Notes under the pieces: generated by a model | What the model was told of the DNA's origin: nothing | What the model saw: the letters and a program-made list of their open reading frames with translations, nothing else | Database searches by the model: none | In this document: positions 1 to 64,000 of the stretch, one piece after another | Numbering within the stretch: the first letter of the stretch is position 1 | Layout of the letters: every line of letters begins with the position of its first letter | Program-made: the position numbers and the translations under genes | Assembly (NCBI RefSeq): GCF_055900595.2 | Contig: NZ_CM148325.1 | Length of the DNA stretch: 64,000 nt | Strand: one strand, 5' to 3'

Positions 1-1
1 T

Positions 2-670
2 GCGGAAGTCTCGGATATAAAAAAACACCCGCGACTTGAGGACGTCAATAAGGGGTGGCTGCAGGATATCAGGGACCAGGCCCCGCAACGCGTCATGAAA
101 GACGTGATGCTGACTGCGCGCAATATGGACAATTCGGTGGCATACACAGGCAGATACGCCAATCCCGATGCACTGGTCCAGGATGCACGCTCATCCCTGC
201 TTGATGAATGGCACAAGGACGCAGACGACCTCGTTGTCATCATGGGGCGAAACCTCTTTAACTCCCTGCGCCTGCCGGTCCTGAACAGTATCAGCATGCA
301 GAATGCGAATGCCGAACTGCTTGCCGGACAGCTCATTGTGTCAACGCGGACCATTGGCGGCCTTGATGTGTACCTTGCGCCATTTTTCCCGGCTCAGTCA
401 ATGCTCATCACCTCATTCAGCAACCTGTCGGTTTACTGGCAGAAGGGGTCCATGCGTCGTCTCATGAAGGATGAGCCCGAATACAACCGTATCGCCATCT
501 ATCAGTCCGTTAACGACTGCTATGTGGTTGAGGACCATGGTAAGTGCGCACTGATTGAGAATATCAGCTTTGCCACATATGACCATGACGCGCCGGACTG
601 GTACCGGGAGGGCATAAAAGCACTGTCAGCGCAGGCTGAAGACAAGGATGCAGGGGAAGAGGAGGATTAA
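2..670 (+). CDS. Phage major capsid protein, C-terminal portion (P2 gpN-like); 5' end lies outside the window
   Basis: Reading frame is open from position 2; sits immediately upstream of a gpM-like terminase subunit as in the P2 N-M-L order; acidic C-terminal tail. Confidence 0.55.
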   Translation, partial: AEVSDIKKHPRLEDVNKGWLQDIRDQAPQRVMKDVMLTARNMDNSVAYTGRYANPDALVQDARSSLLDEWHKDADDLVVIMGRNLFNSLRLPVLNSISMQNANAELLAGQLIVSTRTIGGLDVYLAPFFPAQSMLITSFSNLSVYWQKGSMRRLMKDEPEYNRIAIYQSVNDCYVVEDHGKCALIENISFATYDHDAPDWYREGIKALSAQAEDKDAGEEED

Positions 671-672
671 CC

Positions 673-1449
673 ATGCTGACACCGGCACAGGCTCATTTCC
701 AGCACGTGATGGCTTTACGGGCAGGAACGGCAGCAGAAAACGAGGATATCGTGGCCCGCACGGCTCATGAGCAGGTCCTTCACCGTCTGCGCCTGGCACA
801 GCAACGCATAAAGGGCGTCCAGGCAAAAGCGGCAAAGGCCGCGCTCAAGCGTGAAATGCTGCCGGGTTTTGCAGGCTGGATAGACGGCACGCTGGAAGCC
901 GACGGCGGACAGCAGGATGAGGTGATAGCCACACTCATGGTGTGGGCCGTGGACTGTGGCGACCTGGCGCTTGCACTGCGCATCGGGGATTATGTGGTTC
1001 GCCACAACCTCACGATGCCTGACAACTTCGGGCGTACGGCAGCCACGGTACTGACCGAGGAAATCTGCAACCCTGTTCTGACACAGGCCGGAACGGATGC
1101 ACACGCCGATTTGTCCGGCTACATCGAACCGCTGGACACCCTCTGGCAAATTGTCGCGAACCGGGACATGCCCGATGAGGTCCGCGCCAAGCTGTGCAAG
1201 GCATGCGCCTTTGCCCGTCGTGGCCTGACCGATGCCGACAGCATGGCGGTGAGTCTGAAGCTGTTCCGTGAGGCAATGCACCTTAACCCGAATGCGGGGG
1301 TAAAACGTGAGATTGCCACGCTTTCACGGGCCCTGAAAAAGGCCGGACAGGATGAAGCCGCTGCCGCACAGGAGCCTGCGGCACAGAAAGATACAACCAG
1401 AGAACAGACCACGACGCCGAAGGCGAAAGCGAAGGCGAAACGTGGTTAA
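673..1449 (+). CDS. Phage terminase endonuclease (small) subunit, P2 gpM-like
   Basis: 258-aa ORF; size and position between capsid and head-completion genes match P2 gpM (about 247 aa). Confidence 0.65.
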   Translation: MLTPAQAHFQHVMALRAGTAAENEDIVARTAHEQVLHRLRLAQQRIKGVQAKAAKAALKREMLPGFAGWIDGTLEADGGQQDEVIATLMVWAVDCGDLALALRIGDYVVRHNLTMPDNFGRTAATVLTEEICNPVLTQAGTDAHADLSGYIEPLDTLWQIVANRDMPDEVRAKLCKACAFARRGLTDADSMAVSLKLFREAMHLNPNAGVKREIATLSRALKKAGQDEAAAAQEPAAQKDTTREQTTTPKAKAKAKRG

Positions 1450-1550
1450 CGGCTGACCCCGTCAGAAGGCGGCGTGCCGGGCGTTCCGGTTACGGTTTTC
1501 CGTTCCCCTTACACCCGGCACCCACCGCTTTTTTTCTGAAGGAGCGATTT

Positions 1551-2045
1551 ATGAGCATGGTCGCAAGACCGGAAGCCGCCCCTGCACGGGACGATATCCC
1601 CGACACCGACGACGGCGACGCCACCATCACCGCCGGGGCATTCTGGCCGGAGATTGTGCTGCGGGAGCTGCGCCTTGCAGTACGCCTGCCGGGCCGCATC
1701 ACCTCCACACGTCTGGCGCACGTTGCCACGGGAGCCGTGGCTCACGTCACGCGGGAGCTGGAAGAGTGGCAGAAGGCGCAGTCTGCCGCAGGGTTCAGCA
1801 TCCTCGCAGAAGTGCCTGCCGCCACCATCAACGGTGAGAGCGTCAACGTATGGCATTACCGCAACGCCGTCTACAGCGCCACCCGCGCCCTGATTCTGGA
1901 ACGCTGGCGGGATGTGGACACCACTGATAAAGGGGACCGCCGGGCTGACGCACTGGATGAGCAGATGGAAGACTTATGGCGCGATGTGCGCTGGTCCGTG
2001 GCAGATATTCTGGGTCGCCCCCGTCTTTTTGCGGAGCTGGTGTGA
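1551..2045 (+). CDS. Head completion/stabilisation protein, P2 gpL-like
   Basis: 164-aa ORF (P2 gpL about 169 aa); stop overlaps start of the next gene (ATGA at 2043-2047). Confidence 0.65.
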   Translation: MSMVARPEAAPARDDIPDTDDGDATITAGAFWPEIVLRELRLAVRLPGRITSTRLAHVATGAVAHVTRELEEWQKAQSAAGFSILAEVPAATINGESVNVWHYRNAVYSATRALILERWRDVDTTDKGDRRADALDEQMEDLWRDVRWSVADILGRPRLFAELV

Positions 2046-2242
2046 TGAAAGTGAGGGCACTCCAGGGGGATACCGTCGATTTACTCTGTTTCCGGCACTA
2101 CGGCACCACGCAGGGGGTGACCGCACAGGTACTTGATGCCAATCCAGGGCTCTGCCGCCAGGTAATTCTGGAAGCGGGACAGGAGGTGGAGATGCCGGAG
2201 CCGGAAAGGAAACAGCAACGCGAAAAGGTAAAGCTATGGTGA
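2045..2242 (+). CDS. Small tail protein, P2 gpX-like
   Basis: Internal ATG at 2045 of the 1976..2242 ORF gives a 65-aa product starting MKVRALQGDTVD, resembling P2 gpX (about 67 aa). Confidence 0.6.
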   Translation: MKVRALQGDTVDLLCFRHYGTTQGVTAQVLDANPGLCRQVILEAGQEVEMPEPERKQQREKVKLW

Positions 2243-2526
2243 CGGGATTTTTTCAGCGCGTCAGTGACTGGATCACCTTCTGGGCGTCAGTGACGGCAAC
2301 AACCATTGGTGTTATGACCATCAGCGAAAAAATTGCGCTGGCCGGGCTGCTTCTGGGGTCACTTTCCGCCATCCATGCCTGGTGCCACCGCAGGCGTACG
2401 GAGCAGGCAATGAAGCGCCGCAATGACCTTATCGCCCGCATCCTGGCACGTTCAGAAAACCGCGAGCTTCACGACGGTGAGAGACGGGCACTGGACAGCG
2501 TGAGACAGGACGGAGAAGAGCGGTGA
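2236..2526 (+). CDS. Holin (two predicted transmembrane segments, basic C-terminus)
   Basis: 96-aa ORF with hydrophobic stretches followed by a charged tail; directly upstream of the endolysin. Confidence 0.55.
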   Translation: MVTGFFQRVSDWITFWASVTATTIGVMTISEKIALAGLLLGSLSAIHAWCHRRRTEQAMKRRNDLIARILARSENRELHDGERRALDSVRQDGEER

Positions 2527-3068
2527 AACTGCCGGTAAAACGTTATGCGGTGGCGGCCATTGTGGCGCTGGGCGTCTCCATGGCACCCGGTGAACTGAGA
2601 ACCTCACGGGAAGCACAGATAAAAATCGCCACCCGGGAAGAGTGCCGGGCGACACCGTACCGTGATATTGCAGGAGTAATGACCGTGGGATGTGGTTCAA
2701 CAGGGGGCGTGGAGAACCGGGTTTACGGAGAAAAGGAGGTGGCCCGCCGCTGGGTGAATGACCTGCGGCACGCGGAAAACTGTATCAACCAGAACTTCAG
2801 CGGTGCCGCCATGCCCCAGTCCGCCTTTGAGGCGATGACCGACGCGGCGTTCAACGTCGGCTGTACCGGCCTGATGTGGTACCGGGACAGGAGCGGCAAC
2901 CGGCAGCGCACCACCATCTGGAAGCACGCACAGGCGCACCGCTGGGTGGCGATGTGCGGGAGACTGACCGATTTTGTCAACAGTGGCGGACGCCGCTCAC
3001 AGGGGCTGGTTAACCGCCGGGAGGAGTTCAGACAGTGGTGTCTTCGCGACACGGGAGGCAGCACATGA
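2523..3068 (+). CDS. SAR (signal-anchor-release) endolysin, T4-lysozyme-like (GH24)
   Basis: N-terminal weakly hydrophobic Ala/Gly/Val-rich segment (AVAAIVALGVSMAPG), then an E-x8-D-x5-T spacing (EECRATPYRDIAGVMT); resembles the phage 21 R / P1 Lyz class. Confidence 0.7.
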   Translation: MKLPVKRYAVAAIVALGVSMAPGELRTSREAQIKIATREECRATPYRDIAGVMTVGCGSTGGVENRVYGEKEVARRWVNDLRHAENCINQNFSGAAMPQSAFEAMTDAAFNVGCTGLMWYRDRSGNRQRTTIWKHAQAHRWVAMCGRLTDFVNSGGRRSQGLVNRREEFRQWCLRDTGGST

Positions 3069-3472
3069 GACCGGTTTACGCCGTGATTGTTGCCCTCATG
3101 GTGACCACCCTGACGGCGGCGGCCATGTGGCAGTCATACCGGCTGGGGCGTGCCGGTGAGGCACGTGACGCCGCAGAGCAGCAGCTGGGCGAATACAGCC
3201 GGGCGCTGCGTGAGTCCTCCGCCGTTATCAGCGATGCCTCCGCCGTACTGCATGAGGTGATGACGCAGCGACAGAAAAGGGCACAGGAAGGAGAAGTCAG
3301 ACGTGAACAGCTTCGCGAAATTGCTGCGACGGATGAGTGCGCCGGCACTCTTCCTGACCACCGTTTTACTGACCGGCTGCGCGAACACACGGAACGCGCC
3401 ACTGCCCGCGCCCTCCTTCCGGTTCATTCCGGCGGGACTGACGACGGGAACACGGCCCCCGCCCTTCCCTGA
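3065..3472 (+). CDS. i-spanin (Rz / LysB-like)
   Basis: ATG at 3065 overlaps the endolysin stop; N-terminal TM segment followed by a charged, coiled-coil-like periplasmic domain. Confidence 0.55.
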   Translation: MRPVYAVIVALMVTTLTAAAMWQSYRLGRAGEARDAAEQQLGEYSRALRESSAVISDASAVLHEVMTQRQKRAQEGEVRREQLREIAATDECAGTLPDHRFTDRLREHTERATARALLPVHSGGTDDGNTAPALP

Positions 3473-3617
3473 ACACCCCACCTGGGGAAATATCGGGATA
3501 TGGAGCGACAGCCTCCTGGATGCACTGGAAACCTGCAACGCAGACAAACGGGCCATTGAGGCGATGGAGCGCCGGAGACTCAACCGACAGAACGGAGAGG
3601 CGCATGCTGAAAAGTAA
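3303..3617 (+). CDS. o-spanin lipoprotein (Rz1 / LysC-like), overlapping the i-spanin out of frame
   Basis: Lipobox LLTGC after a signal-like segment, proline-rich mature region; starts inside the Rz-like gene in another frame and runs past its stop. Confidence 0.5.
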   Translation: MNSFAKLLRRMSAPALFLTTVLLTGCANTRNAPLPAPSFRFIPAGLTTGTRPPPFPEHPTWGNIGIWSDSLLDALETCNADKRAIEAMERRRLNRQNGEAHAEK

Positions 3618-4068
3618 ATCCCTGAGCACACACATGAGTACAGCGTGCCGGTGGTGCAGGGCCAACCCGGAAAAGTTCACCGTGTTCATTGAACGTGGCG
3701 GGATAGAGACCACCGGCGAGACGCCGACGTTCGTGTACAACTACCGGCTGGTGATGTTCGTGATGGACTACACGGGCGATCTGGACAACCTGACGCTTCC
3801 ACTGATTGTCTGGCTGGCAGAGAACCAGCCGCAGTTGCTGCTTAATCCTGAGCGCAACAACGATATTCAGTTCACGGCGGCCATTAACGACGACGACAGC
3901 GCGGACGTGCTGTTTGAGCTGCCGTTACGTGAACGCGTGCGCGTCACCCGCAGGGATGACGGCACCCTCATGACAGAACATCTACCGGAGCCGAAATCAC
4001 GCATCCCGCAGGACGGCGACTGGTCACACATTCTGGAGGATGTGACGTGGAACATTGTCACCGGATAA
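3604..4068 (+). CDS. Tail completion protein, P2 gpR-like
   Basis: ATG at 3604 gives 154 aa (P2 gpR about 155 aa); position after the lysis cassette matches P2. Confidence 0.6.
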   Translation: MLKSKSLSTHMSTACRWCRANPEKFTVFIERGGIETTGETPTFVYNYRLVMFVMDYTGDLDNLTLPLIVWLAENQPQLLLNPERNNDIQFTAAINDDDSADVLFELPLRERVRVTRRDDGTLMTEHLPEPKSRIPQDGDWSHILEDVTWNIVTG

Positions 4069-4083
4069 CACGCGGAGAATGTT

Positions 4084-4740
4084 ATGGGGAAACTGAGATA
4101 CCGTAACCTCGTTCCCGCTGAAGGAATGAGTAACATGTTTGTCAATATCCGGCTGGCAACCAGCCCGCAGGCAGTGAAGCGCATTGCCGCGCATGTGGGT
4201 AAGGAGCTGCGGCGCGTGAACCAGAGCCGGATGCGCGCCCAGAAAGCGCCGGACGGTTCGGTGTGGACACGCCGTAAACGCCGTATATCACGCCTTCAGG
4301 AGCGCATCAGCTTTATCTGGCAAAACCAGAACCGCACCCTGAAAAACTGGCATCACGGTTCAGGAAAATACGGCCAGACCATCACCGGCTGGGATGAAGA
4401 CCGGAGCGGCATACGTACCTTTTACCGGAGTGATATCCTCCGTTTCCTTGAAATCAGGACACGCCGCATCAACCGTGACACCACAAAAACGGTGCCGATG
4501 TTTGCGAAGCTGCGCACGGCCCGTTATCTGAAAGTGAAGGCGGACGCATCAGGCGTGACGGTGGGCTACAGCGGCGTGGCGGCACGCATTGCCCGCGTTC
4601 ACCAGTTCGGGGAGCGCGACCGGGTGGCCGCAGGGATGTATACGGATTATCCGGCCCGTGAACTTCTTGGAATAACACCGGCAGATGAACGACTTATTCA
4701 GCGTATCATTATGGACAATATCGCGAGGGCTGTGGCATGA
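4084..4740 (+). CDS. Tail completion / virion morphogenesis protein, P2 gpS-like (longer than P2 gpS)
   Basis: 218-aa ORF between R-like and V-like genes; start codon uncertain. Confidence 0.55.
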   Translation: MGKLRYRNLVPAEGMSNMFVNIRLATSPQAVKRIAAHVGKELRRVNQSRMRAQKAPDGSVWTRRKRRISRLQERISFIWQNQNRTLKNWHHGSGKYGQTITGWDEDRSGIRTFYRSDILRFLEIRTRRINRDTTKTVPMFAKLRTARYLKVKADASGVTVGYSGVAARIARVHQFGERDRVAAGMYTDYPARELLGITPADERLIQRIIMDNIARAVA

Positions 4741-5318
4741 ACGCGGAATTAATGCGCCTTATCAGCAACATCATCAGAACCGGCGTGATTTTCGACGTGA
4801 ACCCGCAGACCTGGGAGGTCCGGGTGCGCAGTGGCGGACTGGAGACAGGCTGGCTTCGCTGGAGCACCGCGCGGGCGGGCGCGTTCAGTGTCTGGGTGCC
4901 GCCAGCCACCGGTGAACAGGTGGCGTTCGTCTGTATCGGTGGTAATCCCGAAACCGCGATAATCATCGGCAGCCTCTGGAGCGATGATATCCCGGCACCG
5001 GGCAGCACACTGAAGGAAATCATCATGACAGCACCGGACGGTGCGGTATTCCGCTACGATGCAGACGCCGGTGCACTGGAGGTTAAGGGGATTAAAACAG
5101 CCAGCATTCAGGCCGACACGCGCATCACCCTGGACACGTCGGAGGTGGTGTGTACCCGCAAACTTATCACCGCCACCCTGGAGGTGCAGAACGGCGGCGA
5201 GATGCGCGGCAGCATATCCCACAGCGGCGGCAGCCTGACATCCAACGGTATCACCGTTCATACGCACACCCACGGTGGCGTCAGGACGGGCCCGGGCACC
5301 ACGGGAGGCCCGCAATGA
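4737..5318 (+). CDS. Baseplate assembly / spike protein, P2 gpV-like
   Basis: 193-aa ORF with Gly-rich C-terminus (HTHTHGGVRTGPGTTGGPQ); overlaps neighbours by 4 nt on each side. Confidence 0.7.
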   Translation: MNAELMRLISNIIRTGVIFDVNPQTWEVRVRSGGLETGWLRWSTARAGAFSVWVPPATGEQVAFVCIGGNPETAIIIGSLWSDDIPAPGSTLKEIIMTAPDGAVFRYDADAGALEVKGIKTASIQADTRITLDTSEVVCTRKLITATLEVQNGGEMRGSISHSGGSLTSNGITVHTHTHGGVRTGPGTTGGPQ

Positions 5319-5665
5319 CCGCTGTTTACAGGGGGATGAACCCGCAGGGAACCGGCACGCTGAGCGACAGCGAACACCTGAAAAACAGCGTGCGGGATAT
5401 CCTGACCACACCGCCAGGCAGCCGGGTGATGCGCCGCGAATACGGCAGCCTGTTACCGGACCTCATCGACGAGCCCATGAACGACACCACGCGTTTACAG
5501 TGCATGAGCGCCACGGTGACTGCGCTGGCGCGCCATGAACCCCGTATAGCACTGCAGAACGTCGATGTGAACTGGCGGGCTGGCGGACGCGCCGTGGTGA
5601 CGTTATCCGGCATCATCACCGAAACCATGCAGAACATCACATTCAGTATCACCCTGAGGGAGTAA
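5315..5665 (+). CDS. Baseplate wedge protein, P2 gpW-like (gp25-like)
   Basis: ATG at 5315 overlapping the V-like stop; 116 aa (P2 gpW 115 aa). Confidence 0.7.
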   Translation: MTAVYRGMNPQGTGTLSDSEHLKNSVRDILTTPPGSRVMRREYGSLLPDLIDEPMNDTTRLQCMSATVTALARHEPRIALQNVDVNWRAGGRAVVTLSGIITETMQNITFSITLRE

Positions 5666-5668
5666 ATC

Positions 5669-6565
5669 ATGCCTTCCGTTGACCTGTCACAGTTACCGGA
5701 ACCGGCCATCATCGCGCAGCCGGATTTTGAGTCCATCCTGGCAGACATTAAAACCATGATGGTGAGCTCCTTCCCGGAAGAATACCGCGCCGCCGTCACC
5801 CGTGCCCTTACTCTGGAATCCGAGCCATTGAACATCATTTCCCAGGCCATGGCCTTTCGTGAAATGCTGCTTCGCCAGCGCATCAATGAAGCCGCCCGCG
5901 CCTGCATGCTCAGCCTCAGCCGGGGCAGTGACCTGGACAATCTGGCCGCCAACAACAACACCCGCCGCCTGGTCATTCATCCGGCCACTGATACCACGGA
6001 AGCAGTGATGGAAAGCGACACATCGCTGCGTCTGCGTGCCCAGTCAGCCTGGGACGGCCTGAGTGTGGCCGGACCGTCCGGCGCGTATGAGTATTTTGCC
6101 CGGAGCGCAAGCGGTCTTGTCCGTGATGCGCGCGCCATCAGCCCGTCACCGGCCACAGTCACCGTCTCCATCCTGTCAGCAGACGGTGACGGCACCGCCG
6201 GTGAGGCGTTACTGAACACGGTGCGCACCGCCCTGAATGCCGAGAACGTGCGCCCGGTTGCCGACCGCCTGACTGTGCAGAGTGCTACCATCGTGAACTG
6301 GGTAATGGAAGCGAAGCTGTATTTTTATCCAGGGCCGGAGTCTGAACCCATGCTTGCGGCCGCTGACGCCGCTTTCCGTGCATGGCTGGCAGACCAGGGC
6401 CGTATCGGTCAGGACGTGGCCCTGTCAGCCATCACTGCAGCGCTGCATGTTCACGGTGTCCAGCGCGTTGAGGTCATAAAACCCACGCAGAACATCACCA
6501 TCAGTGACACTCAGGCAGCCAGATGTACCACATTCAGCATCAGCGAAGGAGGACGCAATGAGTGA
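5669..6565 (+). CDS. Baseplate assembly protein, P2 gpJ-like
   Basis: 298 aa (P2 gpJ about 302 aa), conserved position. Confidence 0.7.
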   Translation: MPSVDLSQLPEPAIIAQPDFESILADIKTMMVSSFPEEYRAAVTRALTLESEPLNIISQAMAFREMLLRQRINEAARACMLSLSRGSDLDNLAANNNTRRLVIHPATDTTEAVMESDTSLRLRAQSAWDGLSVAGPSGAYEYFARSASGLVRDARAISPSPATVTVSILSADGDGTAGEALLNTVRTALNAENVRPVADRLTVQSATIVNWVMEAKLYFYPGPESEPMLAAADAAFRAWLADQGRIGQDVALSAITAALHVHGVQRVEVIKPTQNITISDTQAARCTTFSISEGGRNE

Positions 6566-7121
6566 CAGGAAAAAAACAGACAGCGCACAGCACAGTACAT
6601 CACTGCTTCCACCGTCCGCAGGGCCATTCATGCGCGCCACAGAGGCGACAGGAGTACGCATCAGTACCATACCGGTGGACGCCGACACCCTGTGGTCGCC
6701 GGACCGCTGCCCTGCTCACCTCCTGCCCTACCTTGCATGGGCATGTTCCGTTGACTGCTGGGACCGCAACTGGCCGGAAGAGACCAGGCGACAGGTGATT
6801 CGGGACGCATGGATGATACATCGCCACAAAGGGACCATCAGTGCACTCCGCCGCATCGTTGAACCACTGGGCTACCTCATCCGTGTATCAGAATGGTGGG
6901 AGTTTGACGGCTCGCCCGGGACCTTCACCATTGAGATTGGCACACTTGAAACCGGAGTAAGTGAAGAGCTGCATGAAGAAATGGAGCGTCTGATTGCCGA
7001 TGCGCGCCCCGTCAGCCGCCACCTCGTGGGGCTTAGTATCATCCAGGAAATACACGGTGCCATTTACGACGCTGCCGCAGGTTACGACGGCGACATCATC
7101 ACCATTTACCCGGAAGACTGA
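6558..7121 (+). CDS. Baseplate/tail protein, P2 gpI-like
   Basis: ATG at 6558 overlaps the J-like stop by 8 nt; 187 aa. Confidence 0.65.
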   Translation: MSDRKKTDSAQHSTSLLPPSAGPFMRATEATGVRISTIPVDADTLWSPDRCPAHLLPYLAWACSVDCWDRNWPEETRRQVIRDAWMIHRHKGTISALRRIVEPLGYLIRVSEWWEFDGSPGTFTIEIGTLETGVSEELHEEMERLIADARPVSRHLVGLSIIQEIHGAIYDAAAGYDGDIITIYPED

Positions 7122-7124
7122 ACC

Positions 7125-9359
7125 ATGAGCACGAGAAAATTCAGAACCCTTATCACCGACATCGGGCTGGCAAAGCTGGCCGCAACAACGGCGCCTGGCG
7201 GTAGACCTGTACGCCTTACGCACATGGCTGTAGGGGACGGCAATGGAGAGCTTCGTCAGCCGCAGAAAAACCAGACATCGCTTTACAATGAGGTTTGGCG
7301 CCAGTCTGTCAACCGCGTCTTCACCGACCCGGAGAACCCGAACCGCCTCATCGCCGAACTGGTCATTCCTCCTGAAACCGGCGGATTCTGGGTGCGTGAA
7401 ATTGGTGTGTTTGATGATACAGGTACAATGATTGCAGTAGGAAATACCGCTGAAAGTTACAAGCCCACCAGAGAGGAAGGTTCAGGGCGGGCGCAGATAT
7501 TCCGTGCAGTAATCACCGTCACCTCCGACGCCGTGGTGGAACTGGTCATGGACACAACAACAATTCTGCCGACCACGGACTACATTGATGAGAAAATGGC
7601 GGAACACGCACGTTCCCGTAACCACCCTGACGCGACACTGACAGAAAAAGGATTCACCCAACTGAGCAGCGCCACAAACAGCACCTCTGAAACACTGGCC
7701 GCCACACCGAAGGCCGTCAAGGCTGCATATGACCTTGCAGCCGGTAAAGCACCCGCCAGCCACACCCACCCGTGGAATCAGATAACTGGTGTGCCATCAG
7801 CCTCGCTGACGGCAAAAGGCACCGTACAGCTGAGCAGTGCCACAAACAGTGAGTCAGAGACTGAGGCGGCCACCCCCAAAGCGGTTAAAGCCTTACACGA
7901 TATGGTGACGAGCAAGTATACAGGACAGGATGCAACCACCGGACGCAAAGGCATCGTACAGCTGAGCAGCGCCACAAACAGCAATTCCGAAACACTGGCG
8001 GCCACACCGAAGGCAGTAAGTGATGCACTGAGCATGGCGTTCGTGAAGCCAACAACATCCCTGGGGGAAACAGACCTGAACACTCTGGGGCGTAAGGAAG
8101 ACGCGGGAGATTATTACCAGCAGAGTGACTCAGGTGCGAGAACAGACAGAAACTATCCTGTAGAGAAGGCAGGAGAGTTACGCATCCGTGTTGGTGCATG
8201 GGGATTCTGCCAGCATGAATACACGAGCTGGGATCCGCCACGAAAATTTATCAGGACAGTTACCGGAAACTTTAACGGTAACGGCCCATGGTCAGAGTGG
8301 GTGGAGGTGACAAACACAGATGCAACAACTGGACGCAAAGGCATCGTACAGCTGAGCAGCGATACAAACAGCAATTCCGAAACGCTGGCGGCCACACCAA
8401 GAGCCGTCAAGGCTGCATATGACCTTGCAGCCGGTAAAGCACCCGCCAGCCACACCCACCCGTGGAATCAGATAACAGGTGTGCCATCAGCCTCGCTGAC
8501 GGCAAAAGGCACCGTACAGCTGAGCAGTGCCACAAACAGTGAGTCAGAGACTGAGGCCGCCACCCCCAAAGCGGTTAAAGCCTTACACGATATGCTGACG
8601 AGCAAGTATACAGGACAGGATGCAACCACCGGACGCAAAGGCATCGTACAGCTAAGCAGCGCCACAAACAGCAATTCCGAAACGCTGGCGGCCACACCAA
8701 AAGCTGTTAAAGCTGCGTATGACCTTGCCAACAGCAAAGCCTCGGCAGCCCACACTCATCGCTGGGCTCAGATCACAGACGCCCCTGTTTTTTCGTCTGT
8801 TGCCCGCGTCATCATGGGTAAACAAAGCATAAAAGATATTCTTGATTACTTTGGTTTAGGAGAAGGCTCGACGCTGCCAGTTGGCGTACCCGTTCCGTGG
8901 CCTTCGTCAAGACCACCTGAGGGGTGGTTACAGTGCAACGGTGCCGCATTCACGCGTACAAAATACCCAAAACTGGCGGTGGCCTACCCTGACCTCAGGC
9001 TACCAGATTTGCGCGGGGAATTTATTCGTGGATGGGATGACCTGCGAATGATTGACAGGGGACGCTTATTGTTATCCACACAGGAAGCAACATATATTTG
9101 TACCGCCATACAGGCGTACCACGGCGTAGCGGGAGGTGCAGATATTCAGGCAGGGATTTCATTTGCATCACATGATAACGACATCATAAACATAACCCCT
9201 GATCAACCCAGAACCGGTAACGGCATCCTGTACGGCACAAAACCAGTTGACAGATGGGCAATAGCCAGAGCCGGTAAGCTGGTGAGTAATGAAAAAGACA
9301 GATGGATAGCGATCAGACCGCGCAATATCGCTTTTAATTATATTGTGAGGGCAGTTTAA
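7125..9359 (+). CDS. Tail fibre protein, P2 gpH-like, with internal repeat modules and a collar-like C-terminal domain
   Basis: 744 aa; conserved gpH-type N-terminus (MSTRKFRTLITDIGLAKLAATTAPGG...); repeated GIVQLSSATNS...ATPKAVKA motifs; C-terminus ends NIAFNYIVRAV. Confidence 0.75.
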   Translation: MSTRKFRTLITDIGLAKLAATTAPGGRPVRLTHMAVGDGNGELRQPQKNQTSLYNEVWRQSVNRVFTDPENPNRLIAELVIPPETGGFWVREIGVFDDTGTMIAVGNTAESYKPTREEGSGRAQIFRAVITVTSDAVVELVMDTTTILPTTDYIDEKMAEHARSRNHPDATLTEKGFTQLSSATNSTSETLAATPKAVKAAYDLAAGKAPASHTHPWNQITGVPSASLTAKGTVQLSSATNSESETEAATPKAVKALHDMVTSKYTGQDATTGRKGIVQLSSATNSNSETLAATPKAVSDALSMAFVKPTTSLGETDLNTLGRKEDAGDYYQQSDSGARTDRNYPVEKAGELRIRVGAWGFCQHEYTSWDPPRKFIRTVTGNFNGNGPWSEWVEVTNTDATTGRKGIVQLSSDTNSNSETLAATPRAVKAAYDLAAGKAPASHTHPWNQITGVPSASLTAKGTVQLSSATNSESETEAATPKAVKALHDMLTSKYTGQDATTGRKGIVQLSSATNSNSETLAATPKAVKAAYDLANSKASAAHTHRWAQITDAPVFSSVARVIMGKQSIKDILDYFGLGEGSTLPVGVPVPWPSSRPPEGWLQCNGAAFTRTKYPKLAVAYPDLRLPDLRGEFIRGWDDLRMIDRGRLLLSTQEATYICTAIQAYHGVAGGADIQAGISFASHDNDIINITPDQPRTGNGILYGTKPVDRWAIARAGKLVSNEKDRWIAIRPRNIAFNYIVRAV
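7705..8010. repeat. Direct repeat copy A inside the tail fibre gene (about 300 bp, near-identical to 8395-8700)
   Basis: Read by eye: the stretch gccgtcaaggctgcatatgaccttgcagccggtaaagcacccgccagccacacccacccgtggaatcagataac... recurs almost exactly. Confidence 0.6.
8395..8700. repeat. Direct repeat copy B inside the tail fibre gene
   Basis: Near-identical to 7705-8010; shorter partial copies of the GIVQLSSATNS module occur at about 7925 and 8630. Confidence 0.6.
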
Positions 9360-9970
9360 TGAGTAACACTGCAGTTCTGGATGAAAACGGTATCGCCACT
9401 TTCGCAGGCGATATCACTGTATATCACTATGATGAGGAAACCCGGGAATACACCTCATCCTCTGTGGAGTATCTCGCCCTGGGGGTGGGTACCCCGGCAC
9501 ATTCATGCGCCGATGCCCCGCCAGAGGCAATGCCGGGTTACGTGATTTGCCGGACGTCCACGCTGGACGGGTGGGAGTATGTCCCCGATCATCGTGGAGA
9601 GACGGTATACAGCACAGAGAACGGTAATCCGGTCCAGATTACCCAACCAGGTGACTACCCGGAAGGGACAACGACAAAACAGCCTGCCACACCATGGGAT
9701 ACCTGGAACGGTGAGGCGTGGGTAACCGATACAGAACGGCAGCAAGCCGAAGAGCTGGAGGTTGCCAGACAGCAACGCAAGGAACGGGTGGATCAGGCGA
9801 TGAAGTCCATCGACCTCATCAACCTTAAGTTGCGGGCAGGTCGCAGTCTGACACCAGAAGAAACGGCAAAACTGAATGCCGTGCTGGATTATATCGACGA
9901 GCTGAACGCACTGGATATCAGCACGGAGCCTGAAATAAGCTGGCCGGAAACACCACCAGAAATGGAATGA
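9359..9970 (+). CDS. Tail fibre assembly chaperone (gpG / Tfa-like)
   Basis: 203-aa ORF starting at the tail fibre stop (TAATG overlap); typical Tfa N-terminus MSNTAVLDENGIATFAGDITVYHYDEETREY. Confidence 0.7.
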   Translation: MSNTAVLDENGIATFAGDITVYHYDEETREYTSSSVEYLALGVGTPAHSCADAPPEAMPGYVICRTSTLDGWEYVPDHRGETVYSTENGNPVQITQPGDYPEGTTTKQPATPWDTWNGEAWVTDTERQQAEELEVARQQRKERVDQAMKSIDLINLKLRAGRSLTPEETAKLNAVLDYIDELNALDISTEPEISWPETPPEME

Positions 9971-10040
9971 GCGGGGAAAAGGAACGGGCATTCATAAATA
10001 ATTCATCATGCAGGTGCCGCAAGAATGCGGCACATTACCT

Positions 10041-10529
10041 TCACATCAGATCATTTACGCCGCTTACTGTGGTATTCCAGACCGAACTTAACTTCCCTTT
10101 CATTCCCGAAAGCATATCAGACACCGGCGACGAGGCCATACTCTCCCGCAAATCCTCATCACAGCGTTCCAGACTGACAGTGAACTCAATTTTTTTGGCC
10201 TTACCGTGGCGGTCAAGTTCGCTTCGCGTTGTGCGGACAGCCGTTATCACATACATGCCGTATATCTGCCCCACACCGTCAATCAGCGGCCATGGGCGAC
10301 CAGTGTAAGCCTGCGTCGTTAAAAGGCTGAGGGAAACCTCACCGCCGGTAATTTCGGGATAAAGCACACCGGACAACGTGATCTGGTCGTCACCCGCCCC
10401 GATATACTGCCAGCTGGCCGAACGATTGATGCGTTCATTTTTAACGTGGCGCCAGGTTTTATTATGTTGCAGTTGTTGATGAGGCAGCGTACGCAACTCA
10501 AAAACAAACATGCCGTAAATCATCATCAT
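10041..10529 (-). CDS. Tail protein, P2 gpU-like
   Basis: 162 aa, N-terminus MMMIYGMFVFELRTLPHQQLQHNKTWRH closely resembles P2 gpU (159 aa); on the opposite strand to H/G. Confidence 0.7.
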   Translation of the reverse strand: MMMIYGMFVFELRTLPHQQLQHNKTWRHVKNERINRSASWQYIGAGDDQITLSGVLYPEITGGEVSLSLLTTQAYTGRPWPLIDGVGQIYGMYVITAVRTTRSELDRHGKAKKIEFTVSLERCDEDLRESMASSPVSDMLSGMKGKLSSVWNTTVSGVNDLM

Positions 10530-10540
10530 GCGAGGTACTC

Positions 10541-13500
10541 CTAATCTCTGTCACGGAAACTACCGACTGTCTGGCGGATACGGCGTTCCATTTCCGCACG
10601 GACGGCATCACCCACCATTTTTGCCAGTTCGCGCGGGTTTTGCGTGTGAACATCATGCAGGTGAATATGCAGTTCGCCAGTTAATCCCCATGGTGCCGGC
10701 TCACTCTGGCGCGGTCGGGGCGATGCGGGGGATATGGGCTGGCGCACAGCCTCAACCACCGGACGGGATGTTGCCGCCATCACTGGTGTCATTAGCGGGG
10801 AGAACGTCGGCATGACATCGTGAGTCATAACCGGTTTGATCACCGGCGGAACCACTGGCGTAATATTACCGGACAGTACCGGACGGACGACCGGAGGAAT
10901 AACCGGCACATTATTCACGGACACCACCGGCTTCACGACCGGCGACACGTTCGCCGTGGTGGATATCAGCGGCGAAACACTGACAGGCGGTGGCGCTGGC
11001 AGCGGTGGCAACGAAGGCACACTGACCGACGGCACCTGCGGCAGTCTGACAGGTGGCTCACTGACACTACCCGGTAACAGGGAAGCTGCTCGGTTAAAGC
11101 GTTCCTCCTTCCACTCACCACGAACGGCCAGCGCTTCCGGCAGGTTTTTAAAGATAATATCGCCGGGACCAGCGCGTTTTTTCGCCTGTTTCGCCTCATC
11201 CAGCAGACCACCGGTGTTATCGACGATTTTGTTCAGGCGGCGCATAGTGCCGGTATTCTCCCCCGTCAGGGGTGGTTGCCCCCCTTTGGGTTTTTCGCCG
11301 TCTTTTTTATCCTCGTCCTTTTTCGGCGGATTAATGACGTTAACATCCGCCAGAAGCATGGCAGCTTTCTCGTTCAGCAACTCCTTCTGTTTTAGTTCTT
11401 CCGCCTTTTTCCGGGCGCGCTCAACCGCCGACGGAATCAGCCCGAGTTTTTCCAGCACCCGGGTTAATGAGTCAATCAGCAGCGTAACCGGACCGGTCAC
11501 CAGATTGCTGATAAACTCCCCGACCTTCTGCCCGAACGTACGCCCGGCTTCCGTGCACTTGTCCAGCTCATCCTTTGTTGTGCTTACCGGCGCGAACAAA
11601 TCCACGAACCACTGCCACACACGCCCGATTGTCTGCCCGACATACTCAAACAGCGGTCCCAGTGGTGCCACAGCCTCGCGCAGTGGCGTAAGCCCCTGCC
11701 ACAGGCCGGACAAGAACCCGCCCACGACAGCCTTCAGCTGGTCCCAGTGCCGCCAGATAAGCACTGCCGCACCGACCAGTGTCGCCACCACAAGGCCCAC
11801 CGGACTTAACAGAAAACCCAGCGCCCCGCCAAGTGCGCCCACCGCACCACTCACCATCCCCCACAGTGCGGGCAGACCTGACAGTCTGAGCGCCAGTATT
11901 CCGATACCGCGCCCCAGTGAAATCAGTGCGCCGCCAGGTGAAGTGAACGCAGCCAGCAGACCACCACGCAGCGCGCCAAGTCCCGCCTGCACACCACGAA
12001 GCCGCCCCGCAACTACGCCCAGCAGTGCAGCAAACCGTCCGGCACCGGAGGTGATACCGACAAACAGCACGCGCCAGCCACCGATACCGCCCAGCGGACC
12101 ACCGAGTACGCCGCGCAGCTGCGTCAGTAACGGCAGCGCACGACCGAGGCCGGATGTGCCGGTCAGCAGGGCAAACCCAAGACGCAGTTTTGCCAGCGGC
12201 CCCATCAACACACCAGTGGCAAGTGACAGCGCCCCCATGGCCGCAACCGCAGCCAGCAGTACACCACCGGCAATCAGCAGTTGTTTTGTCAGTTCAGGGT
12301 GCGCCTGAGCCAGCGCGGTGACTTTCGCAATAACCCGGGTGAACGACTGCGTGACAGAACGCAGCGGCCCGTCAACGAGGTCAGCGACACGGATACGCAG
12401 TCCTTCCCATGCGCTGTTCAGTGATTTCAGGTCACCGTCCAGGTTATCAGCCATAACACGGGCAGTGTGATTAAGTTCCCCGGTGGCCAGTTCAATCTCC
12501 TGCGTAAGACGGGGAAGATTATTTTCCCCCGCCGCAGTGACAAGATTCATCAGGGAAACATAGGACTCCTGCCCGGCAATAGCCCTGAAAAAGGAGACCT
12601 GCGCGGCATTACCGTATTTTCGGGTGGCCTGGTACAGCTCATTCAGGATATTTTCCATCCGGCGCATGTTCCCGTAAGCATCCTGCGTCTCCACGCCAAG
12701 CTCTTTCAGTGCCATTGCAGCGGCCTTCGGCGGATCAACCAGACGTGACAGACTGGCACGCAGCGCCGTACCTGCATCACTTCCACGGATCCCCACACTG
12801 CCAAGGACACCCGTCATGGCTGCCGCCTGTTCAAGGGACAGGCCAAGTGAAGCTGCAACCGGACCCGTGTACTTCATGGTTTCACCCAGCGAACGGAGAT
12901 CCGTATTGGTTCGTGTGAAGGTGGCGGCCAGCGTGTCACCCACGCGATCCATCTGGTCAGCGGACAGACCAAACTGTGTGAGGATATTCGAACTGATATC
13001 GGCAGTCTGTCCCAGGTCCATCCCTGCAGCCATTGCCAGATCAAGCACGCCGGGTAGCGCCGCCTGTATGGCCTGTGGTGTGAAGCCGGCCATGGCAAGG
13101 AACGCCTGACCGCTGGCAGCATCACCGGCGGTAAACTGCGTTTCAGAGCCCAGCTTAATGGCCTGTTCGCGCAGCGCCTTAAACTGCGGACTGTTTTTGT
13201 CAATACGGGTCAGCGCCTGGACGCGCGACATCTCCTTACCAAAACTGACCGCCGGTTGCAGGAAACGTCCGGCCGCATAGCCGCCTGCCGCCGCCGTACC
13301 AACCGCCGTAAGTCCGACCGTTTTAAGTTTTCCCGCCGTCTCCTGAGCACGGGAATATTGCTGGCGTGCCTGCGTGACACGTGCCAGCGCCTGCCGTTCG
13401 CGTTCCAGCTGGTCGTTGTATTGCTGTGTTCGCCGTATGGCCTGTTGAATGGTGTTGTCACTGCCGGAAAGCGCAATACCGTGGCGCCGCAGCTCACCAC

Positions 13501-13888
13501 CCAGTTCGCGCATTCGCTGAACTTCACGCGCACGGACCTCATTGAGACGCTCAAGTTTGAGGCTCAAATCGTTCATCAGCTTTTTCTGTTTGTCAGACAG
13601 CACGGTTCCGGCGCGCTGAATTTGCTGAAGTGCGCTTAACTGGCGTTGCGCCCTGACAATGCCGTTTCCGGCCTTGTTTGCAGCCTCGCGGGCGCGATCA
13701 AATGAACGGGCGTGGCGTTCCAGGTTTTTGATCGCACCCTGCGTTCTCTGTATGGAGTCGCCAAGCTGGCCCATCATGCGACGGGCGTTTTCGGTGGGAC
13801 GGGTCAGCCTGTCAACAGCGCTGAAGGCGACCCGTATATCAAGCGTTTTCATGCTCTGCGTTCCCGCTGCGAAGGGCCGCCCGCTCAC
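10541..13888 (-). CDS. Tail tape measure protein, P2 gpT-like
   Basis: 1115-aa ORF; coiled-coil N-terminal region, Gly/Ala-rich hydrophobic centre, Pro/Val-rich C-terminal part; track start is GTG at 13888, an in-frame ATG also lies at 13852. Confidence 0.8.
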   Translation of the reverse strand: MSGRPFAAGTQSMKTLDIRVAFSAVDRLTRPTENARRMMGQLGDSIQRTQGAIKNLERHARSFDRAREAANKAGNGIVRAQRQLSALQQIQRAGTVLSDKQKKLMNDLSLKLERLNEVRAREVQRMRELGGELRRHGIALSGSDNTIQQAIRRTQQYNDQLERERQALARVTQARQQYSRAQETAGKLKTVGLTAVGTAAAGGYAAGRFLQPAVSFGKEMSRVQALTRIDKNSPQFKALREQAIKLGSETQFTAGDAASGQAFLAMAGFTPQAIQAALPGVLDLAMAAGMDLGQTADISSNILTQFGLSADQMDRVGDTLAATFTRTNTDLRSLGETMKYTGPVAASLGLSLEQAAAMTGVLGSVGIRGSDAGTALRASLSRLVDPPKAAAMALKELGVETQDAYGNMRRMENILNELYQATRKYGNAAQVSFFRAIAGQESYVSLMNLVTAAGENNLPRLTQEIELATGELNHTARVMADNLDGDLKSLNSAWEGLRIRVADLVDGPLRSVTQSFTRVIAKVTALAQAHPELTKQLLIAGGVLLAAVAAMGALSLATGVLMGPLAKLRLGFALLTGTSGLGRALPLLTQLRGVLGGPLGGIGGWRVLFVGITSGAGRFAALLGVVAGRLRGVQAGLGALRGGLLAAFTSPGGALISLGRGIGILALRLSGLPALWGMVSGAVGALGGALGFLLSPVGLVVATLVGAAVLIWRHWDQLKAVVGGFLSGLWQGLTPLREAVAPLGPLFEYVGQTIGRVWQWFVDLFAPVSTTKDELDKCTEAGRTFGQKVGEFISNLVTGPVTLLIDSLTRVLEKLGLIPSAVERARKKAEELKQKELLNEKAAMLLADVNVINPPKKDEDKKDGEKPKGGQPPLTGENTGTMRRLNKIVDNTGGLLDEAKQAKKRAGPGDIIFKNLPEALAVRGEWKEERFNRAASLLPGSVSEPPVRLPQVPSVSVPSLPPLPAPPPVSVSPLISTTANVSPVVKPVVSVNNVPVIPPVVRPVLSGNITPVVPPVIKPVMTHDVMPTFSPLMTPVMAATSRPVVEAVRQPISPASPRPRQSEPAPWGLTGELHIHLHDVHTQNPRELAKMVGDAVRAEMERRIRQTVGSFRDRD

Positions 13889-14365
13889 GCCAGGCGACCA
13901 CCTCGCCGGGATCCATCAGGAAGATTTCAGCGGGAGACCAGTTGAAAATAACGGCGATATCCGCCACAAAGTCTTCAATGTGCTCAAAGGGCACGACGGT
14001 TATCAGCCTGCCGTCGCCGCCCCACTCTTCCCGCCAGAGTCCTGACCGGCCAAAAAATTAACCGCCACCCCGCACAGCTGAATAAAATCAGCGGACCCCA
14101 TGCGCTTAAGCAGAACCTCGTCCAGTCGCGGCGAAGTGACGCGCGGGAGTAACTCAAACATCGCGTCCGTTTTCATGTTCAGCACGTCAAGCAGTGACAG
14201 CCCGCGCAGTGAACCGGCCTGCTGTACAGCAGGCGTGATTTCCACATACGTGATTTTTTTGTTACCGAGCACAAGGGGCGTTTTCAGCGTCACGCCGCGC
14301 TCACTGGTCACGTCCGCCGCATCAGCACCGTCAGTAACAGGGGCAACAACCGGATTTTCTTTCAT
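13839..14365 (-). CDS. Putative E+E' fusion made by programmed -1 ribosomal frameshift
   Basis: TTTTTTG on the coding strand at 14051-14057; the -1 frame stays open for about 70 codons and stops at TGA 13839-13841, just inside the tape measure 5' end. Confidence 0.45.
14003..14365 (-). CDS. Tail assembly chaperone, P2 gpE-like (zero-frame product)
   Basis: 120-aa ORF between the tube gene and tape measure gene; contains the slippery heptamer near its 3' end. Confidence 0.6.
   Translation of the reverse strand: MKENPVVAPVTDGADAADVTSERGVTLKTPLVLGNKKITYVEITPAVQQAGSLRGLSLLDVLNMKTDAMFELLPRVTSPRLDEVLLKRMGSADFIQLCGVAVNFLAGQDSGGKSGAATAG
14051..14057 (-). other. Slippery heptamer T_TTT_TTG (candidate -1 frameshift site)
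   Basis: Plus strand reads caaaaaa at 14051-14057; reverse complement is TTTTTTG in the E reading frame (AVNFLAGQ). Confidence 0.45.
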
Positions 14366-14415
14366 GCATAAAACCTCAAATCAGGGGGCGACGCCGCGCG
14401 CCGCCGTGGGAAACA

Positions 14416-14934
14416 TTAACCACCAAGACCAATCGCCGAGCGCACGCGGTCCGGGAAGACGTTTTTGCCGTCCTTGCGTTCGATGTGGTTCAGTAAATCA
14501 ATCTCCAGCACCGGACGGTCGTTAATGCTGAGTTTGTAGTAGGTACTCCTGACCGCATAGGTGTGAGACGTGACCTCACCCTGTTTTGCCTCCCCCGTAT
14601 CAATTTCCGTCACGCGGCCGCGAAGCTCAATTTCATACAGGTCGCTCTGCTCTTCATCGTTGTAGTACTCACCGACAAAGCGCAGCAGCGTACCGTCGAT
14701 CGTGCCGCCGTACTTAAGGAACAGTTCGCGGGTCGGCCCGCCCATGGTGAAACTCGCATCCAGCGCGCCGTCATCCAGACCAAGGTCGATATTCACCGCG
14801 CCGGCCATACCACCACCGCGATAGGCTTCCGTTTTACGGGTCAGTTTGGGGGGGGTGAAGCCGGTCACCCTGCCAATCTGGTTCACCCCGTCAGTAAACA
14901 GCGTGAACACCCTGAGATTTTTTGGTACGGCCAT
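14416..14934 (-). CDS. Tail tube protein, P2 gpFII-like
   Basis: 172 aa, same length as P2 FII; directly downstream of the sheath gene. Confidence 0.75.
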   Translation of the reverse strand: MAVPKNLRVFTLFTDGVNQIGRVTGFTPPKLTRKTEAYRGGGMAGAVNIDLGLDDGALDASFTMGGPTRELFLKYGGTIDGTLLRFVGEYYNDEEQSDLYEIELRGRVTEIDTGEAKQGEVTSHTYAVRSTYYKLSINDRPVLEIDLLNHIERKDGKNVFPDRVRSAIGLGG

Positions 14935-16124
14935 TAAGCACCTCCAAGCGTCGCAAATGCAGGACCAAAGAATTCATCAGTAAACGTCTGGTAAAGTTCC
15001 ATATCCTCAAGCGGCGGAACGGGCGTGTACTTGTAGCGGATACGCACGCGTCCCTGACGAAGTTCCGTGGTGCTGTTATCCACCACGTCATACCAGCACT
15101 CCGCACCAATGAGACGTCCTGACGTAACCAGCGCATCCAGTTTTGCGCGAATTGCGCTTAACACGTCTTTCACATTAGCAGGGGTCAGCGGGGCATCAAT
15201 CGTTTCAAACTGCGCTTCCGCAATGGAATCAGCCAGCACCTGAGCGGTTCGCGTGTACACCTCAAAGAGATACGCCTTCGTTTCCGGCGTACGGTTGCCC
15301 CAGAAGCGGAAACCGTTACGGCAAATGATGGTAGTGATTTCCTTGTTGTTGAGATTGTTGGCATCGCTGTCTTCGGACTGAAGGGACCAGAACACCGGGC
15401 TGGAAATACCCAGCACATTTCTTACCGGCACGTTGGACAGCGATTTATGCCAGCCCTGTTCGTGGTCAATACGTGCACGTAAACCGCAGGCGTACGCCGC
15501 AGCCGGGAAGACCTCATTAGCGCCGGATTTCGGGTTATGGGCGATGAAGTCCGGCCAGACCAGCATAAGTTCGCGCTCGTTAAATCTGGCGCGGTAGCTG
15601 ATTGCATCGGCGGGCTTCTTGCAGTTGTGACAGCCCGCGTAGACAAATGCGCGAAGTTTTTCTGCAATTACACACAGGGATTTTGTGACAGCTTCAGTAT
15701 CCAGTCCGGGAGCTGCGATGATGCGCGGACGGTAACCGATGGCATCATCCTGTTCAGCTATCAGAAGTGCATACATGCCGGTATAGTTTCCGTCATCATC
15801 AGAACCACCGATAACGAGTTTGTCCTGGGTTTGTCCTGAATGCGTCTCTTCCTTAAATTCAGGAACGCGCACCACAATCACCTTCGTGCTCACCTGGTCG
15901 GCGACAGCCTTAAGCGATTTGTAAAGCGTCCCCTTTGTGCCGGCCTTACCCAGCACATCACTGACGCGGGTCAGCAGTGTGGGTTTGTTCAGCGGGAACA
16001 GAGTTTCATCCGCGTCATCTGCCGTAGCCACAATACCAATAACACTGGAATCCACATCATTAATGGCGGTGGCAAGGCCGGTACTTTCCCTTACGCGCGC
16101 ACCATGAAAGCGTGTTTCACTCAT
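14934..16124 (-). CDS. Contractile tail sheath protein, P2 gpFI-like
   Basis: Internal ATG at 16124 (MSETRFHGARV...) gives 396 aa, same length as P2 FI; conserved motifs such as RNGFRFWGNRT. Confidence 0.8.
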   Translation of the reverse strand: MSETRFHGARVRESTGLATAINDVDSSVIGIVATADDADETLFPLNKPTLLTRVSDVLGKAGTKGTLYKSLKAVADQVSTKVIVVRVPEFKEETHSGQTQDKLVIGGSDDDGNYTGMYALLIAEQDDAIGYRPRIIAAPGLDTEAVTKSLCVIAEKLRAFVYAGCHNCKKPADAISYRARFNERELMLVWPDFIAHNPKSGANEVFPAAAYACGLRARIDHEQGWHKSLSNVPVRNVLGISSPVFWSLQSEDSDANNLNNKEITTIICRNGFRFWGNRTPETKAYLFEVYTRTAQVLADSIAEAQFETIDAPLTPANVKDVLSAIRAKLDALVTSGRLIGAECWYDVVDNSTTELRQGRVRIRYKYTPVPPLEDMELYQTFTDEFFGPAFATLGGA

Positions 16125-16200
16125 ATGTTTCACCCTTGTCTGGCTGGTTGATTTTGCGTAATCATTACCCACACACGCGGTAATCTCACCCCTTTGATGT

Positions 16201-16218
16201 TGTCTCCTGACAGCGACA
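16201..16218. promoter_or_regulatory. TGT-N12-ACA dyad, candidate Ogr/Delta-type late activator site between divergent FI and D
   Basis: tgtctcctgacagcgaca lies inside a longer palindrome (ttgttgtc...gacaacaa); about 77 bp from the FI start and about 68 bp from the D start. Confidence 0.4.
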
Positions 16219-16285
16219 ACAAAACAGCCATTCAACGCCGCTGCGGTGCATGAAACCATTACAGAACGCACCAGGAGAGAACACC

Positions 16286-17377
16286 ATGAAAGAGCTGTCA
16301 GTTACCGTTCCGTCACCGGATATCGACATCACCATCAACAACAACACACTGGCAAACCTCACAGAGCGACTCATGACGCTGACCCTGACGGATAACCGGG
16401 CCTTTGAGGCAGACCGCGTCACCCTCACCCTTGACGATACGGACGGGCAGTTACAGTTGCCACCACGTGGCGCACGCCTGAGAGTGATGATTGGCTGGCG
16501 AGGAGAATCACTGGTTAACAAGGGCACCTACGTCGTTGATGAGGTTGCGTGGGAAGGACCTCCAGATAAACTGATCATCACCGCCAGCAGCGCAGATTTT
16601 CGGGAAGAGTTCAACGTGAGGCGGGAGGTATCCTGGCACGACGTGACCGTAAAACAGGTTGTGTCAGCCATCGCTCACCGCTACGGCCTGAAGACACAGA
16701 TAAGCGAAATCCTCATGGATATCGAAATTGACCACGCTGACCAGACCGAAGAGAGCGATATATCCTTCCTGACCCGCATGGCTGAAATGCTGGGTGCGAT
16801 TGCCACCGTAAAAAACGGCAGCCTGTTATTCATTCTGCCGGGTGGCGGAACCGGGCCGGACGGAAGAGCCCTGCCTTCGTTCGCCATTACCCGCAGCAGC
16901 GGCGACAGTCACCGCTTTCGCATTGCTGACCGTGATGCGTATACGGGGGTCCGGGCGCACTGGCTCGATCTGAAGTTCGGGCAAAAGAAAAAAGTGAACG
17001 TGAAGCGACGCAGGGAAGCCGGGAAACAGAAACAGGAGAAGAGCAGCAGCCGGGAGGGTGATTACATGGAAGGCGCGGAAGGGAACGTCTACGTTCTGCG
17101 CAGGACTTACCAGAATGAAGAAACCGCACGACGTGCAGCTGCGGCAAAGTGGCAGGAGTTACAGCGGGGAGCAGCGGCATTCTCCATCACTCTGGCACGG
17201 GGTCGTGCCGACCTGTATCCCGAAATGCACGGCAGGGTAACAGGTTTTAAAAGCGAGGTGGACAATCAGGACTGGATTATTGCCAGGGTGGAGCACATCA
17301 TAGATGAAAGCGGCTTCACCACACAACTGGAGCTGGAAGCGAAAATCCCCGAATGGATAGCAGATTCAGGCGGATAA
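16286..17377 (+). CDS. Tail protein D (late control gene D family), P2 gpD-like
   Basis: ATG at 16286 preceded by aggagag; 363 aa with gpD-type motifs (LTLTDNR.FEAD, FSITLARGRADLYPE). Confidence 0.7.
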   Translation: MKELSVTVPSPDIDITINNNTLANLTERLMTLTLTDNRAFEADRVTLTLDDTDGQLQLPPRGARLRVMIGWRGESLVNKGTYVVDEVAWEGPPDKLIITASSADFREEFNVRREVSWHDVTVKQVVSAIAHRYGLKTQISEILMDIEIDHADQTEESDISFLTRMAEMLGAIATVKNGSLLFILPGGGTGPDGRALPSFAITRSSGDSHRFRIADRDAYTGVRAHWLDLKFGQKKKVNVKRRREAGKQKQEKSSSREGDYMEGAEGNVYVLRRTYQNEETARRAAAAKWQELQRGAAAFSITLARGRADLYPEMHGRVTGFKSEVDNQDWIIARVEHIIDESGFTTQLELEAKIPEWIADSGG

Positions 17378-17420
17378 AATTAAAATGAGCCATCTCCACT
17401 CAGCCAGATAAGGAGAAGCC

Positions 17421-17672
17421 ATGTTCCGTTGTCCCCTATGCGGTGCATCCGCACGTATCCGCACCAGTCGCAATGAAAATGATTCAGGCACAGTTCGCCT
17501 GAAGTACTACCAGTGCAATAACCTCGAATGCGGGATCGGCTTTACCACACTGGAGGGTTTTAACAAATTCACATCAAAACGCGCCCCGTCGCCGCAGGGT
17601 ACAGAGCGGATACCGTGGGAAGATTTTCCGGGATCTCACAGGGGGAATACTCAGATTAATCTTGATATTTAA
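17421..17672 (+). CDS. ogr: Ogr/Delta-family zinc-finger late transcription activator
   Basis: 83 aa; N-terminus MFRCPLCGASARIRTSR...YYQCNNLEC carries the four-Cys Ogr signature; last gene of the P2-type late region. Confidence 0.7.
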   Translation: MFRCPLCGASARIRTSRNENDSGTVRLKYYQCNNLECGIGFTTLEGFNKFTSKRAPSPQGTERIPWEDFPGSHRGNTQINLDI

Positions 17673-17790
17673 GAACAATAATCAGGTTGAGAGGACATCA
17701 TAAGGCAAGTAGATTAACGGCAGATACTTTCCCGCAACCACGGGCAAGTATTTAATTATCCATGATGAAATATGACCTAAATTGTTTTTT

Positions 17791-17816
17791 GCCCGCCGGA
17801 AAGCGGGCATTTTTTT
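17791..17816 (+). terminator. Intrinsic terminator (GC hairpin plus T7), first of a recurring family in the array
   Basis: gcccgccggaaagcgggc then attttttt; T-run only on the plus-strand side. Confidence 0.55.
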
Positions 17817-18030
17817 ATTCTTTTGTGGTTATGGGGTCATCAGGAACCACGTGCAGATTATATTTTTGTTTTTTTGGCGTTCCTCCGGCAGCAACGAGTT
17901 CATCAATAAGACACTGACACGCCTGAACATCCCGGGCATGTCTTAGTTTCACCTTTATTGATTTAACCTTATCCTCACCGGAGGAGAAATGCAGTTCAAT
18001 CTCAATATCGTTTCTTCGGAACAATCTCAT
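17815..18030 (-). CDS. Hypothetical small protein (71 aa) encoded in the 450-bp repeat unit; only this copy is full length
   Basis: MRLFRRNDIEIELHFSSGEDKVKS...; copy at about 19.2 kb differs by two synonymous and one non-synonymous change in the first 7 codons and is truncated to about 35 codons; third copy degenerate. Confidence 0.35.
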   Translation of the reverse strand: MRLFRRNDIEIELHFSSGEDKVKSIKVKLRHARDVQACQCLIDELVAAGGTPKKQKYNLHVVPDDPITTKE

Positions 18031-18254
18031 ACGCCCCCTGAATATATCAGAAATACTAGTATCGAAAAATGAGAAAACAGTTAGACAGGAGAAACATATT
18101 AACACAAATCATTTATACCTATAGATGAAATTATAATTTCATTCATGAATATGATAGATAACTATATTGTGAACAAAATGAAAAATGGCTAAATTAAAAA
18201 TGGGCATGGAGGAATGCCCGGTTATCAATATAATGTGACGTAGATCATTGTTTT

Positions 18255-18281
18255 GCCCGCCGGAGAGCGGGCATTTTTTTT
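18255..18281 (+). terminator. Intrinsic terminator (repeat family)
   Basis: gcccgccggagagcgggc followed by a T8 run. Confidence 0.5.
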
Positions 18282-18465
18282 GCGCCTGCCATCGAGGCGC
18301 CTTCCCTGGCGCACACAAAGCAGCCCTGATTTTCCATGAAAACTTCAGGGTTGAGCTGCGGGCACAAAGTGAGTAGATTAGCTACGGGTACCTCCCCCTG
18401 ACAACAGGAAGGGTGTCCATTATCCATGATATACAAACGAAAAGTCTTGTTTTTTGCCCGCCGAA

Positions 18466-18491
18466 GCGCGGGCATTTTTTTATGCATCAGA
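18466..18491 (+). terminator. Intrinsic terminator (repeat family), immediately upstream of the hok-like locus
   Basis: gcccgccgaagcgcgggc followed by a T7 run. Confidence 0.5.
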
Positions 18492-18607
18492 CAAGATACA
18501 GCCCACCCCAACTGACACCTGAAATATTGCCGCAACAAAAAGAAACAGTTAAATTACGCGCGGGTGCCTTTCGGCTGATGGCCGGAGGGAAAACCTGAAG
18601 GCCGGAT

Positions 18608-18841
18608 GTGGAAAGGCCCCGGAAAACATTTCTGTTTAACCGAGGCCCTAACCGCATTACCTTGACAAGTGAAAGGTTAGCGCCTCTCCGGAAAAGGAGC
18701 AAGTGCTATGTCGCAAAAATCGCTTACGGCCATCACGTTCTGCGTGACGGCAATCCTCATCATCTGGATATTGCACGGTTCGCTGTGCGAAATACGGATG
18801 AGCTTCTGGGGAGCGGAGTTTGCGGCGTTCTTACAATGTAA
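18608..18841 (+). CDS. mok-like overlapping reading frame of the hok-like locus
   Basis: 77-codon frame starting at GTG 100 nt upstream of the hok-like ATG and covering it in another frame, as in hok/mok/sok modules. Confidence 0.4.
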   Translation: MERPRKTFLFNRGPNRITLTSERLAPLRKRSKCYVAKIAYGHHVLRDGNPHHLDIARFAVRNTDELLGSGVCGVLTM

Positions 18842-18848
18842 GAAGTAA
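18708..18848 (+). CDS. Hok-family type I toxin (46 aa), apparently intact
   Basis: ATG at 18708 preceded by aaggag with 8-nt spacing; MSQKSLTAITFCVTAILIIWILHGSLCEIRMSFWGAEFAAFLQCKK has a single TM helix, the Hok SLCEIR motif and the E(F/V)AAF motif; too short for the ORF track. Confidence 0.6.
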   Translation: MSQKSLTAITFCVTAILIIWILHGSLCEIRMSFWGAEFAAFLQCKK

Positions 18849-18947
18849 GGAAACCGCGACGGGGGAGCAATCCCCCGTCAATCGGTTGCCAGGGTAAGGT
18901 CGATAAGGCACCCTATCTCACAGACATGAACAACAAACCCGCAGCAT

Positions 18948-18979
18948 AAAAACTGCGGGTTTTCTTTTTGGTGTCCTCA
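18948..18979 (+). terminator. Intrinsic terminator downstream of the hok-like gene
   Basis: cccgcag cataaaaa ctgcggg followed by tttctttttgg. Confidence 0.5.
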
Positions 18980-20612
18980 CCGACTTGAAACAGTGATCAG
19001 ACTATAAGACAAAGCCCGCAATGTTGCGGGCTTACTCTACCTCTCGAAAATGTGGTCACTGCGTGGACATACGCTGATACAAATCCTTTATATCAATAAA
19101 TTAAATCTTTGTTTTTTTCATCAACAATGATTTAACCTTATCCTCACCGGAGGAGAAATGCAGTTCAATCTCAATATCGTTTCTGTGGAACAGCCTCATA
19201 AGACAACCTCCTGAATTCATCAGAAACACAGTCAACTGAAAACCAGAAAGCAGACAAACAGTGGACACACATTAATACAAATCATTTATACCTATAGATG
19301 AAATTGCAGTTTCATCTATAACATGACAGGTAACAATATTGTGAAAAAACTCAAAACTCGTTAGATTAAAGACGGACAGAGCAATGCTACTTTATCAATA
19401 ACATGTAACCTGTACTTCCTTATTTTGCCCGCCGAAGCACGGGCATTTTTTTTGCGCCTGCCATCGAGGCGCCTTCCCTGGCGCACACAAAGCAGCCCTG
19501 ATTTTCCATGAAAACTTCAGGGTTGAGCCAAAAGCACAAAGACAGTAGATTAACCACGGGTGCCTTCCACCTGACAACAGGAAGGGTGTCCAGTATCAAT
19601 GACAGACAACTCACATTGCTGTTTTGCCCGCCGGAAAGCGGGCATTTTTTTATTCTTTTGTGGTTATTGGGTCATCAGGAACAACATGCAGATTATGCTT
19701 TGATTTTTTTGGTGTTATTACAGCAGCAACGAGTTTATTAATAAGACACTGACATGCCTGAACATCCCTGACATATCATAATTTCACTTTATTTTTTTAG
19801 CTTGTCCTTTCTGGAGCAGAAATATCTCAACATCGTTTCTGTGGAACAACCTCATTTGCCCCTGAATGTATCATAAATATCAGCATCGGAAAACCAACAG
19901 CAATACAGAAGAAACATGTTAATGCAAATCACTTATACCTATAGATGAAATTACAGTTTTGTTCATAAATATGATAAGTAACTATATTGTGAATAAAATG
20001 AAAACTAGCTAAATTAAACGTGGGCATGGTGGAATGCCTCGTAATCAATAATACATGATCCGTACTTCCTTGTTTTGCCCGCCGGAAAGCGGGCATTTTT
20101 TTGGCGGTTACCATCGCCTCACCTTCCTGGTTCACATGAAGCAACCCTGATTTTCCATGAAAACTTCAGGGTTGAGACAAAAGCACAAAGACAGTAGATT
20201 AACCACGGGTACCTTCCACCTGACAACAGGAAGGCTGTCCAGTATCAATGACAGACAACTCACATTGCTGTTTTGCCCGCCGGAAAGCGGGCTTTTTTTG
20301 GCAGTTATCATAGCCGCACCTTCCTGGCACATATGAAGCAACCCTGATTTTCCATGAAAACTTCAGGGTTGAGACAAAAGCACAAAAACAGTAGATTAAC
20401 CACGGGTGCCTGCCACCTGACAACAGGAAGGGGTGTCCATTATCCATGATATACAAACGAAAAGTCTTGTCTTTTGCCCGCCAAAGCGCGGGCATTTTTT
20501 TATGCATCAGACAAGATACAGCCCACCCCAACTAACACCTGAAATATTGCCGCAACAAAAAGAAACGGGTGCCTTTCGGCTGATGGCCGGAGGGAAAACC
20601 TGAAGACCGGAT

Positions 20613-20795
20613 GTGGAAAGGCCCCGGAAAACATCTGTGTTTAACCGAGGCCTGACCCTTCCTACCGTGACAAGTGGAAGGTTAGCGCCTCTTTGTAAAA
20701 GGAGCAAGCGCTATACCGCAAAAAACGATTATTGTTGGCATTTTATGCCTGACAATAACCCTGGTCATCTGGATGGTCCACGATTCGTTATGTGA
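20613..20795 (+). CDS. mok-like frame of the second (decayed) hok-like locus
   Basis: 60-codon frame from GTG, homologous to 18608..18841. Confidence 0.3.
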   Translation: MERPRKTSVFNRGLTLPTVTSGRLAPLCKRSKRYTAKNDYCWHFMPDNNPGHLDGPRFVM

Positions 20796-20853
20796 ATTCA
20801 GCTTTGATATCTGAGGAGCGCGTTTTGCGGCGTTCTTGCAGTGTAAACCGTAA
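20713..20853 (+). pseudogene. Decayed hok-like toxin gene (start codon lost, in-frame nonsense codon)
   Basis: Alignment to copy 1 by eye: ATG is ATA at 20713-20715 and TGG is TGA at 20812-20814; remaining frame IPQKTIIVGILCLTITLVIWMVHDSLCEFSFDI* still shows the Hok core. Confidence 0.5.
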
Positions 20854-21003
20854 GAAACCGCAGCGGGGGAGAAATTCCCCGCTATCCGGTTGTTGGGGTG
20901 GGCCGATATGGCGCCCTTTCCCTGTAGAGACAAAACAAAAAACCAGATTTGCCCGCCATTGAGAGGGCTTTTTTGTCACCCTCACCAGTGAGGGCATCAT
21001 CAT

Positions 21004-21231
21004 TCAGAGGCGCGTAAGCCACCCGGCGTTAACATCCTGCCTGTCAACCCTGGCCGCAGAGTCTGAACGGCAGGTACCGGAAGGAGTACCAAAAACATCC
21101 CTGACAAGTTCCGCCACCTTCCCGATATCATCAGGTGTCACATTCCTCACCTCGGCCGTGATCCGTGGCGTACCATCATCGTTAACAAGAGTGGCTTTAA
21201 AGCTGGTGCGAAGGGAAAACAACATCAACAT
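21004..21231 (-). CDS. Hypothetical small protein (75 aa) between the repeat array and serS
   Basis: ORF only; not recognised; absent from my recollection of the K-12 serS-dmsA spacer. Confidence 0.25.
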   Translation of the reverse strand: MLMLFSLRTSFKATLVNDDGTPRITAEVRNVTPDDIGKVAELVRDVFGTPSGTCRSDSAARVDRQDVNAGWLTRL

Positions 21232-21386
21232 CCCCTCCCTTTGGTTCGTTGCACTGACGGCACGACACCATCAGGAAAAAGAAAAGCCCACAACGTCAGT
21301 ATTGTGGACTTTTTTCTTCAAAGATGGACATTATCTGGACACATGAAAATAAAATCCATTTATTTTCATATAGTTAAGTACCATGC

Positions 21387-21410
21387 AAAAGCGCCCGCAG
21401 GCGCTTTTTA
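21387..21410 (-). terminator. serS terminator (bidirectional-looking hairpin)
   Basis: aaaagcgcc cgca ggcgctttt immediately 3' of the serS stop. Confidence 0.55.
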
Positions 21411-21429
21411 GATTCAGAAAAATTGGGTA

Positions 21430-22743
<1,314 letters not shown>

Positions 22744-22812
22744 TTAAATGGGAGATGTGGCCACAGCCTGCGACCACAGGGATACAGTAACAACATTACC
22801 GCAACGATAACA

Positions 22813-24156
22813 TTAACGGTAGCGTTTTATGGGGCTATTTTGATCCTGTTCAGCCAGCCAGGCGAGCTTTTCGCCAATCTTGCCTTCAAGGCCCCTGTTT
22901 GTCGGGAAATAATAGCGTGTTTGTGCTATTTCCGGCGGGAAGTAAACCTCACCGGCAGCATAAGCGTTTGCTTCATCATGAGCATAACGATATTCCTGAC
23001 CGTAGCCCATTTCCTTCATTAATTTCGTCGGCGCATTACGCAAATGAACCGGCACGTCATAATCCGGACGTTCGCGAGCATCGGCCAGCGCGGCTTTAAA
23101 TGCGGTATAGACAGCGTTACTTTTTGGCGCGCAGGCCAGGTAAACAATCGCCTGAGCAATGGCACGTTCACCTTCAGCCGGACCAACGCGAGTAAAGCAA
23201 TCCCAGGCCGCAATTGCCACCTGCATCGCCCGTGGGTCAGCATTACCCACATCTTCAGACGCAATCGCCAGGCAGCGACGCGCGACATATAACGGATCTC
23301 CACCGGCGGTAATAATTCGCGCATACCAGTACAGCGCCGCATCGGGTGCGCTCCCACGCACCGATTTATGCAGTGCAGAGATCAGATCGTAAAAGCGATC
23401 GCCTTTGTTATCAAAGCGGGCGCTACGCTCACCGGCGATTTCGGTCAGTAATTCAGGCTTCAGGACTCGCTTACCGCTATCATCGACTTCAGCCATATCC
23501 GCCATCATTTCCAGCGTATTTAACGCGCGGCGCGCGTCGCCATTCACCAATTCAGCGATGGCGCGTCTTGTTTCACCCGGCAGAACGATATCCTGACCAC
23601 CATAACCGCGGGTTTTGTCTTCCATCGCCTGAGTCAGTACCTGTTCGATATCCTCTGTACTCAGGGATTTCAACAGGTAGACACGGGCACGGGAAAGCAG
23701 TGCCGAATTAAGCTCAAATGACGGGTTTTCAGTGGTTGCACCAATAAAAGTGATGGTGCCGTCTTCGATATGTGGCAGAAATGCATCCTGCTGACTTTTG
23801 TTGAAACGGTGAACTTCGTCAACAAAAAGAATAGTGCGGCGACCAGCATTGCGGTTTTGCCGAGCGCGCTCGATCGCCTCGCGAATCTCTTTCACGCCAG
23901 AGGTGACGGCAGAAATACGTTCCACATCAGCGTTCGCATAACGGGCTATAACTTCAGCGAGGGTTGTTTTGCCGGTACCCGGTGGCCCCCAGAGGATCAT
24001 AGAATGCAAATGCCCAGCTTCGATAGCGCGCGGCAATGGCTTCCCGGCAGCCAGCAAATGTTGCTGGCCGATATACTGTGCTAAATTTTCTGGCCGCATA
24101 CGCGCGGCCAGAGGTTGAAAAGTATTATCCGAAAAATCGAGCGACAGATTGCTCAC
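22813..24156 (-). CDS. rarA: Replication-associated recombination protein A (AAA+ ATPase)
   Basis: 447 aa; Walker [10 protein letters not shown]; conserved position between lolA and serS. Confidence 0.93.
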
Positions 24157-24166
24157 TCAGGTGCCT

Positions 24167-24781
24167 CTACTTACGTTGATCATCTACCGTGACGCCTTGC
24201 GGCGGGGTGAAGGTAAATTTCGCTGCATCCACAGCCCCATTTTGCTGGGATTTCAGCTGATAACTGCTGCGCTGATCGTCCTGCTCCACCGCGCTAAACT
24301 GATGGATTGTGCCATCACGCCCTACGTTAATGGTGAACTGCTTCAAATTGCCATTGCTGGCTTTCGGCGTCAGGACAAAGTCATCGCCATTCTGTTTGAT
24401 ATTGTACTGCTGCCAGTCGCTGGACTGGTTGCGGGCAATCAGCATAAACGGCGTATTACCGGTGGCATCTTTCAGCCAGGTTGCCGTAGCTTGCTCAACG
24501 AACGGGTTATAGAACCACAGTGTTTTACCGTCAGAAACCAGAATGCTTTCGTCAGGTTGAGTCATATGCCAGTTGAATAAGTTTGGACGTTTCACCCACA
24601 GATCGCCCTGACCTTCCTGCACCGCAGCGCCGCTACCGTCAGTCACTTTTTGTGTGAAACTGGCGTGGAAGCTGCTGACTTTATCCAGACGGCTTTTCAG
24701 ATCGCTTGCGGCATCAGCCCAAACACTGGACGCCACTAAACTTGAGAGTAATGCACAGGTGATGGCAATTTTTTTCATCAT
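24167..24781 (-). CDS. lolA: Outer-membrane lipoprotein carrier protein
   Basis: 204 aa with N-terminal signal peptide; conserved position downstream of ftsK. Confidence 0.93.
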
Positions 24782-24936
24782 TGTTCCTCAAATTACGTCA
24801 CTCCCGATCGGGAGTTCCCTCTACTCTCTATTCCAGGCTAATAATCAGCTTGAGGAAAGAAGAAAATACTGAATTTTCAGTTGATAGAGTGCCGGATGCA
24901 ACGCTACCTCGCCTTATCCGGCCTACGATGCATTAA

Positions 24937-27900
24937 TTAGTCAAACGGCGGTGGGGCCAGCACTTCACGATTACCGTTGTGCCCCTGTTCGCTGACAATC
25001 CCTTGCGCTTCCATCTGTTCGATAATACGCGCTGCACGGTTATAACCAATGCGGAACTGACGCTGTACGCCTGAAATTGACGCTTTGCGTTTTTCAATGA
25101 CAAACTGCACCGCCTGATCGAACAACGGATCCAATTCTTCAGCGCCATCGAAACCACCCGCACCACCTTCGCTTTCGCTGTCGGAGGTGATGCCGTCAAC
25201 ATACTGTGGGCGACCACGCGCTTTCCAGTCCTGCACCACGGCATGAACTTCCTGATCGCGAACAAAAGCACCATGAACACGTACCGGCAACGTGGAGTTC
25301 GGCCCAGAGTAAAGCATATCCCCCATACCCAGCAGTGATTCCGCGCCAGCCTGATCAAGAATGGTACGGGAGTCAATCTTGCTGGAAACGGTAAAGGCAA
25401 TACGGGTCGGAATATTCGCTTTAATCAGACCAGTAATAACATCAACCGATGGACGCTGCGTTGCCAGTACGAGGTGGATACCTGCAGCACGGGCTTTTTG
25501 CGCCAGACGTGCTATCAGCTCTTCCACTTTTTTACCTACCGTCATCATCAGGTCGGCAAATTCGTCCACCAACACCACAATGTACGGTTCTTTTTTCAGC
25601 ACCGGATGCTGGGCATCCATACTGTCACCCGGCTTCCAGTACGGGTCTGGAATCGGACGCATCATGCGATCGGCTTCAGCAATTTTTTCGTTATAACCCG
25701 CCAGATTACGCACACCCAGTGCAGACATCAGTTTATAACGACGCTCCATCTCGTTAACACACCAGCGCAGCGCGTTGGCGGCATCTTTCATATCGGTAAC
25801 AACTTCCGTTAACAGGTGCGGAATGCCTTCATAAACCGAAAGCTCCAGCATTTTCGGGTCGATCATGATGAAACGCACATCTTCTGGCTGTGCTTTATAA
25901 AGCATGCTCAGGATCATCGCGTTCACACCGACAGATTTACCGGAACCGGTAGTCCCCGCAACCAACAAGTGCGGCATCTTCGCCAGATCGGCAACCACCG
26001 GCTCACCGGCGATATCTTTACCCAGCACCACGGTTAATGGCGACGGATTATCGCGGAATTTGGCGTTATCCAAAACTTCGCGCAGATAAACGGTTTGTCG
26101 TTTTTTATTCGGTAACTCCAGACCTACATAAGGTTTGCCAGGAATAACTTCAACGACACGCACCGCGACCGTCGAAAGTGAACGGGCAAGGTCACGAGAC
26201 AAGTTAGAAATGCGCGCCGCTTTTACGCCCGGTGCCAGATTCAATTCAAAGCGAGTGATAACCGGTCCCGGAGAGTAATTGACGACATCGGCTTTAATAC
26301 GGAAATCAGCCAGACGCGCTTCCACCAGACGCGCCATTTGTTCAAGCGCAAAGGTATCTACCGGTTCCACTTCGCTCGGTGGCGGTGTCAGCAAATCCAG
26401 AGAAGGCAGCGGCGTCGTCGGTTTATGCAACGGACGGCTGTCGCCATTACGCATCAACAGCGGATGAAGCAGGGTATCCTGCGGCTGCGGCGCAACCGGT
26501 TGTTGTGGCTGCTGATACTGCGGCTGCGGCGCAACTGGCTGTTGCGGCTGCTGATATTGCTGCTGTGGTGCAACCGGCTGTTGCGGCTGCTGATATTGCT
26601 GCTGCGGTGCAACCGGTTGTTGTGGCTGCTGATATTGCTGCTGCGGCGCTACCGGTTGTTGTGGCTGCTGGTATTGCTGCTGCGGCGCTATCGGTTGTTG
26701 CGGCTGCTGATACTGCGCCTGTGGCACTACCGGTTGTTGCGGCTGCTGTACAGGTTCAACAATTGGCGTAAACAGCGGTTCGTGTGGCCCATCATCCAGC
26801 AAAGCTTTCATTGGCGAAAATTCGAAATCATCCAGCGAGAACGGATTCGCCCCAGCCGGTTGTTCGCCCGAATAACGTTGCTGTTGAGTTTGAGCAAACT
26901 GACGAGCCAGTTCTGCCTCTGCTGCAGCATCTGTATCTTCTGCGTTGACTGGCACATCATGTTGATACTGTTCGCCATAGCGTTGCTGCTGCGTCTGGGC
27001 GAACTGACGCGCCAGTTCATCCTGCTGCATCGCATCGATTTCATCATCGTTATACTGATCGCCGGAATCGTACTGATTGCGCTGGGCTTCACGGGCTTTT
27101 TCTTCTGCTGCACGCTGTGAGGGCAGCTTAATGCCATATGACGCCAGTTCACGACGAGTTGGCACCCGGATACGTTTCGGTCGTGGCAACTGCGGGCCAA
27201 TCCCCTCTTTAACCTGCGGACGCGGTCCACCGCTATTTGCCAGACTGAAGACTGGTGCGGCAACGGTTGCGGCAGCCCCCGTCGCCAATGTCGCTTTTTT
27301 CACGCCAGATGCCAGCGGAGAAACAGCGGCAGCGGCTTCTACTGGAGGTACTGCTGTAACAGAAGGTGCTTTCAGCGATGATTTAATCGGTTCTGGTTCT
27401 TTAACCGGTTCAGGAATCGGTTGATACCAGGCCGCAAGTTGTTCACGTTCACGGGCACGCTTCTCTTCCACTTCTTCAAAATAGTAAAGCGGCGGACGTG
27501 CGGGTTTTGTCTCTTCTACAACGGGTTCAGGCTCCGCAACAGGCTGCTGTTCAACGGATTGCGGCTGTTGGTATAACGGTTCTTGAGCGGCTGGCTGCTG
27601 ATAAGTTTGCTCCGTCTGGTATGTAGACTGTGGAGCAAAAGTGGATTGCTGCTCTTCGGCTTGCCAGGCGTTACCTGCCACCGGTTGTTCTGGCGCAGGG
27701 GCGTAATACGGCTGTTGCGCAGACTGTTCCGGCGCAGGAGCGTAGTAAGGTTGTTGCACAGGCTGTTCAGCTGCAGGCGCATAATACGGCTGCTGTGGCT
27801 GTACAGGTTGTTGCAGCGGCTCATTATATTGCACTGCAGGCTGCGCATATTGTGGCTGCTGAGGGTAACCTTCCGGTGCAGGAGCAATAACCGGCTCTCC

Positions 27901-29004
27901 CGTTTGTGGCCCCGGTACAGGCTGCCAGGCTACTGTAGGTTGCGCAGGTGGAACATCAACAGAGGCAACTGGCGGCGTCTGAGTCACAGGTTCAACCGGT
28001 GCAGCCCAGCTTTGTGTCGCCGTGGTAGCAGCAGCTGCTACAGCAACAGGTTCGGTAATTGGCGCACCGTTTAATAATGGATCGTATTCGTCATATTCTG
28101 GCTGCGTTGCACGATTGCCCGAAAAGAGGACGTCGTCAGGGTCGGCAGCCACACCGCGTGCAGTGTAGGTAATCTCTTCTTCATCATCCATCCGCTTACC
28201 GGAGAACAACGCAGCATCTGTTTGCCGCCCCATCGGATTAATGAATTTTTCCGCCAGACGTTTACGACGTGCTAGCGCGCCGCGAAGAATACGGGCACGG
28301 CGCGATTCATGCTGTTTGCCGCGATTTTCATCTTCATATTCTTCGTCGTCTTCATACTCATCTTCATCGACCCAGGTATCATCGCGACGGGTACGATTAC
28401 TGGCGAAGGTGAGAATGTTTAAAATCCAGCCGCCGAGTTTTTCAGCAATGGTCACCCATGACCAACCGGTGAACAGCGTCAGGCCCGCTGCCCAAACGCA
28501 GAGCAGCGCAATAGTTCCCCCGCTACTGTGTAGCAGTGGTTGTAGCGTAGTGCTTAGTAAGCTGCCGATGACGCCACCAGAGGCAAAATACCAGATATCG
28601 TCAGCGTTGATTGCCGCCAGACCACAAGAGGTAAGGATGAGCGCCAAAACGCCAATGATGCGTAGCGAAACGGCAAAATAATCAATGTATTCGTCACTGG
28701 ACTGATGACGCCAGGCAAACCAACAGCCGCCGACGATAATGACGGGAATGGTGTAAGCCATCACGCCAAAAATAAAGAACAGCGTATCTGCCAGCCACGC
28801 ACCGGGCATTCCACCTAAATTATGGATAGGCTCATGCCAGGCCGTTTGCGACCAGCTGGGGTCCGAAGGGTTAAAGCTTAGTAAGGCAGCCATCAACCAG
28901 ACGGCAAACAGGACAATAAGGATCAGCAACGCCTCCAGAAGGCGGCGGCCGCTACTTAACTTTGTCAATGTGACTTCTTTGTCTTCAGTGTATTCCTGGC
29001 TCAA
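24937..29004 (-). CDS. ftsK: DNA translocase FtsK (N-terminal membrane domain, Pro/Gln-rich linker, C-terminal motor and gamma domain)
   Basis: 1355 aa; Walker A GTTGSGKS; long [13 protein letters not shown] linker repeats. Confidence 0.95.
26455..26760. repeat. Tandem nucleotide repeats encoding the FtsK PQ-rich linker
   Basis: Units such as ccggttgttgtggctgctgatattgctgctgcggcgc recur about 8 times. Confidence 0.6.
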
Positions 29005-29082
29005 GAAAGGCTCTCCAGGTTACAGGCTTTTCCTGCCCGATGCTAAAACGGACAACAGTACCAGGTTACCCCAGTACTGTTG

Positions 29083-29098
29083 CTGTATGGATTAACAG
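29083..29098. promoter_or_regulatory. Candidate LexA (SOS) box upstream of ftsK
   Basis: ctgtatggattaacag fits CTG-N10-CAG about 80 bp upstream of the ftsK start; ftsK is known to have an SOS-inducible promoter (dinH). Confidence 0.4.
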
Positions 29099-29137
29099 GA
29101 GTGTAATCAAAATACGCCGATTTTGCACCTGTTCGTG

Positions 29138-29632
29138 TTAGCGCGTCTTAATAACCAGACGATTACTCTGCTTGACTTCTTCCATAACAACGTATGTCCG
29201 TGTGTCATTGACGCCAGGCAGACGCAGCAGGGTTTCCCCCAACAACTTACGGTAAGCTGACATATCCGGCACGCGTGTTTTCAACAGGTAGTCGAAATCA
29301 CCGGATACTAAATGACACTCCTGAATTTCTTCAAGTTTTTGTACAGCGGTATTGAATTGTTCAAACACATCCGGTGCGCCACGATTCAGAGTAATCTCAA
29401 CGAATACCAGAAGTGATGCATCCAGATAATGGGGGTTCAGCAGCGCTGTATAGCCCTGAATAAACCCTTGTCTTTCCAGCCGACGCACACGCTCAAGGCA
29501 CGGCGTTGGGGAAAGTCCCACACGTTTAGAAAGCTCGACGTTAGAAATACGCCCATCCTTTTGCAACTCATTAAGAATGTTACGATCGATACGGTCGAGA
29601 TCTTTGCCAGGGCGCTTCTTGCTATCTACCAT
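29138..29632 (-). CDS. lrp: Leucine-responsive regulatory protein
   Basis: Internal ATG at 29632 gives the 164-aa protein MVDSKKRPGKDLDRIDRNILNELQKDGRISNVELSKRVGLSPTPCLERVRRLERQG...; the 18-codon upstream extension in the track is rejected. Confidence 0.95.
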   Translation of the reverse strand: MVDSKKRPGKDLDRIDRNILNELQKDGRISNVELSKRVGLSPTPCLERVRRLERQGFIQGYTALLNPHYLDASLLVFVEITLNRGAPDVFEQFNTAVQKLEEIQECHLVSGDFDYLLKTRVPDMSAYRKLLGETLLRLPGVNDTRTYVVMEEVKQSNRLVIKTR

Positions 29633-30059
29633 TATTATTGTCTCTCTGTATTCCTTCCCTACTCCTGTCTGACCCTGAAACATCACTGTTCAGAGTCGCT
29701 ACCCGTCACGATAGACCGAAATCATTAAGATTCACGGCGCGCAATGCCTGGTCTACGGTGAGAAGACCGTTGCCTGGTGGCAGCTATCGACATCACGAAT
29801 GGCGTCTGTCCACGCCATACGTAGATTTCACTAGCACGGTAAACATGGTATTTACATGCATGGTTATGCGCATATAAGAATACTGTTTTTTTTCTTCCTC
29901 GAATGTTTTCGCAAAACACCAGGGGATTGTCAAAGCAAAACATCGATTTTTAGTACAACATGCCAGATATTCATTAACAGGGGCGTTTATTCATCATTTA
30001 ATCGGCTTATAACGCGGGAAATTTAAGTAGCAGAGGTGATAATGCCGGAGGGAGTTTGA

Positions 30060-31142
<1,083 letters not shown>

Positions 31143-31170
31143 TTTTACAAATCAGTAACAAAAGTAAAGA

Positions 31171-31208
31171 AGGCGACACCATGCGACTATGGGTCGCCTT
31201 TATTTTTT
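31171..31208 (+). terminator. trxB intrinsic terminator
   Basis: aggcgac...gtcgcct hairpin followed by tttatttttt. Confidence 0.55.
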
Positions 31209-31264
31209 CCCCGTTGTAACATTGCTCTGCAAATAATTCTGATAACTCACCTGCTAAGCGTGCA

Positions 31265-33031
31265 ATGAATAAATCCCGTCAAAAAGAGTTAACCCGCTGG
31301 TTAAAACAGCAAAGCGTCATCTCCCAACGTTGGCTGAATATTTCTCGTCTACTGGGCTTTGTGAGCGGCATATTGATCATTGCCCAGGCCTGGTTCATGG
31401 CGCGAATTCTGCAACATATGATTATGGAGAATATTCCCCGTGAAGCCCTGCTGCTTCCCTTTACGTTACTGGTTCTGACCTTTGTACTGCGCGCATGGGT
31501 GGTCTGGTTACGAGAACGGGTGGGTTATCACGCCGGGCAGCATATCCGCTTTGCCATCCGACGTCAGGTTCTCGACCGTCTGCAACAAGCAGGGCCAGCG
31601 TGGATTCAGGGTAAACCGGCGGGGAGCTGGGCGACGCTGGTACTCGAGCAAATTGACGATATGCATGATTACTATGCGCGCTACCTGCCGCAAATGGCGC
31701 TGGCAGTGTCGGTGCCGTTGCTGATTGTGGTGGCTATCTTCCCCTCTAACTGGGCTGCGGCGCTCATTCTGCTGGGCACTGCTCCGTTAATTCCGTTGTT
31801 TATGGCGCTGGTTGGAATGGGGGCTGCCGATGCTAACCGACGTAACTTTCTCGCTCTTGCTCGCTTAAGTGGGCATTTTCTTGATCGCCTGCGCGGCATG
31901 GAAACATTGCGTATTTTTGGTCGTGGCGAAGCTGAAATTGAAAGTATTCGTTCTGCTTCGGAAGATTTCCGCCAACGGACAATGGAAGTGCTACGGCTGG
32001 CGTTTTTATCCTCCGGCATTCTGGAATTCTTTACCTCGCTGTCGATTGCTCTGGTGGCGGTCTATTTTGGTTTCTCCTATCTCGGTGAGCTGAATTTTGG
32101 TCACTACGATACTGGCGTGACGCTAGCTGCGGGTTTTCTGGCCCTGATCCTTGCGCCGGAGTTTTTCCAGCCATTGCGCGATCTGGGTACGTTTTATCAT
32201 GCTAAAGCCCAGGCTGTTGGCGCGGCGGACAGTCTGAAAACGTTTATGGAAACCCCGCTCGCCCATCCGCAGCGCGGTGAGGCTGAATTAACGTCGACCG
32301 ATCCGGTGACCATTGAGGCCGAGGATCTGTTTATCACGTCGCCGGAAGGTAAAACGCTGGCAGGTCCGTTGAACTTTACTTTGCCAGCAGGCCAACGAGC
32401 GGTGTTGGTTGGTCGTAGCGGTTCAGGTAAAAGCTCACTACTGAATGCGCTTTCCGGTTTTCTTTCATATCAGGGATCGCTACGAATCAACGGAATAGAA
32501 TTACGTGATTTATCACCGGAATCATGGCGTAAGCATCTCTCCTGGGTTGGTCAAAATCCACAATTACCAGCAGCAACACTACGAGATAACGTACTGCTGG
32601 CACGACCTGATGCCAGCGAACAAGAGTTACAAACAGCACTGGATAACGCGTGGGTCAGTGAGTTTCTACCGCTCCTGCCACAAGGAGTTGATACGCCTGT
32701 TGGCGACCAGGCTGCCCGCCTTTCCGTAGGCCAGGCACAACGTGTGGCGGTGGCGCGTGCATTACTGAATCCCTGTTCGCTATTACTGTTGGATGAACCC
32801 GCAGCAAGCCTTGATGCTCACAGTGAACAGCGCGTAATGGAGGCGCTGAATGCCGCCTCTCTGCACCAGACAACGTTAATGGTCACCCACCAGTTAGAAG
32901 ATCTTGCTGACTGGGATGTCATTTGGGTAATGCAGGATGGTCAGATTATCGAGCAAGGACGTTACGCGGAATTAAGCGTGGCTGGTGGTCCTTTCGCCAC
33001 ATTGCTGGCCCATCGTCAGGAGGAGATTTAA
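31265..33031 (+). CDS. cydD: Cysteine/glutathione ABC exporter, permease/ATPase subunit CydD
   Basis: 588 aa; N-terminal TM domain plus C-terminal ABC ATPase (GRSGSGKSS, LSVGQAQRVAVARAL). Confidence 0.9.
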   Translation: MNKSRQKELTRWLKQQSVISQRWLNISRLLGFVSGILIIAQAWFMARILQHMIMENIPREALLLPFTLLVLTFVLRAWVVWLRERVGYHAGQHIRFAIRRQVLDRLQQAGPAWIQGKPAGSWATLVLEQIDDMHDYYARYLPQMALAVSVPLLIVVAIFPSNWAAALILLGTAPLIPLFMALVGMGAADANRRNFLALARLSGHFLDRLRGMETLRIFGRGEAEIESIRSASEDFRQRTMEVLRLAFLSSGILEFFTSLSIALVAVYFGFSYLGELNFGHYDTGVTLAAGFLALILAPEFFQPLRDLGTFYHAKAQAVGAADSLKTFMETPLAHPQRGEAELTSTDPVTIEAEDLFITSPEGKTLAGPLNFTLPAGQRAVLVGRSGSGKSSLLNALSGFLSYQGSLRINGIELRDLSPESWRKHLSWVGQNPQLPAATLRDNVLLARPDASEQELQTALDNAWVSEFLPLLPQGVDTPVGDQAARLSVGQAQRVAVARALLNPCSLLLLDEPAASLDAHSEQRVMEALNAASLHQTTLMVTHQLEDLADWDVIWVMQDGQIIEQGRYAELSVAGGPFATLLAHRQEEI

Positions 33032-34753
33032 ATGCGCGCTTTGCTACCCTATCTGGCACTGTATAAACGTCATAAATGGATGTTAAGTCTTGGTATTGTG
33101 CTGGCAATTGTCACGCTGCTCGCCAGTATCGGTCTGTTGACACTTTCCGGCTGGTTCCTCTCGGCCTCAGCGGTAGCGGGGGTTGCCGGACTGTACAGCT
33201 TCAACTATATGCTACCCGCTGCGGGCGTGCGTGGTGCAGCAATCACCCGTACTGCCGGGCGCTATTTTGAACGTCTGGTAAGTCACGACGCGACTTTCCG
33301 CGTGTTGCAGCATCTGCGTATTTACACCTTCAGCAAATTGCTCCCCCTCTCCCCTGCCGGACTGGCGCGCTATCGTCAGGGCGAATTGCTCAACCGCGTG
33401 GTGGCGGATGTTGATACGCTCGATCATCTTTACCTGCGCGTTATCTCGCCGCTGGTGGGCGCTTTTGTGGTGATTATGGTGGTGACAATCGGGTTAAGTT
33501 TCCTTGATTTCACCCTCGCCTTTACGCTGGGCGGCATTATGTTACTGACGCTTTTGCTGATGCCACCGCTGTTTTATCGTGCGGGAAAAAGCACCGGGCA
33601 AAATCTGACTCATCTTCGCGGGCAGTATCGCCAACAACTGACAGCCTGGCTGCAAGGGCAAGCTGAGCTGACCATTTTTGGTGCCAGCGATCGTTATCGC
33701 ACGCAATTAGAGAATACTGAAATTCAGTGGCTGGAAGCGCAACGCCGTCAATCTGAACTGACAGCTTTGTCGCAAGCAATAATGCTGTTAATTGGCGCGT
33801 TAGCGGTGATCCTGATGCTGTGGATGGCGTCTGGCGGCGTTGGTGGCAATACTCAACCAGGCGCGTTAATTGCCCTGTTTGTCTTCTGTGCGTTAGCCGC
33901 GTTTGAAGCACTGGCACCGGTAACGGGTGCATTTCAGCATCTGGGGCAAGTCATTGCCTCTGCCGTACGGATCACTGATTTAACGGATCAAAAACCGGAA
34001 GTCACCTTCCCTGATACCCAAACCCATGTTGCCGATCGTGTTTCGCTGACGTTACGGGATGTTCAGTTCACTTATCCGGAGCAGTCCCAACAGGCACTTA
34101 AAGGGATTTCTCTTCAGGTAAACGCCGGAGAACATATGGCGATTCTCGGGCGAACCGGATGCGGCAAATCAACACTGTTACAACTGCTGACCCGCGCATG
34201 GGACCCGCAACAGGGCGAGATTTTGCTTAACGATAGCCCCATAGCCAGCCTGAATGAAGCGACTCTACGACAGACCATCAGCGTTGTTCCTCAGCGAGTG
34301 CATCTGTTTAGCGCCACGCTGCGTGATAATCTGTTACTCGCCTCCCCTGGCAGTAGTGATGAAGTTTTGGCGGAGATCTTGCGTCGAGTTGGTCTGGAGA
34401 AGCTGCTCGAGGATGCAGGTCTCAACAGTTGGTTAGGTGAAGGCGGACGCCAGCTCTCCGGTGGTGAACTGCGCCGTCTGGCTATCGCCCGTGCGCTGTT
34501 ACATGATGCGCCACTGGTATTGCTGGATGAACCTACCGAAGGCTTAGATGCCACAACTGAAAGTCAGATCCTTGAATTACTTGCAGAAATGATGCGTGAG
34601 AAAACGGTGTTAATGGTCACCCATCGACTTCGCGGGCTCTCTCGTTTCCAGCAAATAATAGTGATGGACAACGGGCAAATTATTGAGCAAGGTACTCACG
34701 CAGAACTGCTTGCCAGACAGGGGCGTTATTACCAGTTTAAGCAGGGTTTGTAA
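33032..34753 (+). CDS. cydC: Cysteine/glutathione ABC exporter, permease/ATPase subunit CydC
   Basis: 573 aa; starts at the cydD stop; ABC motifs GRTGCGKST, LSGGELRRLAIARAL. Confidence 0.9.
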   Translation: MRALLPYLALYKRHKWMLSLGIVLAIVTLLASIGLLTLSGWFLSASAVAGVAGLYSFNYMLPAAGVRGAAITRTAGRYFERLVSHDATFRVLQHLRIYTFSKLLPLSPAGLARYRQGELLNRVVADVDTLDHLYLRVISPLVGAFVVIMVVTIGLSFLDFTLAFTLGGIMLLTLLLMPPLFYRAGKSTGQNLTHLRGQYRQQLTAWLQGQAELTIFGASDRYRTQLENTEIQWLEAQRRQSELTALSQAIMLLIGALAVILMLWMASGGVGGNTQPGALIALFVFCALAAFEALAPVTGAFQHLGQVIASAVRITDLTDQKPEVTFPDTQTHVADRVSLTLRDVQFTYPEQSQQALKGISLQVNAGEHMAILGRTGCGKSTLLQLLTRAWDPQQGEILLNDSPIASLNEATLRQTISVVPQRVHLFSATLRDNLLLASPGSSDEVLAEILRRVGLEKLLEDAGLNSWLGEGGRQLSGGELRRLAIARALLHDAPLVLLDEPTEGLDATTESQILELLAEMMREKTVLMVTHRLRGLSRFQQIIVMDNGQIIEQGTHAELLARQGRYYQFKQGL

Positions 34754-34794
34754 GCTATTATTGAACGATCCGACTTGCGTGGAGTTTTGCGGTC

Positions 34795-35499
34795 ATGCGC
34801 CTGGTTCAGCTTTCTCGCCATTCAATAGCCTTCCCTTCCCCGGAAGGCGCATTACGTGAGCCTAACGGCCTGCTGGCACTGGGGGGCGATCTTAGCCCTG
34901 CGCGCCTGTTAATGGCTTACCAGCGTGGTATTTTTCCGTGGTTTTCTCCAGGCGACCCCATCCTCTGGTGGTCGCCCGATCCTCGCGCGGTGCTATGGCC
35001 AGAATCACTGCATATCAGCCGTAGTATGAAGCGATTTCATAAACGCTCGCCCTATCGTGTCACGATGAATTACGCCTTTGGTCAGGTCATTGAAGGCTGT
35101 GCCAGCGATCGCGAAGAAGGAACCTGGATCACGCGTGGCGTGGTCGAAGCCTACCATCGTCTTCACGAACTCGGTCATGCCCACTCCATCGAAGTCTGGT
35201 GTGAAGATGAGCTTGTTGGCGGTATGTACGGCGTGGCCCAGGGAACGCTATTTTGTGGCGAGTCCATGTTCAGCCGGATGGAAAACGCGTCCAAAACGGC
35301 GCTACTGGTCTTCTGTGAGGAATTTATCCGTCACGGTGGCAAACTTATCGACTGCCAGGTCCTTAACGATCACACAGCTTCGCTTGGTGCCTGCGAAATT
35401 CCCCGCCGGGATTATCTAAATTATCTCAATCAAATGCGCCTCGGACGATTGCCGAATAATTTCTGGGTACCACGGTGCTTGTTTTCACCACAAGAATGA
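34795..35499 (+). CDS. aat: Leucyl/phenylalanyl-tRNA--protein transferase
   Basis: 234 aa, [50 protein letters not shown]... Confidence 0.9.
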
Positions 35500-35780
35500 A
35501 TGTTTTCGGCACTTTTCTCCCCAGAGTGTTATAATTGCGGTCGCAGAGTTGGTTACGCTCATTACCCCGCTGCCGATAAGGAATTTTTCGCGTCAGGTAA
35601 CGCCCATCGTTTATCTCACCGCTCCCTTATACGTTGCGCTTTTGGTGCGGCTTAGCCGTGTGTTTTCGGAGTAATGTGCCGAACCTGTTTGTTGCGATTT
35701 AGCGCGCAAATCTTTACTTATTTACAGAACTTCGGCATTATCTTGCCGGTTCAAATTACGGTAGTGATACCCCAGAGGAT

Positions 35781-36002
<222 letters not shown>

Positions 36003-36250
36003 TTGTTTTACCGCCTGATGGGCGAAGAGAAAGAACGAGTAAAAGGTCGGTTTAACCGGCCTTTTTATTTTGTACGAAGAACGCTGGAAGTATAAGTACA
36101 TAACTTGTCTCGATGTAGATATACTGCACAACTTGTTTACAGTATGAGCAAACGAGAATTGTCAGTAAAATTCTTCTTGACCGTTTTACTCCAACTCCCT
36201 ATAGTAGCGCCCCGTTGCCCCCCCATGAGGTCAGGCAGCAAAACAATTTG

Positions 36251-36337
36251 GTGAGGTGTCCGAGTGGCTGAAGGAGCACGCCTGGAAAGTGTGTATACGG
36301 CAACGTATCGGGGGTTCGAATCCCCCCCTCACCGCCA
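36251..36337 (+). tRNA. serW: tRNA-Ser (GGA anticodon)
   Basis: ggtgaggtgtccgagtggctgaaggagcacgcctggaaagtgtgtatacggcaacgtatcgggggttcgaatccccccctcaccgcca: 7-bp acceptor stem, long variable arm, T-loop GGTTCGAATCC, encoded CCA. Confidence 0.9.
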
Positions 36338-36351
36338 TATTTGAAGAAGAG

Positions 36352-36378
36352 CTCGTACGAAAGTACGGGCTTTTTTTT
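36352..36378 (+). terminator. serW intrinsic terminator
   Basis: cgtac gaaa gtacg hairpin followed by a T8 run. Confidence 0.55.
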
Positions 36379-36682
36379 CGCATTTTATCTGCCTGTACGG
36401 CAGTGAACGGTATAAAAATCGAGTTTTCCTTTCGGTTGGCTTTCTAAGCTGCCTGTACGGCAGTGAACTCAAATACTACACGTCTAGCCCGTTGTTAATA
36501 AAGCAAAACCATCTCATTTTCCTGCTGCCCCCCCTTTTTTATCCTTACCTTTCAGCTGCACTACTTATCAACAACTTACCATCATCATCAAAAAAAGGGT
36601 CTGAACCTCCTCCACCCCATAAATAAAAAGTCCGTAACCTCTTTCGAGATTACGGACTTCACCAACCTACCTAACAATTAGA

Positions 36683-38959
36683 TTAATGCGCTGCTTCCGC
36701 CTTGTGCTTTTGTGCACTCTGAAATCCGTAAGTCAGCTCATTTTTCTCTTTATCCAGCGCAACCGTCACCTGACCGCCGTCCACCAGCGAACCAAACAAC
36801 AGTTCGTTGGCGAGCGGTTTTTTCAGGTTGTCCTGGATGACACGCGCCATCGGACGTGCGCCCATTGCCCGGTCGTAACCTTTCTCGGCCAGCCAGTTAC
36901 GCGCTTCCTGGCTCACTTCCAGAGAAACACCTTTCTGATCCAACTGAACCTGCAACTCGACGATGAATTTATCCACTACCTGATGGATCACGTCGGTGGA
37001 GAGATGATCGAACCAGATAATGTTGTCGAGACGGTTACGGAATTCCGGTGTAAAGATCTTCTTGATCTCTTCCATCGCATCGGTGCTGTTATCCTGGTGG
37101 ATAAGACCAATGGATTTACGCTCAGTTTCCCGTACCCCGGCATTAGTGGTCATCACCAGCACCACGTTACGGAAGTCCGCTTTGCGTCCGTTGTTATCGG
37201 TCAGCGTACCGTTGTCCATCACCTGCAACAGAATATTGAACACGTCCGGGTGCGCTTTCTCGATTTCGTCCAGCAGCAGCACCGCATGAGGATGCTTGAT
37301 GACCGCATCAGTCAGCAAACCGCCCTGATCAAAACCAACGTATCCCGGAGGCGCACCAATCAGACGGCTGACGGTATGGCGTTCCATATACTCGGACATA
37401 TCAAAGCGCAGAAGCTCAATGCCCAAAGCTTTCGAAAGCTGTACCGTCACCTCTGTTTTCCCGACCCCGGTAGGGCCGGCAAACAGGAACGAACCGACTG
37501 GTTTATGTTCGTGACCTAAACCTGCACGCGCCATCTTAATGGCTTCAGTCAGCGCCTCAATGGCTTTATCCTGACCGAAGACCAGCATTTTCAGGCGATC
37601 GCTGAGGTTTTTCAGGGTATCGCGGTCACTCTGAGAAACACTCTTCTCTGGAATGCGCGCAATACGGGCCACCACGGACTCAATATCCGCCACATTAACG
37701 GTTTTCTTGCGTTTGCTTACCGGCATCAGGCGTGCGCGAGCGCCCGCTTCGTCGATAACGTCAATGGCTTTATCCGGCAGATGACGATCGTTAATGTATT
37801 TCACCGCCAGCTCTACCGCTGCACGCACCGCTTTTGCGGTATAACGCACGTCATGGTGCGCTTCGTACTTCGGTTTCAGGCCGTTGATGATCTGTACGGT
37901 TTCTTCGATCGACGGTTCAGTAATATCAATTTTCTGGAAGCGACGCGCCAGAGCACGGTCTTTCTCGAAAATGTTGCTGAACTCCTGATAGGTTGTCGAA
38001 CCAATTACGCGAATTTTACCGCTTGAGAGCAACGGTTTGATCAGGTTAGCCGCATCAACCTGACCACCAGAGGCTGCACCCGCACCGATAATGGTGTGGA
38101 TCTCATCAATAAACAGGATGCTGTTAGTGTCCTGCTCCAGCTGCTTGAGCAACGCTTTAAAACGTTTTTCAAAGTCGCCGCGATATTTTGTGCCCGCTAA
38201 CAGAGAACCGATATCGAGAGAGTAAATCGTACAGTCAGCCATCACTTCCGGCACATCGCCCTGTACAATTCGCCAGGCAAGACCTTCCGCAATCGCGGTT
38301 TTGCCGACACCGGATTCCCCCACCAGCAGCGGGTTGTTTTTACGGCGACGGCAGAGAACCTGAATAGCACGCTCCAGCTCCTTCTCACGACCAATCAGTG
38401 GGTCGATTCCGCCCACACGCGCAAGCTGATTCAGGTTCGTCGTGAAATTCTCCATACGTTCCTCCCCACCAGCTTGTTCTTCGCTGTTTGGCTGGCTGCC
38501 AGGATCAGAAGACTGTGTCGGCTCGTCTTTACGCGTGCCATGAGAGATAAAGTTCACCACATCGAGACGGCTGACTTCATGTTTGCGCAACAGATATGCC
38601 GCCTGCGACTCCTGTTCGCTAAAGATAGCGACCAGAACGTTTGCACCGGTAACCTCATTGCGACCGGAGGACTGGACATGGAAGACCGCACGTTGCAGTA
38701 CACGCTGAAAACTCAGCGTTGGCTGTGTGTCGCGCTCCTCTTCACTGGCAGGCAGAACGGGTGTGGTTTGTTCAATAAAGGCTTCCAGTTCCTGACGGAG
38801 CGCAACCAAATCCACGGAACACGCTTCCAGCGCCTCCCGGGCAGATGGGTTACTGAGCAGCGCCAGTAACAAGTGCTCGACGGTCATAAACTCATGACGG
38901 TGCTCGCGCGCTCTGGCGAAAGCCATATTTAAACTGAGTTCCAGTTCTTGATTGAGCAT
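36683..38959 (-). CDS. clpA: ATP-dependent Clp protease ATP-binding subunit ClpA
   Basis: Start at internal ATG giving [35 protein letters not shown]... (758 aa); two AAA+ modules with Walker A motifs. Confidence 0.95.
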
Positions 38960-38989
38960 AGGCACCTCCCCCAATTTTTATGCCTGCAT

Positions 38990-39310
38990 TCAGGCTTTTT
39001 CTAGCGTACACAGCAATGGATGCTCATTCTCCCTCGCGTACTTGTTCACCATCGCCACTTTGGTTTCTGCAACCTCGGCGGTAAAGACTCCGCAAATGGC
39101 CTTCCCCTGGTAGTGAACAGCGAGCATCAATTGCGTTGCACGTTCTACATCATAAGAAAAGAATTTTTGTAACACGTCAATAACAAACTCCATCGGAGTG
39201 TAATCATCATTGACTAATATCACTTTATACATAGATGGCGGTTTTAGCGCGTCGCGAACTTTTTCTTCCGCCAGTTGATCAAAGTCCAGCCAGTCGTTCG
39301 TTTTACCCAT
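38990..39310 (-). CDS. clpS: ClpA adaptor / N-end rule recognition protein ClpS
   Basis: 106 aa, [51 protein letters not shown]... Confidence 0.95.
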
Positions 39311-39632
39311 TGTCAGTTATCATCTTCGGTTACGGTTATCGGCAGAACGCCCTGCCGCTGACAAGAGCTTATTTGCCTGACCAATCTACTCCACATGATA
39401 GATAACTATCATCTATCGTTGGCATCAGCGACATCTGTCACATTCCTGTCAATAGCGTTAACTGCTTCAAATTTTTGATTCATACCTGCCCCCTGGCCCC
39501 TGTCAAATGCTTGACGGCTCGCCCTAATTCTCTAAATTGTATTTCTAGAGTTGGCGAGGTTTTGAACAGCCCCCTCTCTGACCCCGGTTTATTCCATCTT
39601 ACTTGTATAAGATTTGCGAAGGATGTCGAAGC

Positions 39633-39857
39633 ATGGAAAAGGGTACTGTTAAGTGGTTCAACAATGCCAAAGGGTTTGGTTTCATCTGCCCTGAAGGCGG
39701 CGGCGAAGATATTTTCGCTCATTATTCCACCATTCAGATGGATGGTTACAGAACGCTAAAAGCTGGACAATCCGTTCAGTTTGATGTCCACCAGGGGCCA
39801 AAAGGCAATCACGCCAGTGTTATTGTGCCCGTCGAAGTAGAAGCGGCAGTCGCATAG
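39633..39857 (+). CDS. cspD: Cold-shock-domain protein CspD (stationary-phase replication inhibitor)
   Basis: Internal ATG gives 74 aa MEKGTVKWFNNAKGFGFICPEGGGEDIFAHYSTIQMDGYRTLKAGQSVQFDVHQGPKGNHASVIVPVEVEAAVA. Confidence 0.9.
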   Translation: MEKGTVKWFNNAKGFGFICPEGGGEDIFAHYSTIQMDGYRTLKAGQSVQFDVHQGPKGNHASVIVPVEVEAAVA

Positions 39858-39892
39858 CTCTTCTGTCTCATTGTGTACATCCTAAAGGCAAA

Positions 39893-39920
39893 ATGCCAGC
39901 CCGATCGGCTGGCATTTTTA
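39893..39920 (+). terminator. Hairpin terminator between convergent cspD and macB
   Basis: gccagcc cgat cggctggc followed by attttta. Confidence 0.5.
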
Positions 39921-39929
39921 TCTCAAAAA

Positions 39930-41876
39930 TTACTCTCGTGCCAGAGCATCTACTGGATCCAGTCGTGCCGCATTTCGTGCGGGTAACCAGCCAAATAAAA
40001 TCCCGGTGACCGTCGAGCAGAGAAACGCCAGCAGCAGCGCCAACGGTGAAAAACCAATCTCCCAGCCGGGTAAGAAAAGCTGCAAGGTGAAAGCAATTAA
40101 CAGTGACAGTGTTATTCCCAACGCGCCACCGACCAGGCAAACCAGTACGGCTTCGATCAGAAACTGTTGCAAAACATCGCTTGCTCGCGCACCTACAGCC
40201 ATGCGAATGCCAATTTCCCGCGTCCGCTCGGTCACTGACACCAGCATAATATTCATTACACCAATACCGCCCACCACCAGCGAAATCACCGCCACCAGCG
40301 TCAGAAACAGTTGTAAAGTACGTGTGGTCTTTTCAACGGTTTTCAAGACGCCGTCCATGTTCCAGGTAAAGAAATCCTTCTTACCGTGGCGCAGTGAAAG
40401 TAAACGCGTGAGTTGCTGTTCCGCCTCAGCGCTGTCAAATCCTTCTTTCACCCTGACAGTAATAGAGTTCAGCCACGACTGGCCCATAACTCGCCCGGAC
40501 ATCGTGCTGTAAGGTAACCACACGCGCAGCACTTTACTACTGCCAAACATCGACTGTTTTTCCTCTGCCACGCCGATGACTCTCGCTGGCATATTACCAA
40601 CCAAGATAACCTCGCCAACCACATTTGCTTTATGGGGGAAAAGCTGACGGCGAGTATTACTGTCGAGAACCACGACTTGCGCACGGCCATTCAGCTGTTC
40701 CTGATTAAAGGTATTCCCTTCGCTGAAGGTCATGCCATAGACATTGAAATAATCGCCGCTCACGCCATTGGCACTGGCAGCCACATCAACATTGTTATAA
40801 CGCAGGCGCAGGTTTTGCGAGACGGCAGGTGTGGCTGAGGCGACCCACGGTTGTTTCTGGATGGCAATTAAGTCGTCGTACTTTAGCGCCTGCTGATATT
40901 GCGGATCGTCATCGCCAAAATCTTTTCCGGGATAGACATCGATAGTATTCGTACCAATAGAACGGATATCCGCCAGCACCATTTGTTTGGCGGCATCGCC
41001 CACCACGACAATTGAAACCACCGACGCAATACCGATAATAATCCCCAGCATGGTTAGTAAAGTACGCATTTTATTCGCTGCCAGCGCCCGCCATGCCATC
41101 GTCAGCGCCTCGTTAAAACCGCTGACAAACTGCCGCCAGCCAGAGGCCATTTTGACAACAGGTGCCGTCCCGCCAGCAACATTCACTTTTTCAATGGCGG
41201 GAGGATTGCGCACAATTTCGCCGTCGCGAATTTCGATCACCCGCTCTGCCTGAGCAGCAACCTGCGGATCATGAGTGACGATAATCACCGTATGCCCGCG
41301 ATCGCGCAGCTGATGCAGGATCGCCATTACCTCCTCACCGGAATGGCTGTCCAGTGCGCCTGTCGGTTCATCGGCAAGAATTACCTGACCGCCGTTCATC
41401 AATGCCCGCGCGATGCTGACGCGCTGTTGCTGACCACCCGAAAGCTGTGCCGGATAATACTCTGTACGGTCTTCAAGCCCCAGTCGTTGCAATAACTTCT
41501 GGGCACGAAGCAGTCGCTGTTTCCGCTCAAGACCCGCATAGACGGCGGGTACTTCAACATTCTGCTCGGCGGTTAAATGTGAAAGCAAATGGTAACGCTG
41601 GAAAATAAAGCCGAAGTGTTCGCGACGCAGTTGCGCCAGCGCATCGGCGTCCAGCATGGCAACATCCTGACCGGCGACGCGATAGGTGCCGCTGGTGGCC
41701 TTATCCAGGCAGCCGAGAATATTCATCAGGGTCGATTTACCGGAACCCGAAGCGCCGACAATCGCCACCATCTCACCAGCATAAATATCGAGGGTGATGC
41801 CCTTCAGCACCTCAACCTGCTCATCACCGGCAGGATAGCTGCGACGAATATCCTTTAATTCGAGCAAGGGCGTCAT
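39930..41876 (-). CDS. macB: Macrolide export ABC transporter, ATPase/permease MacB
   Basis: 648 aa; N-terminal ABC ATPase (GASGSGKST), C-terminal FtsX-like permease; translationally coupled to macA. Confidence 0.9.
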
Positions 41877-42988
41877 TGTGCAGCTCCTGGTTTGGCCTCA
41901 CCAATCACCACTTCATCGCCAGCTTCCAGCCCTTTGACAATCTCAACGTCGGTGTCGTTACGTGCACCAATCGTCACTTCACGTTCGCGTGTTTCACCAT
42001 TACGCAACAATTTGACTTTATAACGATTATCACCGACTGGATCGCCTAACGCCGACAGAGGGATCGTCAGCACATTTTTCACATCGGTGAGTTGAATATG
42101 CACTTGCGCAGTCATATCCAGACGCAGCAAACCATTGGGGTTGGGTACTTCAAAACGGGCGTAATAGAAAATAGCGTCGTTAACCTTTTCCGGCGTCGGT
42201 AGCACATCCTTGATTTGCCCCTCGTAGCGCGTCAGCGGATCGCCAAGCACCGTAAACCAGGCTTTTTGCCCCGGCTTCAGGTGGATTACATCCGCTTCAG
42301 AAACCTGCGCTTTTACCAGCATGGTGCTCATATCTGCCAGCGTCAGAATGTTCGGTGCTTGTTGTGCGGCAATCACCGTCTGGCCTTGCAGAGTGGTGAT
42401 TTGCGTGACTTCCCCGGCCATCGGGGCAACGATGCGGGTGTAATCGAGATTGGTTTTAGCCGTATCGAGTGAGGCCTGATTGCGCTTGATTTGCGCGTCA
42501 ATGGTGCCAATTTGCGCCTGTTTCACAGCCATCTCCGTCGCGGCGGTATCGAGATCCTGCTGTGAAACCGCCTGCGTTTGTGCAAGACGTTGCTGACGGG
42601 AATACGTCACCCGCGCCAGTTTCAGCTCCGCTTCCGCCTGCTGCCGCTGCGCGCGTAGCTCCATCAGCGTTGCTTCCACCTCCTTGATCTGGTTTTCAGC
42701 TTGTTCAGGATCAATAACCCCTAAAAGCTGGTCTTTTTTTACTTTATCGCCAATCGCCACCGACAGCGTTTTCAACTGACCGCTGACCTGTGCACCCACG
42801 TCAACCTTACGCAGCGCGTCCAGCTTTCCGGTCGCCAGCACGCTTTGCTGTAAATCGCCTGGACGCACAATCAGCGTCTGATAAGTCGGCACGGGTGCGT
42901 TAAGAATTCTCCATAACGTAATCAGCCCGGCAATGACTATCACCAGCGCAATAACGTAACGCTTCTTCACGGTTTTCCGCTTTTTCAT
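41873..42988 (-). CDS. macA: Macrolide export membrane fusion protein MacA
   Basis: Start at internal [29 protein letters not shown]... (371 aa); coiled-coil/lipoyl/beta-barrel adaptor architecture. Confidence 0.88.
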
Positions 42989-43102
42989 AAATATTCTGAA
43001 TACTCCATATGCCAATCCGGGTCATTAACTTCAACGAAATATCAACAAAACCCTAAAATTTACGTTAGTAATCACACTATTGATGTTTGGTTAAGATACG
43101 CC

Positions 43103-44095
43103 ATGGTGAAATCGACGTTATGTATAACCATTGATTTCATGAATATGTCGCAGCTAACTGAACGGACCTTTACGCCATCTGAATCTCTCAGCAGCCTGTC
43201 ACTTTTTCTTAGTCTGGCACGTGGACAGTGTCGGCCGGGTAAATTTTGGCATCGCCGTAGTTTTCGCCAGAAATTTTTGCTGCGCTCGTTGATTATGCCG
43301 CGTTTAAGCGTTGAGTGGATGAACGAACTTTCCCACTGGCCGAATCTCCATGTGTTGTTAACGCGCCAGCCGCGACTGCCTGTGCGTCTGCATCGCCCTT
43401 ACCTTGCGGCGAATCTTAGCCGCAAGCAATTGCTGGAGGCGTTACGTTACCATTATGCATTGCTTCGTGCCTGCATGTCGGCAGAAGAATTCAGCTTATA
43501 TTTGAATACTCCCGGGCTGCAACTGGCGAAGCTGGAAGGCAAAAACGGCGAGCAGTTCACACTTGAGCTGACCATGATGATCTCAATGGATAAAGAAGGT
43601 GACAGCACAATCCTGTTCCGCAACAGCGAAGGTATTCCTCTGGCAGAGATCACCTTTACTCTGTGTGAATACCAGGGGAAAAGAACAATGTTTATTGGCG
43701 GGCTGCAAGGTGCGAAATGGGAAATTCCACATCAGGAAATCCAGAATGCGACGAAAGCCTGCCACGGGCTATTTCCCAAACGTCTCGTGATGGAAGCGGC
43801 CTGTCTGTTTGCCCAACGTTTGCAGGTAGAGCAGATCATTGCCGTCAGCAATGAAACACATATTTACCGCAGCCTGCGTTATCGCGATAAAGAAGGCAAG
43901 ATCCATGCTGATTACAACGCGTTCTGGGAGTCGGTTGGCGGCGTATGTGATGCTGAACGCCATTACCGCCTTCCGGCACAGATAGCACGAAAAGAGATTG
44001 CCGAAATCGCCAGTAAAAAACGGGCTGAATACCGTCGGCGCTATGAGATGCTCGACGCTATTCAGCCACAAATGGCCACGATGTTTCGCGGTTAA
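43103..44095 (+). CDS. ybjX: DUF535/VirK-family protein YbjX
   Basis: 330-aa ORF in the conserved position between macA and ybjD; exact start not verified. Confidence 0.7.
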   Translation: MVKSTLCITIDFMNMSQLTERTFTPSESLSSLSLFLSLARGQCRPGKFWHRRSFRQKFLLRSLIMPRLSVEWMNELSHWPNLHVLLTRQPRLPVRLHRPYLAANLSRKQLLEALRYHYALLRACMSAEEFSLYLNTPGLQLAKLEGKNGEQFTLELTMMISMDKEGDSTILFRNSEGIPLAEITFTLCEYQGKRTMFIGGLQGAKWEIPHQEIQNATKACHGLFPKRLVMEAACLFAQRLQVEQIIAVSNETHIYRSLRYRDKEGKIHADYNAFWESVGGVCDAERHYRLPAQIARKEIAEIASKKRAEYRRRYEMLDAIQPQMATMFRG

Positions 44096-45750
44096 TCCGC
44101 GCGACCGCGCGCCAGCCACAGCACGCGTGAGAACATTTTTTTCAGCAGCGTCGGTACGGAATCCACACCACGACGTCCTGCCTCCATTGCCACTTCAATG
44201 GCAAGATCGGGTTTGGAAGAGCGATGGATCGCTTTCGAGATAATTTTACGCAGATTCATCGGCACATTTTCCGGGATCTGCGCCACGCGGTGGAACACAT
44301 CGGAAAATCCCTGGCGATACATAAAATGTTCCATATCCAGCGCCGGTAACGCCGTTAAATGTTCTCGTTCGGCTTCCCGATCGTTATTCAACAGGCTGCG
44401 TACCGTAGCGGCATATTTCTTCCCTGCTTCATCGCCATCGACCAGTACATGCCATTCAATCCCCATCCGGCGGGCGAATTTAACCAGTGGCTTTAGCCCG
44501 GACTGGGCAAACTCAATGACCTTGATCCCTTCGGCATCAAAATGATGTCCACACTGACGCGCCAGTTCATTGATAACCCAGGTTTCCGTTTCGCCTTCCA
44601 CCAGCAGCCAGCAGCGAGCAAACAGCGATGACGGACGGTTAAAACGAATGTGGAAAGAGATACGTCGGCTGTCTTCGGTACTCAAGCCACTCGGACCCAA
44701 ACGCCAGGCGGCAACGCGAGAGGACTCACGTACCAGACGGCAAACATGCTCTACCGGCGTTAACGAAAGCAACTCACCCGAGTTGGTGGTGGCAATGCGC
44801 TGCAATGGCAGAAGATTCAACAGATGCCAGGCAACTGAAAGCATAATGGGGTGTAAACGGGTTTCTGGATCTTCGATCAGCAACAATGGACGGGCGTCTT
44901 TATCCAGTCGCAATGTGCCTTTTGCCTGCAATAAAGTAGCAAACAGGCCGAGCAAAATAACCCGATACGAGCGCCCTCCTGGTCGGTCAATCATCCGGTT
45001 GATGATATCCAGATAGCGCCAGCTTCGTTGCTCATTACTGGCCCGCCGCCGCATTAAACGATATCGCGCTTGTCCGGCCCCCTGTTCAGAGAAATAATGC
45101 TCAAGCAGCTGTACCATTGCGGAAAGTCCCTGACGAATCTGCCCATCAGAGAGATTTTGCGGATGTGAGGATAACTCACGGGCGAGGAAATCGAGCTGGC
45201 GCGCGGTGACTTCCACATTAGGGACATTTGGCACCGTGCCGTTACGAATACGGCGCATAAAACGGGCATCACGCAAGCGCAGCACCGGCATTAAACGCAC
45301 CAGATGGCGTGCCTGATCGTTAATATCCTCGACATCAATCGGATGTCCGTCTTTATCGAGAAAACTGCGGAGTGTCATCACACTGCCATCTTCCGCACTC
45401 TCTCCTTCCAGGCGATAAAAAATTCGATGATAACCATCGGTGCATGGCGTCCAGCACGCTTCCAGCGGCCGATAGCGGCGAACCCGATGTCGGCCTGGCA
45501 GCGATTCGCGGAAGGTCAAAATAATATGCAGATGATGTTCTCGCCCGTTGATATCTCCCGGCGGGAACCAGAAATCGTCGCGCTCAAAATGGTAGAGATC
45601 TGATTCTGGCGATAGCAGCAGAGTTAAGGCGTCCAGCAAGCTGGATTTACCCCACGCGTTCTCCCCAATCAGGACGTTGTTTTGTTCCAGCATCAACGAC
45701 AAACGGTTGATACCGCGAAAACCCACAATTTCAACGCGCTCAAGAATCAT
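44092..45750 (-). CDS. ybjD: OLD-family ATPase/nuclease homologue YbjD (AAA-like ATPase plus TOPRIM domain)
   Basis: 552 aa, MILERVEIVGFRGINRLSLMLEQNNVLIGENAWGKSSLLDALTLLL...; conserved position next to aqpZ. Confidence 0.8.
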   Translation of the reverse strand: MILERVEIVGFRGINRLSLMLEQNNVLIGENAWGKSSLLDALTLLLSPESDLYHFERDDFWFPPGDINGREHHLHIILTFRESLPGRHRVRRYRPLEACWTPCTDGYHRIFYRLEGESAEDGSVMTLRSFLDKDGHPIDVEDINDQARHLVRLMPVLRLRDARFMRRIRNGTVPNVPNVEVTARQLDFLARELSSHPQNLSDGQIRQGLSAMVQLLEHYFSEQGAGQARYRLMRRRASNEQRSWRYLDIINRMIDRPGGRSYRVILLGLFATLLQAKGTLRLDKDARPLLLIEDPETRLHPIMLSVAWHLLNLLPLQRIATTNSGELLSLTPVEHVCRLVRESSRVAAWRLGPSGLSTEDSRRISFHIRFNRPSSLFARCWLLVEGETETWVINELARQCGHHFDAEGIKVIEFAQSGLKPLVKFARRMGIEWHVLVDGDEAGKKYAATVRSLLNNDREAEREHLTALPALDMEHFMYRQGFSDVFHRVAQIPENVPMNLRKIISKAIHRSSKPDLAIEVAMEAGRRGVDSVPTLLKKMFSRVLWLARGRAD

Positions 45751-46175
45751 ATCCCCTCCAGAAATATGTGACTTATCCTTTACGCTGGCAGTATAACGGG
45801 AAAGGCCTTGCTAATACGTGATGACATCACATTTAAGCATGGCAAATGTCTGAAAAATGAGCGAATAATCGCGTTATACTCCCTCTTGCTGATAAGTCTG
45901 CAAAAACAACAAAATCAAATAATTAGCATGATAAATTATTTTTTATTACGCCTAAAGGATTAAATCTTTTGCTTGCACTACACTGTCAATCAGACAAATG
46001 ACTATATGGGGCAACCCGCTGTTGCCCTAAATCAAATTTACTGGATTTATTTATCTGGTGAATGACTCGCCTTCGTTTTTAAAATAGCCGCGCATTATTT
46101 CCGTCGTCACTTTTTTACGACGACCCTATAAAACGACCATATTTTTCACAGGGTCAATTTTTAATTGAGGTGGAT

Positions 46176-46871
46176 ATGTTCAGAAAATTAGCAGCTGAAT
46201 GTTTTGGTACTTTCTGGCTTGTTTTTGGTGGCTGTGGTAGTGCCGTACTGGCCGCAGGCTTCCCGGAATTAGGCATTGGTTTTGCCGGCGTGGCGCTGGC
46301 ATTCGGTTTAACCGTTCTGACGATGGCCTTCGCTGTTGGTCATATTTCTGGTGGTCATTTTAACCCGGCGGTCACTATTGGCTTATGGGCTGGCGGACGT
46401 TTTCCGGCAAAAGAAGTCGTTGGCTACGTAATTGCCCAGGTTGTCGGCGGTATTGTTGCAGCGGCGCTGCTGTATTTAATTGCCAGTGGTAAAACGGGAT
46501 TTGACGCGGCAGCCAGCGGTTTTGCTTCTAACGGTTATGGCGAGCATTCACCAGGCGGTTATTCCATGCTTTCCGCGCTGGTAGTTGAACTGGTATTGAG
46601 TGCAGGTTTCTTGCTGGTGATCCACGGCGCAACCGACAAATTCGCTCCGGCGGGTTTTGCACCAATTGCCATTGGTCTGGCATTAACGCTGATTCACTTA
46701 ATCAGTATTCCGGTGACTAACACTTCCGTTAACCCGGCGCGCAGTACTGCGGTTGCCATCTTCCAGGGCGGCTGGGCGTTAGAACAACTGTGGTTCTTCT
46801 GGGTAGTGCCAATTATCGGCGGTATTATCGGTGGTCTGATTTACCGGACTCTGCTGGAAAAACGTAATTAA
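46176..46871 (+). CDS. aqpZ: Aquaporin Z
   Basis: 231 aa from [21 protein letters not shown]; two NPA motifs (HFNPAVT, VNPARS). Confidence 0.95.
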
Positions 46872-46880
46872 TTAACGCAG

Positions 46881-46910
46881 AAGGCCTGGCGCAATGTCAG
46901 GCCTTTTTTA
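46881..46910 (+). terminator. aqpZ intrinsic terminator
   Basis: aggcctg gcgcaatgt caggcct followed by tttttta. Confidence 0.55.
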
Positions 46911-47355
46911 AATATATTGATTCATCTTCCTGTTGCGCTCCTTGATGTGTTAAGCCACATATAGTCACTGGCGCAGGGAGCGCGCAGGGGGCGGCCAATC
47001 GCCGCCGCCCCCTGCCCCCCCGGGCTCTGGCGAACAAAATCGCCGCTGCGCGGTGCCCTCGACTTATCCCTTGCGGCTACCGGGTCGGGCGCGAGGTAAC
47101 ATCCCGGTAAAACGCGCCCTCAGCCCACATCCATGTGGGCTGCCCCGGCCTTCAGGGAACGCCTCGGCGATTTTGACGCCACCAACACCGGTGCGGTTTG
47201 TAATTAAAGCGCAAGAATATCTTTAAATGAAAATGAATACCCTACCGATCCTTATGCATAACATTTCCTTTTAATTGCAACTTTACTCGTCCTTCCGCTT
47301 TCAGTAGTGTGTCATCGCGCATTTCGACTTCTTTCTTTGCAAGGACTGGTTTTTC

Positions 47356-48255
47356 ATGTTTTCTGGGCTGTTAATCATTCTGGTTCCCCTGATTGTGGGT
47401 TACCTCATTCCGCTTCGCCAAAAAGCTGCATTAAAGGTTATTAATCAGCTATTAAGCTGGATGGTTTACCTTATTCTCTTTTTTATGGGTATCAGTCTGG
47501 CGTTTCTCGATAACCTCGCCAGTAACCTGTTGGCGATTCTGCATTATTCCGCCGTCAGTATTACCGTTATTTTACTGTGTAATATTGCCGCCCTGATGTG
47601 GCTGGAGCGAGGCCTACCGTGGCGCAACCACCATCAGCAAGAAAAACTCCCGTCACGTATTGCGATGGCGCTGGAGTCCCTCAAGCTCTGCGGTGTGGTG
47701 GTGATTGGCTTTGCTATTGGCCTTAGCGGATTAGGTTTCTTACAACACGCTACGGAAGCCAGCGAATACACGTTAATTCTGCTACTTTTCCTCGTCGGTA
47801 TTCAGTTGCGCAATAATGGCATGACCTTAAAGCAGATTGTCCTTAATCGCCGGGGAATGATTGTCGCTGTGGTGGTGGTGGCCAGTTCTTTAATTGGTGG
47901 TTTAATTAACGCCTTTATTCTTGATCTTCCCATCAATACCGCGCTGGCAATGGCTTCCGGTTTCGGCTGGTATTCTCTTTCCGGTATTTTATTGACCGAA
48001 TCTTTTGGTCCGGTAATCGGGAGCGCGGCGTTTTTTAATGATTTGGCCCGTGAGCTGATTGCTATTATGTTGATCCCTGGGCTGATTCGCCGTAGCCGCT
48101 CGACTGCACTGGGCTTATGCGGTGCAACCTCGATGGATTTCACCCTGCCCGTTCTTCAACGTACTGGCGGGCTGGATATGGTCCCGGCGGCGATTGTTCA
48201 CGGTTTTATTCTCAGCCTGTTAGTACCTATCCTCATCGCCTTTTTCTCCGCGTAA
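47356..48255 (+). CDS. lysO: Lysine exporter LysO (YbjE)
   Basis: 299-aa polytopic membrane protein in the conserved position between aqpZ and hcp. Confidence 0.85.
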   Translation: MFSGLLIILVPLIVGYLIPLRQKAALKVINQLLSWMVYLILFFMGISLAFLDNLASNLLAILHYSAVSITVILLCNIAALMWLERGLPWRNHHQQEKLPSRIAMALESLKLCGVVVIGFAIGLSGLGFLQHATEASEYTLILLLFLVGIQLRNNGMTLKQIVLNRRGMIVAVVVVASSLIGGLINAFILDLPINTALAMASGFGWYSLSGILLTESFGPVIGSAAFFNDLARELIAIMLIPGLIRRSRSTALGLCGATSMDFTLPVLQRTGGLDMVPAAIVHGFILSLLVPILIAFFSA

Positions 48256-48398
48256 TACCTCTCTGGCGGTAGATCCCTGCCGCCAAAATTGCGCTAAATC
48301 AATCTCCCTTAAAGTTGGATGAAAAATCCCTTTTATCCCCGTGTTAAGCGTCTTAATCTTAAACATGTATATTAAATATAACTTTAAAAGGTGTGATC

Positions 48399-50051
48399 AT
48401 GTTTTGTGTGCAATGTGAACAAACTATCCGTACTCCGGCAGGAAACGGCTGCTCATACGCGCAGGGGATGTGTGGTAAAACGGCGGAAACCTCTGACCTT
48501 CAGGATTTACTCATTGCGGCGCTGCAAGGGCTTTCGGCCTGGGCGGTAAAAGCGCGTGAATACGGCATCATCAACCACGATGTAGACAGCTTCGCGCCGC
48601 GCGCATTTTTCTCAACTCTGACTAACGTTAACTTCGATTCTCCGCGTATTGTCGGCTACGCTCGTGAAGCAATTGCCCTGCGCGAGGCGCTGAAAGCACA
48701 GTGCCTGGCTGTAGATGCCAACGCCCACGTCGATAACCCGATGGCTGACCTGCAACTGGTGAGTGACGATCTCGGCGAACTGCAACGTCAGGCGGCGGAA
48801 TTTACTCCCAATAAAGATAAAGCGGCGATTGGCGAAAACATTCTCGGCCTGCGTCTGCTCTGCCTGTATGGCCTGAAAGGTGCTGCCGCCTATATGGAAC
48901 ACGCGCACGTTCTCGGTCAATATGACAACGATATTTACGCCCAGTACCATAAAATCATGGCATGGCTGGGTACCTGGCCTGCCGATATGAACGCACTTCT
49001 CGAGTGCTCCATGGAAATCGGCCAGATGAACTTCAAAGTGATGAGCATTCTGGACGCAGGCGAAACCGGTAAATACGGTCACCCGACGCCAACTCAGGTC
49101 AACGTCAAAGCGACGGCGGGTAAATGCATTCTGATTTCCGGTCACGATCTCAAAGATCTCTACAACTTGCTGGAACAGACCGAAGGCACGGGCGTTAATG
49201 TCTACACTCACGGCGAAATGCTGCCTGCCCACGGCTACCCGGAGCTGCGTAAATTCAAGCATCTGGTCGGTAACTACGGCAGCGGCTGGCAGAATCAGCA
49301 AGTAGAGTTCGCTCGCTTCCCTGGACCTATCGTGATGACCTCGAACTGCATCATCGACCCAACCGTAGGGGCTTATGACGATCGTATCTGGACCCGCAGC
49401 ATCGTTGGCTGGCCGGGTGTGCGTCATCTGGATGGTGATGATTTCTCAGCAGTTATTGCCCAGGCACAACAAATGGCGGGCTTCCCGTACAGCGAAATTC
49501 CGCACCTGATCACCGTGGGCTTTGGTCGTCAGACGCTGCTTGGCGCGGCGGATACGCTGATTGATCTGGTGAGCCGTGAAAAACTGCGTCATATCTTCCT
49601 GCTCGGTGGCTGTGACGGCGCACGCGGCGAGCGCCACTACTTCACCGATTTCGCCACCAGCGTGCCAGATGACTGCCTGATCCTGACTCTCGCCTGCGGT
49701 AAATATCGCTTTAACAAACTTGAGTTCGGCGATATCGAAGGTCTGCCGCGTCTGGTAGATGCTGGTCAATGTAACGATGCTTACTCAGCGATTATTCTGG
49801 CTGTCACTTTGGCAGAAAAACTGGGCTGCGGTGTCAACGATCTGCCGTTGTCGCTGGTACTCTCCTGGTTCGAACAAAAAGCGATTGTTATTCTGCTGAC
49901 GCTGCTTTCTTTGGGCGTGAAAAATATCGTTACCGGCCCGACTGCACCTGGCTTCCTGACGCCAGACCTGCTGGCGGTACTGAACGAGAAATTCGGCCTG
50001 CGTTCTATCACCACTGTTGAAGAAGATATGAAGCAACTGTTGAGCGCGTAA
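48399..50051 (+). CDS. hcp: Hydroxylamine reductase (hybrid-cluster protein)
   Basis: 550 aa from [28 protein letters not shown] (N-terminal Cys cluster). Confidence 0.92.
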
Positions 50052-50062
50052 GGAGTTTGTCG

Positions 50063-51031
50063 ATGACGATGCCAACCAATCAATGCCCCTGGCGGATGCA
50101 GGTTCATCACATTACGCAAGAAACGCCGGATGTGTGGACGATTTCCCTGATTTGCCACGATTACTACCCATATCGCGCCGGGCAATATGCACTGGTCAGC
50201 GTGCGAAACTCAGCGGAAACGCTGCGTGCTTACACCATTTCCTCCACGCCAGGCGTGAGTGAATACATCACTCTGACCGTGCGGCGGATTGATGACGGTG
50301 TCGGTTCCCAGTGGCTGACCCGCGATGTAAAACGCGGTGACTACCTCTGGCTTTCGGACGCGATGGGGGAATTTACCTGCGACGATAAAGCAGAAGATAA
50401 ATTCCTGTTGCTGGCGGCCGGTTGCGGCGTCACACCGATTATGTCGATGCGTCGCTGGCTGGCGAAAAATCGCCCGCAGGCGGATGTGCAGGTGATCTAC
50501 AACGTGCGTACGCCGCAGGATGTCATTTTCGCGGATGAGTGGCGTAATTACCCGGTGACACTGGTAGCGGAAAACGATGTTACGGAGGGATTCGTTGCCG
50601 GACGTCTGACACGTGAACTGCTGACAAGCGTTCCTGATTTAGCCTCTCGTACTGTGATGACCTGTGGCCCGGCTCCGTATATGGATTGGGTAGAACAGGA
50701 AGTGAAAGCGCTCGGCGTGACGCGTTTCTTTAAAGAGAAGTTCTTTACGCCAGTGGCGGAAGCAGCAACCAGCGGTCTGAAATTCACCAAACTGCAACCG
50801 GCGCAAGAATTTTACGCACCTGTTGGCACCACACTGCTGGAGGCTTTGGAAAGCAACAAAGTTCCGGTTGTCGCCGCCTGCCGTGCGGGTGTTTGCGGCT
50901 GCTGTAAAACGAAGGTGGTTTCCGGTGAATATACGGTGAGCAGCACGATGACGCTGACCGACGCCGAAATCGCTGAAGGTTACGTACTGGCCTGCTCCTG
51001 CCATCCGCAGGGGGATTTGGTTCTCGCATAA
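50063..51031 (+). CDS. hcr: NADH oxidoreductase for Hcp (FAD/NAD-binding, 2Fe-2S)
   Basis: 322 aa; C-terminal CRAGVCGCC ferredoxin motif; immediately downstream of hcp. Confidence 0.9.
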   Translation: MTMPTNQCPWRMQVHHITQETPDVWTISLICHDYYPYRAGQYALVSVRNSAETLRAYTISSTPGVSEYITLTVRRIDDGVGSQWLTRDVKRGDYLWLSDAMGEFTCDDKAEDKFLLLAAGCGVTPIMSMRRWLAKNRPQADVQVIYNVRTPQDVIFADEWRNYPVTLVAENDVTEGFVAGRLTRELLTSVPDLASRTVMTCGPAPYMDWVEQEVKALGVTRFFKEKFFTPVAEAATSGLKFTKLQPAQEFYAPVGTTLLEALESNKVPVVAACRAGVCGCCKTKVVSGEYTVSSTMTLTDAEIAEGYVLACSCHPQGDLVLA

Positions 51032-51163
51032 TCGTATTATGCCCGATGATATACCTGTCATCGGGCAGTTTAACCGTTAGTGCCTCATTTTTCTCCCATC
51101 TCTTCCCCCTCCGTCAGATGAACTAAACTTGTTACCGTTATCACATTCAGGAGATGGAGAACC

Positions 51164-52882
51164 ATGAAACAAACGGTTGCAGCTTATATCGCCAAAACAC
51201 TCGAATCAGCAGGGGTAAAACGCATTTGGGGAGTGACTGGCGACTCTCTGAACGGTCTTAGCGACAGTCTTAATCGCATGGGCACCATCGAGTGGATGTC
51301 CACCCGTCATGAAGAAGTGGCGGCCTTTGCCGCTGGCGCTGAAGCCCAACTTAGCGGGGAACTGGCGGTCTGCGCCGGATCATGCGGACCTGGCAACCTG
51401 CACTTAATCAATGGTTTGTTCGATTGTCACCGTAATCACGTTCCGGTACTGGCAATTGCCGCTCATATCCCTTCCAGCGAAATTGGCAGCGGCTATTTCC
51501 AGGAAACCCACCCGCAAGAGTTATTCCGCGAATGTAGCCATTATTGCGAGCTGGTTTCCAGCCCGGAGCAGATCCCACAAGTGCTGGCGATTGCTATGCG
51601 TAAAGCGGTGTTAAACCGTGGCGTTTCCGTTGTCGTGTTACCGGGCGACGTGGCGTTAAAACCGGCACCGGAAGGGGCAACCACGCACTGGTATCATGCG
51701 CCACAACCAGTCGTCACCCCAGAAGAGGAAGAGTTACGCAAACTGGCGCAACTGCTGCGTTACTCCAGCAATATCGCTCTGATGTGTGGCAGCGGTTGCG
51801 CGGGGGCGCATAAAGAGCTCGTCGAGTTTGCCGGAAAAATTAAAGCGCCTATTGTTCATGCCCTGCGCGGTAAAGAACATGTCGAATACGATAATCCGTA
51901 TGATGTCGGAATGACGGGATTAATCGGCTTCTCGTCAGGTTTTCATACCATGATGAACGCCGACACGTTAGTGCTGCTCGGCACCCAATTCCCCTACCGT
52001 GCGTTCTACCCGACCGATGCCAAAATTATTCAGATTGATATCAACCCGGCCAGCATCGGCGCGCACAGTAAGGTGGATATGGCACTGGTCGGTGATATCA
52101 AATCGACTCTGCGTGCATTGCTGCCTTTAGTGGAAGAAAAAACCGATCGCAAATTTCTGGATAAAGCGCTGGAAGATTACCGCGATGCCCGCAAAGGGCT
52201 GGACGATTTAGCTAAACCGAGTGAGAAAGCCATTCACCCGCAATATCTGGCGCAGCAAATTAGCCATTTTGCTGCCGATGACGCCATTTTCACCTGTGAT
52301 GTCGGCACACCAACGGTATGGGCGGCGCGTTATCTGAAAATGAACGGCAAGCGCCGCCTGTTAGGTTCGTTTAACCACGGTTCAATGGCCAACGCCATGC
52401 CGCAGGCGCTGGGTGCTCAGGCGACAGAGCCAGAACGTCAGGTGGTCGCCATGTGCGGTGATGGTGGTTTCAGTATGTTGATGGGCGATTTTCTCTCAGT
52501 GGTACAAATGAAGCTGCCAGTGAAAATTATCGTCTTTAACAACAGCGTGCTGGGCTTTGTAGCGATGGAGATGAAAGCCGGAGGCTACCTGACTGACGGC
52601 ACCGAACTGCACGACACCAACTTTGCCCGCATTGCTGAAGCGTGCGGTATTACGGGCATCCGCGTAGAAAAAGCCGCTGAAGTCGATGAAGCCTTGCAAC
52701 GCGCCTTTTCCATCGACGGCCCGGTGCTGGTGGATGTGGTAGTCGCGAAAGAAGAGTTAGCCATTCCGCCGCAGATCAAACTCGAACAGGCCAAAGGATT
52801 TAGCCTGTATATGTTGCGCGCAATCATCAGCGGACGCGGTGACGAAGTGATCGAACTGGCGAAAACGAACTGGCTAAGGTAA
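51164..52882 (+). CDS. poxB: Pyruvate oxidase (ubiquinone-dependent, ThDP/FAD)
   Basis: 572 aa, [32 protein letters not shown]... Confidence 0.95.
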
Positions 52883-52919
52883 AAAGGGTGGCATTTCCTG
52901 TCATAAATAAGGACATGCC

Positions 52920-53921
52920 ATGATTGATTTACGCAGTGATACCGTTACCCGACCGAGCCGCGCCATGCTCGAAGCAATGATGGCCGCCCCGGTTGGGGAC
53001 GACGTTTACGGAGACGACCCTACCGTTAATGCTCTGCAGGACTATGCGGCAGAGCTTTCCGGGAAAGAAGCCGCCATTTTTCTGCCTACCGGCACTCAGG
53101 CCAACCTGGTCGCTCTGCTCAGTCACTGCGAGCGCGGCGAAGAGTATATTGTCGGTCAGGCCGCGCATAACTATCTGTTTGAAGCCGGTGGCGCAGCGGT
53201 GCTGGGCAGTATTCAGCCGCAACCCATCGATGCTGACGCCGACGGTACGCTACCGCTGGATAAAGTCGCCATGAAAATCAAACCCGACGATATCCATTTC
53301 GCCCGCACCAAATTACTCAGTCTGGAAAACACCCACAATGGAAAAGTGCTGCCGCGGGAATACCTGAAAGAAGCATGGGAATTTACTCGCGAGCGCAATC
53401 TGGCACTGCATGTTGACGGTGCGCGCATCTTTAATGCCGTGGTGGCTTACGGCTGCGAACTGAAAGAGATCACGCAATATTGTGATTCGTTCACCATTTG
53501 TCTGTCGAAAGGTCTTGGTACGCCAGTCGGTTCATTACTGGTCGGCAATCGTGATTACATTAAACGCGCCATCCGCTGGCGGAAAATGACTGGCGGCGGG
53601 ATGCGTCAATCCGGCATTCTGGCTGCCGCAGGGATGTATGCGCTGAAAAATAACGTCGCACGCTTGCAGGAAGACCACGACAACGCAGCCTGGATGGCGG
53701 AGCAGTTGCGTGAAGCAGGCGCGGATGTGATGCGTCAGGACACCAATATGCTGTTTGTTCGCGTCGGACAAGAAAATGCTGCCGCGTTAGGCGAATACAT
53801 GAAAGCGAGAAACGTACTGATTAACGCCTCGCCGATTGTCCGCCTGGTAACCCATCTTGATGTCTCGCGTGAACAACTGGCAGAAGTCGCAGCCCACTGG
53901 CGCGCTTTCCTGGCGCGTTAA
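52920..53921 (+). CDS. ltaE: Low-specificity L-threonine aldolase
   Basis: 333 aa, [40 protein letters not shown]... Confidence 0.9.
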
Positions 53922-53931
53922 GGAGAGAGAC

Positions 53932-55362
53932 GTGCCGCAACGCATTTTAGTTCTCGGTGCCAGTGGCTATATTGGTCAGCATCTGGTGCACGCGCTCAGC
54001 CAACAAGGGCATCAGATCCTGGCGGCAGCACGTCACGTCGACAGGCTTGCAAAACTGCAACTGGCAAACGTCAGTTGCCATAAAGTCGATCTCAGCTGGC
54101 CGGATAACCTTCCGGCCCTGTTGCAGAATATCGATACCGTCTATTTTCTGGTGCACAGCATGGGCGAAGGCGGCGATTTTATCGCTCAGGAACGCCAGGT
54201 AGCTCTTAACGTCCGCGATGCGCTGCGCGAAGCACCGGTTAAACAATTAATCTTTCTGAGTTCATTGCAGGCCCCGCCTCACGAGCAGTCGGACCATCTG
54301 CGCGCCCGTCAGGCTACGGCGGATATTCTTCGTGAAGCGGGTGTCCCGGTGACCGAATTGCGTGCCGGAATTATCGTTGGCGCAGGTTCAGCGGCGTTCG
54401 AAGTTATGCGCGATATGGTCTACAACCTGGCGGTGTTAACCCCGCCGCGTTGGGTTCGTTCACGCACCACGCCCATTGCACTGGAAAACCTGCTGCATTA
54501 TCTGGTGGCGTTACTGGACCATCCAGCCTGGGAACATCGCATTTTCGAAGCCGCCGGACCAGAGGTGCTCAGTTATCAACAACAGTTTGAACATTTTATG
54601 GCGGTGAGCGGTAAGCGCCGCTGGTTAATCCCCATCCCCTTTCCCACCCGCTGGATTTCGGTGTGGTTTCTCAATGTGATTACTTCCGTACCGTCAACCA
54701 CCGCCAAAGCGTTGATTCAGGGGCTGAAACACGATCTGCTGGCGGATGACACCGCGCTACGTGCACTCATTCCACAACAACTGATCGCTTTCGATGACGC
54801 GGTACGTCGCACGTTGAAAGAAGAAGAAAAGCTGGTCAACTCCAGCGACTGGGGATACGACGCTCAGGCCTTTGCCCGCTGGCGACCGGAGTACGGTTAT
54901 TTCGCCAAACAGGCGGGGTTTACCGTTAAAACGTCCGCCAGCCTTGCGGCTTTATGGCAGGTGGTGAATCAAATCGGCGGTAAAGAGCGTTATTTCTTTG
55001 GCAATATTTTGTGGCAAACCCGGGCGTTGATGGACCGCGCGATCGGTCATAAGCTGGCGAAAGGCCGCCCGGAGCGTGAATATTTGCAGACCGGAGATGC
55101 GGTGGATAGCTGGAAAGTGATTGTCGTTGAACCGGAAAAACAACTTACGCTGTTATTTGGCATGAAAGCGCCGGGGCTGGGACGACTGTGTTTTACCCTG
55201 GAAGATAAAGGTGACTATCGTACTATCGATGTTCGCGCATTCTGGCATCCGCACGGTATGCCGGGGCTGTTTTACTGGTTATTGATGATCCCCGCGCATC
55301 TGTTTATTTTTCGCGGAATGGCAAAACGAATCGCCAGACTGGCAGAACAAAGCACAGATTAA
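53932..55362 (+). CDS. ybjT: NAD(P)-binding Rossmann-fold protein YbjT
   Basis: GTG start at 53932 preceded by aggagagag gives 476 aa ([18 protein letters not shown]...); the longer track ORF from 53857 would overlap ltaE and is rejected. Confidence 0.75.
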
Positions 55363-55460
55363 TCGACAAAACCTGCGTTATTCTTTCATGTTTCCCATTG
55401 CATCAAGGGGGAAATCACGGAAGAATGCGCACGTCATTTTCTCAACAACAGTGGATTGAT

Positions 55461-56474
55461 ATGAAGGTACTGGTTACCGGCGCCACCAGCGGCTTAGGTC
55501 GAAACGCGGTAGAGTTTTTATGCCAGAAAGGCATCAGCGTGCGTGCGACCGGTCGCAACGAGGCAATGGGTAAATTGCTGGAAAAAATGGGCGCAGAGTT
55601 TGTTCCAGCGGATCTGACCGAGCTGGTCTCATCACAAGCTAAAGTGATGCTCGCAGGCATTGATACGTTGTGGCACTGCTCCAGCTTTACCTCTCCGTGG
55701 GGGACACAACAGGCTTTCGATCTGGCTAACGTTCGCGCCACTCGCCGTCTGGGTGAATGGGCTGTCGCCTGGGGAGTACGTAACTTTATTCATATCTCTT
55801 CCCCCTCCCTGTACTTCGATTATCACCACCATCGCGATATTAAAGAAGATTTTCGCCCTCACCGCTTCGCTAACGAGTTTGCCCGCAGCAAGGCGGCCAG
55901 CGAAGAAGTGATCAATATGCTTTCGCAGGCGAATCCACAAACACGCTTTACTATTTTACGCCCACAAAGTCTGTTCGGGCCGCACGATAAAGTCTTTATT
56001 CCCCGTCTGGCGCATATGATGCACCACTACGGCAGCATTCTGTTACCACACGGCGGCAGTGCGCTGGTCGATATGACGTACTATGAAAATGCCGTGCACG
56101 CCATGTGGCTGGCAAGTCAGGAAGCCTGCGATAAGCTGCCTTCCGGGCGAGCATATAACATTACCAACGGCGAGCATCGCACTCTACGCAGCATCGTGCA
56201 AAAACTGATCGACGAGTTGAATATTGACTGTCGTATTCGTTCCGTCCCCTACCCGATGCTGGATATGATCGCCCGCAGCATGGAGCGTTTAGGCCGCAAG
56301 TCAGCAAAAGAGCCGCCGCTGACCCACTACGGCGTCTCCAAGTTGAATTTTGACTTTACGCTGGATATTACGCGTGCGCAGGAAGAGTTAGGTTATCAAC
56401 CAGTCCTCACCCTGGATGAAGGTATCGAGAAAACTGCCGCCTGGCTACGCGACCACGGAAAACTGCCGCGCTAA
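55461..56474 (+). CDS. ybjS: NAD-dependent epimerase/dehydratase-family protein YbjS
   Basis: Internal [20 protein letters not shown]... gives 337 aa with a Rossmann GxxGxxG motif. Confidence 0.75.

Positions 56475-64000: not shown

What the first reader, a model, noticed from the sequence alone, without database searches (positions are those of the whole stretch)
16125..16285. A single symmetric TGT-N12-ACA element between divergently oriented FI and D
P2 late promoters are activated by Ogr binding a TGT-N12-ACA dyad centred near -55. The only such element in the 160-bp FI/D spacer (16201-16218, inside the longer palindrome ttgttgtc...gacaacaa) is centred about 85 bp from the FI start codon and about 76 bp from the D start codon. 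If the spacing holds, one activator site could serve both the leftward FI-FII-E-T-U operon and the rightward D-ogr unit. That would restore co-regulation of D with the tail operon despite the inverted block.
Basis: inference. Interest (0 to 1): 0.55.

Follow-up and report, generated by a model that had tools for sequence, protein, structure and literature searches.

The report
Shared two-way phage late promoter
The symmetric DNA element between the tail-sheath gene and gene D of this P2-like prophage is very probably one binding site for the phage's late-gene activator that switches on both outward-facing genes, a design P2 already uses once, so it is a new example, not a new principle.

Summary
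TGT-N12-ACA lies at 16201-16218, the only copy in the 161-bp FI/D spacer (16125-16285). Its centre is 85.5 bp from the FI start codon and 76.5 bp from the D start codon. The longer palindrome has 7-bp arms, not 8.

The bare pattern is not enriched in the window: 9 matches against about 16 expected. Significance comes from comparison.
- The divergent FI/D layout is the normal arrangement of a whole clade of viable P2-like phages (P88, PhiSM; Xuanwuvirus and Gemsvirus).
- Across about 125 distinct spacers, about 48% identical between lineages, the invariant bases are almost only four elements. These are the dyad T[G/C]T-N12-ACAAC, a -10-like hexamer 43.5 bp to the FI side, a TGn extended -10-like hexamer 43.5-44.5 bp to the D side, and a -35-like GTGA for FI.
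- All four mapped P2 late promoters have a -10-like hexamer at this distance. P2's divergent PP/PO pair is annotated as sharing one activator site centred 55.5 bp from both start sites.
- An ogr homologue follows D.

It is a new member of a known kind. This copy sits in a defective prophage.

The parts
14934..16124 (-). FI (tail sheath) gene, the first gene of the leftward FI-FII-E-T-U operon
   Evidence: ORF list; RefSeq annotation of the identical GF4 locus; PHROG phrog_23 tail sheath, E 2e-116.
16131..16137 (-). FI ribosome-binding site, AAGGGTG when read on the minus strand
   Evidence: Sequence. The CC at 16133-16134 is invariant in 8 lineages.
16154..16154 (-). Predicted FI transcription start (+/-1), 55.5 bp from the dyad centre
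   Evidence: Inferred from the -10 position and from the 7-9 nt distance between hexamer and start site in the P2 record. Not measured.
16161..16166 (-). -10-like hexamer AATGAT of the FI late promoter (PF homologue), starting 43.5 bp from the dyad centre
   Evidence: Positions 16161, 16162, 16164 and 16165 are invariant. A hexamer RAT[G/T/C]AT lies at exactly 43.5 bp in all 54 and 77 of 79 related spacers. The P2 PO, PP and PV hexamers are at the same offset.
16184..16189 (-). -35-like GTGAGA, 17 bp upstream of the FI -10
   Evidence: Sequence. The CA at 16187-16188 is invariant, and GTGA is kept in most lineages.
16198..16221 (.). Activator (Ogr-type) binding dyad TGTTGTC-N10-GACAACA. The core TGT-N12-ACA is at 16201-16218 and the centre is 16209.5
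   Evidence: T[G/C]T-N12-ACAAC is conserved, with the spacing fixed and the inner 12 nt free, in all related spacers but one, L118, which has CCT. The same extended half-sites, TGTTGT/ACAACA, occur in P2 PO, PP and PV and in P88 PP/PO.
16251..16259 (+). Extended -10-like element TG-a-AACCAT of the proposed D promoter. The hexamer 16254-16259 starts 44.5 bp from the dyad centre
   Evidence: TG (16251-16252), A16255 and T16259 are the only invariant bases between the dyad and the D leader. TGn+NANNNT lies at 43.5-44.5 bp in 53 of 54 and 77 of 79 related spacers. It is not a conserved start codon, because it is out of frame or followed by a stop in L017 and L016.
16266..16266 (+). Predicted D transcription start (+/-1), about 56.5 bp from the dyad centre, giving a leader of about 20 nt
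   Evidence: Inferred from the -10 position. Not measured.
16274..16280 (+). D ribosome-binding site AGGAGAG
   Evidence: Sequence. The RefSeq start for D is at the equivalent of 16286.
16286..17377 (+). Gene D (tail/baseplate hub protein, 'late control D')
   Evidence: PHROG phrog_52 tail protein, E 7e-148.
17381..17386 (+). Probable -10 (TAAAAT) of ogr's own promoter, in the 43-bp D-ogr spacer
   Evidence: The sequence compared with the annotated P2 ogr -10, cTAAAAT. This is an inference.
17421..17672 (+). ogr homologue (Ogr/Delta-like zinc-finger late activator)
   Evidence: RefSeq name; phrog_603, E 8e-14; 42% identity to P2 Ogr, with the four cysteines aligned.

Best explanation
The dyad is the binding site of the prophage's own Ogr-type late activator, and it sits midway between two back-to-back late promoters.

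- Leftward promoter: this is the homologue of P2 PF. It has -10 AATGAT at 16166-16161, -35-like GTGAGA and a predicted start near 16154. It drives FI-FII-E-T-U.
- Rightward promoter: this has an extended -10, TGa-AACCAT, at 16251-16259 and a predicted start near 16266. It drives D and, by read-through, ogr.
- Consequence: because the site is symmetric, one bound activator can serve a polymerase on either side. P2's PP and PO are annotated as doing exactly this.
- Origin (inferred): in the ancestor of the P88-like phages the FI-U block was inverted. The inversion carried PF next to D, and D then acquired a -10 element at the mirror position.

Shown here: the sequence elements, their geometry, their conservation, and the presence of the activator gene. 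Inferred: the start sites, Ogr binding, and Ogr dependence in both directions.
For: 1. The dyad is present and unique in the spacer.
2. P2's record gives one activator site for the divergent PP and PO, with start sites at 3016 and 3127. I place the site's TGT-N12-CCA core at 3071.5, 55.5 bp from each start. The PF centre is 17569.5, with starts at 17626-17628.
3. When anchored on the dyad centre, PF, PO, PP and PV of P2 each have a NANNNT hexamer starting 43.5-44.5 bp out. Both sides of the window site, and both sides of the P88 P/O and FI/D sites, do too. The untranscribed sides of P2 PF and PV do not.
4. All 80 and 79 loci recovered with two D proteins, plus eight deposited phage genomes, have FI and D divergent.
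5. In 8 lineage representatives with 48% mean spacer identity, 18 of the 21 invariant columns fall in the dyad, the two -10 elements and the FI -35-like element.
6. The distance from the FI -10 to the dyad has no indel in any lineage. The distance from the dyad to the D -10 is 40-41 bp. Both leaders vary by several bases.
7. The full architecture is found in 53 of 54 and 77 of 79 spacers.
8. The D-side and FI-side hexamers belong to the same unusual class, R-A-N-N-N-T, never with T at the first position. Three of the four P2 late hexamers are like this, which fits activator-dependent promoters.
9. An ogr homologue is encoded next to D.
10. P88 and PhiSM are active phages, so D, a tail gene, must be expressed although it is cut off from the FI operon (PMC6456863).
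11. Ogr binds inverted repeats centred near -55 and needs the RNA polymerase alpha subunit (PMC3152322). TGT-N12-ACA is the stated consensus, and PP'/PO' of phage Smp131 are listed as one dyad read on both strands (PMC3931495).
Against: - No transcript start, footprint or reporter data exist for this spacer or for any P88-like phage; no paper on their transcription was found.
- The D-side hexamer AACCAT matches TATAAT at only 3 of 6 positions, and a simple sigma-70 scan finds nothing in the spacer.
- A TGn extended -10 can work without an activator, so the D promoter could be Ogr-independent.
- In the window and in L085 the D-side hexamer is 1 bp further out (44.5). In one locus, L168, it is 3-4 bp closer.
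- In the P88 type one half-site is TCT rather than TGT.
- The bare motif is not enriched in the window.
- This prophage is defective, so the element may no longer matter to its host.
Confidence: 0.7

Rival explanations
1. The dyad serves only the FI promoter, as the ordinary PF that was carried along by the inversion. D (and ogr) would then be transcribed from an activator-independent extended -10 promoter that happens to lie in the same spacer.
For: TGn extended -10 promoters need neither a -35 element nor an activator; this is established knowledge of sigma-70 promoters. In the FI direction the site resembles P2 PF by eye. ogr appears to keep its own -10, so the D-ogr unit need not depend on the dyad.
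Against: - The D-side element keeps a fixed distance of 43.5-44.5 bp to the dyad centre across many lineages, while both leaders accumulate indels. An independent promoter would not be constrained in this way.
- Its hexamers are poor and always lack T at the first position, as three of the four mapped P2 late hexamers do.
- The P/O spacer of P88 has the same two-sided geometry.
Confidence: 0.2
2. The palindrome is an operator for a different protein (repressor, Cox, a host factor), or it forms a hairpin or terminator, and its resemblance to an Ogr site is coincidental.
For: The 41-nt stretch folds at -9 kcal/mol, z -2.3. A terminator-like pattern was flagged at 16242-16223 on the minus strand.
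Against: - In the P88-type lineages the arms are not complementary (TCT against ACA) and show no compensating change. The 12 inner bases vary freely while their number stays fixed, which is the signature of a protein site with two contact triplets, not of a stem.
- The element lies upstream of both predicted starts, and no gene reads into it.
- The conserved half-site TGTTGT/ACAACA is the one found in the annotated P2 activator sites.
- No Rfam family matches.
Confidence: 0.05
3. It is a chance match with no function.
For: TGT-N12-ACA is found 9 times in the window, fewer than in shuffles. Two other matches (19587, 20236) are merely copies of a repeat.
Against: Triplets, spacing and position are conserved in about 125 distinct spacers against a diverged background.
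Confidence: 0.02

Closest known systems
Bacteriophage P2 PP/PO divergent late promoters with a single Ogr site
   Same: - Two back-to-back late transcription units lie in a short spacer: 173 bp between start codons in P2, 161 bp here and 154 bp in P88 P/O.
- One dyad sits midway.
- NANNNT hexamers start 43.5 bp from the centre on both sides, and the start sites are 55.5 bp from the centre in P2.
- The half-site sequence is the same, TGTTGT/ACAACA.
   Different: - The genes differ: portal and terminase against scaffold and capsid in P2; tail sheath operon against D-ogr here.
- The P2 site is imperfect (TGT-N12-CCA), whereas the window site is a perfect 7-bp-arm palindrome.
- The P2 start sites are mapped; those here are only predicted.
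Bacteriophage P2 PF late promoter (FI-FII-E-T-U-D operon)
   Same: - It lies upstream of the same gene, FI.
- The site sequences resemble each other by eye (GGTTGTGCTGTC in P2, TTGTTGTCGCTGTC here).
- The centre-to-ATG distance is 82.5 bp in P2 and 85.5 bp here.
   Different: - In P2 the promoter is unidirectional. D is the last gene of the same operon, and ogr is read through from it.
- Here D and ogr are on the other side of the site and on the other strand.
- The untranscribed side of P2 PF has no -10-like hexamer at the mirror position.
Ogr/Delta/B/Pag family activators of P2, P4, 186, PSP3 and phiR73
   Same: A small zinc-finger activator gene sits next to D. It is 42% identical to P2 Ogr and conserves the four cysteines.
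   Different: The protein is 83 aa rather than 72 aa and has 24 rather than 22 residues between the cysteine pairs. Its DNA specificity has not been tested.

Membership tests
P2-family Ogr-dependent late promoter | Inverted repeat TGT-N12-ACA upstream of a late operon | tested here: met
   A perfect match lies at 16201-16218, extended to TGTTGT-N12-ACAACA. The consensus is as stated in PMC3931495.
P2-family Ogr-dependent late promoter | Dyad centred about 55 bp upstream of the transcription start | not testable with these tools
   No start-site data exist. The predicted starts, 16154 (-) and 16266 (+), are derived from hexamers at 43.5 and 44.5 bp and give 55.5 and 56.5 bp, by analogy with the P2 record.
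P2-family Ogr-dependent late promoter | Weak -10-like hexamer (NANNNT) starting 43.5-44.5 bp from the dyad centre, as in all four mapped P2 late promoters | tested here: met
   AATGAT lies at 43.5 bp (FI side) and AACCAT at 44.5 bp (D side). P2 has GAAAAT, GAAACT, TAGCCT and CAATCT at these offsets. The hexamers are conserved in relatives.
P2-family Ogr-dependent late promoter | Cognate Ogr/Delta-type zinc-finger activator encoded by the element | tested here: met
   The gene at 17421-17672 is annotated as Ogr/Delta-like, matches phrog_603 and is 42% identical to P2 Ogr.
P2-family Ogr-dependent late promoter | Transcription depends on the activator and on the RNA polymerase alpha C-terminal domain | not testable with these tools
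   This needs reporter or in vitro transcription assays, including an rpoA109-type host.
Bidirectional late promoter pair sharing one activator site (P2 PP/PO type) | Divergent late genes with a single dyad midway and -10 elements equidistant on both sides | tested here: met
   There is one dyad in the 161-bp spacer, with hexamers at 43.5 and 44.5 bp. The layout is the same in P2 PP/PO and in P88 P/O.
Bidirectional late promoter pair sharing one activator site (P2 PP/PO type) | Both flanking promoter elements and their spacing are under selection | tested here: met
   18 of 21 invariant columns fall in the predicted elements. There are no indels on the FI side and at most 1 bp on the D side, with one exception (L168) among about 125 distinct spacers.
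Bidirectional late promoter pair sharing one activator site (P2 PP/PO type) | Both directions shown to be activated from the one site | not testable with these tools
   This needs dyad mutants assayed in both orientations.

The most novel reading that the evidence does not exclude
In the P88-like (Xuanwuvirus/Gemsvirus) clade, inversion of the FI-U block placed PF next to the orphaned gene D. Because the Ogr site is symmetric, a new promoter for D evolved simply by acquiring an extended -10 at the mirror distance.

The whole late programme of these phages would then run from only two activator sites, both bidirectional: P/O and FI/D. P88 has no separate PV, because S overlaps V. Since ogr lies just downstream of D, the new promoter would also close a positive feedback loop on the activator.
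Probability: 0.55. Interest if true: 0.45.

Novelty: new member of a known kind. Interest (0 to 1): 0.35.

Why it matters
- It explains how an essential tail gene stays co-regulated with the tail operon after a large inversion separated the two.
- It is a clean natural example of a symmetric activator site being reused to create a second promoter.
- It gives precise, testable predictions (start sites near 16154 and 16266, and dependence on the dyad in both directions) for a widespread but transcriptionally unstudied group of E. coli, Citrobacter and related prophages.
- It also corrects annotation: several deposited genomes place spurious small ORFs, or an over-long D gene, across this promoter region.
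- It does not change the understanding of Ogr-type activation, because P2's PP/PO pair already works this way.

Tried and rejected
- Motif enrichment: neither TGT-N12-ACA nor the extended form is enriched in the window, so I dropped motif counting as evidence.
The terminase gene abuts a truncated baseplate gene, so the P/O region and genes O to V are deleted. I used P88 instead.
- Simple sigma-70 scan of the spacer: no hit, as expected for activator-dependent promoters.
- Terminator or hairpin reading: rejected.
- Conserved (A/G)TG at 16250-16252 as an alternative D start codon: rejected. It is out of frame or immediately followed by a stop in L017 and L016.
- Read-through into D from upstream: rejected by inference. 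It would need about 6 kb of antisense transcription through the FI-U block.
- Rfam scan of 9000-22000: nothing found.
- Literature: the primary P2 and P4 promoter papers (PMC177091, PMC207153, PMC209047) are not held. The P88 paper does not mention promoters or the inversion. There is no transcription study of Xuanwuvirus.
- Terminator at the U/G convergence: none detected by the simple scan.

Full report
**What is there**

The window is E. coli chromosome, 100% identical to strain GF4 over the region tested. It carries a P2-like prophage. The gene order on the + strand is:
- portal(-), large terminase(-)
- a truncated baseplate gene, then J, I, H, G (+)
- U, T, E, FII, FI (-)
- D (+), ogr (+), and a hok-type toxin gene

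PHROG profiles confirm tail sheath, tail tube, U, D and an Ogr-type regulator.

FI starts at 16124 on the minus strand. D starts at 16286 behind the RBS AGGAGAG.

TGT-N12-ACA occurs once in the spacer, at 16201-16218. It lies inside the 7-bp-arm palindrome TGTTGTC/GACAACA at 16198-16221. The centre, 16209.5, is 85.5 bp from the FI start codon and 76.5 bp from the D start codon.

**Is it more than chance?**

Not on motif counts. The window has 9 matches against 15.8 +/- 3.4 in shuffles, and the extended motif gives 6 against 3.6. Two of the other matches (19587, 20236) are copies of a repeat. Any significance has to come from position and comparison.

**The layout is a clade character, not decay**

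The deposited phages P88, P884B11, 520873, 503458, 500465-2, PhiR44_2, Chuche and Citrobacter Shae_phiSM all have FI(-) next to D(+). Where the genome is annotated, D is followed by an ogr-like gene. These phages belong to Xuanwuvirus and Gemsvirus.

All 80 viral contigs recovered with the window's D protein have the same divergent pair. So do all 79 contigs with an informative upstream region that were recovered with a 72%-identical D protein.

P88 and PhiSM are active temperate phages (PMC6456863). D must therefore be expressed although it is separated from the FI operon. In P2 itself, D is the last gene of the FI operon and is followed by ogr.

**Comparative footprint**

I aligned one representative of each of about 7 lineages. 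Mean pairwise identity in the spacer is 48%, and only 21 of 161 columns are invariant. Eighteen of those fall in four blocks:
- A.AT.AT at 16161-16165. Read leftward, this is a -10-like hexamer RAT[G/T/C]AT.
- CA at 16187-16188, part of a -35-like GTGA lying 17 bp upstream of that hexamer.
- G.T.T at 16199-16203 and ACAAC at 16216-16220, the two half-sites. The 12 bases between them vary freely but are always 12.
- TG at 16251-16252, A16255 and T16259. This is TGn followed by NANNNT, that is, the -15/-14, -11 and -7 positions of an extended -10 read rightward.

The FI-side hexamer starts exactly 43.5 bp from the dyad centre in every spacer examined. The D-side hexamer starts at 43.5 bp, or at 44.5 bp in the window lineage and the L085 group.

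The 40 bp between the FI -10 and the dyad never carries an indel. The segment from the dyad to the D -10 is 40 or 41 bp. The two leaders vary more, at 33-39 and 25-30 bp.

Exceptions are few:
- 503458 is a genome full of frameshifts.
- L118 has a CCT half-site but is otherwise conforming.
- L168 has its D-side hexamer 3-4 bp closer.

The conserved (A/G)TG on the D side is not a start codon. It is out of frame in L017 and followed at once by a stop in L016.

**Comparison with mapped promoters**

The P2 reference record annotates the activator sites and start sites:
- PF site 17555-17583, starts at 17626-17628.
- PV site 10239-10266, start at 10308.
- One site, 3057-3087, labelled 'pO, pP promoters', with divergent starts at 3016 and 3127.

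The core of that shared site is TGT-N12-CCA centred at 3071.5, which is 55.5 bp from both starts.

I anchored every promoter on its dyad centre. All four P2 promoters have a NANNNT hexamer starting 43.5-44.5 bp out: GAAAAT, GAAACT, TAGCCT and CAATCT. Each ends 7-9 nt before the mapped start.

The window has AATGAT at 43.5 bp on the FI side and AACCAT at 44.5 bp on the D side. P88 has GATGAT and GACCAT, both at 43.5 bp.

The P88 P/O spacer has the same construction. It carries GTTCT-N12-ACAACAAAAGC, with TAATCT at 43.5 bp on the P side and TGc-CATCAT at 44.5 bp on the O side.

The untranscribed sides of P2's unidirectional PF and PV lack such a hexamer. That control has only n = 2.

Read in the FI direction, the window site TTGTTGTCGCTGTC resembles (by eye, not scored) P2 PF GGTTGTGCTGTC.

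**The activator**

The gene at 17421-17672 encodes an 83-aa protein that is 42% identical to P2 Ogr, with the four zinc-binding cysteines aligned. It appears to keep its own -10 (TAAAAT, 17381-17386), like P2 ogr.

Ogr binds inverted repeats centred near -55 and acts through the polymerase alpha subunit (PMC3152322). TGT-N12-ACA is the quoted consensus, and in phage Smp131 the PP' and PO' sites are the same 18 bp read on the two strands (PMC3931495).

**Most likely mechanism (confidence 0.7)**

One Ogr-type activator site serves two back-to-back late promoters:
- the PF homologue, reading leftward into FI-FII-E-T-U;
- a promoter for D, and by read-through for ogr, reading rightward.

The predicted starts are near 16154 and 16266.

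Shown here are the elements, their mirror geometry, their conservation, the activator gene and the P2 precedent. Inferred are the start sites, binding, and dependence on Ogr in both directions.

The main rival (0.2) is that the dyad serves FI only, and that the conserved TGn extended -10 is an activator-independent promoter for D. The fixed distance to the dyad and the poor hexamers, which belong to the late-promoter class, argue against this, but only experiment can exclude it. Readings as a hairpin or terminator, another protein's operator, or pure chance are poorly supported.

**Novelty and value**

The principle is already in the P2 record for PP/PO, so this is a new member of a known kind. 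I found no study of transcription in the P88-like phages.

The appealing part is evolutionary. An inversion stranded D, and the symmetry of the activator site offered a ready-made solution. P88 has no separate PV promoter, because S overlaps V. Its whole late programme may therefore run from two bidirectional sites.

In this particular window the prophage is a remnant. The region from the P/O promoters through V is deleted and the replication gene is a pseudogene. The local biological consequence is therefore probably small.

Interest is 0.35.

Noticed in passing
window 1-9970 (L001 1-15971): The prophage is a remnant. The large terminase gene (-) is followed within about 30 bp by a baseplate gene that lacks its N-terminus, so the P/O promoter region and the genes for scaffold, capsid, small terminase, lysis, R, S and V are all missing. 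The replication endonuclease is annotated as a pseudogene.
   Followed up: partly
window 17787-20880: Downstream of ogr there are several diverged direct repeats (66-98% identical, units about 650-2000 bp apart) of a hok/gef-type toxin module. One hok gene is annotated at about 18708-18848, and a second copy, 81% identical, lies at 20566-20796. The two identical TGT-N12-ACA matches at 19587 and 20236 lie in these repeats. Rfam found no Sok-type RNA at gathering threshold.
   Followed up: partly
L091 (phage P88) 19576-20789 and 14152-14305: In P88 the S gene overlaps V, so there is no separate PV promoter region. The only intergenic T[G/C]T-N12-ACA sites next to late genes are in the P/O and FI/D spacers, both between divergent genes.
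   Followed up: partly
L002 7673-7804; L008 1701-2942; L009 1706-1819; L010 3172-3312; L006: There are annotation problems in deposited relatives. Small 'hypothetical' ORFs are called inside the FI/D promoter spacer, on different strands in different records. D of phage 500465-2 is annotated from a start 26 bp after FI, so the gene covers the whole promoter. In Shae_phiSM the sheath is labelled 'late control gene D protein' and D is labelled 'ogr'.
   Followed up: no
window 10541-13888: The tape-measure reading frame is open for 1115 aa in the window. RefSeq nevertheless annotates the same DNA in strain GF4 as two pseudogene fragments. P88's homologue is 935 aa.
   Followed up: no
window 17378-17420: The D-ogr spacer is only 43 bp, against 81 bp in P2, yet it keeps a TAAAAT -10 resembling the annotated P2 ogr promoter. 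No terminator-like structure was detected between D and ogr, or directly after ogr, on the + strand.
   Followed up: partly

What the first reader, a model, noticed from the sequence alone, without database searches (positions are those of the whole stretch)
17700..21000. Repeat array of terminator-capped units at the prophage/chromosome junction, sharing an agtagattaac motif with the prophage terminus
Immediately after ogr, where the P2 map places the attachment site, lies about 3.3 kb made almost entirely of repeated modules. About 190-bp units occur four times (about 18282-18482, 19452-19652, 20103-20300, 20301-20507) and about 450-bp units three times (17817-18250, about 19085-19440, 19653-20100). 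Each unit ends in the same hairpin plus T-run, which is terminator-like only on the plus strand. The motif agtagattaac occurs at 17708-17718 within the first 50 bp after ogr and recurs inside the 190-bp units. Copies diverge by point mutations and indels. Possible explanations are a tandem small-RNA gene array, a nest of decayed type I toxin modules, or remnants of repeated integration at a preferred att site. In my recollection the K-12 serS-dmsA spacer is a few hundred bp with none of this.
Basis: partly seen in the sequence, partly recalled or inferred. Interest (0 to 1): 0.65.

Follow-up and report, generated by a model that had tools for sequence, protein, structure and literature searches.

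The report
Prophage cargo array of sRNA-like cassettes
The repeats are real, but they lie inside a P2-like prophage as accessory cargo (small promoter-to-terminator RNA-like cassettes plus hok toxin modules) rather than at its attachment site, and they form an undescribed but fairly ordinary kind of phage "moron" region.

Summary
The repeat array is real. There are four ~200-bp U units plus a fifth partial copy just after ogr, three ~450-bp B units, two hok/sok modules, and eight copies of one terminator where 0 are expected by chance.

It is not at the prophage/chromosome junction. Comparison with an empty serS-dmsA site puts the att core (AAAGCGCCCGCAGG, inside the serS terminator) at 21388-21401, and the same core recurs beside int. 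The array is therefore cargo between ogr and attP of a P2-like prophage distantly related to P88.

Related prophages carry shorter versions next to copA. At serS itself there is an allele lacking 1,172 bp.

The agtagattaac motif is the -10 box and flank of a promoter-like element (TTGAGN-17-TAGATT). This element is homologous to the hok promoter and mRNA 5' end.

Each U and B unit reads as an autonomous promoter, an ~80-100-nt RNA, and an intrinsic terminator. The RNA folds as a 5' stem-loop, an AU-rich conserved box, and a U-flanked GC hairpin.

One hok module is intact and one is dead. A fossil P88-type attP at 19000-19126 marks a past phage-into-phage integration.

No transcription data exist, and the family matches no Rfam model. 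It occurs in 30 of 5,426 E. coli genomes. Interest is moderate to low.

The parts
17421..17672 (+). ogr (late-gene activator), the last conserved phage gene before the cargo region
   Evidence: ORF. RefSeq annotates it as an ogr/Delta-like zinc finger. phrog_603 match.
17687..17816 (+). U' cassette. Predicted ~95-nt RNA at ~17722-17816 ending in a terminator at 17790-17816.
   Evidence: Promoter and terminator scans. Alignment to the U units. Fold gives SL1, a single-stranded stretch and a terminator. Occupies the slot that hok holds in P88-like phages.
17815..18030 (-). ORF71, a small-protein gene inside unit B1 and the only intact copy
   Evidence: RefSeq CDS WP_001236182.1. 47% identical homologue in another P88-like phage, L177. 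16 relatives among 1.84 billion representatives. phrog_14142, function unknown.
17817..18281 (+). Unit B1. Holds ORF71 on the minus strand and a divergent promoter-like TTGTGA-17-TAAATT at 18167-18195. Predicted ~80-nt RNA at ~18202-18281 with a terminator at 18254-18281.
   Evidence: Alignment of B1, B2 and B3. Fold. Terminator. The hexamers match only 8/12, so the scan did not flag them; they were read from the sequence.
18282..18482 (+). Unit U1. Upstream palindrome, promoter-like TTGAGC-17-TAGATT at 18351-18379, predicted RNA at ~18386-18481.
18483..18975 (+). hok/sok-type type I toxin-antitoxin module 1, intact. Promoter TTGCCG-17-TAAATT, mRNA 5' end at ~18562, hok ORF at 18708-18848, mok-like ORF at 18608-18841, terminator at 18935-18962.
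   Evidence: Rfam sok 46.2 bits, below the gathering score of 59. phrog_251 MokW-like, E 8.5e-22. RefSeq Hok/Gef annotation. Closely similar to the hok module of phage Chuche over most of its length (alignment).
19000..19126 (+). Fossil attP (P arm plus part of the core) of a P88-type phage that targets the flk site, joined to B2 at GATTTAACC
   Evidence: Closely matches Chuche attP, L004 4490-4615. 86-98% identical to the attP region of 16 P88-like contigs. The natural attB lies upstream of flk.
19126..19453 (+). Unit B2. The ORF71 copy is truncated and the SL1 of its RNA has decayed. Promoter-like TTGTGA-17-TAGATT at 19338-19366, terminator at 19426-19453.
19453..19652 (+). Unit U2. Promoter-like element at 19523-19551, predicted RNA at ~19558-19651.
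   Evidence: z-score -2.83 on the + strand against -1.86 on the - strand.
19652..20102 (+). Unit B3. The ORF71 copy is disrupted. Promoter-like TTGTGA-17-TAAATT at 19987-20015, predicted RNA at ~20022-20102.
20103..20300 (+). Unit U3. Promoter-like element at 20172-20200, predicted RNA at ~20207-20299.
20301..20502 (+). Unit U4. Promoter-like element at 20369-20397, predicted RNA at ~20404-20501.
20503..20947 (+). hok/sok-type module 2, a pseudogene. The -10 box is deleted, the start codon is ATG>ATA, there is an in-frame stop, and the fbi element is mutated.
   Evidence: Alignment. Translation. Rfam sok 42.8 bits.
20948..20975 (+). Ninth, diverged copy of the cassette terminator. Homologous to the terminator of the last U unit in the copA-integrated relative.
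   Evidence: family D2. Comparison with L005 6407-6460.
21004..21231 (-). ORF75, a conserved cargo ORF of unknown function beside the P arm
   Evidence: ORF. A homologous CDS sits in the same position in the copA-integrated phage. No Pfam, PHROG, NCBIfam or PADLOC match.
21320..21387 (+). P arm of the resident attR, with two direct TGGACA repeats (21324-21330, 21336-21342)
   Evidence: Sequence. The same repeats occur at the int end of attL, in the copA variant and in Chuche attP. That they are Int arm-type sites is inferred from knowledge of P2.
21388..21401 (+). attR core AAAGCGCCCGCAGG, half of the serS terminator and the true prophage/chromosome junction
   Evidence: The same 14-mer lies beside int at attL in two lysogens.

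Best explanation
The 17.7-21.0 kb region is the accessory (moron) cargo slot between ogr and attP of a ~37-kb P2-like prophage, distantly related to P88/Xuanwuvirus, that sits in the serS terminator.

Contents. The slot is built from small autonomous transcription units, all facing the same way and all closed by one shared intrinsic terminator. (i) Eight sRNA-like cassettes fall into two related families: U (U', U1-U4) and B (the 3' part of B1-B3). Each has a TTGNNN-17-TA(G/A)ATT promoter-like element and a predicted 80-100-nt RNA. The RNA has a 5' stem-loop, an AU-rich single-stranded stretch with a conserved UAUC(A/C)AU box, a U-rich tract, a GC hairpin and a U7-8 tail. This resembles the layout of Hfq-dependent sRNAs. 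(ii) There are two hok/sok type I toxin-antitoxin modules, one intact and one dead. (iii) There is a small-protein gene (ORF71) with two decayed copies. (iv) There is a fossil attP.

The motif. That promoter and the first ~10 transcribed bases are homologous to the hok promoter and mRNA 5' end.

How the array grew. Growth was by recombination among the ~30-bp near-identical terminators and other repeats, plus one event in which a flk-targeting P88-type phage carrying B-U-hok cargo recombined through its attP with a secondary site (GATTTAACC) inside a B unit. Homologous deletion of the duplicated phage body followed, leaving a 1,172-bp insertion.

Shown versus inferred. Shown: the anatomy, the att boundaries, mobility with the phage, the pre-insertion allele, and hok status. 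Inferred: that the cassettes are transcribed from the proposed starts and act as trans-acting, probably Hfq-binding, regulatory RNAs in the lysogen.
For: Boundaries. The empty site reads ...aaaaaaagcgcccgcaggcgcttttt.... Ordinary E. coli matches the window only from 21387 onward. The core 14-mer occurs once in the window, at 21388-21401, and once beside int in two lysogens.

Cargo status. A related phage integrated at copA carries ogr-U'-B-U-U-ORF-P arm. In about 75 of 80 related phage contigs, a hok module with promoter TTGCCG-17-TAGATT follows ogr directly, in the position U' holds here.

Pre-insertion allele. Metagenome contig L220 is 99.7-99.9% identical to the window on both sides but lacks window ~17959-19127.

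Fossil attP..

Cassette anatomy. Promoter-like and + strand-only terminator calls: 16 terminator-like sites against 3.9 expected. The shared terminator occurs 8 times against 0 expected. All copies except B2 fold as SL1 plus a single-stranded stretch plus a terminator.

Block-wise conservation between U' and the U units. -35 box 7/7, -10 box 9/9, conserved box 9-11/11 and terminator 26-30/30. By contrast the spacer is 6-8/16, SL1 19-21/40 and the pre-terminator stretch 7-11/22.

Pairing-preserving changes. SL1 and terminator substitutions are all of the G.U<->A-U or G-C->G.U kind, which keep pairing only on the + strand RNA. The inner stem is CCUG/CAGG in U and CCCG/CGGG in U'.

Homology to hok. 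U matches the hok promoter and 5' end over ~43 nt, scoring 28 against a maximum of 27 in 200 shuffles.

hok status..
Against: There are no expression data.

The promoter-like hexamers are modest: 8-9 of 12 matches, and B1-B3, U1 and U2 fall below the scan threshold.

No double compensatory change occurs within the U family (0 of 19 pairs), because all known copies are close relatives. The family is seen in only 30 of 5,426 E. coli genomes and a handful of contigs.

No Rfam family reaches its gathering score in the array.

No target was found. Complementarity to the window, to phage early genes and to ORF71 mRNA is at chance level.

Some copies are visibly decaying: the SL1 of B2, hok2, and two ORF71 copies. 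Part of the array is therefore debris.

The 5' ~90 bp of each U unit, including a conserved 27-bp palindrome next to the -35 box, is unexplained.
Confidence: 0.7

Rival explanations
1. The array is a stack of att-site remnants. Successive P2-like phages integrated at a preferred site after ogr/serS, each leaving a terminator-capped stub that carries the agtagattaac core.
For: One genuine fossil attP lies inside the array at 19000-19126. The sequence AGATTTAACGG next to the attL core loosely resembles the motif. U units contain a TGGACAC heptamer on the minus strand that resembles the putative Int arm repeats.
Against: The core defined by the empty site is AAAGCGCCCGCAGG. It is absent from the array, with a single copy in the window at 21388. 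The motif lies 17 bp downstream of a conserved TTGAG, in promoter geometry, and is homologous to the hok -10 box. The array moves with the phage to copA. The units lack P-arm features, apart from the one fossil.
Confidence: 0.07
2. All units, U and B included, are decayed type I toxin-antitoxin loci (hok/sok-like or another family) that have lost their toxin ORFs, so the whole region is a TA graveyard.
For: Two hok modules are present, one a clear pseudogene. The U promoter and first ~10 transcribed nucleotides are homologous to those of hok. Tandem repetition is typical of chromosomal type I TA loci such as LDR, QUAD/sib and zor-orz (general knowledge).
Against: Beyond ~43 nt, U and B show no similarity to hok on either strand. 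No conserved hydrophobic small ORF exists; the open frames run through the terminators and differ in length between copies. There is no Rfam hit to Sib, Ldr or other TA RNAs. Conservation is concentrated in the promoter hexamers, the box and the terminator, which is not the pattern of neutral decay.
Confidence: 0.12
3. The repeats are functionless debris, amplified and shuffled by unequal recombination at the shared terminator, and not maintained by selection.
For: Several elements are decaying: hok2, the SL1 of B2 and two ORF71 copies. Copy number differs between alleles and between related phages. The family is rare.
Against: U' and the U units are only ~50% identical across spacer and stem regions, yet 100% identical in both promoter hexamer blocks and 82-100% identical in the box. 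Stem substitutions preserve pairing on the + strand. U' is kept at the same position in every phage of the lineage seen.
Confidence: 0.15
4. The U units encode small proteins, for example the MKTSGL... frame that starts in the hairpin loop, or frames on the minus strand.
For: Open frames exist in every copy.
Against: No Shine-Dalgarno sequence is present. The frames end at different lengths (21, 31 and more than 48 aa) and run through the terminator hairpin. The substitutions between copies that were inspected by eye are non-synonymous.
Confidence: 0.03

Closest known systems
Phage morons: autonomous promoter-to-terminator accessory units in temperate phages, including prophage-encoded sRNAs such as DicF, IpeX and the EHEC prophage sRNAs AgvB/AsxR
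   Same: The units are independent transcription units inserted in a non-essential slot of a temperate phage. Each has its own promoter-like element and intrinsic terminator, faces one direction, and varies between related phages.
   Different: No sequence or structure match to any Rfam family; AgvB, RyhB and RseX hits score 18-26 bits against gathering scores of 50-56 and cover only the terminator. There are up to eight paralogous copies in tandem in one slot. Expression is unproven.
hok/sok (hok/mok/sok) type I toxin-antitoxin loci, as found directly after ogr in P88-like phages (MokW/HokW-like)
   Same: Two modules of the array are members or ex-members of this family. The U units share the promoter geometry, the -10 box and the transcript 5' end GGGUGCCUU.
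   Different: U and B units have no hok ORF, no sok target region and a different terminator. They are 80-100-nt RNAs rather than ~400-nt mRNAs.
Hfq-dependent enterobacterial sRNAs: a 5' seed or stem-loop, then a U-rich tract, GC hairpin and poly-U 'Hfq-binding module'
   Same: The predicted RNAs have a 5' stem-loop, an AU-rich single-stranded region, a UUUU tract just before a 6-7-bp GC hairpin and a U7-8 tail.
   Different: Hfq binding, targets and expression are untested. No homology to any core-genome sRNA; the U unit is found in only 30 of 5,426 E. coli genomes.
P2-family attachment sites: a core shared with a host terminator, plus arm-type Int repeats
   Same: The resident prophage uses a 14-bp core in the serS terminator with TGGACA direct repeats in both arms. 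A second, fossil attP of P88 type is embedded in the array.
   Different: The repeat units and the agtagattaac motif are not att sites.

Membership tests
P2-type att site (claimed for the agtagattaac motif and the array) | Core sequence identical at both prophage ends and present once in the empty site | tested here: not met
   The empty site and both junctions define AAAGCGCCCGCAGG at 21388-21401 and beside int. The motif is not part of it.
P2-type att site (claimed for the agtagattaac motif and the array) | The element stays with the chromosome site rather than with the phage | tested here: not met
   The array is found with ogr in a phage integrated at copA. It is absent from 5,396 of 5,426 E. 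coli genomes, which have the plain serS terminator.
hok/sok type I toxin-antitoxin (modules 18483-18975 and 20503-20947) | Hok-family toxin ORF of about 50 aa | tested here: met
   hok1: 46-aa ORF, phrog_251 E 8.5e-22, RefSeq Hok/Gef. NCBIfam HokA scores 30.7 bits, below its cutoff of 89. hok2: start codon lost and an in-frame stop, so it is a pseudogene.
hok/sok type I toxin-antitoxin (modules 18483-18975 and 20503-20947) | Conserved hok mRNA leader / sok region structure (Rfam RF01794) | tested here: inconclusive
   46.2 and 42.8 bits over the full model, E 2e-8 and 2e-7, but below the gathering score of 59.
hok/sok type I toxin-antitoxin (modules 18483-18975 and 20503-20947) | 5' tac / 3' fbi complementarity and an overlapping mok frame | tested here: met
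   hok1: GGGTGCCTT at 18562 and AAGGCACCC at ~18903. Overlapping 77-aa ORF at 18608-18841. hok2: fbi is mutated to ATGGCGCCC and the -10 box is deleted.
hok/sok type I toxin-antitoxin (claimed for U and B units) | Toxin ORF or a recognisable remnant; sok target region | tested here: not met
   Similarity to hok is limited to ~43 nt of promoter and 5' end. No conserved hydrophobic ORF. No Rfam TA-RNA hit.
Trans-acting (Hfq-type) sRNA gene | Own promoter and Rho-independent terminator bounding a 50-300-nt non-coding transcript | tested here: inconclusive
   Terminators are clear. Promoter-like hexamers are conserved 100% between diverged copies but match the consensus at only 8-9 of 12 positions. 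No transcript data.
Trans-acting (Hfq-type) sRNA gene | Conserved secondary structure supported by covariation | tested here: inconclusive
   A consensus SL1 plus terminator is found. Five one-sided pairing-preserving changes and 0 double changes occur within the U family. The stem sequence is replaced but the architecture kept in U'. Too few diverged sequences.
Trans-acting (Hfq-type) sRNA gene | Expression, Hfq binding, and mRNA targets | not testable with these tools
   No RNA-seq or CLIP data are available. Complementarity searches within the held sequence were at chance level.
Any described RNA family (Rfam 15) | Score at or above the family gathering threshold | tested here: not met
   No gathering-level hit falls in 17300-21500.

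The most novel reading that the evidence does not exclude
The U and B cassettes are a previously undescribed family of phage-borne regulatory sRNAs. On this reading they were born from a hok promoter/leader and amplified to eight paralogues with diversified 5' stem-loops around one conserved single-stranded box. They are shuffled between P2-like phages by recombination at a shared ~30-bp terminator, so the terminator doubles as a cassette joint. They would act in the lysogen on host or competitor-phage mRNAs.
Probability: 0.3. Interest if true: 0.5.

Novelty: new member of a known kind. Interest (0 to 1): 0.35.

Why it matters
If the cassettes are expressed, this would be an unusually dense, tandemly amplified set of prophage sRNA genes in the ogr-attP slot of P2-like phages. 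That slot holds a hok module in almost all of the P88-like relatives sampled here. It would also be a clear example of how cargo is assembled: by recombination at a shared terminator, and by one phage integrating into another phage's cargo. Natural 'before' and 'after' alleles are available for comparison. In practice the work corrects the prophage boundary (the att core lies in the serS terminator) and flags unannotated features in about 30 sequenced E. coli genomes, many of them from poultry. If the cassettes are not expressed, the region is ordinary decaying phage cargo.

Tried and rejected
(1) Rfam at gathering and at E<=5. Only sub-threshold sok hits on the hok modules were found, plus terminator-only noise from RyhB, AgvB, RseX and leader models.

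(2) A genome-contig scan with the terminator pattern was too generic: 120+ unrelated terminators. BLAST and nhmmer of those loci found nothing beyond the terminator.

(3) Viral and metagenome pattern scans returned only the same E. coli phage lineage, so there is no diverged material for covariation.

(4) The GenBank phage collection has no U or B homologue. The closest phages are ~77% identical, and only in tail genes.

(5) Target search. No complementarity above chance to the rest of the window, to the phage early region or to Chuche. A 13-nt match to int is same-sense, not antisense. RNAduplex of each RNA against the ORF71 mRNA was no better than shuffles, so B is not an obvious antitoxin RNA for ORF71.

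(6) Small-ORF reading of U was rejected.

(7) A U 5' end acting as a 'tac mimic' that pairs with hok fbi was considered. It was rejected because U1 and U3 carry GGGUACC, which keeps SL1 pairing but would mismatch fbi.

(8) IHF, DnaA-box and Ogr-operator readings of the conserved box and palindrome were considered. None gave a convincing consensus match.

(9) ORF71 and ORF75 have no Pfam, NCBIfam or PADLOC match.

(10) Literature searches for P2-like ogr sRNAs and for the literal sequences found nothing relevant.

Full report
OBSERVATION

The region was read directly and compared with itself. The repeats are real.

- Four ~200-bp units are present: U1 18282-18482, U2 19453-19652, U3 20103-20300 and U4 20301-20502. 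Over 174 nt they are 66-95% identical.
- Three ~450-bp units are present: B1 17817-18281, B2 ~19126-19453 and B3 19652-20103. Their mean column identity is 81%.
- Nine copies of one hairpin plus T-run are present. The pattern TTGCCCGCC-N6-CGGGC-N-TTTTT occurs 8 times in the 64-kb window, all on the + strand, against 0.00 expected in shuffles.
- The terminator scan calls these sites on the + strand only, and finds 16 terminator-like sites in the region against 3.9 expected.
- The motif agtagattaac is at 17708-17718 and recurs in U2-U4; U1 has one mismatch.

The 130 bp after ogr (17685-17816) is itself a partial fifth U copy, called U' here (family D6; alignment). Two ~450-bp hok/sok-type modules (18483-18975 and 20503-20947) belong to the repeat structure (families D3, D8 and D13). 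Many repeat spacings of ~1,172 bp reflect a single segmental insertion.

WHERE THE PROPHAGE ENDS

The window is E. coli. The local gene order is dmsA, then the prophage from int to D and ogr, then the array, then serS.

Ordinary E. coli genomes match the window only from position 21387 onward. An empty serS-dmsA spacer reads gacaaaaaaagcgcccgcaggcgctttttagattc.

In lysogens the int-side junction reads ...aaaaaaagcgcccgcagg|agatttaacgg.... The serS-side junction reads ...catgcaaaagcgcccgcagg|cgcttttt.... The 14-mer AAAGCGCCCGCAGG occurs once in the window, at 21388-21401. It also occurs once between int and dmsA in a full lysogen.

This is a classical att core inside the serS terminator. Direct TGGACA repeats lie in both arms (window 21324-21342; the int end). 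I take these to be Int arm-type sites by analogy with P2, from my own knowledge. The array therefore lies inside the att-flanked element, between ogr and the P arm, and not at the junction.

THE ARRAY IS PHAGE CARGO

The U unit occurs in only 30 of 5,426 complete E. coli genomes. Twenty-six carry the serS arrangement. Four carry a related prophage next to copA, whose right end reads ogr, U', B (with intact ORF71), U, U, a 73-aa ORF, the P arm, then copA.

In 80 contigs of phages whose Ogr is ~70% identical, about 75 have a hok module directly after ogr, with promoter TTGCCG-17-TAGATT. These phages are P88-like (Xuanwuvirus). Variable cargo follows the hok module and then attP; in phage Chuche the cargo is com/mod. 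The ogr-attP interval is thus a cargo slot in this phage group.

The closest GenBank phages are only ~77% identical to the resident prophage, and only in tail genes. The resident phage is therefore an unsequenced relative.

HISTORY OF THE ARRAY

Window 19000-19126 closely matches the attP of Chuche (hairpin, two TGGACA-type repeats, an IHF-like TATCAATAAATTA, and core TTTTTTTCATCAACAA(G/T)GATTT). It is 86-98% identical to the attP region of 16 P88-like contigs. Such phages integrate upstream of flk. In the window this fossil is fused to B2 exactly at GATTTAACC.

Metagenome contig L220 is 99.7% identical to window 17400-18021 and 99.9% identical to window 19128-21513, including serS. It lacks the ~1,172 bp in between. 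Contig L009 shows the same 'short' junction. Contig L219 carries the window allele at 100% identity.

The simplest history has two steps. First, a flk-type phage with cargo ...B-U-hok-attP recombined through its attP with the secondary site GATTTAACC in a B unit of the serS prophage. Second, homologous recombination between the two phage bodies removed the duplicate. This left B1(3' part)-U1-hok1-fossil attP as an insertion. The steps are inferred; the two alleles and the fossil are shown.

Terminator-mediated exchange also appears to have happened. The diverged ninth terminator (20948-20975) and the sequence that follows it are homologous to the terminator of the last U unit in the copA variant. 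This implies that the hok2 module was inserted between a U body and its original terminator.

WHAT THE UNITS ARE

The hok modules. hok1 has an intact 46-aa Hok (phrog_251, E 8.5e-22; RefSeq Hok/Gef). It has a mok-like overlapping frame, a tac/fbi pair (GGGTGCCTT / AAGGCACCC), and a full-length Rfam sok match of 46 bits, below the gathering score of 59. hok2 has lost its -10 box through a 15-bp deletion, its start codon (ATG>ATA), its reading frame, and its fbi element.

The U units. The promoter scan flags TTGAGA-17-TAGATT in U', U3 and U4. U1 and U2 have TTGAGC, giving 8 of 12 matches, which is below the scan threshold. U aligns with the hok promoter and mRNA start over ~43 nt (...ACAG-TAGATTAACCACGGGTGCCTT... 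against ...ACAGTTAAATTACGCGCGGGTGCCTT...), scoring 28 against a maximum of 27 in 200 shuffles. By homology the U transcript should start at GGGUGCC, about 7 nt after the -10 box.

The B units. Their 3' parts have TTGTGA-17-TAAATT (TAGATT in B2) with the same geometry. The match is only 8 of 12, read from the sequence.

The predicted RNAs. They are 80-103 nt long. All but B2 fold as a 5' stem-loop, an AU-rich single strand with a shared UAUC(A/C)AU(G/A)A box, a U tract, a GC hairpin and a U7-8 tail (joint alignment).

Conservation between U' and the U units is strikingly block-wise:

| Block | Identical positions |
|---|---|
| -35 box | 7/7 |
| -10 box | 9/9 |
| Conserved box | 9-11/11 |
| Terminator | 26-30/30 |
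| Promoter spacer | 6-8/16 |
| Stem-loop SL1 | 19-21/40 |
| Pre-terminator stretch | 7-11/22 |

Within the U family, five one-sided substitutions at three stem pairs keep pairing through G.U, which works only for + strand RNA; two further substitutions break a pair. No pair shows a double change. The inner stem is CCUG/CAGG in U and CCCG/CGGG in U'. U2 folds better than shuffles on the + strand (z -2.83) than on the - strand (z -1.86).

This adds up to a reasonable but unproven case for autonomous sRNA genes.

The B units also carry ORF71 on the minus strand. It is a real but rare small-protein family:

- A 47% identical homologue follows hok in another P88-like phage.
- A homologue sits directly after ogr in a different P2-like phage, L214.
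- A 128-aa long form sits beside attR in L215.
- There are 16 hits among 1.84 billion representative proteins.

Its function is unknown. Only the B1 copy is intact.

WHAT COULD NOT BE SHOWN

No expression data exist. No target was found in the sequences held. No relatives outside this E. coli phage lineage turned up, and nothing relevant appeared in the literature library. The 5' ~90 bp of each U unit is unexplained; it includes a conserved 27-bp palindrome, CCCTGATTTTCCATGAAAACTTCAGGG, abutting the -35 box. That palindrome might be an operator.

COMPARISON WITH KNOWN SYSTEMS AND VERDICT

The region works like a phage moron region that combines a plasmid-style addiction module (hok/sok) with prophage sRNA genes. 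The hok modules are members, or a dead member, of a known family. The U and B cassettes match no described RNA family and are best filed as candidate new members of the class of prophage-encoded sRNAs.

The att interpretation of the motif, and the placement of the array 'at the junction', are refuted. The 'repeated integration' idea survives only as one fossil attP.

Novelty is modest: a new member of a known kind. Interest is about 0.35, chiefly for the eight-fold tandem amplification, the apparent origin of the U promoter and 5' end from hok, and the well-documented phage-into-phage integration with both alleles available.

Noticed in passing
window 36441-36468 (-) and 36250-36334 (+): A single CRISPR-DR4 (type I-F-like) repeat scores 50 bits against a gathering score of 35, about 100 bp from a tRNA gene. 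From memory, E. coli keeps an orphan CRISPR4 remnant in the clpA-infA/serW region, so this is probably that known feature.
   Followed up: no
window 63888-63968 (-): Full-length naRNA4 (REP-derived nucleoid-associated RNA) match at 78 bits. Unrelated to the finding.
   Followed up: no
window 21004-21231 (-): ORF75, a conserved 75-aa ORF between the array and the P arm. It also sits in the same position in the copA-integrated relative (222-bp CDS WP_029490443.1). No match in any family library.
   Followed up: partly
window 17815-18030 (-); L214, L215, L211: The ORF71 family (MGLLNRNDIEIE...KVKLR...C..LIDK) recurs as cargo near ogr or attP in several P2-like phages and next to a Toprim primase in a P4-like context. 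Some members are 128-133 aa with an extra N-terminal domain. Function unknown.
   Followed up: partly
U units, e.g. window 19497-19523: A conserved 27-bp palindrome, CCCTGATTTTCCATGAAAACTTCAGGG, lies immediately upstream of the -35 box of every full U unit. In one copA-variant copy both inner arms gained a base (TTTTTC/GAAAAA), keeping the inner stem. It could be an operator; no binding protein has been identified.
   Followed up: partly
L009 ~1-100 (minus orientation): In this viral contig an IS10-like end, recognised from memory, interrupts the first full U unit after ...cacacaaagcac.
   Followed up: no
L002 (NZ_CP100530.1 3140196-3157688): In strain LH10-b-1 the same prophage has lost its replication, capsid and packaging genes and has a frameshifted tape-measure gene, yet keeps the array at 99.9% identity (compared with the full prophage).
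   Followed up: no
L217 (metagenome contig OERJ01002631.1): The left ~530 bp look like low-GC coding sequence from a different organism, joined to the phage sequence exactly at the start of the predicted B RNA. This is probably an assembly chimera. The right end joins the P88-type att core to a sequence present in nearly all E. coli genomes, which lies upstream of flk in the one P88-like lysogen examined.
   Followed up: partly
L065, L066, L085, L091 (L065, L066 and L085 are Rahnella genomes; L091 not checked): A conserved sRNA-like element (...GTGCTCACCCCCGAGGGAGTAC-ATAATGAATGTCATAAGAAATA-TTTTTGCCCGCC...GCGGGCATTTTTTT) shares the terminator and a similar overall layout with the cassettes here, but nothing else. 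Its identity was not checked.
   Followed up: no

What the first reader, a model, noticed from the sequence alone, without database searches (positions are those of the whole stretch)
17815..18030. Small protein gene in the 450-bp repeat: one full-length copy and two decayed copies
On the minus strand the first 450-bp unit encodes a 71-aa protein (MRLFRRNDIEIELHFSSGEDKVKSIKVKLRHARDVQACQCLIDELVAAGGTPKKQKYNLHVVPDDPITTKE). The second unit (start near 19190) begins MRLFHRNDIEIELHFSSGEDKVKS with two synonymous and one non-synonymous difference in the first 7 codons, then truncates at about 35 codons. The third is further degenerate. The synonymous pattern argues for coding on the minus strand rather than the alternative 27-codon plus-strand frame behind the ggagga motif. 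I do not recognise the family.
Basis: partly seen in the sequence, partly recalled or inferred. Interest (0 to 1): 0.45.

Follow-up and report, generated by a model that had tools for sequence, protein, structure and literature searches.

The report
Small prophage accessory protein gene
The 71-codon reading frame is a real protein gene carried as optional cargo by a P2-type prophage of E. coli; it belongs to a widespread phage protein family that nobody has characterised, so what it does is still unknown.

Summary
An intact 71-aa ORF lies at 17815-18030 on the minus strand, with two decayed copies at about 19127-19199 and 19640-19855.

ORF71 matches the C-terminal half of PHROG 14142 (E 4.9e-12). 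This is an unnamed family of about 128-aa proteins in Enterobacterales. Its reading frame is under strong purifying selection (dN/dS 0.04-0.36, synonymous sites saturated).

Family members occupy the same slot: the right arm of P2-like prophages, convergent with ogr/hok. One short form sits in P4-like satellites. ORF71 is a stand-alone version of the conserved domain. AlphaFold2 predicts a beta-hairpin plus a helix, followed by a disordered tail. ORF71 has its own ribosome-binding site. It occurs in only 30 of 5,426 complete E. coli genomes and always travels with the prophage.

The copies reflect rearrangement inside the prophage's accessory arm (ogr to attR). Copy 2 is cut exactly at an inner phage-end junction. 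Copy 3 carries frameshifts and a stop codon.

Pfam, NCBIfam, PADLOC, PDB sequence search and fold search gave no function. My best guess is a lysogen-expressed small binding protein, and I hold it weakly. The finding is a modest one: a new, truncated member of a known but uncharacterised family.

The parts
17815..18030 (-). ORF71, intact 71-aa coding sequence (stop codon included). It is a stand-alone copy of the C-terminal domain of PHROG 14142.
   Evidence: ORF and PGAP CDS WP_001236182.1; PHROG E 4.9e-12; homologues; dN/dS; AF2 core pLDDT 75-80
18034..18039 (-). Shine-Dalgarno-like AGGGGG, 3-4 nt before the ATG. The unit-2 allele has AGGAGG, despite indels around it.
   Evidence: read from the sequence
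18105..18142 (.). The most conserved stretch upstream of ORF71 in all three units. It contains TATAAAT on the minus strand and the palindrome ATGAAA-N6-TTTCAT (18125-18142), whose half-sites are kept while the spacer varies. It is a candidate promoter/operator and has not been tested.
   Evidence: The simple sigma-70 scan found no consensus promoter here.
17687..17816 (+). Unit A': a promoter-like TTGAGA-17-TAGATT followed by a predicted RNA of about 98 nt that ends in the terminator TGCCCGCCGGAAAGCGGGCA-T7. It is convergent with ORF71, and its T-run overlaps the ORF71 stop codon.
18183..18285 (+). B-type sRNA-like unit with terminator, divergent from ORF71 and part of the 450-bp repeat. Candidate promoter ATGATA-17-CAAAAT at 18151-18179.
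   Evidence: prediction only
19127..19199 (-). Copy 2 of the gene. Codons 1-24 are retained, and the rest is replaced at the junction 19126/19127.
19043..19126 (+). Inner phage right end. It has integrase arm-type repeats (TGGTCA at 19053, TGGACA at 19064) and a core-proximal sequence 86-89% identical to the right ends of phages PhiR44_2 and 500465-2. It joins copy 2 at the microhomology TGATTT.
19640..19855 (-). Copy 3 of the gene, a pseudogene with an 8-bp and a 2-bp deletion and a TGA at codon 30. Its 3' half still reads RDVQACQCLINKLVAAVITPKK...
17421..17672 (+). The prophage's ogr/Delta zinc-finger late activator gene. ORF71 is convergent with it.
18708..18848 (+). Intact hok toxin gene, with a sok-like RNA region at 18562-18721. 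A decayed second copy lies at 20567-20850, where the start codon ATG has become ATA.
21387..21401 (.). attR core AAAAGCGCCCGCAGG, inside the serS terminator. Integrase arm repeats (TGGACA twice) lie at 21325-21341. This marks the right boundary of the prophage that carries everything listed above.

Best explanation
ORF71 is a genuine protein-coding accessory ('moron') gene of a P88-like, P2-type (Peduoviridae) prophage. The prophage is integrated by a 15-bp core into the serS terminator.

Shown: ORF71 encodes a stand-alone version of the conserved C-terminal domain of an uncharacterised family of about 128 aa (PHROG 14142). Members of this family sit in the cargo slot at the right end of P2-like prophages, convergent with ogr/hok, and one short form sits in P4-like satellites. 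The predicted core is a two-stranded beta-hairpin packed on one amphipathic helix, followed by a disordered Lys-rich tail. The family's N-terminal domain is absent.

The three copies are products of rearrangement in the ogr-to-attR arm. Copy 1 is the working gene. Copy 2 was cut where a second phage right end joins it. Copy 3 decayed by frameshifts.

Inferred, not shown: the gene is transcribed on its own from the conserved upstream block, probably in the lysogen. The product would act as a small, probably dimeric, binding protein that targets a protein or nucleic-acid partner in phage-host or phage-phage conflict, for example exclusion or defence, or control of the neighbouring RNA units. I put about 0.9 on 'real gene, this family, phage cargo' and about 0.3 on the proposed mode of action.
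For: Coding and family membership:
- The ORF and the PGAP CDS agree.
- ORF71 matches PHROG 14142 at E 4.9e-12, over profile positions 72-127 of 128.
- Exhaustive HMMER and profile searches find 60 or more relatives in at least 10 genera.
- ORF71 keeps every invariant residue of the family: M1, L3, E10, E12, L29, R30, C38, L41.
- pN is 0.02-0.36 against pS of 0.55-1.0.
- A Shine-Dalgarno sequence is kept in two diverged upstream alleles.

Cargo status:
- ORF71 is present in only 30 of 5,426 E. coli genomes.
- It moves with the prophage to the copA and zapB sites.
- It lies between attL and attR.
- Homologues lie next to ogr or hok at prophage edges, and one after the primase of P4-like satellites, each followed by its own terminator.

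Copy history:
- Junction with an inner phage end.
- Frameshifts in copy 3.
- A related prophage lacks one 1.17-kb repeat.

Fold: AlphaFold2 gives the core a pLDDT of 75-80.
Against: - There is no transcript, ribosome-profiling or proteomic evidence, and the simple scan finds no consensus sigma-70 promoter for ORF71.
- ORF71 has no canonical terminator of its own on the minus strand (read from the sequence).
- The intact ORF71 copies differ by only a few substitutions and are identical in most genomes, so selection within this lineage cannot be measured.
- Several 'short' family members are truncations or mis-called start codons, so a C-domain-only form need not be functional.
Confidence: 0.7

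Rival explanations
1. ORF71 is a relic. It would be the C-terminal remnant of a 128-aa gene that happens to keep an open frame from the conserved internal methionine, and it would be non-functional or on its way to decay like copies 2 and 3.
For: The N-terminal domain is missing without trace. Other family members are 5'-truncated at residue 45, or are long forms called short. Two of the three local copies are dead. The gene is rare, in 30 of 5,426 genomes. No selection can be measured within the lineage.
Against: ORF71 shares only 35-54% identity with its relatives, yet it keeps every invariant residue and has no stop codon or frameshift. By contrast, copy 3 picked up two indels and a stop at only about 16% nucleotide divergence. 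A ribosome-binding site is kept in two diverged upstream alleles. An independent C-domain-only lineage (P0010) exists in P4-like satellites, with its own Shine-Dalgarno sequence and terminator. ORF71 is annotated as an intact CDS at the best match in all 30 genomes.
Confidence: 0.15
2. ORF71 and the flanking RNA-like units form a regulated cassette A'-ORF71-A. This would be a toxin-antitoxin-like or sRNA-controlled module, in which the convergent A' RNA (or the divergent B-type RNA) controls ORF71 mRNA. It would resemble the type I loci that also occur as long direct repeats with dead copies.
For: The roughly 850-bp A'-B-A block is an insertion relative to phages P88 and PhiR44_2, where ogr abuts hok/sok. 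The A units and ORF71 occur in exactly the same 30 genomes. The terminator of A' overlaps the ORF71 stop codon, and ORF71 has no terminator of its own. The A units keep their promoter hexamers and their hairpin/terminator layout. The block sits next to hok/sok.
Against: ORF71 is hydrophilic and no transmembrane segment is apparent, unlike the membrane-peptide toxins typical of type I systems (established knowledge). Other family members lack these RNA units. Duplex energies between the RNAs and the ORF71 5' region are no better than for shuffled sequences. There is almost no covariation, with 1 compensatory pair. No Rfam family matches.
Confidence: 0.15
3. The repeat is non-coding. The minus-strand ORF would be incidental, and either the plus-strand 27-codon frame behind GGAGGA or an RNA would be the functional product.
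For: The plus-strand frame 17989-18072 has a GGAGGA motif ahead of its ATG. The upstream non-coding part of the unit is about as conserved as the ORF between units 1 and 3, 82% against 83.5%.
Against: The minus-strand frame has homologues across genera under purifying selection. By my reading of the sequence, the plus-strand frame stops after 18 codons in unit 2; its ATG is deleted in unit 3. GGAGGA is simply the complement of the Ser-Ser codons TCC TCC.
Confidence: 0.03

Closest known systems
PHROG 14142: an unnamed 128-aa prophage protein family of Enterobacterales, deposited everywhere as 'hypothetical protein'
   Same: Residues 1-56 of ORF71 align to profile positions 72-127 (E 4.9e-12), and all invariant residues are kept. 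Like ORF71, the family is single-gene cargo in the right arm of P2-like prophages, convergent with ogr/hok.
   Different: ORF71 lacks the 71-aa N-terminal domain and carries a unique C-terminal tail of about 20 aa. It sits between ogr and hok rather than beyond hok at the att edge. It is flanked by sRNA-like units that other members do not have.
[quoted passage not shown] Published hotspots are gpA-gpQ and Z/fun in P2, and psu-int in P4 (PMC9122126).
   Same: ORF71 is an independent gene in a variable region of the same phage group, with a patchy distribution, next to a toxin-antitoxin locus.
   Different: The ogr-attR slot is not mentioned in the main text of the two hotspot papers I checked; 'ogr' has zero occurrences in both. 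ORF71 has no homology to any PADLOC defence protein, and no activity has been tested.
Type I toxin-antitoxin loci in long direct repeats (hok/sok, ldr/rdl, ibs/sib; from established knowledge)
   Same: Repeated units of about 450 bp with one intact and several decayed copies. A small ORF with adjacent small-RNA-like units. Physically next to a hok/sok locus.
   Different: The product is hydrophilic and soluble-looking, not a membrane peptide. No antisense overlap or complementarity has been shown. The repeats here arise from prophage-arm rearrangement.

Membership tests
PHROG 14142 family | Significant match to the family profile | tested here: met
   E 4.9e-12, 46.9 bits, residues 1-56 against profile positions 72-127 of 128. 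Profile searches recover ORF71 together with the family.
PHROG 14142 family | Full-length architecture: N-terminal alpha/beta domain plus C-terminal domain, about 128 aa | tested here: not met
   ORF71 covers only the C-terminal half. tblastn with ten N-domain queries finds no trace upstream of ORF71. It is therefore a domain-level member, not a full-length one.
PHROG 14142 family | Invariant residues of the C-domain (M, L, E, E, L, R, C, L) | tested here: met
   M1, L3, E10, E12, L29, R30, C38 and L41 are all present. Only the near-invariant G2 is replaced, by R.
PHROG 14142 family | Located in P2-like prophage or P4-like satellite cargo regions | tested here: met
   ORF71 lies between ogr and attR of a P88-like prophage. 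Homologues lie next to ogr or hok at prophage edges, and one in P4-like satellites.
Type I toxin-antitoxin system | Small hydrophobic, membrane-active toxin | tested here: not met
   The sequence is charged and hydrophilic, with no hydrophobic stretch long enough for a membrane helix by eye. AF2 predicts a hairpin plus an amphipathic helix. No dedicated transmembrane predictor was run.
Type I toxin-antitoxin system | Antisense RNA that base-pairs with the toxin mRNA | tested here: inconclusive
   A' is convergent and its terminator overlaps the stop codon, but the transcripts are only predicted. No trans complementarity above that of shuffled sequences.
Known anti-phage defence proteins (PADLOC-DB v2) | Match to a defence-system protein model | tested here: not met
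   No hit at E up to 1 for ORF71, P0009, P0010, P0011 or P0027.
Curated protein families (Pfam-A, NCBIfam) and solved structures | Any significant sequence or fold match | tested here: not met

The most novel reading that the evidence does not exclude
The roughly 850-bp block A'-ORF71-A may be a self-contained phage cassette of a new kind. In it, a small soluble protein (the minimal domain of PHROG 14142) would work together with, or be controlled by, members of an undescribed family of about 97-nt sRNAs. The wider ogr-attR arm, with eight paralogous sRNA-like units, would then be an RNA-based accessory or conflict locus of P2-like phages.
Probability: 0.15. Interest if true: 0.6.

Novelty: new member of a known kind. 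Interest (0 to 1): 0.3.

Why it matters
The finding turns an orphan-looking ORF into a handle on a family. About 60 protein clusters in at least ten enterobacterial genera sit in one conserved slot, at the att-proximal end of P2-like prophages next to hok/sok, and none has a name, a domain assignment or a structure.

ORF71 and the satellite-borne 57-aa form define the minimal conserved unit, roughly 50 residues. That is the natural construct for a first functional test.

The finding also documents that the ogr-attR arm is a cargo region. The two hotspot papers I checked do not mention it in their main text. The locus gives a worked example of how nested prophage integration and recombination between repeats produce 'one live, two dead' gene copies.

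If the gene proves to be an exclusion or defence factor, or a regulator of the adjacent RNA units, it would add a new small-protein player to phage-phage conflict. If not, it remains an ordinary hypothetical phage gene.

Tried and rejected
- Rfam scan of 15000-23000 at E up to 1: only the two sok-like hits, both below the gathering score. Nothing for the repeat units.
- tblastn of ORF71 and of the long form P0009 against the phage and plasmid collections: no match. blastn of an A unit against phages: no match.
- AF2 of the long form P0009 with 56 sequences: pLDDT 52, too poor to use.
- Fold searches with the ORF71 model: noise only. The afdb50 library was not available.
- Scanning all 56 family members against Pfam at E up to 5: scattered hits, at most 3 of 56 members for any family. 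The EACC1 hit (2 members, E 0.17) is not evidence.
- Idea that ORF75 (21004-21231, in the position where relatives carry the family gene) is a divergent member: rejected. hhalign probability is 0.2-0.3%, and there is no BLASTP match to P88 gp53.
- Idea that the sRNA-like units pair with the ORF71 5' region: duplex energies within 2 sd of shuffled sequences for all units except B3 (z = -2.01); no consistent signal (the first attempt timed out).
- Degenerate promoter pattern searched in IMG/VR: one extra hit, L031, which looks like an unrelated, GC-rich phage contig and a chance match.
- Literature searches for the accession, the PHROG and the phage genus found nothing about this gene.
- I could not define a convincing sigma-70 promoter for ORF71 by eye or with the scan.

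Full report
**Setting**

The window is E. coli chromosome. serS (21430-22722, minus), rarA and lolA lie to the right of the finding. To the left are P2-type phage genes: tail sheath, gpD (16250-17377) and the Ogr/Delta zinc-finger gene (17421-17672).

In a 99.9% identical genome the prophage runs from an integrase next to dmsA to the serS terminator. Comparison with K-12 shows a 15-bp core, CCTGCGGGCGCTTTT in the serS sense. The core is duplicated at both ends, and the right copy is at window 21387-21401. Integrase arm-type TGGACA repeats lie just inside both ends. Everything from ogr to 21386, including the finding, therefore lies inside the prophage.

The nearest phages in GenBank are P88 (Xuanwuvirus), PhiR44_2 and 500465-2. 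They share the hok/sok segment but not the repeat units.

**The observation**

PGAP annotates it as WP_001236182.1, hypothetical protein.

The three units (17780-18262, 19090-19434, 19615-20084) are 79-81% identical to each other.
- Copy 2 keeps codons 1-24, with two synonymous changes and R5H, then diverges and stops at codon 33.
- Copy 3 has an 8-bp deletion, a 2-bp deletion and a TGA at codon 30.

**Is it coding?**

Local evidence is thin. Between units 1 and 3 there are 12 synonymous and 16 non-synonymous codon changes. In the 3' half the split is 8 against 6. The ORF is no better conserved than its upstream region, 83.5% against 82%.

External evidence settles the question.
- A word-indexed search found only near-identical E. 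coli sequences.
- An exhaustive HMMER scan of 1.84 billion representatives then found three true distant relatives at 42-47% identity. Two other hits were repeat proteins that I judged spurious.
- Profile searches expanded these to about 60 clusters in Salmonella, Citrobacter, Enterobacter, Klebsiella, Yersinia, Pectobacterium, Pantoea, Kosakonia, Sodalis and Symbiopectobacterium. All are deposited as 'hypothetical protein'.
- ORF71 matches PHROG 14142 (function unknown) at E 4.9e-12, over profile positions 72-127 of 128.
- It keeps every invariant residue of the family.
- Across seven members whose DNA I could retrieve, synonymous sites are saturated (pS 0.55-1.0) while pN is 0.02-0.36. That gives dN/dS of 0.04-0.36, and 0.23-0.36 for pairs that include ORF71.
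- The plus-strand 27-codon frame is not conserved. By my reading it would stop after 18 codons in unit 2, and its ATG is deleted in unit 3. Its GGAGGA is the complement of the TCC TCC codons.

**Architecture of the family**

Typical members are about 128 aa. They have an N-terminal domain of about 71 aa, then the domain that ORF71 represents, which begins at an invariant internal Met.

Many '57-aa' database entries are not truly short. In one locus the N-domain is in frame behind a GTG start. In two others the gene is cut at residue 45.

ORF71 and the satellite-borne P0010 show no trace of the N-domain, so they are genuine C-domain-only genes. ORF71 also has its own tail of about 20 residues.

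AlphaFold2 with 56 sequences predicts a beta-hairpin (residues 9-15 and 23-29) and a helix (35-48) at pLDDT 75-80, with residues 52-71 disordered. The conserved D/E residues on strand 1 alternate with hydrophobic residues, and so do the K/R residues on strand 2. I read this as an amphipathic hairpin. The long form modelled poorly, with pLDDT 52.

**Genomic context of the relatives**

- The 133-aa P0011 lies between the host gene fabB and ogr, convergent with ogr, just as ORF71 does.
- P0013, P0017 and P0050 lie at the very edge of P2-like prophages at several different host sites, convergent with a hok gene.
- P0010 follows the primase of P4-like satellites.
- Each has its own terminator.

ORF71 itself is in only 30 of 5,426 complete E. 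coli genomes. It travels with the prophage to other sites: upstream of copA, and the zapB side of glpF with the same 15-bp core. This is the signature of optional phage cargo.

The two papers on P2/P4 hotspots that I checked do not mention ogr in their main text.

**Why one live and two dead copies?**

The arm from ogr to attR is built of three kinds of module:
- A units: RNA-like, five copies.
- B units: the ORF71 unit, three copies.
- C units: hok/sok, one intact and one with the start codon ATG changed to ATA.

Relative to P88 and PhiR44_2, where ogr abuts hok/sok, the block A'-B1-A (17673 to about 18525) is an insertion.

Just left of copy 2, window 19043-19130 is 86-89% identical to the extreme right ends of PhiR44_2 and 500465-2. 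This stretch includes an arm-site pair (TGGTCA at 19053, TGGACA at 19064). Identity stops at 19126/19127, inside a TGATTT microhomology with the intact gene. So copy 2 was cut where a second phage end joined it. The most economical reading is integration or recombination of one P2-like phage into the ORF71 region of a resident relative, followed by loss of the duplicated genome. That reading is inference.

Two other observations fit this history.
- An IMG/VR contig (L010) carries an intact ORF whose upstream region and first seven codons are the copy-2 allele, while the rest is identical to copy 1. It is either the undisrupted ancestor or a recombinant between the two copies.
- A related prophage (SCU-115) lacks exactly one 1.17-kb repeat.

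Copy 3 is simply a frameshifted paralogue. Its 3' half still reads ...KLVAAVITPKK, which is closer to the family consensus than ORF71 is.

**Function**

Nothing assigns one.
- Pfam, NCBIfam and PADLOC give no hit.
- The PDB profile search's best hit is E 0.48.

Upstream of ORF71 there is a Shine-Dalgarno sequence, AGGGGG. It is AGGAGG in the other allele despite indels nearby. There is also a 26-nt block conserved in all three units (identical in units 1 and 2, one mismatch in unit 3) and a palindrome, ATGAAA-N6-TTTCAT, whose half-sites persist while the spacer changes. No consensus promoter was found.

The gene has no canonical terminator of its own. The hairpin after its stop codon is the plus-strand terminator of the convergent unit A'.

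My working model is a lysogen-expressed, independently transcribed small protein that acts by binding a partner. It is possibly autoregulated at the palindrome or influenced by the convergent RNA. I hold this at roughly 0.3. The alternatives are a relic and a TA-like cassette, and I give each about 0.15.

**Verdict**

The finding is a real but ordinary hypothetical phage gene, now placed in a family and in a precise genomic slot. It is a new, truncated member of a known but uncharacterised kind. Interest is about 0.3. The flanking array of RNA-like units is the more unusual feature and is listed separately.

Noticed in passing
window 17687-17816, 18351-18481, 19523-19651, 20172-20299, 20369-20501 (A-type); 18183-18285, 19355-19455, 20003-20104 (B-type): This is an array of eight paralogous sRNA-like units on the plus strand. 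Each ends in nearly the same terminator (TGCCCGCC-N6-GCGGGCA followed by a T-run); a ninth, more diverged terminator-like copy lies near 20948. The A-type units keep the promoter-like hexamers TTGAGA/C and TAGATT while the 17-nt spacer varies. They are predicted to give RNAs of about 97 nt with a 5' hairpin, a single-stranded UAUC(A/C)AUGA stretch and a terminator. No Rfam family matches. The units occur only in the 30 E. coli genomes that carry ORF71. Covariation support is minimal (1 compensatory pair).
   Followed up: partly
window 18562-18848 and 20567-20850: There are two hok/sok loci. The first has an intact 46-aa Hok (Pfam HOK_GEF, E 8e-7) and a sok-like RNA at 46 bits, below Rfam's gathering score of 59. 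The second is decayed: its start codon ATG has become ATA and it has an in-frame TGA.
   Followed up: partly
window 21387-21401 and 21325-21341; L022 19760-19800: The prophage attachment core is 15 bp (CCTGCGGGCGCTTTT) inside the serS rho-independent terminator, so integration rebuilds the terminator stem. The same core is used at a second site beside zapB in strain SCU-115. TGGACA arm repeats flank both ends.
   Followed up: yes
window 21004-21231 (minus): This is a 75-aa ORF at the extreme right end of the prophage, convergent with the decayed hok. It is in the position where related prophages carry the PHROG 14142 gene. PGAP annotates the corresponding ORF in two related genomes (WP_089623492.1 at the same locus; WP_029490443.1 at the copA-site prophage). 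No relation to the family was detected (hhalign probability 0.2%), and no Pfam hit.
   Followed up: partly
L011 6923-7309, L024 5788-6174, L028 6001-6387 (relatives): In the long-form genes the domain boundary is an invariant Met preceded by a purine-rich, Shine-Dalgarno-like stretch (for example GCAGGGGTTATTATG in L011). Gene callers often start there. Internal initiation could give a separate C-domain product from the long genes. This was not tested.
   Followed up: no
L023 about 5915 and L026 about 5915 (relatives): Two independent 5'-truncated family genes share the same breakpoint, at Cys45 (sequence TTGCTTCTC...), but have unrelated upstream sequences. This suggests a recurrent recombination point or a cassette boundary within the gene.
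   Followed up: no
window 18290-18350, 19460-19522, 20110-20171, 20310-20368: Each spacer between a terminator and the next A-type promoter carries two conserved hairpins: GCGCCT-N7-AGGCGC and CCCTGA-N14-TCAGGG, the second with an ATG in its loop. Their role is unknown.
   Followed up: no

What the first reader, a model, noticed from the sequence alone, without database searches (positions are those of the whole stretch)
18480..18980. Apparently intact hok/mok-like type I toxin locus not in the ORF track
A 46-codon ORF (18708..18848) below the track's length cutoff encodes MSQKSLTAITFCVTAILIIWILHGSLCEIRMSFWGAEFAAFLQCKK. It has one N-terminal transmembrane helix plus the Hok-family SLCEIR and E(F/V)AAF motifs, and most resembles HokA. 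It has a good Shine-Dalgarno sequence, is fully overlapped by a mok-like frame (18608..18841), and is followed by a GC hairpin (18858-18879) and a terminator (18948-18979). Hok-type loci act as post-segregational killing or phage abortive-infection modules; position next to a prophage end fits either role.
Basis: partly seen in the sequence, partly recalled or inferred. Interest (0 to 1): 0.6.

Follow-up and report, generated by a model that had tools for sequence, protein, structure and literature searches.

The report
Intact prophage-borne hok/sok toxin cassette
This is a real, apparently intact hok/sok-type toxin-antitoxin cassette carried in the end arm of a P2-like prophage of E. coli. 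It is an ordinary member of a well-catalogued family that public annotation already labels as Hok/Gef.

Summary
The 46-codon ORF at 18708..18848 exists exactly as described and is a genuine Hok-family toxin gene (Pfam HOK_GEF E=9.8e-7; PHROG 251 E=8.5e-22). RefSeq annotates the identical protein, WP_000078913.1, as "Hok/Gef family protein". A peptide differing by 2 residues was reported toxic in a 2026 Hok catalogue preprint.

The RNA features of hok loci are also present:
- a promoter conserved across unrelated upstream contexts;
- a 5'/3' (tac/fbi-like) closing helix and an alternative tac/ucb-like helix, both with compensatory changes at the same 5' columns;
- a Sok-like antisense gene that aligns with the curated K-12 sokB;
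- a 3' stem-loop and a terminator.

- The mok-like frame is real in this allele, but only 13 of 34 homologues have one, so it is doubtful.
- The terminator lies at 18935-18969.
- The locus lies inside the prophage, between ogr and attR (21387-21401, in the serS terminator), not beside it.

Extras: a second, decayed hok copy at about 20566-20975, and an array of at least 8 promoter-hairpin-terminator cassettes around the two hok copies.

Verdict: confirmed, already known in kind, low interest.

The parts
18527..18555 (+). hok promoter: -35 TTGCCG (18527-18532), 17-nt spacer, -10 TAAATT (18550-18555)
   Evidence: Homology between loci with unrelated upstream DNA starts at the -35, and both hexamer positions are conserved (alignment A4; P88 homology starts at 18526). 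The match to consensus is only 8 of 12, below the generic scan's threshold.
18562..18969 (+). Predicted full-length hok mRNA (about 408 nt)
   Evidence: Inferred start at the G of the invariant GGGTGCC, 7 nt after the -10. Ends at the terminator T-run. MFE -181 kcal/mol, z = -8.8. The Rfam sok model RF01794 matches 18562-18721 over its full length, E=1.4e-8, 46.2 bits, below its gathering score of 59.
18562..18576 (+). tac-like 5' element GGGUGCCUUUCGGCU
   Evidence: Pairs with 18897-18913 in the full-length fold and with 18611-18620 in the 3'-truncated fold. Alignment columns 15-16 covary with both partners.
18608..18841 (+). mok-like overlapping frame (GTG start, SD-like GAAGG at 18597-18601); status doubtful
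   Evidence: Present here, but only 13 of 34 homologues have a start codon plus an open frame across the hok ATG. No protein family hit.
18610..18620 (+). ucb-like element GGAAAGGCCCC, the alternative partner of tac
   Evidence: Predicted in the truncated fold. 98.2% of cells paired in 34 loci, against 31-73% when the partner is slid; compensatory changes at columns 15:56 and 16:55.
18615..18647 (+). Leader hairpin GGCCCCGG...CCGAGGCC. On the minus strand the same sequence is the Sok 3' hairpin.
   Evidence: Present in the full-length fold and in the consensus fold, with GC-to-AU exchange at columns 59:93. The same hairpin is present in K-12 sokB and sokC.
18610..18666 (-). Predicted Sok-like antisense RNA (about 57 nt, 5' end near G18666)
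   Evidence: Aligns with the curated K-12 sokB strand with the same geometry. Folds at -31.4 kcal/mol, z = -4.5, as a hairpin followed by UUU. The ends are inferred, not mapped.
18674..18702 (-). Predicted Sok promoter: -35 TTGCTC (18702-18697), 17 nt, -10 TAACCT (18679-18674)
   Evidence: Positionally homologous to the TTGCCG/TAAGAT pair upstream of the annotated sokB 5' end. Both hexamers are conserved in 32 of 34 loci. Only 6 of 12 to consensus, so it was not found by the generic scans.
18682..18699 (+). Anti-SD (dcb-like) GCCUCUCC at 18682-18689, paired with the hok SD AAGGAG at 18694-18699
   Evidence: The SD is sequestered in the full-length fold. In the truncated fold, 18682-18686 pairs with CGAGGC at 18642-18646 instead.
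18708..18848 (+). hok toxin gene, 46 aa
   Evidence: Identical to RefSeq WP_000078913.1, 'Hok/Gef family protein'. Two residues different from the tested toxic peptide 72_1621.
18852..18887 (+). 3' stem-loop after the stop codon; the likely protective end of the processed mRNA
   Evidence: Present in the folds. Compensatory changes at 6 pairs (columns 309:334, 310:333, 312:331, 316:327, 317:326 and others). Its role is inferred from R1 (PMC9841398).
18897..18913 (+). fbi-like 3' element AGGUCGAUAAGGCACCC
   Evidence: Pairs with the 5' end. 97.5% of cells paired in 34 loci, against 27-50% when slid; 4 pairs have compensatory changes.
18935..18969 (+). Intrinsic terminator of hok mRNA
   Evidence: Conserved in most homologues.
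20566..20975 (+). Second, decayed hok locus
   Evidence: 77.5% identical to copy 1 and 80% to an O157 island type. ATG has become ATA at 20713, there is an in-frame stop at 20812-20814 with the C-terminal coding part out of frame, and a 15-nt deletion removes the promoter -10. Rfam sok model 42.8 bits.
21387..21401 (.). attR core inside the serS terminator; the right boundary of the integrated P2-like element
   Evidence: The uninterrupted K-12 serS-dmsA junction matches one side up to this 15-bp core and the int-proximal side from it.

Best explanation
This is an intact hok/sok-type type I toxin-antitoxin cassette. It is carried as accessory cargo between ogr and attR of a P2-like (Peduoviridae) prophage that is integrated in the terminator of serS.

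Proposed mechanism, by analogy with plasmid R1 hok/sok:
1. A weak constitutive promoter makes an mRNA of about 408 nt. Its 5' end (tac-like, 18562-18576) pairs with a 3' element (fbi-like, 18897-18913). In this closed form the hok Shine-Dalgarno is buried by an anti-SD, so the RNA is stable but silent.
2. Slow 3' trimming back to the stem-loop at 18852-18887 removes the fbi element.
3. The 5' end then re-pairs with 18610-18620 (ucb-like). This opens the leader hairpin and releases the hok SD.
4. A short, unstable antisense RNA of about 57 nt (Sok-like, 18666 to 18610, minus strand) pairs with the opened leader. It blocks expression or triggers cleavage for as long as the cassette is present.
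5. Cells that lose the cassette, or whose transcription is shut off, lose Sok first. They then make the 46-aa membrane toxin.

The most likely biological role is selfish stabilisation of the prophage. Phage exclusion or help with lysis are possible side roles.

What is shown: the ORF, its family membership, the conserved pairings and the homology to sokB. What is inferred: RNA ends, processing, toxicity of this exact allele, and the biological role.
For: Peptide:
- Pfam HOK_GEF E=9.8e-7 and PHROG 251 E=8.5e-22.
- It carries the conserved Cys, Thr, Leu-Cys-Glu and Glu positions of the family (conserved list in the preprint).
- It has a transmembrane-grade hydrophobic stretch.
- Peptide 72_1621, which differs only at I21M and K46Q, was among the 45 homologues tested. 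It is not among the 3 reported non-toxic.

RNA:
- The full-length fold closes 5' to 3' with z = -8.8.
- The RNAalifold consensus of 34 E. coli and Salmonella loci keeps that helix.
- tac/fbi: 97.5% of cells paired against 27-50% when slid, with 4 compensatory pairs.
- The alternative tac/ucb helix: 98.2% paired, with compensatory changes at the same 5' columns. This is the pattern expected for two mutually exclusive structures, as described for R1 (PMC9841398).

Sok:
- The strand aligns with the curated sokB, with the same -35 / 17 nt / -10 / 7 nt / G layout.
- The hexamers are conserved in 32 of 34 loci.

Promoter: conserved across unrelated upstream contexts.

Context:
- The same cassette sits right after ogr in phage P88 and in a simpler serS prophage.
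- It is identical in 26 complete E. coli genomes, and 1,677 of 5,426 genomes hold a homologue covering at least 80% of the query.
- hok genes are reported enriched in prophages.
Against: - No expression, processing or toxicity data exist for this exact allele.
- The Rfam sok model stays below its gathering score (46.2 against 59). NCBIfam Hok models are far below their cutoffs.
- The generic promoter scan found no site in 18200-19300. The Sok hexamers match consensus at only 6 of 12 positions.
- The mok frame that couples Sok control to hok translation in R1 is not conserved in this subfamily. The way Sok blocks Hok synthesis here may therefore differ: direct control of the hok SD, or decay only.
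- The compensatory changes mostly separate an E. coli clade from a Salmonella clade, so they represent few independent events.
- Many chromosomal hok loci are known to be inactive.
- No PADLOC defence model matches.
Confidence: 0.8

Rival explanations
1. An intact-looking but functionally silent relic. The cassette is no longer able to kill, as with most chromosomal hok loci of laboratory E. coli, and is simply hitch-hiking in a decaying prophage arm.
For: - The neighbouring copy at 20566-20975 is clearly dead.
- The surrounding 3.7 kb is full of duplicated, partly decayed segments, including a truncated phrog_14142 gene.
- mok is not conserved.
- Both promoters are weak by consensus.
Against: - Every element that can be checked is intact and conserved: ORF, SD, promoter, tac/fbi/ucb, Sok hexamers, 3' hairpin and terminator.
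- A peptide 2 residues away is reported toxic.
- The contrast with the dead copy 2 kb away shows what decay looks like in this same region.
Confidence: 0.12
2. The same cassette, but its selected role is to exclude other phages by abortive infection. Infection shuts off host transcription, Sok decays, and Hok kills the infected cell.
For: It sits in prophage accessory cargo. From established knowledge, R1 hok/sok is reported to exclude T4; the HokW paper cites phage defence as a proposed role of plasmid hok/sok.
Against: [quoted passage not shown]
- No PADLOC model matches.
- There is no direct evidence for this cluster.
Confidence: 0.25
3. The same cassette, but its role is to help the prophage lyse the host on induction, as shown for hokW-sokW of the Stx2 prophage Sp5.
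For: hokW-sokW roughly doubles the release of Sp5 after mitomycin C (PMC8621323). The location is also in a prophage.
Against: - HokW is a different, 51-aa Hok.
- From established knowledge, P2-like prophages are generally not SOS-inducible.
- The prophage carries its own lysis genes: lysozyme and LysC are annotated in the near-identical strain.
Confidence: 0.1
4. A chance small ORF inside a non-coding or regulatory region.
For: A short ORF like this could arise by chance in raw sequence.
Against: Family matches, 17 invariant residues across genera, and synonymous variation within a conserved frame.
Confidence: 0.01

Closest known systems
Hok 60%-identity cluster 72 of the Hok catalogue (bioRxiv 10.1101/2025.08.07.668861), peptide 72_1621; also RefSeq WP_000078913.1 and PHROG 251
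   Same: The same 46-aa peptide family. 72_1621 differs at 2 residues, and the RefSeq protein is identical. It is found on chromosomes, prophages and plasmids, and its toxicity has been tested.
   Different: This allele has I21 and K46. The catalogue analysed coding sequences only and did not describe the RNA elements, Sok or mok for this cluster.
hok/sok of plasmid R1 (the type I toxin-antitoxin paradigm)
   Same: Small membrane toxin; tac/fbi closure; alternative tac/ucb pairing; anti-SD switching; antisense Sok in the leader whose promoter overlaps the hok SD region; a 3' stem-loop and a terminator.
   Different: - Only 30% peptide identity, and 46 aa against 52 aa.
- The mok frame is not conserved in this subfamily.
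- In the predicted folds it is the hok SD itself that is switched.
- It is prophage-borne rather than plasmid-borne.
Chromosomal hokA, hokB/sokB and hokC/sokC of E. coli K-12
   Same: - HokA is the closest named peptide, at 39% identity.
- The sokB and sokC genes lie 48-49 nt upstream of the hok ATG and are 57-59 nt long.
- sokB shares the promoter layout, and both share the GGCCUCGG...CCGGGGCC hairpin with this locus.
   Different: It does not reach the HokA equivalog cutoff (30.7 against 89 bits). It lies at a different genomic site. In K-12, IS150 abuts the hokA/mokA locus and IS186 lies next to hokC; this locus has no IS.
hokW-sokW of Stx2 prophage Sp5 (PMC8621323)
   Same: A prophage-borne hok/sok pair with a demonstrated toxin and antitoxin.
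   Different: HokW is 51 aa and a different Hok. The Stx-phage relative of this peptide is a separate 46-aa gene downstream of lom, 69.6% identical. The phage-database label 'MokW-like host killing' is only a family name.

Membership tests
Hok/Gef toxin family (Pfam PF01848) | Match to the family profile over the whole domain | tested here: met
   HOK_GEF E=9.8e-7, 28.7 bits, residues 7-44 against model positions 5-42 of 42. PHROG 251 E=8.5e-22.
Hok/Gef toxin family (Pfam PF01848) | Conserved residues (Cys and Thr in the helix, the Leu-Cys-Glu motif, a downstream Glu) and one N-terminal transmembrane helix in a peptide of about 50 aa | tested here: met
   C12, T14, L26, C27 and E28 align with all canonical Hoks, and E37 with most of them. 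The preprint lists the conserved set. Hydropathy is above 2 over residues 4-27.
Hok/Gef toxin family (Pfam PF01848) | Toxicity when expressed | not testable with these tools
   A peptide differing at 2 residues (72_1621) was tested in the preprint and is not among the 3 non-toxic ones.
[quoted passage not shown] | Long-range 5'/3' (tac/fbi) pairing that closes the full-length mRNA | tested here: met
   Present in the MFE and in the consensus fold. 97.5% paired against 27-50% when slid; 4 compensatory pairs.
[quoted passage not shown] | Alternative tac/ucb pairing in the 3'-processed mRNA | tested here: met
   Predicted in the truncated fold. 98.2% paired, with compensatory changes at columns 15:56 and 16:55. 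The processing itself was not tested.
[quoted passage not shown] | Antisense Sok gene with its own promoter in the leader | tested here: met
   There is sequence and positional homology to the curated K-12 sokB and sokC, and the hexamers are conserved in 32 of 34 loci. Caveat: the hexamers match consensus at only 6 of 12 positions and generic scans miss them. Expression was not tested.
[quoted passage not shown] | Overlapping mok reading frame that couples Sok control to hok translation | tested here: inconclusive
   The frame is open in this allele, with a GTG start at 18608 preceded by an SD-like GAAGG. Only 13 of 34 homologues have a start codon plus an open frame across the hok ATG.
Rfam RF01794 (sok) | Score at or above the curated gathering threshold | tested here: not met
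   46.2 bits against 59, although the match covers the full model length with E=1.4e-8. The model matches the hok-sense strand.
HokA (NCBIfam NF007290, equivalog) | Score at or above the curated cutoff | tested here: not met
   30.7 bits against a cutoff of 89, and 39% identity. It resembles HokA most but is not HokA.
hokW-sokW (Sp5) | Same gene as the characterised HokW (51 aa) | tested here: not met
   HokW is 51 aa with 44% identity to R1 Hok. The Stx-phage relative of this peptide is a different 46-aa gene after lom.

The most novel reading that the evidence does not exclude
The hok cassette is embedded in an array of at least 8 short cassettes. Each has a promoter-like pair (TTGnnn, 17 nt, TA(A/G)ATT), a 5' hairpin, an AU-rich single-stranded stretch and a shared terminator.

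Four of them (type Y) share the -10, the spacing and the first 9 nt (GGGUGCCUU or GGGUACCU, the tac sequence) with the hok mRNA. These could be a new, rare family of phage-borne small RNAs derived from hok loci. For example, they might act as trans-acting tac mimics that compete for the fbi or ucb elements and so tune when hok mRNA is activated.

A smaller novel reading is that this Hok subfamily works without mok, by switching the hok SD directly.
Probability: 0.12. Interest if true: 0.6.

Novelty: already known. Interest (0 to 1): 0.2.

Why it matters
As a hok/sok cassette it matters little. The protein is already in RefSeq, PHROGs and a Hok catalogue, and the mechanism is the textbook one.

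Modest value comes from three points:
1. This is an explicit RNA-level anatomy for a large phage- and plasmid-borne Hok cluster, including two alternative pairings of the same 5' element that are both supported by compensatory changes.
2. There is evidence that a mok frame is dispensable or variable in this cluster. That bears on how general the R1 coupling model is.
3. A live copy and a dead copy of hok lie side by side in a recombining prophage arm.

The neighbouring array of sRNA-like cassettes is the only part that might be new.

Tried and rejected
1. Equating the peptide with HokW because phage records call it 'MokW-like'. Rejected: HokW is 51 aa and a different gene.
2. Identifying the flanking repeat units as the prophage Pas sRNAs, which are often found near Sok hits. 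Rejected: those sit in lambdoid lysis and Q regions.
3. Rfam search of 17500-21500 for the repeat units. It gave only sub-threshold RyhB, AgvB, Hrs1 and leader hits driven by the terminator.
4. The generic promoter scan found nothing in 18200-19300. A relaxed scan recovered the hok promoter at 8 of 12 but not the Sok promoter at 6 of 12. The Sok assignment therefore rests on homology to sokB.
5. Searching for the array elsewhere gave:
   - no match in 50,697 phage records;
   - 3 IMG/VR contigs;
   - none in one-genome-per-species GTDB contigs;
   - 30 of 5,426 E. coli genomes.
6. A profile of the hok locus against the window detects the Y units only at E=0.32. Homology beyond the promoter and first nucleotides is unproven.
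7. A 15-nt complementarity between a Y unit and the hok2 leader (I11) was judged to be chance.
8. The search for related loci with the single peptide failed because the peptide is too short. With an alignment it returned only loci at least 96% identical, many of them cut 3 nt after the stop. Diversity for the covariation tests therefore came from RefSeq hits and Salmonella contigs.
9. PADLOC gave no defence-system model.
Full report
**Observation**

- The ORF listing returns an ATG ORF at 18708..18848 (+) of 46 aa with the quoted translation.
- It also returns an overlapping GTG ORF at 18608..18841 of 77 aa.
- AAGGAG lies at 18694-18699, 8 nt before the ATG.
- The GC hairpin at 18858-18879 is there.
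- The terminator is at 18935-18969 rather than 18948-18979.

**Is it a Hok?**

Profile and database evidence:
- Pfam gives HOK_GEF with E=9.8e-7 across the whole 42-position model.
- PHROGs gives family 251 with E=8.5e-22.
- NCBIfam ranks the HokA model first and a generic Hok model second, both far below their curated cutoffs.
- The large protein database returns 50 relatives, nearly all named Hok/Gef family protein, from E. coli, Shigella, Salmonella and Klebsiella.
- In an alignment of 20 of them, 17 of 46 residues are invariant.

I aligned the peptide with canonical toxins whose sequences I took from Table S2 of a Hok catalogue preprint.
- The peptide carries the family's conserved Cys, Thr, Leu-Cys-Glu and Glu positions.
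- It is 39% identical to HokA, 30% to R1 Hok, and 18-28% to HokB, C, D, E, PndA and SrnB.
- So 'most resembles HokA' is right, but it is not HokA.
- A 19-residue window has Kyte-Doolittle hydropathy above 2 between residues 4 and 27.

**It is already annotated and catalogued**

- The window is E. coli chromosome.
- The 601-nt region is 100% identical in 26 of 5,426 complete genomes, where RefSeq annotates WP_000078913.1 as 'Hok/Gef family protein'.
- Related loci at 74-98% identity occur in 1,677 genomes.
- Peptides 96% identical are on 14 plasmids, many of them conjugative ETEC plasmids.
- They also occur in P2-like phages of the genus Xuanwuvirus, such as P88.

The preprint 10.1101/2025.08.07.668861 places this peptide type in its 60%-identity cluster 72.
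- Its representative 72_1621 differs from the window peptide only at I21M and K46Q.
- It was one of 45 homologues expressed from an arabinose promoter. 42 were toxic, and the three non-toxic ones are other peptides.

**Genomic context**

- The window starts inside a P2-family capsid gene and runs through the tail genes to ogr (17421-17672). Then come a repeat-rich 3.7 kb and serS (21430-22722, minus strand).
- I compared it with the uninterrupted K-12 serS-dmsA junction. K-12 matches the int-proximal side of a related strain up to a 15-bp core, and matches the window from that same core at 21387-21401.
- The core lies in the serS terminator. The element is therefore integrated there.
- Everything from int to 21387, including the hok locus, is insertion.
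- In phage P88, and in a simpler serS prophage (strain JBEHAAB-19-0176), the same cassette follows ogr directly and precedes the attachment site.
- The locus is therefore cargo of the prophage's end arm, not a neighbour of the prophage.

**RNA anatomy: promoter and the closed form**

I aligned eleven loci with unrelated upstream DNA. Similarity begins at a -35 (TTGCCG, 18527-18532) and includes a -10 (TAAATT, 18550-18555). The invariant GGGTGCCTT starts 7 nt later, at 18562.

The 407-nt RNA from 18562 to 18968 folds at -181 kcal/mol (z = -8.8). In that fold the first 15 nt pair with 18897-18913, and the hok SD is buried by GCCUCUCC at 18682-18689.

I built an alignment of 34 distinct loci: 25 from E. 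coli genomes and phage contigs at 74-100% identity, and 9 Salmonella copies.
- RNAalifold keeps the 5'/3' helix.
- Counting that helix alone, 97.5% of cells are paired against 27-50% when the partner is slid. Four of the five pairs in the inner helix show compensatory changes.

**RNA anatomy: the open form**

Removing the 3' 71 nt changes the predicted fold.
- The 5' end now pairs with GGAAAGGCCCC at 18610-18620.
- The leader hairpin at 18615-18647 opens.
- Its 3' arm, CGAGGC, pairs with the anti-SD, which frees the hok SD.

This second helix is 98.2% paired in the 34 loci against 31-73% when slid. It has compensatory changes at columns 15:56 and 16:55. Those are the same 5' columns that covary with the fbi side.

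One 5' element with two conserved, mutually exclusive partners is the logic described for R1 hok mRNA: tac/fbi in the full-length form, tac/ucb in the truncated form (PMC9841398). The caveat is that the compensatory changes mostly separate the E. coli clade from the Salmonella clade. They are few events, not many.

**Sok**

- K-12's curated sokB and sokC genes lie 48-49 nt upstream of the hok ATG on the opposite strand and are 57-59 nt long.
- The window's minus strand aligns with the sokB strand.
  - -35 TTGCTC (18702-18697) aligns with TTGCCG.
  - Both have a 17-nt spacer.
  - -10 TAACCT (18679-18674) aligns with TAAGAT.
  - A G follows 7 nt later (18666), where sokB starts.
  - Both then have the hairpin GGCCUCGG...CCGGGGCC followed by U's.
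- The predicted RNA of about 57 nt folds at -31.4 kcal/mol (z = -4.5).
- Both hexamers are conserved in 32 of 34 loci.
- Against this, the hexamers match consensus at only 6 of 12 positions. Neither the tool's scan nor my relaxed scan finds them.
- The Rfam sok model matches 18562-18721 over its full length with E=1.4e-8 but 46.2 bits, below its gathering score of 59.

**mok**

The frame from GTG 18608, preceded by GAAGG, is open to 18841 in this allele. Across the 34 loci:
- ten have this arrangement;
- three have an ATG at -103 in that frame;
- the rest, including P88 and all but a few Salmonella copies, have a stop at -43 or -16, or no start codon.

The mok-like peptide hits no family. The catalogue's authors also say that identifying Mok coding sequences is not trivial. 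I therefore treat mok as present but doubtful. In the predicted folds it is the hok SD itself that is switched.

**Second copy**

A second hok locus lies at about 20566-20975. It is 77.5% identical to the first and 80% to an O157 island type. It is dead in three ways:
- a 15-nt deletion removes the promoter -10;
- the start codon is ATA;
- the frame stops at 20812-20814, with the C-terminal coding part out of frame.

The 136 nt upstream of both copies are 98% identical while the bodies are about 78% identical. This points to cassette exchange by recombination. RefSeq does not annotate this copy.

**Neighbouring repeats**

- Between ogr and attR there are nine copies of a terminator (GCCCGCCGGAAAGCGGGC followed by U7).
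- Reading the units, at least eight have a promoter-like pair (TTGnnn, 17 nt, TA(A/G)ATT), a 5' hairpin, an AU-rich stretch and the terminator. They fold that way.
- The motif TA[AG]ATTA-N5-GGGT[GA]CCT occurs five times in the 64-kb window: at hok and at the four 'Y' units. These units therefore share the hok -10, spacing and 5' leader.
- The array is rare:
  - 30 of 5,426 E. coli genomes;
  - no phage record;
  - three IMG/VR contigs, one of which has the units but no hok;
  - no species-representative genome;
  - no Rfam family.
- Part of the region is plainly decayed duplication. A 71-aa ORF at 17815-18030 is the C-terminal half of a 128-aa phage family, and a weaker copy lies at 19101-19268.
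- Whether the units are expressed sRNAs or debris cannot be decided here.

**Function**

The molecular reading, an intact hok/sok cassette working by the R1 logic, is well supported (confidence about 0.8). The biological role is inferred. Stabilisation of the prophage by killing cells that lose it is the default for the family. Phage exclusion and help with lysis (hokW-sokW, PMC8621323) are alternatives that the sequence cannot separate. No PADLOC model matches.

**Verdict**

The finding is an already-known kind of element that public resources already label. Interest is low (0.2). The only possibly new item is the neighbouring array of sRNA-like cassettes that share the hok leader.

Noticed in passing
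window 20566-20975: A second hok/sok locus 2 kb downstream, unannotated in RefSeq and clearly a pseudogene. The promoter -10 is deleted, ATG has become ATA at 20713, and there is a premature stop at 20812-20814. It is closest to an O157 island type (80%) rather than to copy 1 (77.5%).
   Followed up: yes
window 17685-17816 (type A); 18160-18281, 19335-19452, 19985-20102 (type X); 18349-18481, 19521-19651, 20170-20300, 20367-20501 (type Y): At least eight cassettes of 75-100 nt. Each has a promoter-like TTGnnn-17-TA(A/G)ATT pair, a 5' hairpin, an AU-rich single-stranded stretch and a shared terminator (GCCCGCCGGAAAGCGGGC followed by U7); nine terminator copies in all. The Y units share the hok -10, spacing and first 9 nt. 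No Rfam family and no phage record match, and only 30 of 5,426 E. coli genomes carry them. They may be an unknown phage sRNA family or recombination debris.
   Followed up: partly
window 21387-21401, and L002 15096-15110: The P2-like prophage is integrated at a 15-bp core (AAAGCGCCCGCAGGC) inside the serS transcription terminator, between serS and dmsA. The ogr-attR arm is 3.7 kb here, against a few hundred bp in a related serS prophage (L096).
   Followed up: yes
window 18411-18546 versus 20431-20566: The 136 nt upstream of the two hok copies are 98% identical, while the hok bodies are only about 78% identical. This mosaic suggests cassette replacement by recombination.
   Followed up: partly
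window 17815-18030 (-) and 19101-19268 (-): A 71-aa ORF, annotated as hypothetical WP_001236182.1, matches only the C-terminal half (positions 72-127 of 128) of PHROG 14142. A weaker duplicate lies 1.2 kb away. These are truncated, duplicated gene fragments.
   Followed up: partly
window 21004-21231 (-): An unannotated 75-aa ORF with a strong SD (AAGGGAGGGG) just inside attR. It has no PHROG family hit. A homologous stretch is present in IMG/VR contig L099.
   Followed up: partly
L090 3001-4487, L091 3001-4143, L087 and L088 (Salmonella contigs): In Salmonella the same Hok cluster occurs as tandem arrays of 2-3 intact 46-aa genes about 500-700 bp apart, next to a 546-aa gene and DUF4875/DUF1131 genes.
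   Followed up: partly
window 19598-19651, 18427-18481, 18231-18280: Weak Rfam RyhB and AgvB hits (E 0.14-0.9) on the repeat units. Two Y units contain CUCACAUUGCU, which resembles the RyhB core. This is probably driven by the terminator and chance.
   Followed up: no
window 10541-13888 (-), versus L004 22542-25843: The tail tape-measure ORF is intact in the window (1,115 aa). It is split into pseudogene fragments in the near-identical strain 135 and largely deleted in LH10-b-1. The prophage is therefore decaying in some carriers.
   Followed up: partly

What the first reader, a model, noticed from the sequence alone, without database searches (positions are those of the whole stretch)
20500..20900. 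Second hok-like copy is decayed by start-codon loss and a nonsense mutation
The locus about 2 kb downstream is co-linear with the intact copy (same leader, same mok-like frame from GTG 20613), but the hok-like start is ATA instead of ATG (20713-20715) and a TGG codon is TGA (20812-20814). The remaining frame still encodes a recognisable Hok core (..VIWMVHDSLCEF..). An intact and a decayed copy side by side suggests duplication followed by inactivation of one toxin, as described for chromosomal hok loci in laboratory strains.
Basis: seen in the sequence. Interest (0 to 1): 0.5.

Follow-up and report, generated by a model that had tools for sequence, protein, structure and literature searches.

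The report
Dead hok toxin cassette in prophage
The second hok-like copy is a real, multiply broken relic of a hok/sok toxin-antitoxin cassette.

Summary
Copy 2 has ATA at 20713-20715 where relatives have ATG, and TGA at 20812-20814 where they have TGG. It is co-linear with the intact hok at 18708-18848.

Both states are derived. They recur in many independent assemblies, so they are not sequencing errors.

A later G-to-A change also hits the putative mok ribosome-binding site (20606).

The lesions differ in age. The deletion plus ATA are in every carrier examined, and the ATA-start protein is on record in over 1000 contigs. TGA34 marks a sub-lineage (176 index blocks). Other sub-lineages carry an independent TTA11-to-TGA, or an IS421 in the 3' hairpin.

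The loci are not core chromosomal hok genes. Both lie inside a P88-like, P2-family prophage, between ogr and the att site in the serS terminator.

They are not a simple duplicate pair. The toxins are 52% identical and the antisense target regions differ. Copy 2 is the positional counterpart of the single intact hok in related prophages. A gene-conversion allele also exists.

The antisense sok2 gene looks intact by sequence. This is a known kind of decay and of low interest.

The parts
17421..17672 (+). ogr/Delta zinc-finger late activator; last core gene of the P2-family prophage before the cargo region
   Evidence: ORF; annotated ogr/Delta-like in identical genomes
18527..18555 (+). hok1 promoter: -35 TTGCCG (18527-18532), 17-nt spacer, -10 TAAATT (18550-18555); +1 inferred at G18562
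   Evidence: The hexamers are conserved and the 17-nt spacer varies in sequence but not in length in hok1, L007, L012, P88 and Stx phage 75/02. Homology between these contexts starts at the -35. The Rfam sok model starts at 18562. Inferred, not mapped experimentally.
18562..18915 (+). intact hok1 mRNA unit: mok-like frame GTG 18608..18841, hok1 CDS 18708..18848, 3' hairpin, fbi about 18898-18913
   Evidence: The MFE fold pairs nt 1-15 with nt 337-352. The protein is WP_000078913.1 Hok/Gef in the eight annotated complete-genome records fetched that carry hok1. Pfam HOK_GEF E=1e-6.
18602..18702 (-). sok1 antisense gene: -35 TTGCTC (complement of 18697-18702), -10 TAACCT (complement of 18674-18679), RNA from about 18667 leftwards through the hairpin
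   Evidence: The hexamers are conserved in six loci. Predicted hairpin -27.6 kcal/mol. Geometry matches the R1 sok promoter as I recall it. Not mapped experimentally.
20547..20566 (+). remnant of the hok2 promoter: the -35 TTGCCG (20547-20552) is kept; a 15-bp deletion (CAGTTAAATTACGCG, between about 20565 and 20566) removes the -10 box and discriminator
   Evidence: Alignments. The deletion is in every ATA allele examined and is absent from the intact allele L007.
20567..20917 (+). hok2 mRNA-equivalent body (relic): tac 5' end, mok-like frame GTG 20613..20795, 3' hairpin 20860-20885, fbi about 20901-20916
   Evidence: The fold pairs nt 1-7 and 10-15 with nt 335-350. dG is -145.6, against -164.0 for the intact allele.
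20606..20606 (+). G-to-A change in the putative mok ribosome-binding site (GAAGG to GAAGA, 6 nt before GTG 20613)
   Evidence: All other loci have G. The A is shared only with L028 among the loci read. Reverting it stabilises the fold by 4.7 kcal/mol.
20607..20707 (-). sok2 antisense gene, apparently intact: -35 TTGCTC (complement of 20702-20707), -10 TAACCT (complement of 20679-20684), RNA from about 20672 leftwards
   Evidence: The promoter is identical to that of sok1 and L007. Hairpin -27.4 kcal/mol. The 61-nt segment 20622-20682 is 100% identical in all 26 carrier genomes and absent from the other 5400.
20713..20853 (+). hok2 reading-frame remnant: ATA in place of ATG (20713-20715), TGG34 changed to TGA (20812-20814), original stop TAA (20851-20853)
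20369..20501 (+). sRNA-like 'S' unit directly upstream of hok2 (promoter-like TTGAGA-17-TAGATT, then a terminator at 20475-20501); its strong terminator shields hok2 from upstream read-through
21387..21407 (.). prophage att core, which is the serS terminator; host (K-12-like) sequence resumes here

Best explanation
[quoted passage not shown] It lies in the 3.7-kb cargo region between ogr and att of a P88-like (P2-family, Peduoviridae) prophage integrated at the serS terminator of E. coli.

It is the positional counterpart of the single, intact hok that related prophages carry next to att.

It was silenced in steps. First, in the ancestor of all carriers, came a 15-bp deletion of the hok -10 box and the change ATGTCG to ATACCG. 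The order of these two is unknown. Then came TGG34 to TGA, in a sub-lineage now found at the serS and ihfB sites. Then came G20606A in the putative mok ribosome-binding site, and then G20534A.

As a result, the window's copy should have no hok2 promoter, weakened mok translation, about 1% or less initiation at hok, and a peptide cut before the second cysteine. It makes no toxin.

The antisense sok2 gene is unbroken by sequence and may still be transcribed, but no cognate live hok was found for it.

The neighbouring hok1/sok1 cassette is a different allele and looks intact. The pair arose by recombination among related phage cargo modules, with later gene conversion between the copies, rather than by simple duplication of one hok.

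Shown: the sequence states, their distribution and the prophage context. Inferred: promoter identity, loss of transcription and translation, sok2 expression, and the order of events.
For: Sequence states.

Derived status: all five outgroup loci have the -10 box, ATG and TGG.

Promoter footprint: TTGCC(G/C), 17 nt, TA(A/G)ATT, with a spacer that varies in sequence but not in length, across unrelated upstream contexts.

Family membership: Pfam, PHROG, NCBIfam and Rfam hits; 5'-3' tac/fbi pairing in the folds; mok overlap.

Experimental analogues in R1 hok (FASTBAC-Seq, PMC9841398): loss of toxicity at single copy for a -10 mutation (T-12C), for start-codon positions 2 and 3, for 18 of 20 possible premature stops, for mok SD mutations and for the 3' hairpin.

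AUA initiates at about 0.02-3% of AUG (bioRxiv 10.1101/063800).

The Cys29-Cys46 disulfide is needed for HokB toxicity (cited in bioRxiv 10.1101/2025.08.07.668861). TGA34 removes Cys44.

Prophage context.

Allele series and frequencies: the ATA-start 46-aa product is in more than 1000 contigs (1668 index blocks), the TGA34 33-aa product in 176 blocks, and the TGA11-type product in 23 contigs.

Mosaicism. Gene-conversion allele (L031, ATG restored, deletion kept).
Against: There are no expression data. The hok promoter and the Sok ends are inferred from conservation and from R1 geometry, not mapped. The tool's generic sigma-70 scan lists neither the hok1 nor the hok2 promoter, because the match is 8 of 12 and falls below its cut-off.

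Most carriers keep the 46-codon frame open behind a strong Shine-Dalgarno sequence, and GenBank pipelines annotate it as Hok/Gef using ATA as the start. Residual function of the older ATA allele is therefore not formally excluded. This does not apply to the window's TGA34 allele.

The order of the deletion and the ATA change cannot be resolved, because no allele with only one of them was found.
Confidence: 0.88

Rival explanations
1. Simple local tandem duplication of one hok/sok locus, followed by decay of the redundant copy.
For: The copies are 2005 bp apart and co-linear. The leader is 98% identical and the upstream unit 91%. A survey reports that hok islets usually arise by local duplication (bioRxiv 10.1101/2025.08.07.668861). 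Other modules in the same region are also repeated, each with one intact and two decayed copies.
Against: The CDS is 67% identical at nucleotide level and 52% at amino-acid level, so the two would fall in different 60% clusters. The survey found that in only 2% of islets. Each copy has a closer relative elsewhere: copy 2 to L007 at 93-97%, copy 1 to P88-type phages at 90-95%. Prophages exist with only the dead copy. The hok1 segment ends inside a truncated ORF. The high leader identity is explained by gene conversion, which is seen directly in L031.
Confidence: 0.12
2. The ATA allele is an attenuated but live toxin gene with low-level initiation at AUA, and the nonsense alleles are recent knock-outs selected because of residual toxicity.
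For: There is a strong AAGGAG Shine-Dalgarno sequence 8 nt upstream. AUA initiates at up to about 3% of AUG. The frame is open in most carriers. There are at least two independent nonsense mutations and one IS insertion within a lineage that is 99.8-99.9% identical, while hok1 is unchanged in the carriers read, apart from a different allele in L025.
Against: The -10 box is deleted in every ATA allele. R1 hok with a start codon mutated at the third position is non-lethal at single copy. With about 2 differences per kb across the prophage, an open 141-nt frame is expected by default, and three changes in 420 nt are not significant. For the window's own copy, TGA34 and the mok SD change make this moot.
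Confidence: 0.05
3. The two G-to-A lesions are corrected at the RNA level by TadA A-to-I editing (AUA read as AUG, UGA read as UGG), as known for hokB.
For: Both lesions are exactly the kind that inosine would mask. TadA edits hokB and other hok mRNAs (PMC5630033 listed; summary).
Against: The TadA sites described need the A in a UACG context. Here the contexts are UACC (20714-20717) and UGAG (20812-20815). The promoter deletion would still prevent transcription.
Confidence: 0.01
4. The ATA and/or TGA are sequencing or assembly errors in this window.
For: A20534 is so far private to the window.
Against: The states are identical in dozens of independent assemblies.
Confidence: 0.01

Closest known systems
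hok/sok of plasmid R1 (type I toxin-antitoxin; Pfam PF01848, Rfam RF01794)
   Same: Small Hok/Gef membrane peptide, overlapping mok frame, antisense Sok gene with its promoter over the hok SD region, and 5'-3' tac/fbi fold-back. All are recognisable in both copies.
   Different: It is carried by a prophage, not a plasmid. The Rfam and NCBIfam scores are below their curated cut-offs. Copy 2 lacks the promoter -10 box, the start codon and an open frame.
hokW-sokW of Stx prophages (Sp5/933W) and the hok of P88-type Peduoviridae (phrog_251 'MokW-like host killing')
   Same: Same PHROG family (E=8.5e-22 and 2.1e-17). The locus is 78-95% identical at DNA level. It is phage cargo. hokW-sokW has been shown to be a working type I TA that aids lysis on induction (PMC8621323).
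   Different: Copy 2's Sok target segment is unique to its lineage, and the gene is dead. No function has been tested for hok1 here.
Inactive chromosomal hok loci of E. coli K-12 (hokA-E; Pedersen and Gerdes 1999)
   Same: These are hok loci that keep recognisable RNA elements but no longer kill (summary). Strain GF4 has an IS element next to the frame, the K-12 mode of inactivation as I recall it.
   Different: Here the lesions are a promoter micro-deletion, a start-codon change and a nonsense codon. The locus is prophage cargo that still moves between att sites (serS, zapB, ihfB).
Intact allele P0002 (46 aa, E. coli prophages next to copA; L007-L012)
   Same: Same slot (last gene before att). 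91% identical at amino-acid level; CDS and 3' UTR 93-97% identical at nucleotide level; the SD and sok-promoter segment is identical.
   Different: It has the -10 box, ATG and TGG. Its Sok hairpin and target segment is only 53% identical.

Membership tests
[quoted passage not shown] | Hok/Gef-type small hydrophobic peptide (Pfam PF01848) with the conserved Cys-Thr in the TM segment and the L-C-E motif | tested here: met
   Copy 1 E=9.8e-7. Repaired copy 2 E=1e-4. phrog_251 E=2e-17. C12, T14 and L26-C27-E28 are present (conserved residues listed).
[quoted passage not shown] | Overlapping upstream mok-like reading frame | tested here: met
   GTG 18608..18841 and GTG 20613..20795, in the same relative frame. 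In the window's copy 2 the putative SD is mutated.
[quoted passage not shown] | Long-range 5'-3' pairing (tac/fbi) of the full-length mRNA | tested here: met
   The MFE folds pair nt 1-15 with nt 335-352 in hok1, hok2 and L007. Two of the three 3'-side differences keep the pairing. This is a prediction only.
[quoted passage not shown] | Antisense Sok RNA gene with its own promoter and a terminal hairpin | tested here: inconclusive
   TTGCTC-17-TAACCT and a hairpin are conserved in six loci. The Rfam sok hit is below the gathering score (46.2 and 42.8 against 59 bits). There are no transcript data.
[quoted passage not shown] | hok promoter present | tested here: not met
   Copy 2 lacks the conserved -10 box and discriminator through a 15-bp deletion. 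Copy 1 has them.
[quoted passage not shown] | Open hok frame with a canonical start codon | tested here: not met
   Copy 2 has ATA and TGA34, and no alternative start. Copy 1 meets this feature.
[quoted passage not shown] | Toxicity, and neutralisation by the cognate Sok | not testable with these tools
   Needs cloning and expression.
TadA A-to-I edited hok mRNAs | The edited A lies in a UACG motif | tested here: not met
   The contexts are UACC and UGAG (motif as stated).
P2-family (Peduoviridae) prophage cargo | The locus lies between the att sites of a prophage with P2-type capsid, terminase, tail, ogr, cox and int genes | tested here: met
   Annotation of the identical prophage in ECCNB12-2, with the att core duplicated at both ends.

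The most novel reading that the evidence does not exclude
The dead hok2 cassette is retained because its still-intact sok2 gene is useful or because it is a sequence reservoir. The sok2 promoter and hairpin are unbroken, and the 61-nt segment is invariant in all 26 complete carrier genomes. Sok2 could work as an orphan antisense RNA, for example as anti-addiction immunity against an incoming element with the cognate hok, or as a modulator of hok1. Alternatively, the relic could be a donor or acceptor for gene conversion with hok1, which could create new toxin and antitoxin specificities. L031 shows such an exchange.
Probability: 0.08. Interest if true: 0.45.

Novelty: new member of a known kind. 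Interest (0 to 1): 0.2.

Why it matters
This matters mainly for annotation and for surveys of toxin-antitoxin systems. In draft GenBank assemblies the relic is widely annotated as a 'Hok/Gef family protein', using ATA as the start codon, in more than 1000 contigs. In the RefSeq complete genomes it is left unannotated. Counts of 'hok genes' in E. coli and in prophages therefore include or miss a dead locus depending on the pipeline.

It also gives a clean natural allele series for how a type I toxin gene is dismantled while its antisense partner stays unbroken: promoter deletion plus start loss, then independent nonsense mutations, an IS insertion and a conversion. It does not change what is known about how hok/sok works.

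Tried and rejected
(1) An exact-pattern scan of IMG/VR for copy 2's SD and start region, with either ATA or ATG, found nothing.

(2) No relative at 90% identity or more was found in the phage or plasmid collections. The best are hokW-type loci at about 78-82%.

(3) I tested whether the window's three differences from its closest relatives point to selection or a mutational hot spot, since all three are G-to-A changes inside hok2. The rest of the prophage differs at about 2 per kb, so three changes in 420 nt are not significant. I dropped this.

(4) Serial integration, leaving stacked prophage ends, was tested as the source of the two copies. There is no extra att-core copy inside the cargo region. 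It is not supported in that simple form.

(5) Rescue by A-to-I editing was rejected because the motif is not met.

(6) I looked for a live cognate target for Sok2. The 61-nt sok2 segment occurs only in the 26 carrier genomes among 5426, so no target was found.

(7) Rfam at E<=1 gave nothing for the repeated sRNA-like units. A full-text search for their terminator string found no paper.

(8) The hokW paper gave no mapped hok promoter to transfer.

Full report
OBSERVATION

The intact gene runs from ATG 18708 to TAA 18848 and encodes 46 aa. The second locus, in the same register, begins ATA at 20713-20715, has TGA at 20812-20814, and ends at the original TAA at 20851-20853.

The mok-like frames start at GTG 18608 and GTG 20613. 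The two loci align over about 700 nt.

Copy 1 and a repaired copy 2 both hit Pfam HOK_GEF, phrog_251 'MokW-like host killing' and, below the cut-off, NCBIfam HokA. Rfam's sok model hits both leaders at E about 1e-7 but below its gathering score.

No alternative start can rescue copy 2. An in-frame TAG lies at 20683-20685, and no ATG, GTG or TTG lies between it and the ATA.

WHERE IT IS

The window is E. coli, with serS, rarA, lolA and ftsK to the right. In genomes that are 99.9% identical across this region, a complete P2-family prophage lies between serS and dmsA. It has a P2-type capsid, terminase and tail, plus ogr, cox and int.

K-12 has serS directly followed by dmsA. Its sequence matches the window only from 21387 rightwards. 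A core of about 21 bp that overlaps the serS terminator is duplicated at the two prophage ends.

Both hok copies therefore sit inside the prophage, in a 3.7-kb cargo region between ogr (17421-17672) and att (21387-21407). They are not core chromosomal hok loci.

Copy 1's locus is 90-95% identical to the hok of P88-type Peduoviridae, and about 82% identical to the hokW loci of Stx phages.

WHICH STATE IS ANCESTRAL, AND HOW OLD ARE THE LESIONS

Five homologous loci all read ATGTCG at the start and TGG at codon 34. They are hok1, the copA-site prophages L007 and L012, phage P88 and Stx phage 75/02. Both of copy 2's states are therefore derived.

Twenty-six of 5426 complete E. coli genomes carry copy 2. 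All 26 lack an annotated gene there. Every copy I read has ATA.

Among the complete genomes, only strain GF4 shares the window's TGA34. Sixteen have ATA with TGG. Nine records have an independent TTA11-to-TGA; these are one chicken clone sequenced repeatedly, plus isolate F374.

The protein collection gives the wider picture. The 46-aa product, called with ATA as the start, is on record in more than 1000 contigs (1668 index blocks). The 33-aa TGA34 product is in 176 blocks. A 34-aa product typical of the TGA11 allele is in 23 contigs. Singleton missense variants also exist: V22L, I15K, G35E and A36E.

TGA34 alleles occur in prophages at serS and also next to ihfB, with or without hok1. The lesion therefore predates several lysogenisation events. 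None of this is sequencing error.

Copy 2 lacks 15 bp (CAGTTAAATTACGCG) just upstream of the mRNA 5' end. Across five loci whose upstream flanks are otherwise unrelated, homology begins exactly at TTGCC(G/C). It continues through a 17-nt spacer that varies in sequence but not in length, then TA(A/G)ATT, a 6-nt discriminator and GGG(T/C)GCC.

That is the footprint of a sigma-70 promoter with +1 at 18562, where the Rfam model also starts. The deletion removes the -10 box and the discriminator. It is present in every ATA allele and absent from the intact allele.

The window and L028 also carry G20606A, which turns the conserved GAAGG located 6 nt before the mok GTG into GAAGA. The window alone has G20534A.

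In GF4, an IS421 sits in the 3' hairpin, with a 13-bp target duplication at window-equivalent 20867-20879.

WHY EACH LESION SHOULD KILL THE TOXIN

Saturation mutagenesis of R1 hok at single copy found loss of toxicity for five classes of change. These are a -10 mutation, start-codon changes at positions 2 and 3, 18 of the 20 codons that can mutate to stop, mok SD mutations, and changes in the last 3' hairpin (PMC9841398).

AUA initiates at roughly 0.02-3% of AUG (bioRxiv 10.1101/063800).

TGA34 removes Cys44. The corresponding disulfide is required for HokB toxicity (summary in bioRxiv 10.1101/2025.08.07.668861).

These are analogies from relatives, not tests on this locus.

WHAT IS STILL INTACT

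Folding predicts the hallmark 5'-3' pairing (tac/fbi) in hok1, hok2 and the intact allele. Hok2 is about 18 kcal/mol less stable than the intact allele. Reverting the three point changes together recovers 8.9 kcal/mol.

On the opposite strand, the Sok promoter (TTGCTC-17-TAACCT) and hairpin are the same as in copy 1 and in the intact allele. The 61-nt sok2 segment is 100% identical in all 26 carriers.

That segment occurs nowhere else in 5426 genomes, so no live cognate hok is known for it. The predicted cross-duplexes with the hok1 leader are much weaker than the cognate ones.

DUPLICATION OR NOT

Identity between the two copies is 98% in the leader, 80% in the Sok hairpin and target segment, 67% in the CDS (52% at amino-acid level) and 75% in the 3' UTR.

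Against the single intact hok of the copA-site prophages, copy 2 is 93% identical in the CDS, 97% in the 3' UTR and 100% in the SD segment, but only 53% in the Sok segment.

Related prophages show a series of cargo layouts:
- ogr directly followed by hok (L012).
- ogr, one set of small modules, then hok (L007).
- Two sets of modules and only the dead hok (SCU-115 at zapB; L029 at ihfB).
- The window's layout, where a hok1 segment ending inside a truncated small ORF at about 19128 lies between repeated modules.

One draft genome (L031) has a copy 2 whose Sok target and first six codons have been converted to the hok1 sequence. This restores ATG while keeping the promoter deletion. L025 has a different hok1 allele next to the same dead hok2.

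Together this points to cassette shuffling and gene conversion among related phages, not to duplication of one gene. A survey found that 98% of hok islets hold peptides of one 60% identity cluster, and that only 3.5% of hok-bearing phages have two copies. This pair is therefore of the uncommon, heterogeneous type.

Whether the presence of hok1 allowed hok2 to decay cannot be decided, because phages with only the dead copy exist.

VERDICT

It is wrong on context (prophage cargo), incomplete on lesions (promoter deletion, mok SD), and too simple on origin.

This is a well-understood kind of decay in a well-known family. Its practical value lies in annotation and in the natural allele series.

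Noticed in passing
window 17680-20501 (units at 17722-17816, 18386-18481, 19558-19651, 20207-20299, 20404-20501; further terminators at 18254, 19426, 20076): There are eight plus-strand copies of a strong terminator (TGCCCGCC-N6-GCGGGCA-T7). Five are preceded by TTGAG(A/C)-17-TAGATT promoter-like sites, giving predicted sRNA-like transcripts of about 95 nt: a 5' hairpin, a single-stranded UUAUCCAUGAU or AGUAUCAAUGAC stretch, then the terminator. The first unit has a different hairpin sequence with the same shape. No Rfam match at E<=1. The unit is found in only 30 of 5426 complete E. coli genomes, 2-8 copies each, and is unannotated. Function unknown.
   Followed up: partly
window 17815-18030 (-), 19101-19268 (-), about 19650-19870 (-): A small ORF (71 aa, WP_001236182.1) matches phrog_14142 (unknown function), but only the C-terminal half of that 128-position profile. 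It has two decayed copies in the same cargo region. One is truncated after about 25 codons at a recombination junction near 19128. The other is frameshifted by small deletions. As with hok, there is one intact copy and decayed repeats.
   Followed up: partly
L014 (E. coli GF4, NZ_CP172217.1), window-equivalent 20867-20879: An IS421 (IS4 family) is inserted in the 3' hairpin of the dead hok2, between the stop codon and the fbi element, with a 13-bp target duplication. It recalls the IS elements next to the K-12 hok loci.
   Followed up: yes
L031 (GCA_020594835.1, serS site), gene at 1391-1531: This hok2 allele (WP_227316754.1, MSQKSLIVGIL...) has its Sok target region and first six codons converted to hok1 sequence. 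The conversion restores ATG, but the 15-bp promoter deletion remains. It is direct evidence of gene conversion between the two copies.
   Followed up: partly
L016/L026 (SCU-115, zapB-glpF site); L029, L030 (ihfB-rpsA site): The same prophage lineage, carrying the dead hok2, is integrated at three or more chromosomal sites (serS, zapB, ihfB). Some copies carry no intact hok at all. The phage therefore seems to have been mobile recently without needing a live hok2.
   Followed up: partly
GenBank and RefSeq annotation of window-equivalent 20713-20853: In draft and GenBank records the relic is annotated as 'Hok/Gef family protein' using ATA, or internal CTG, ATT or ATG codons, as the start (46-, 37-, 34-, 33- and 26-aa products). 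It is left unannotated, not even as a pseudogene, in the RefSeq complete genomes.
   Followed up: yes
window 10041-17377: The tail block (sheath 14934-16271, tube 14416-14934, tape measure 10541-13888, gpU-like 10041-10529) is on the minus strand. gpD (16250-17377) and ogr are on the plus strand. From my memory of the P2 map, this block is inverted relative to the classical P2 gene order.
   Followed up: no
window 21004-21231 (-): A conserved small ORF of 73-75 aa lies between the dead hok2 and att. It is also present after the intact hok in L007-L012. No function was looked up.
   Followed up: no
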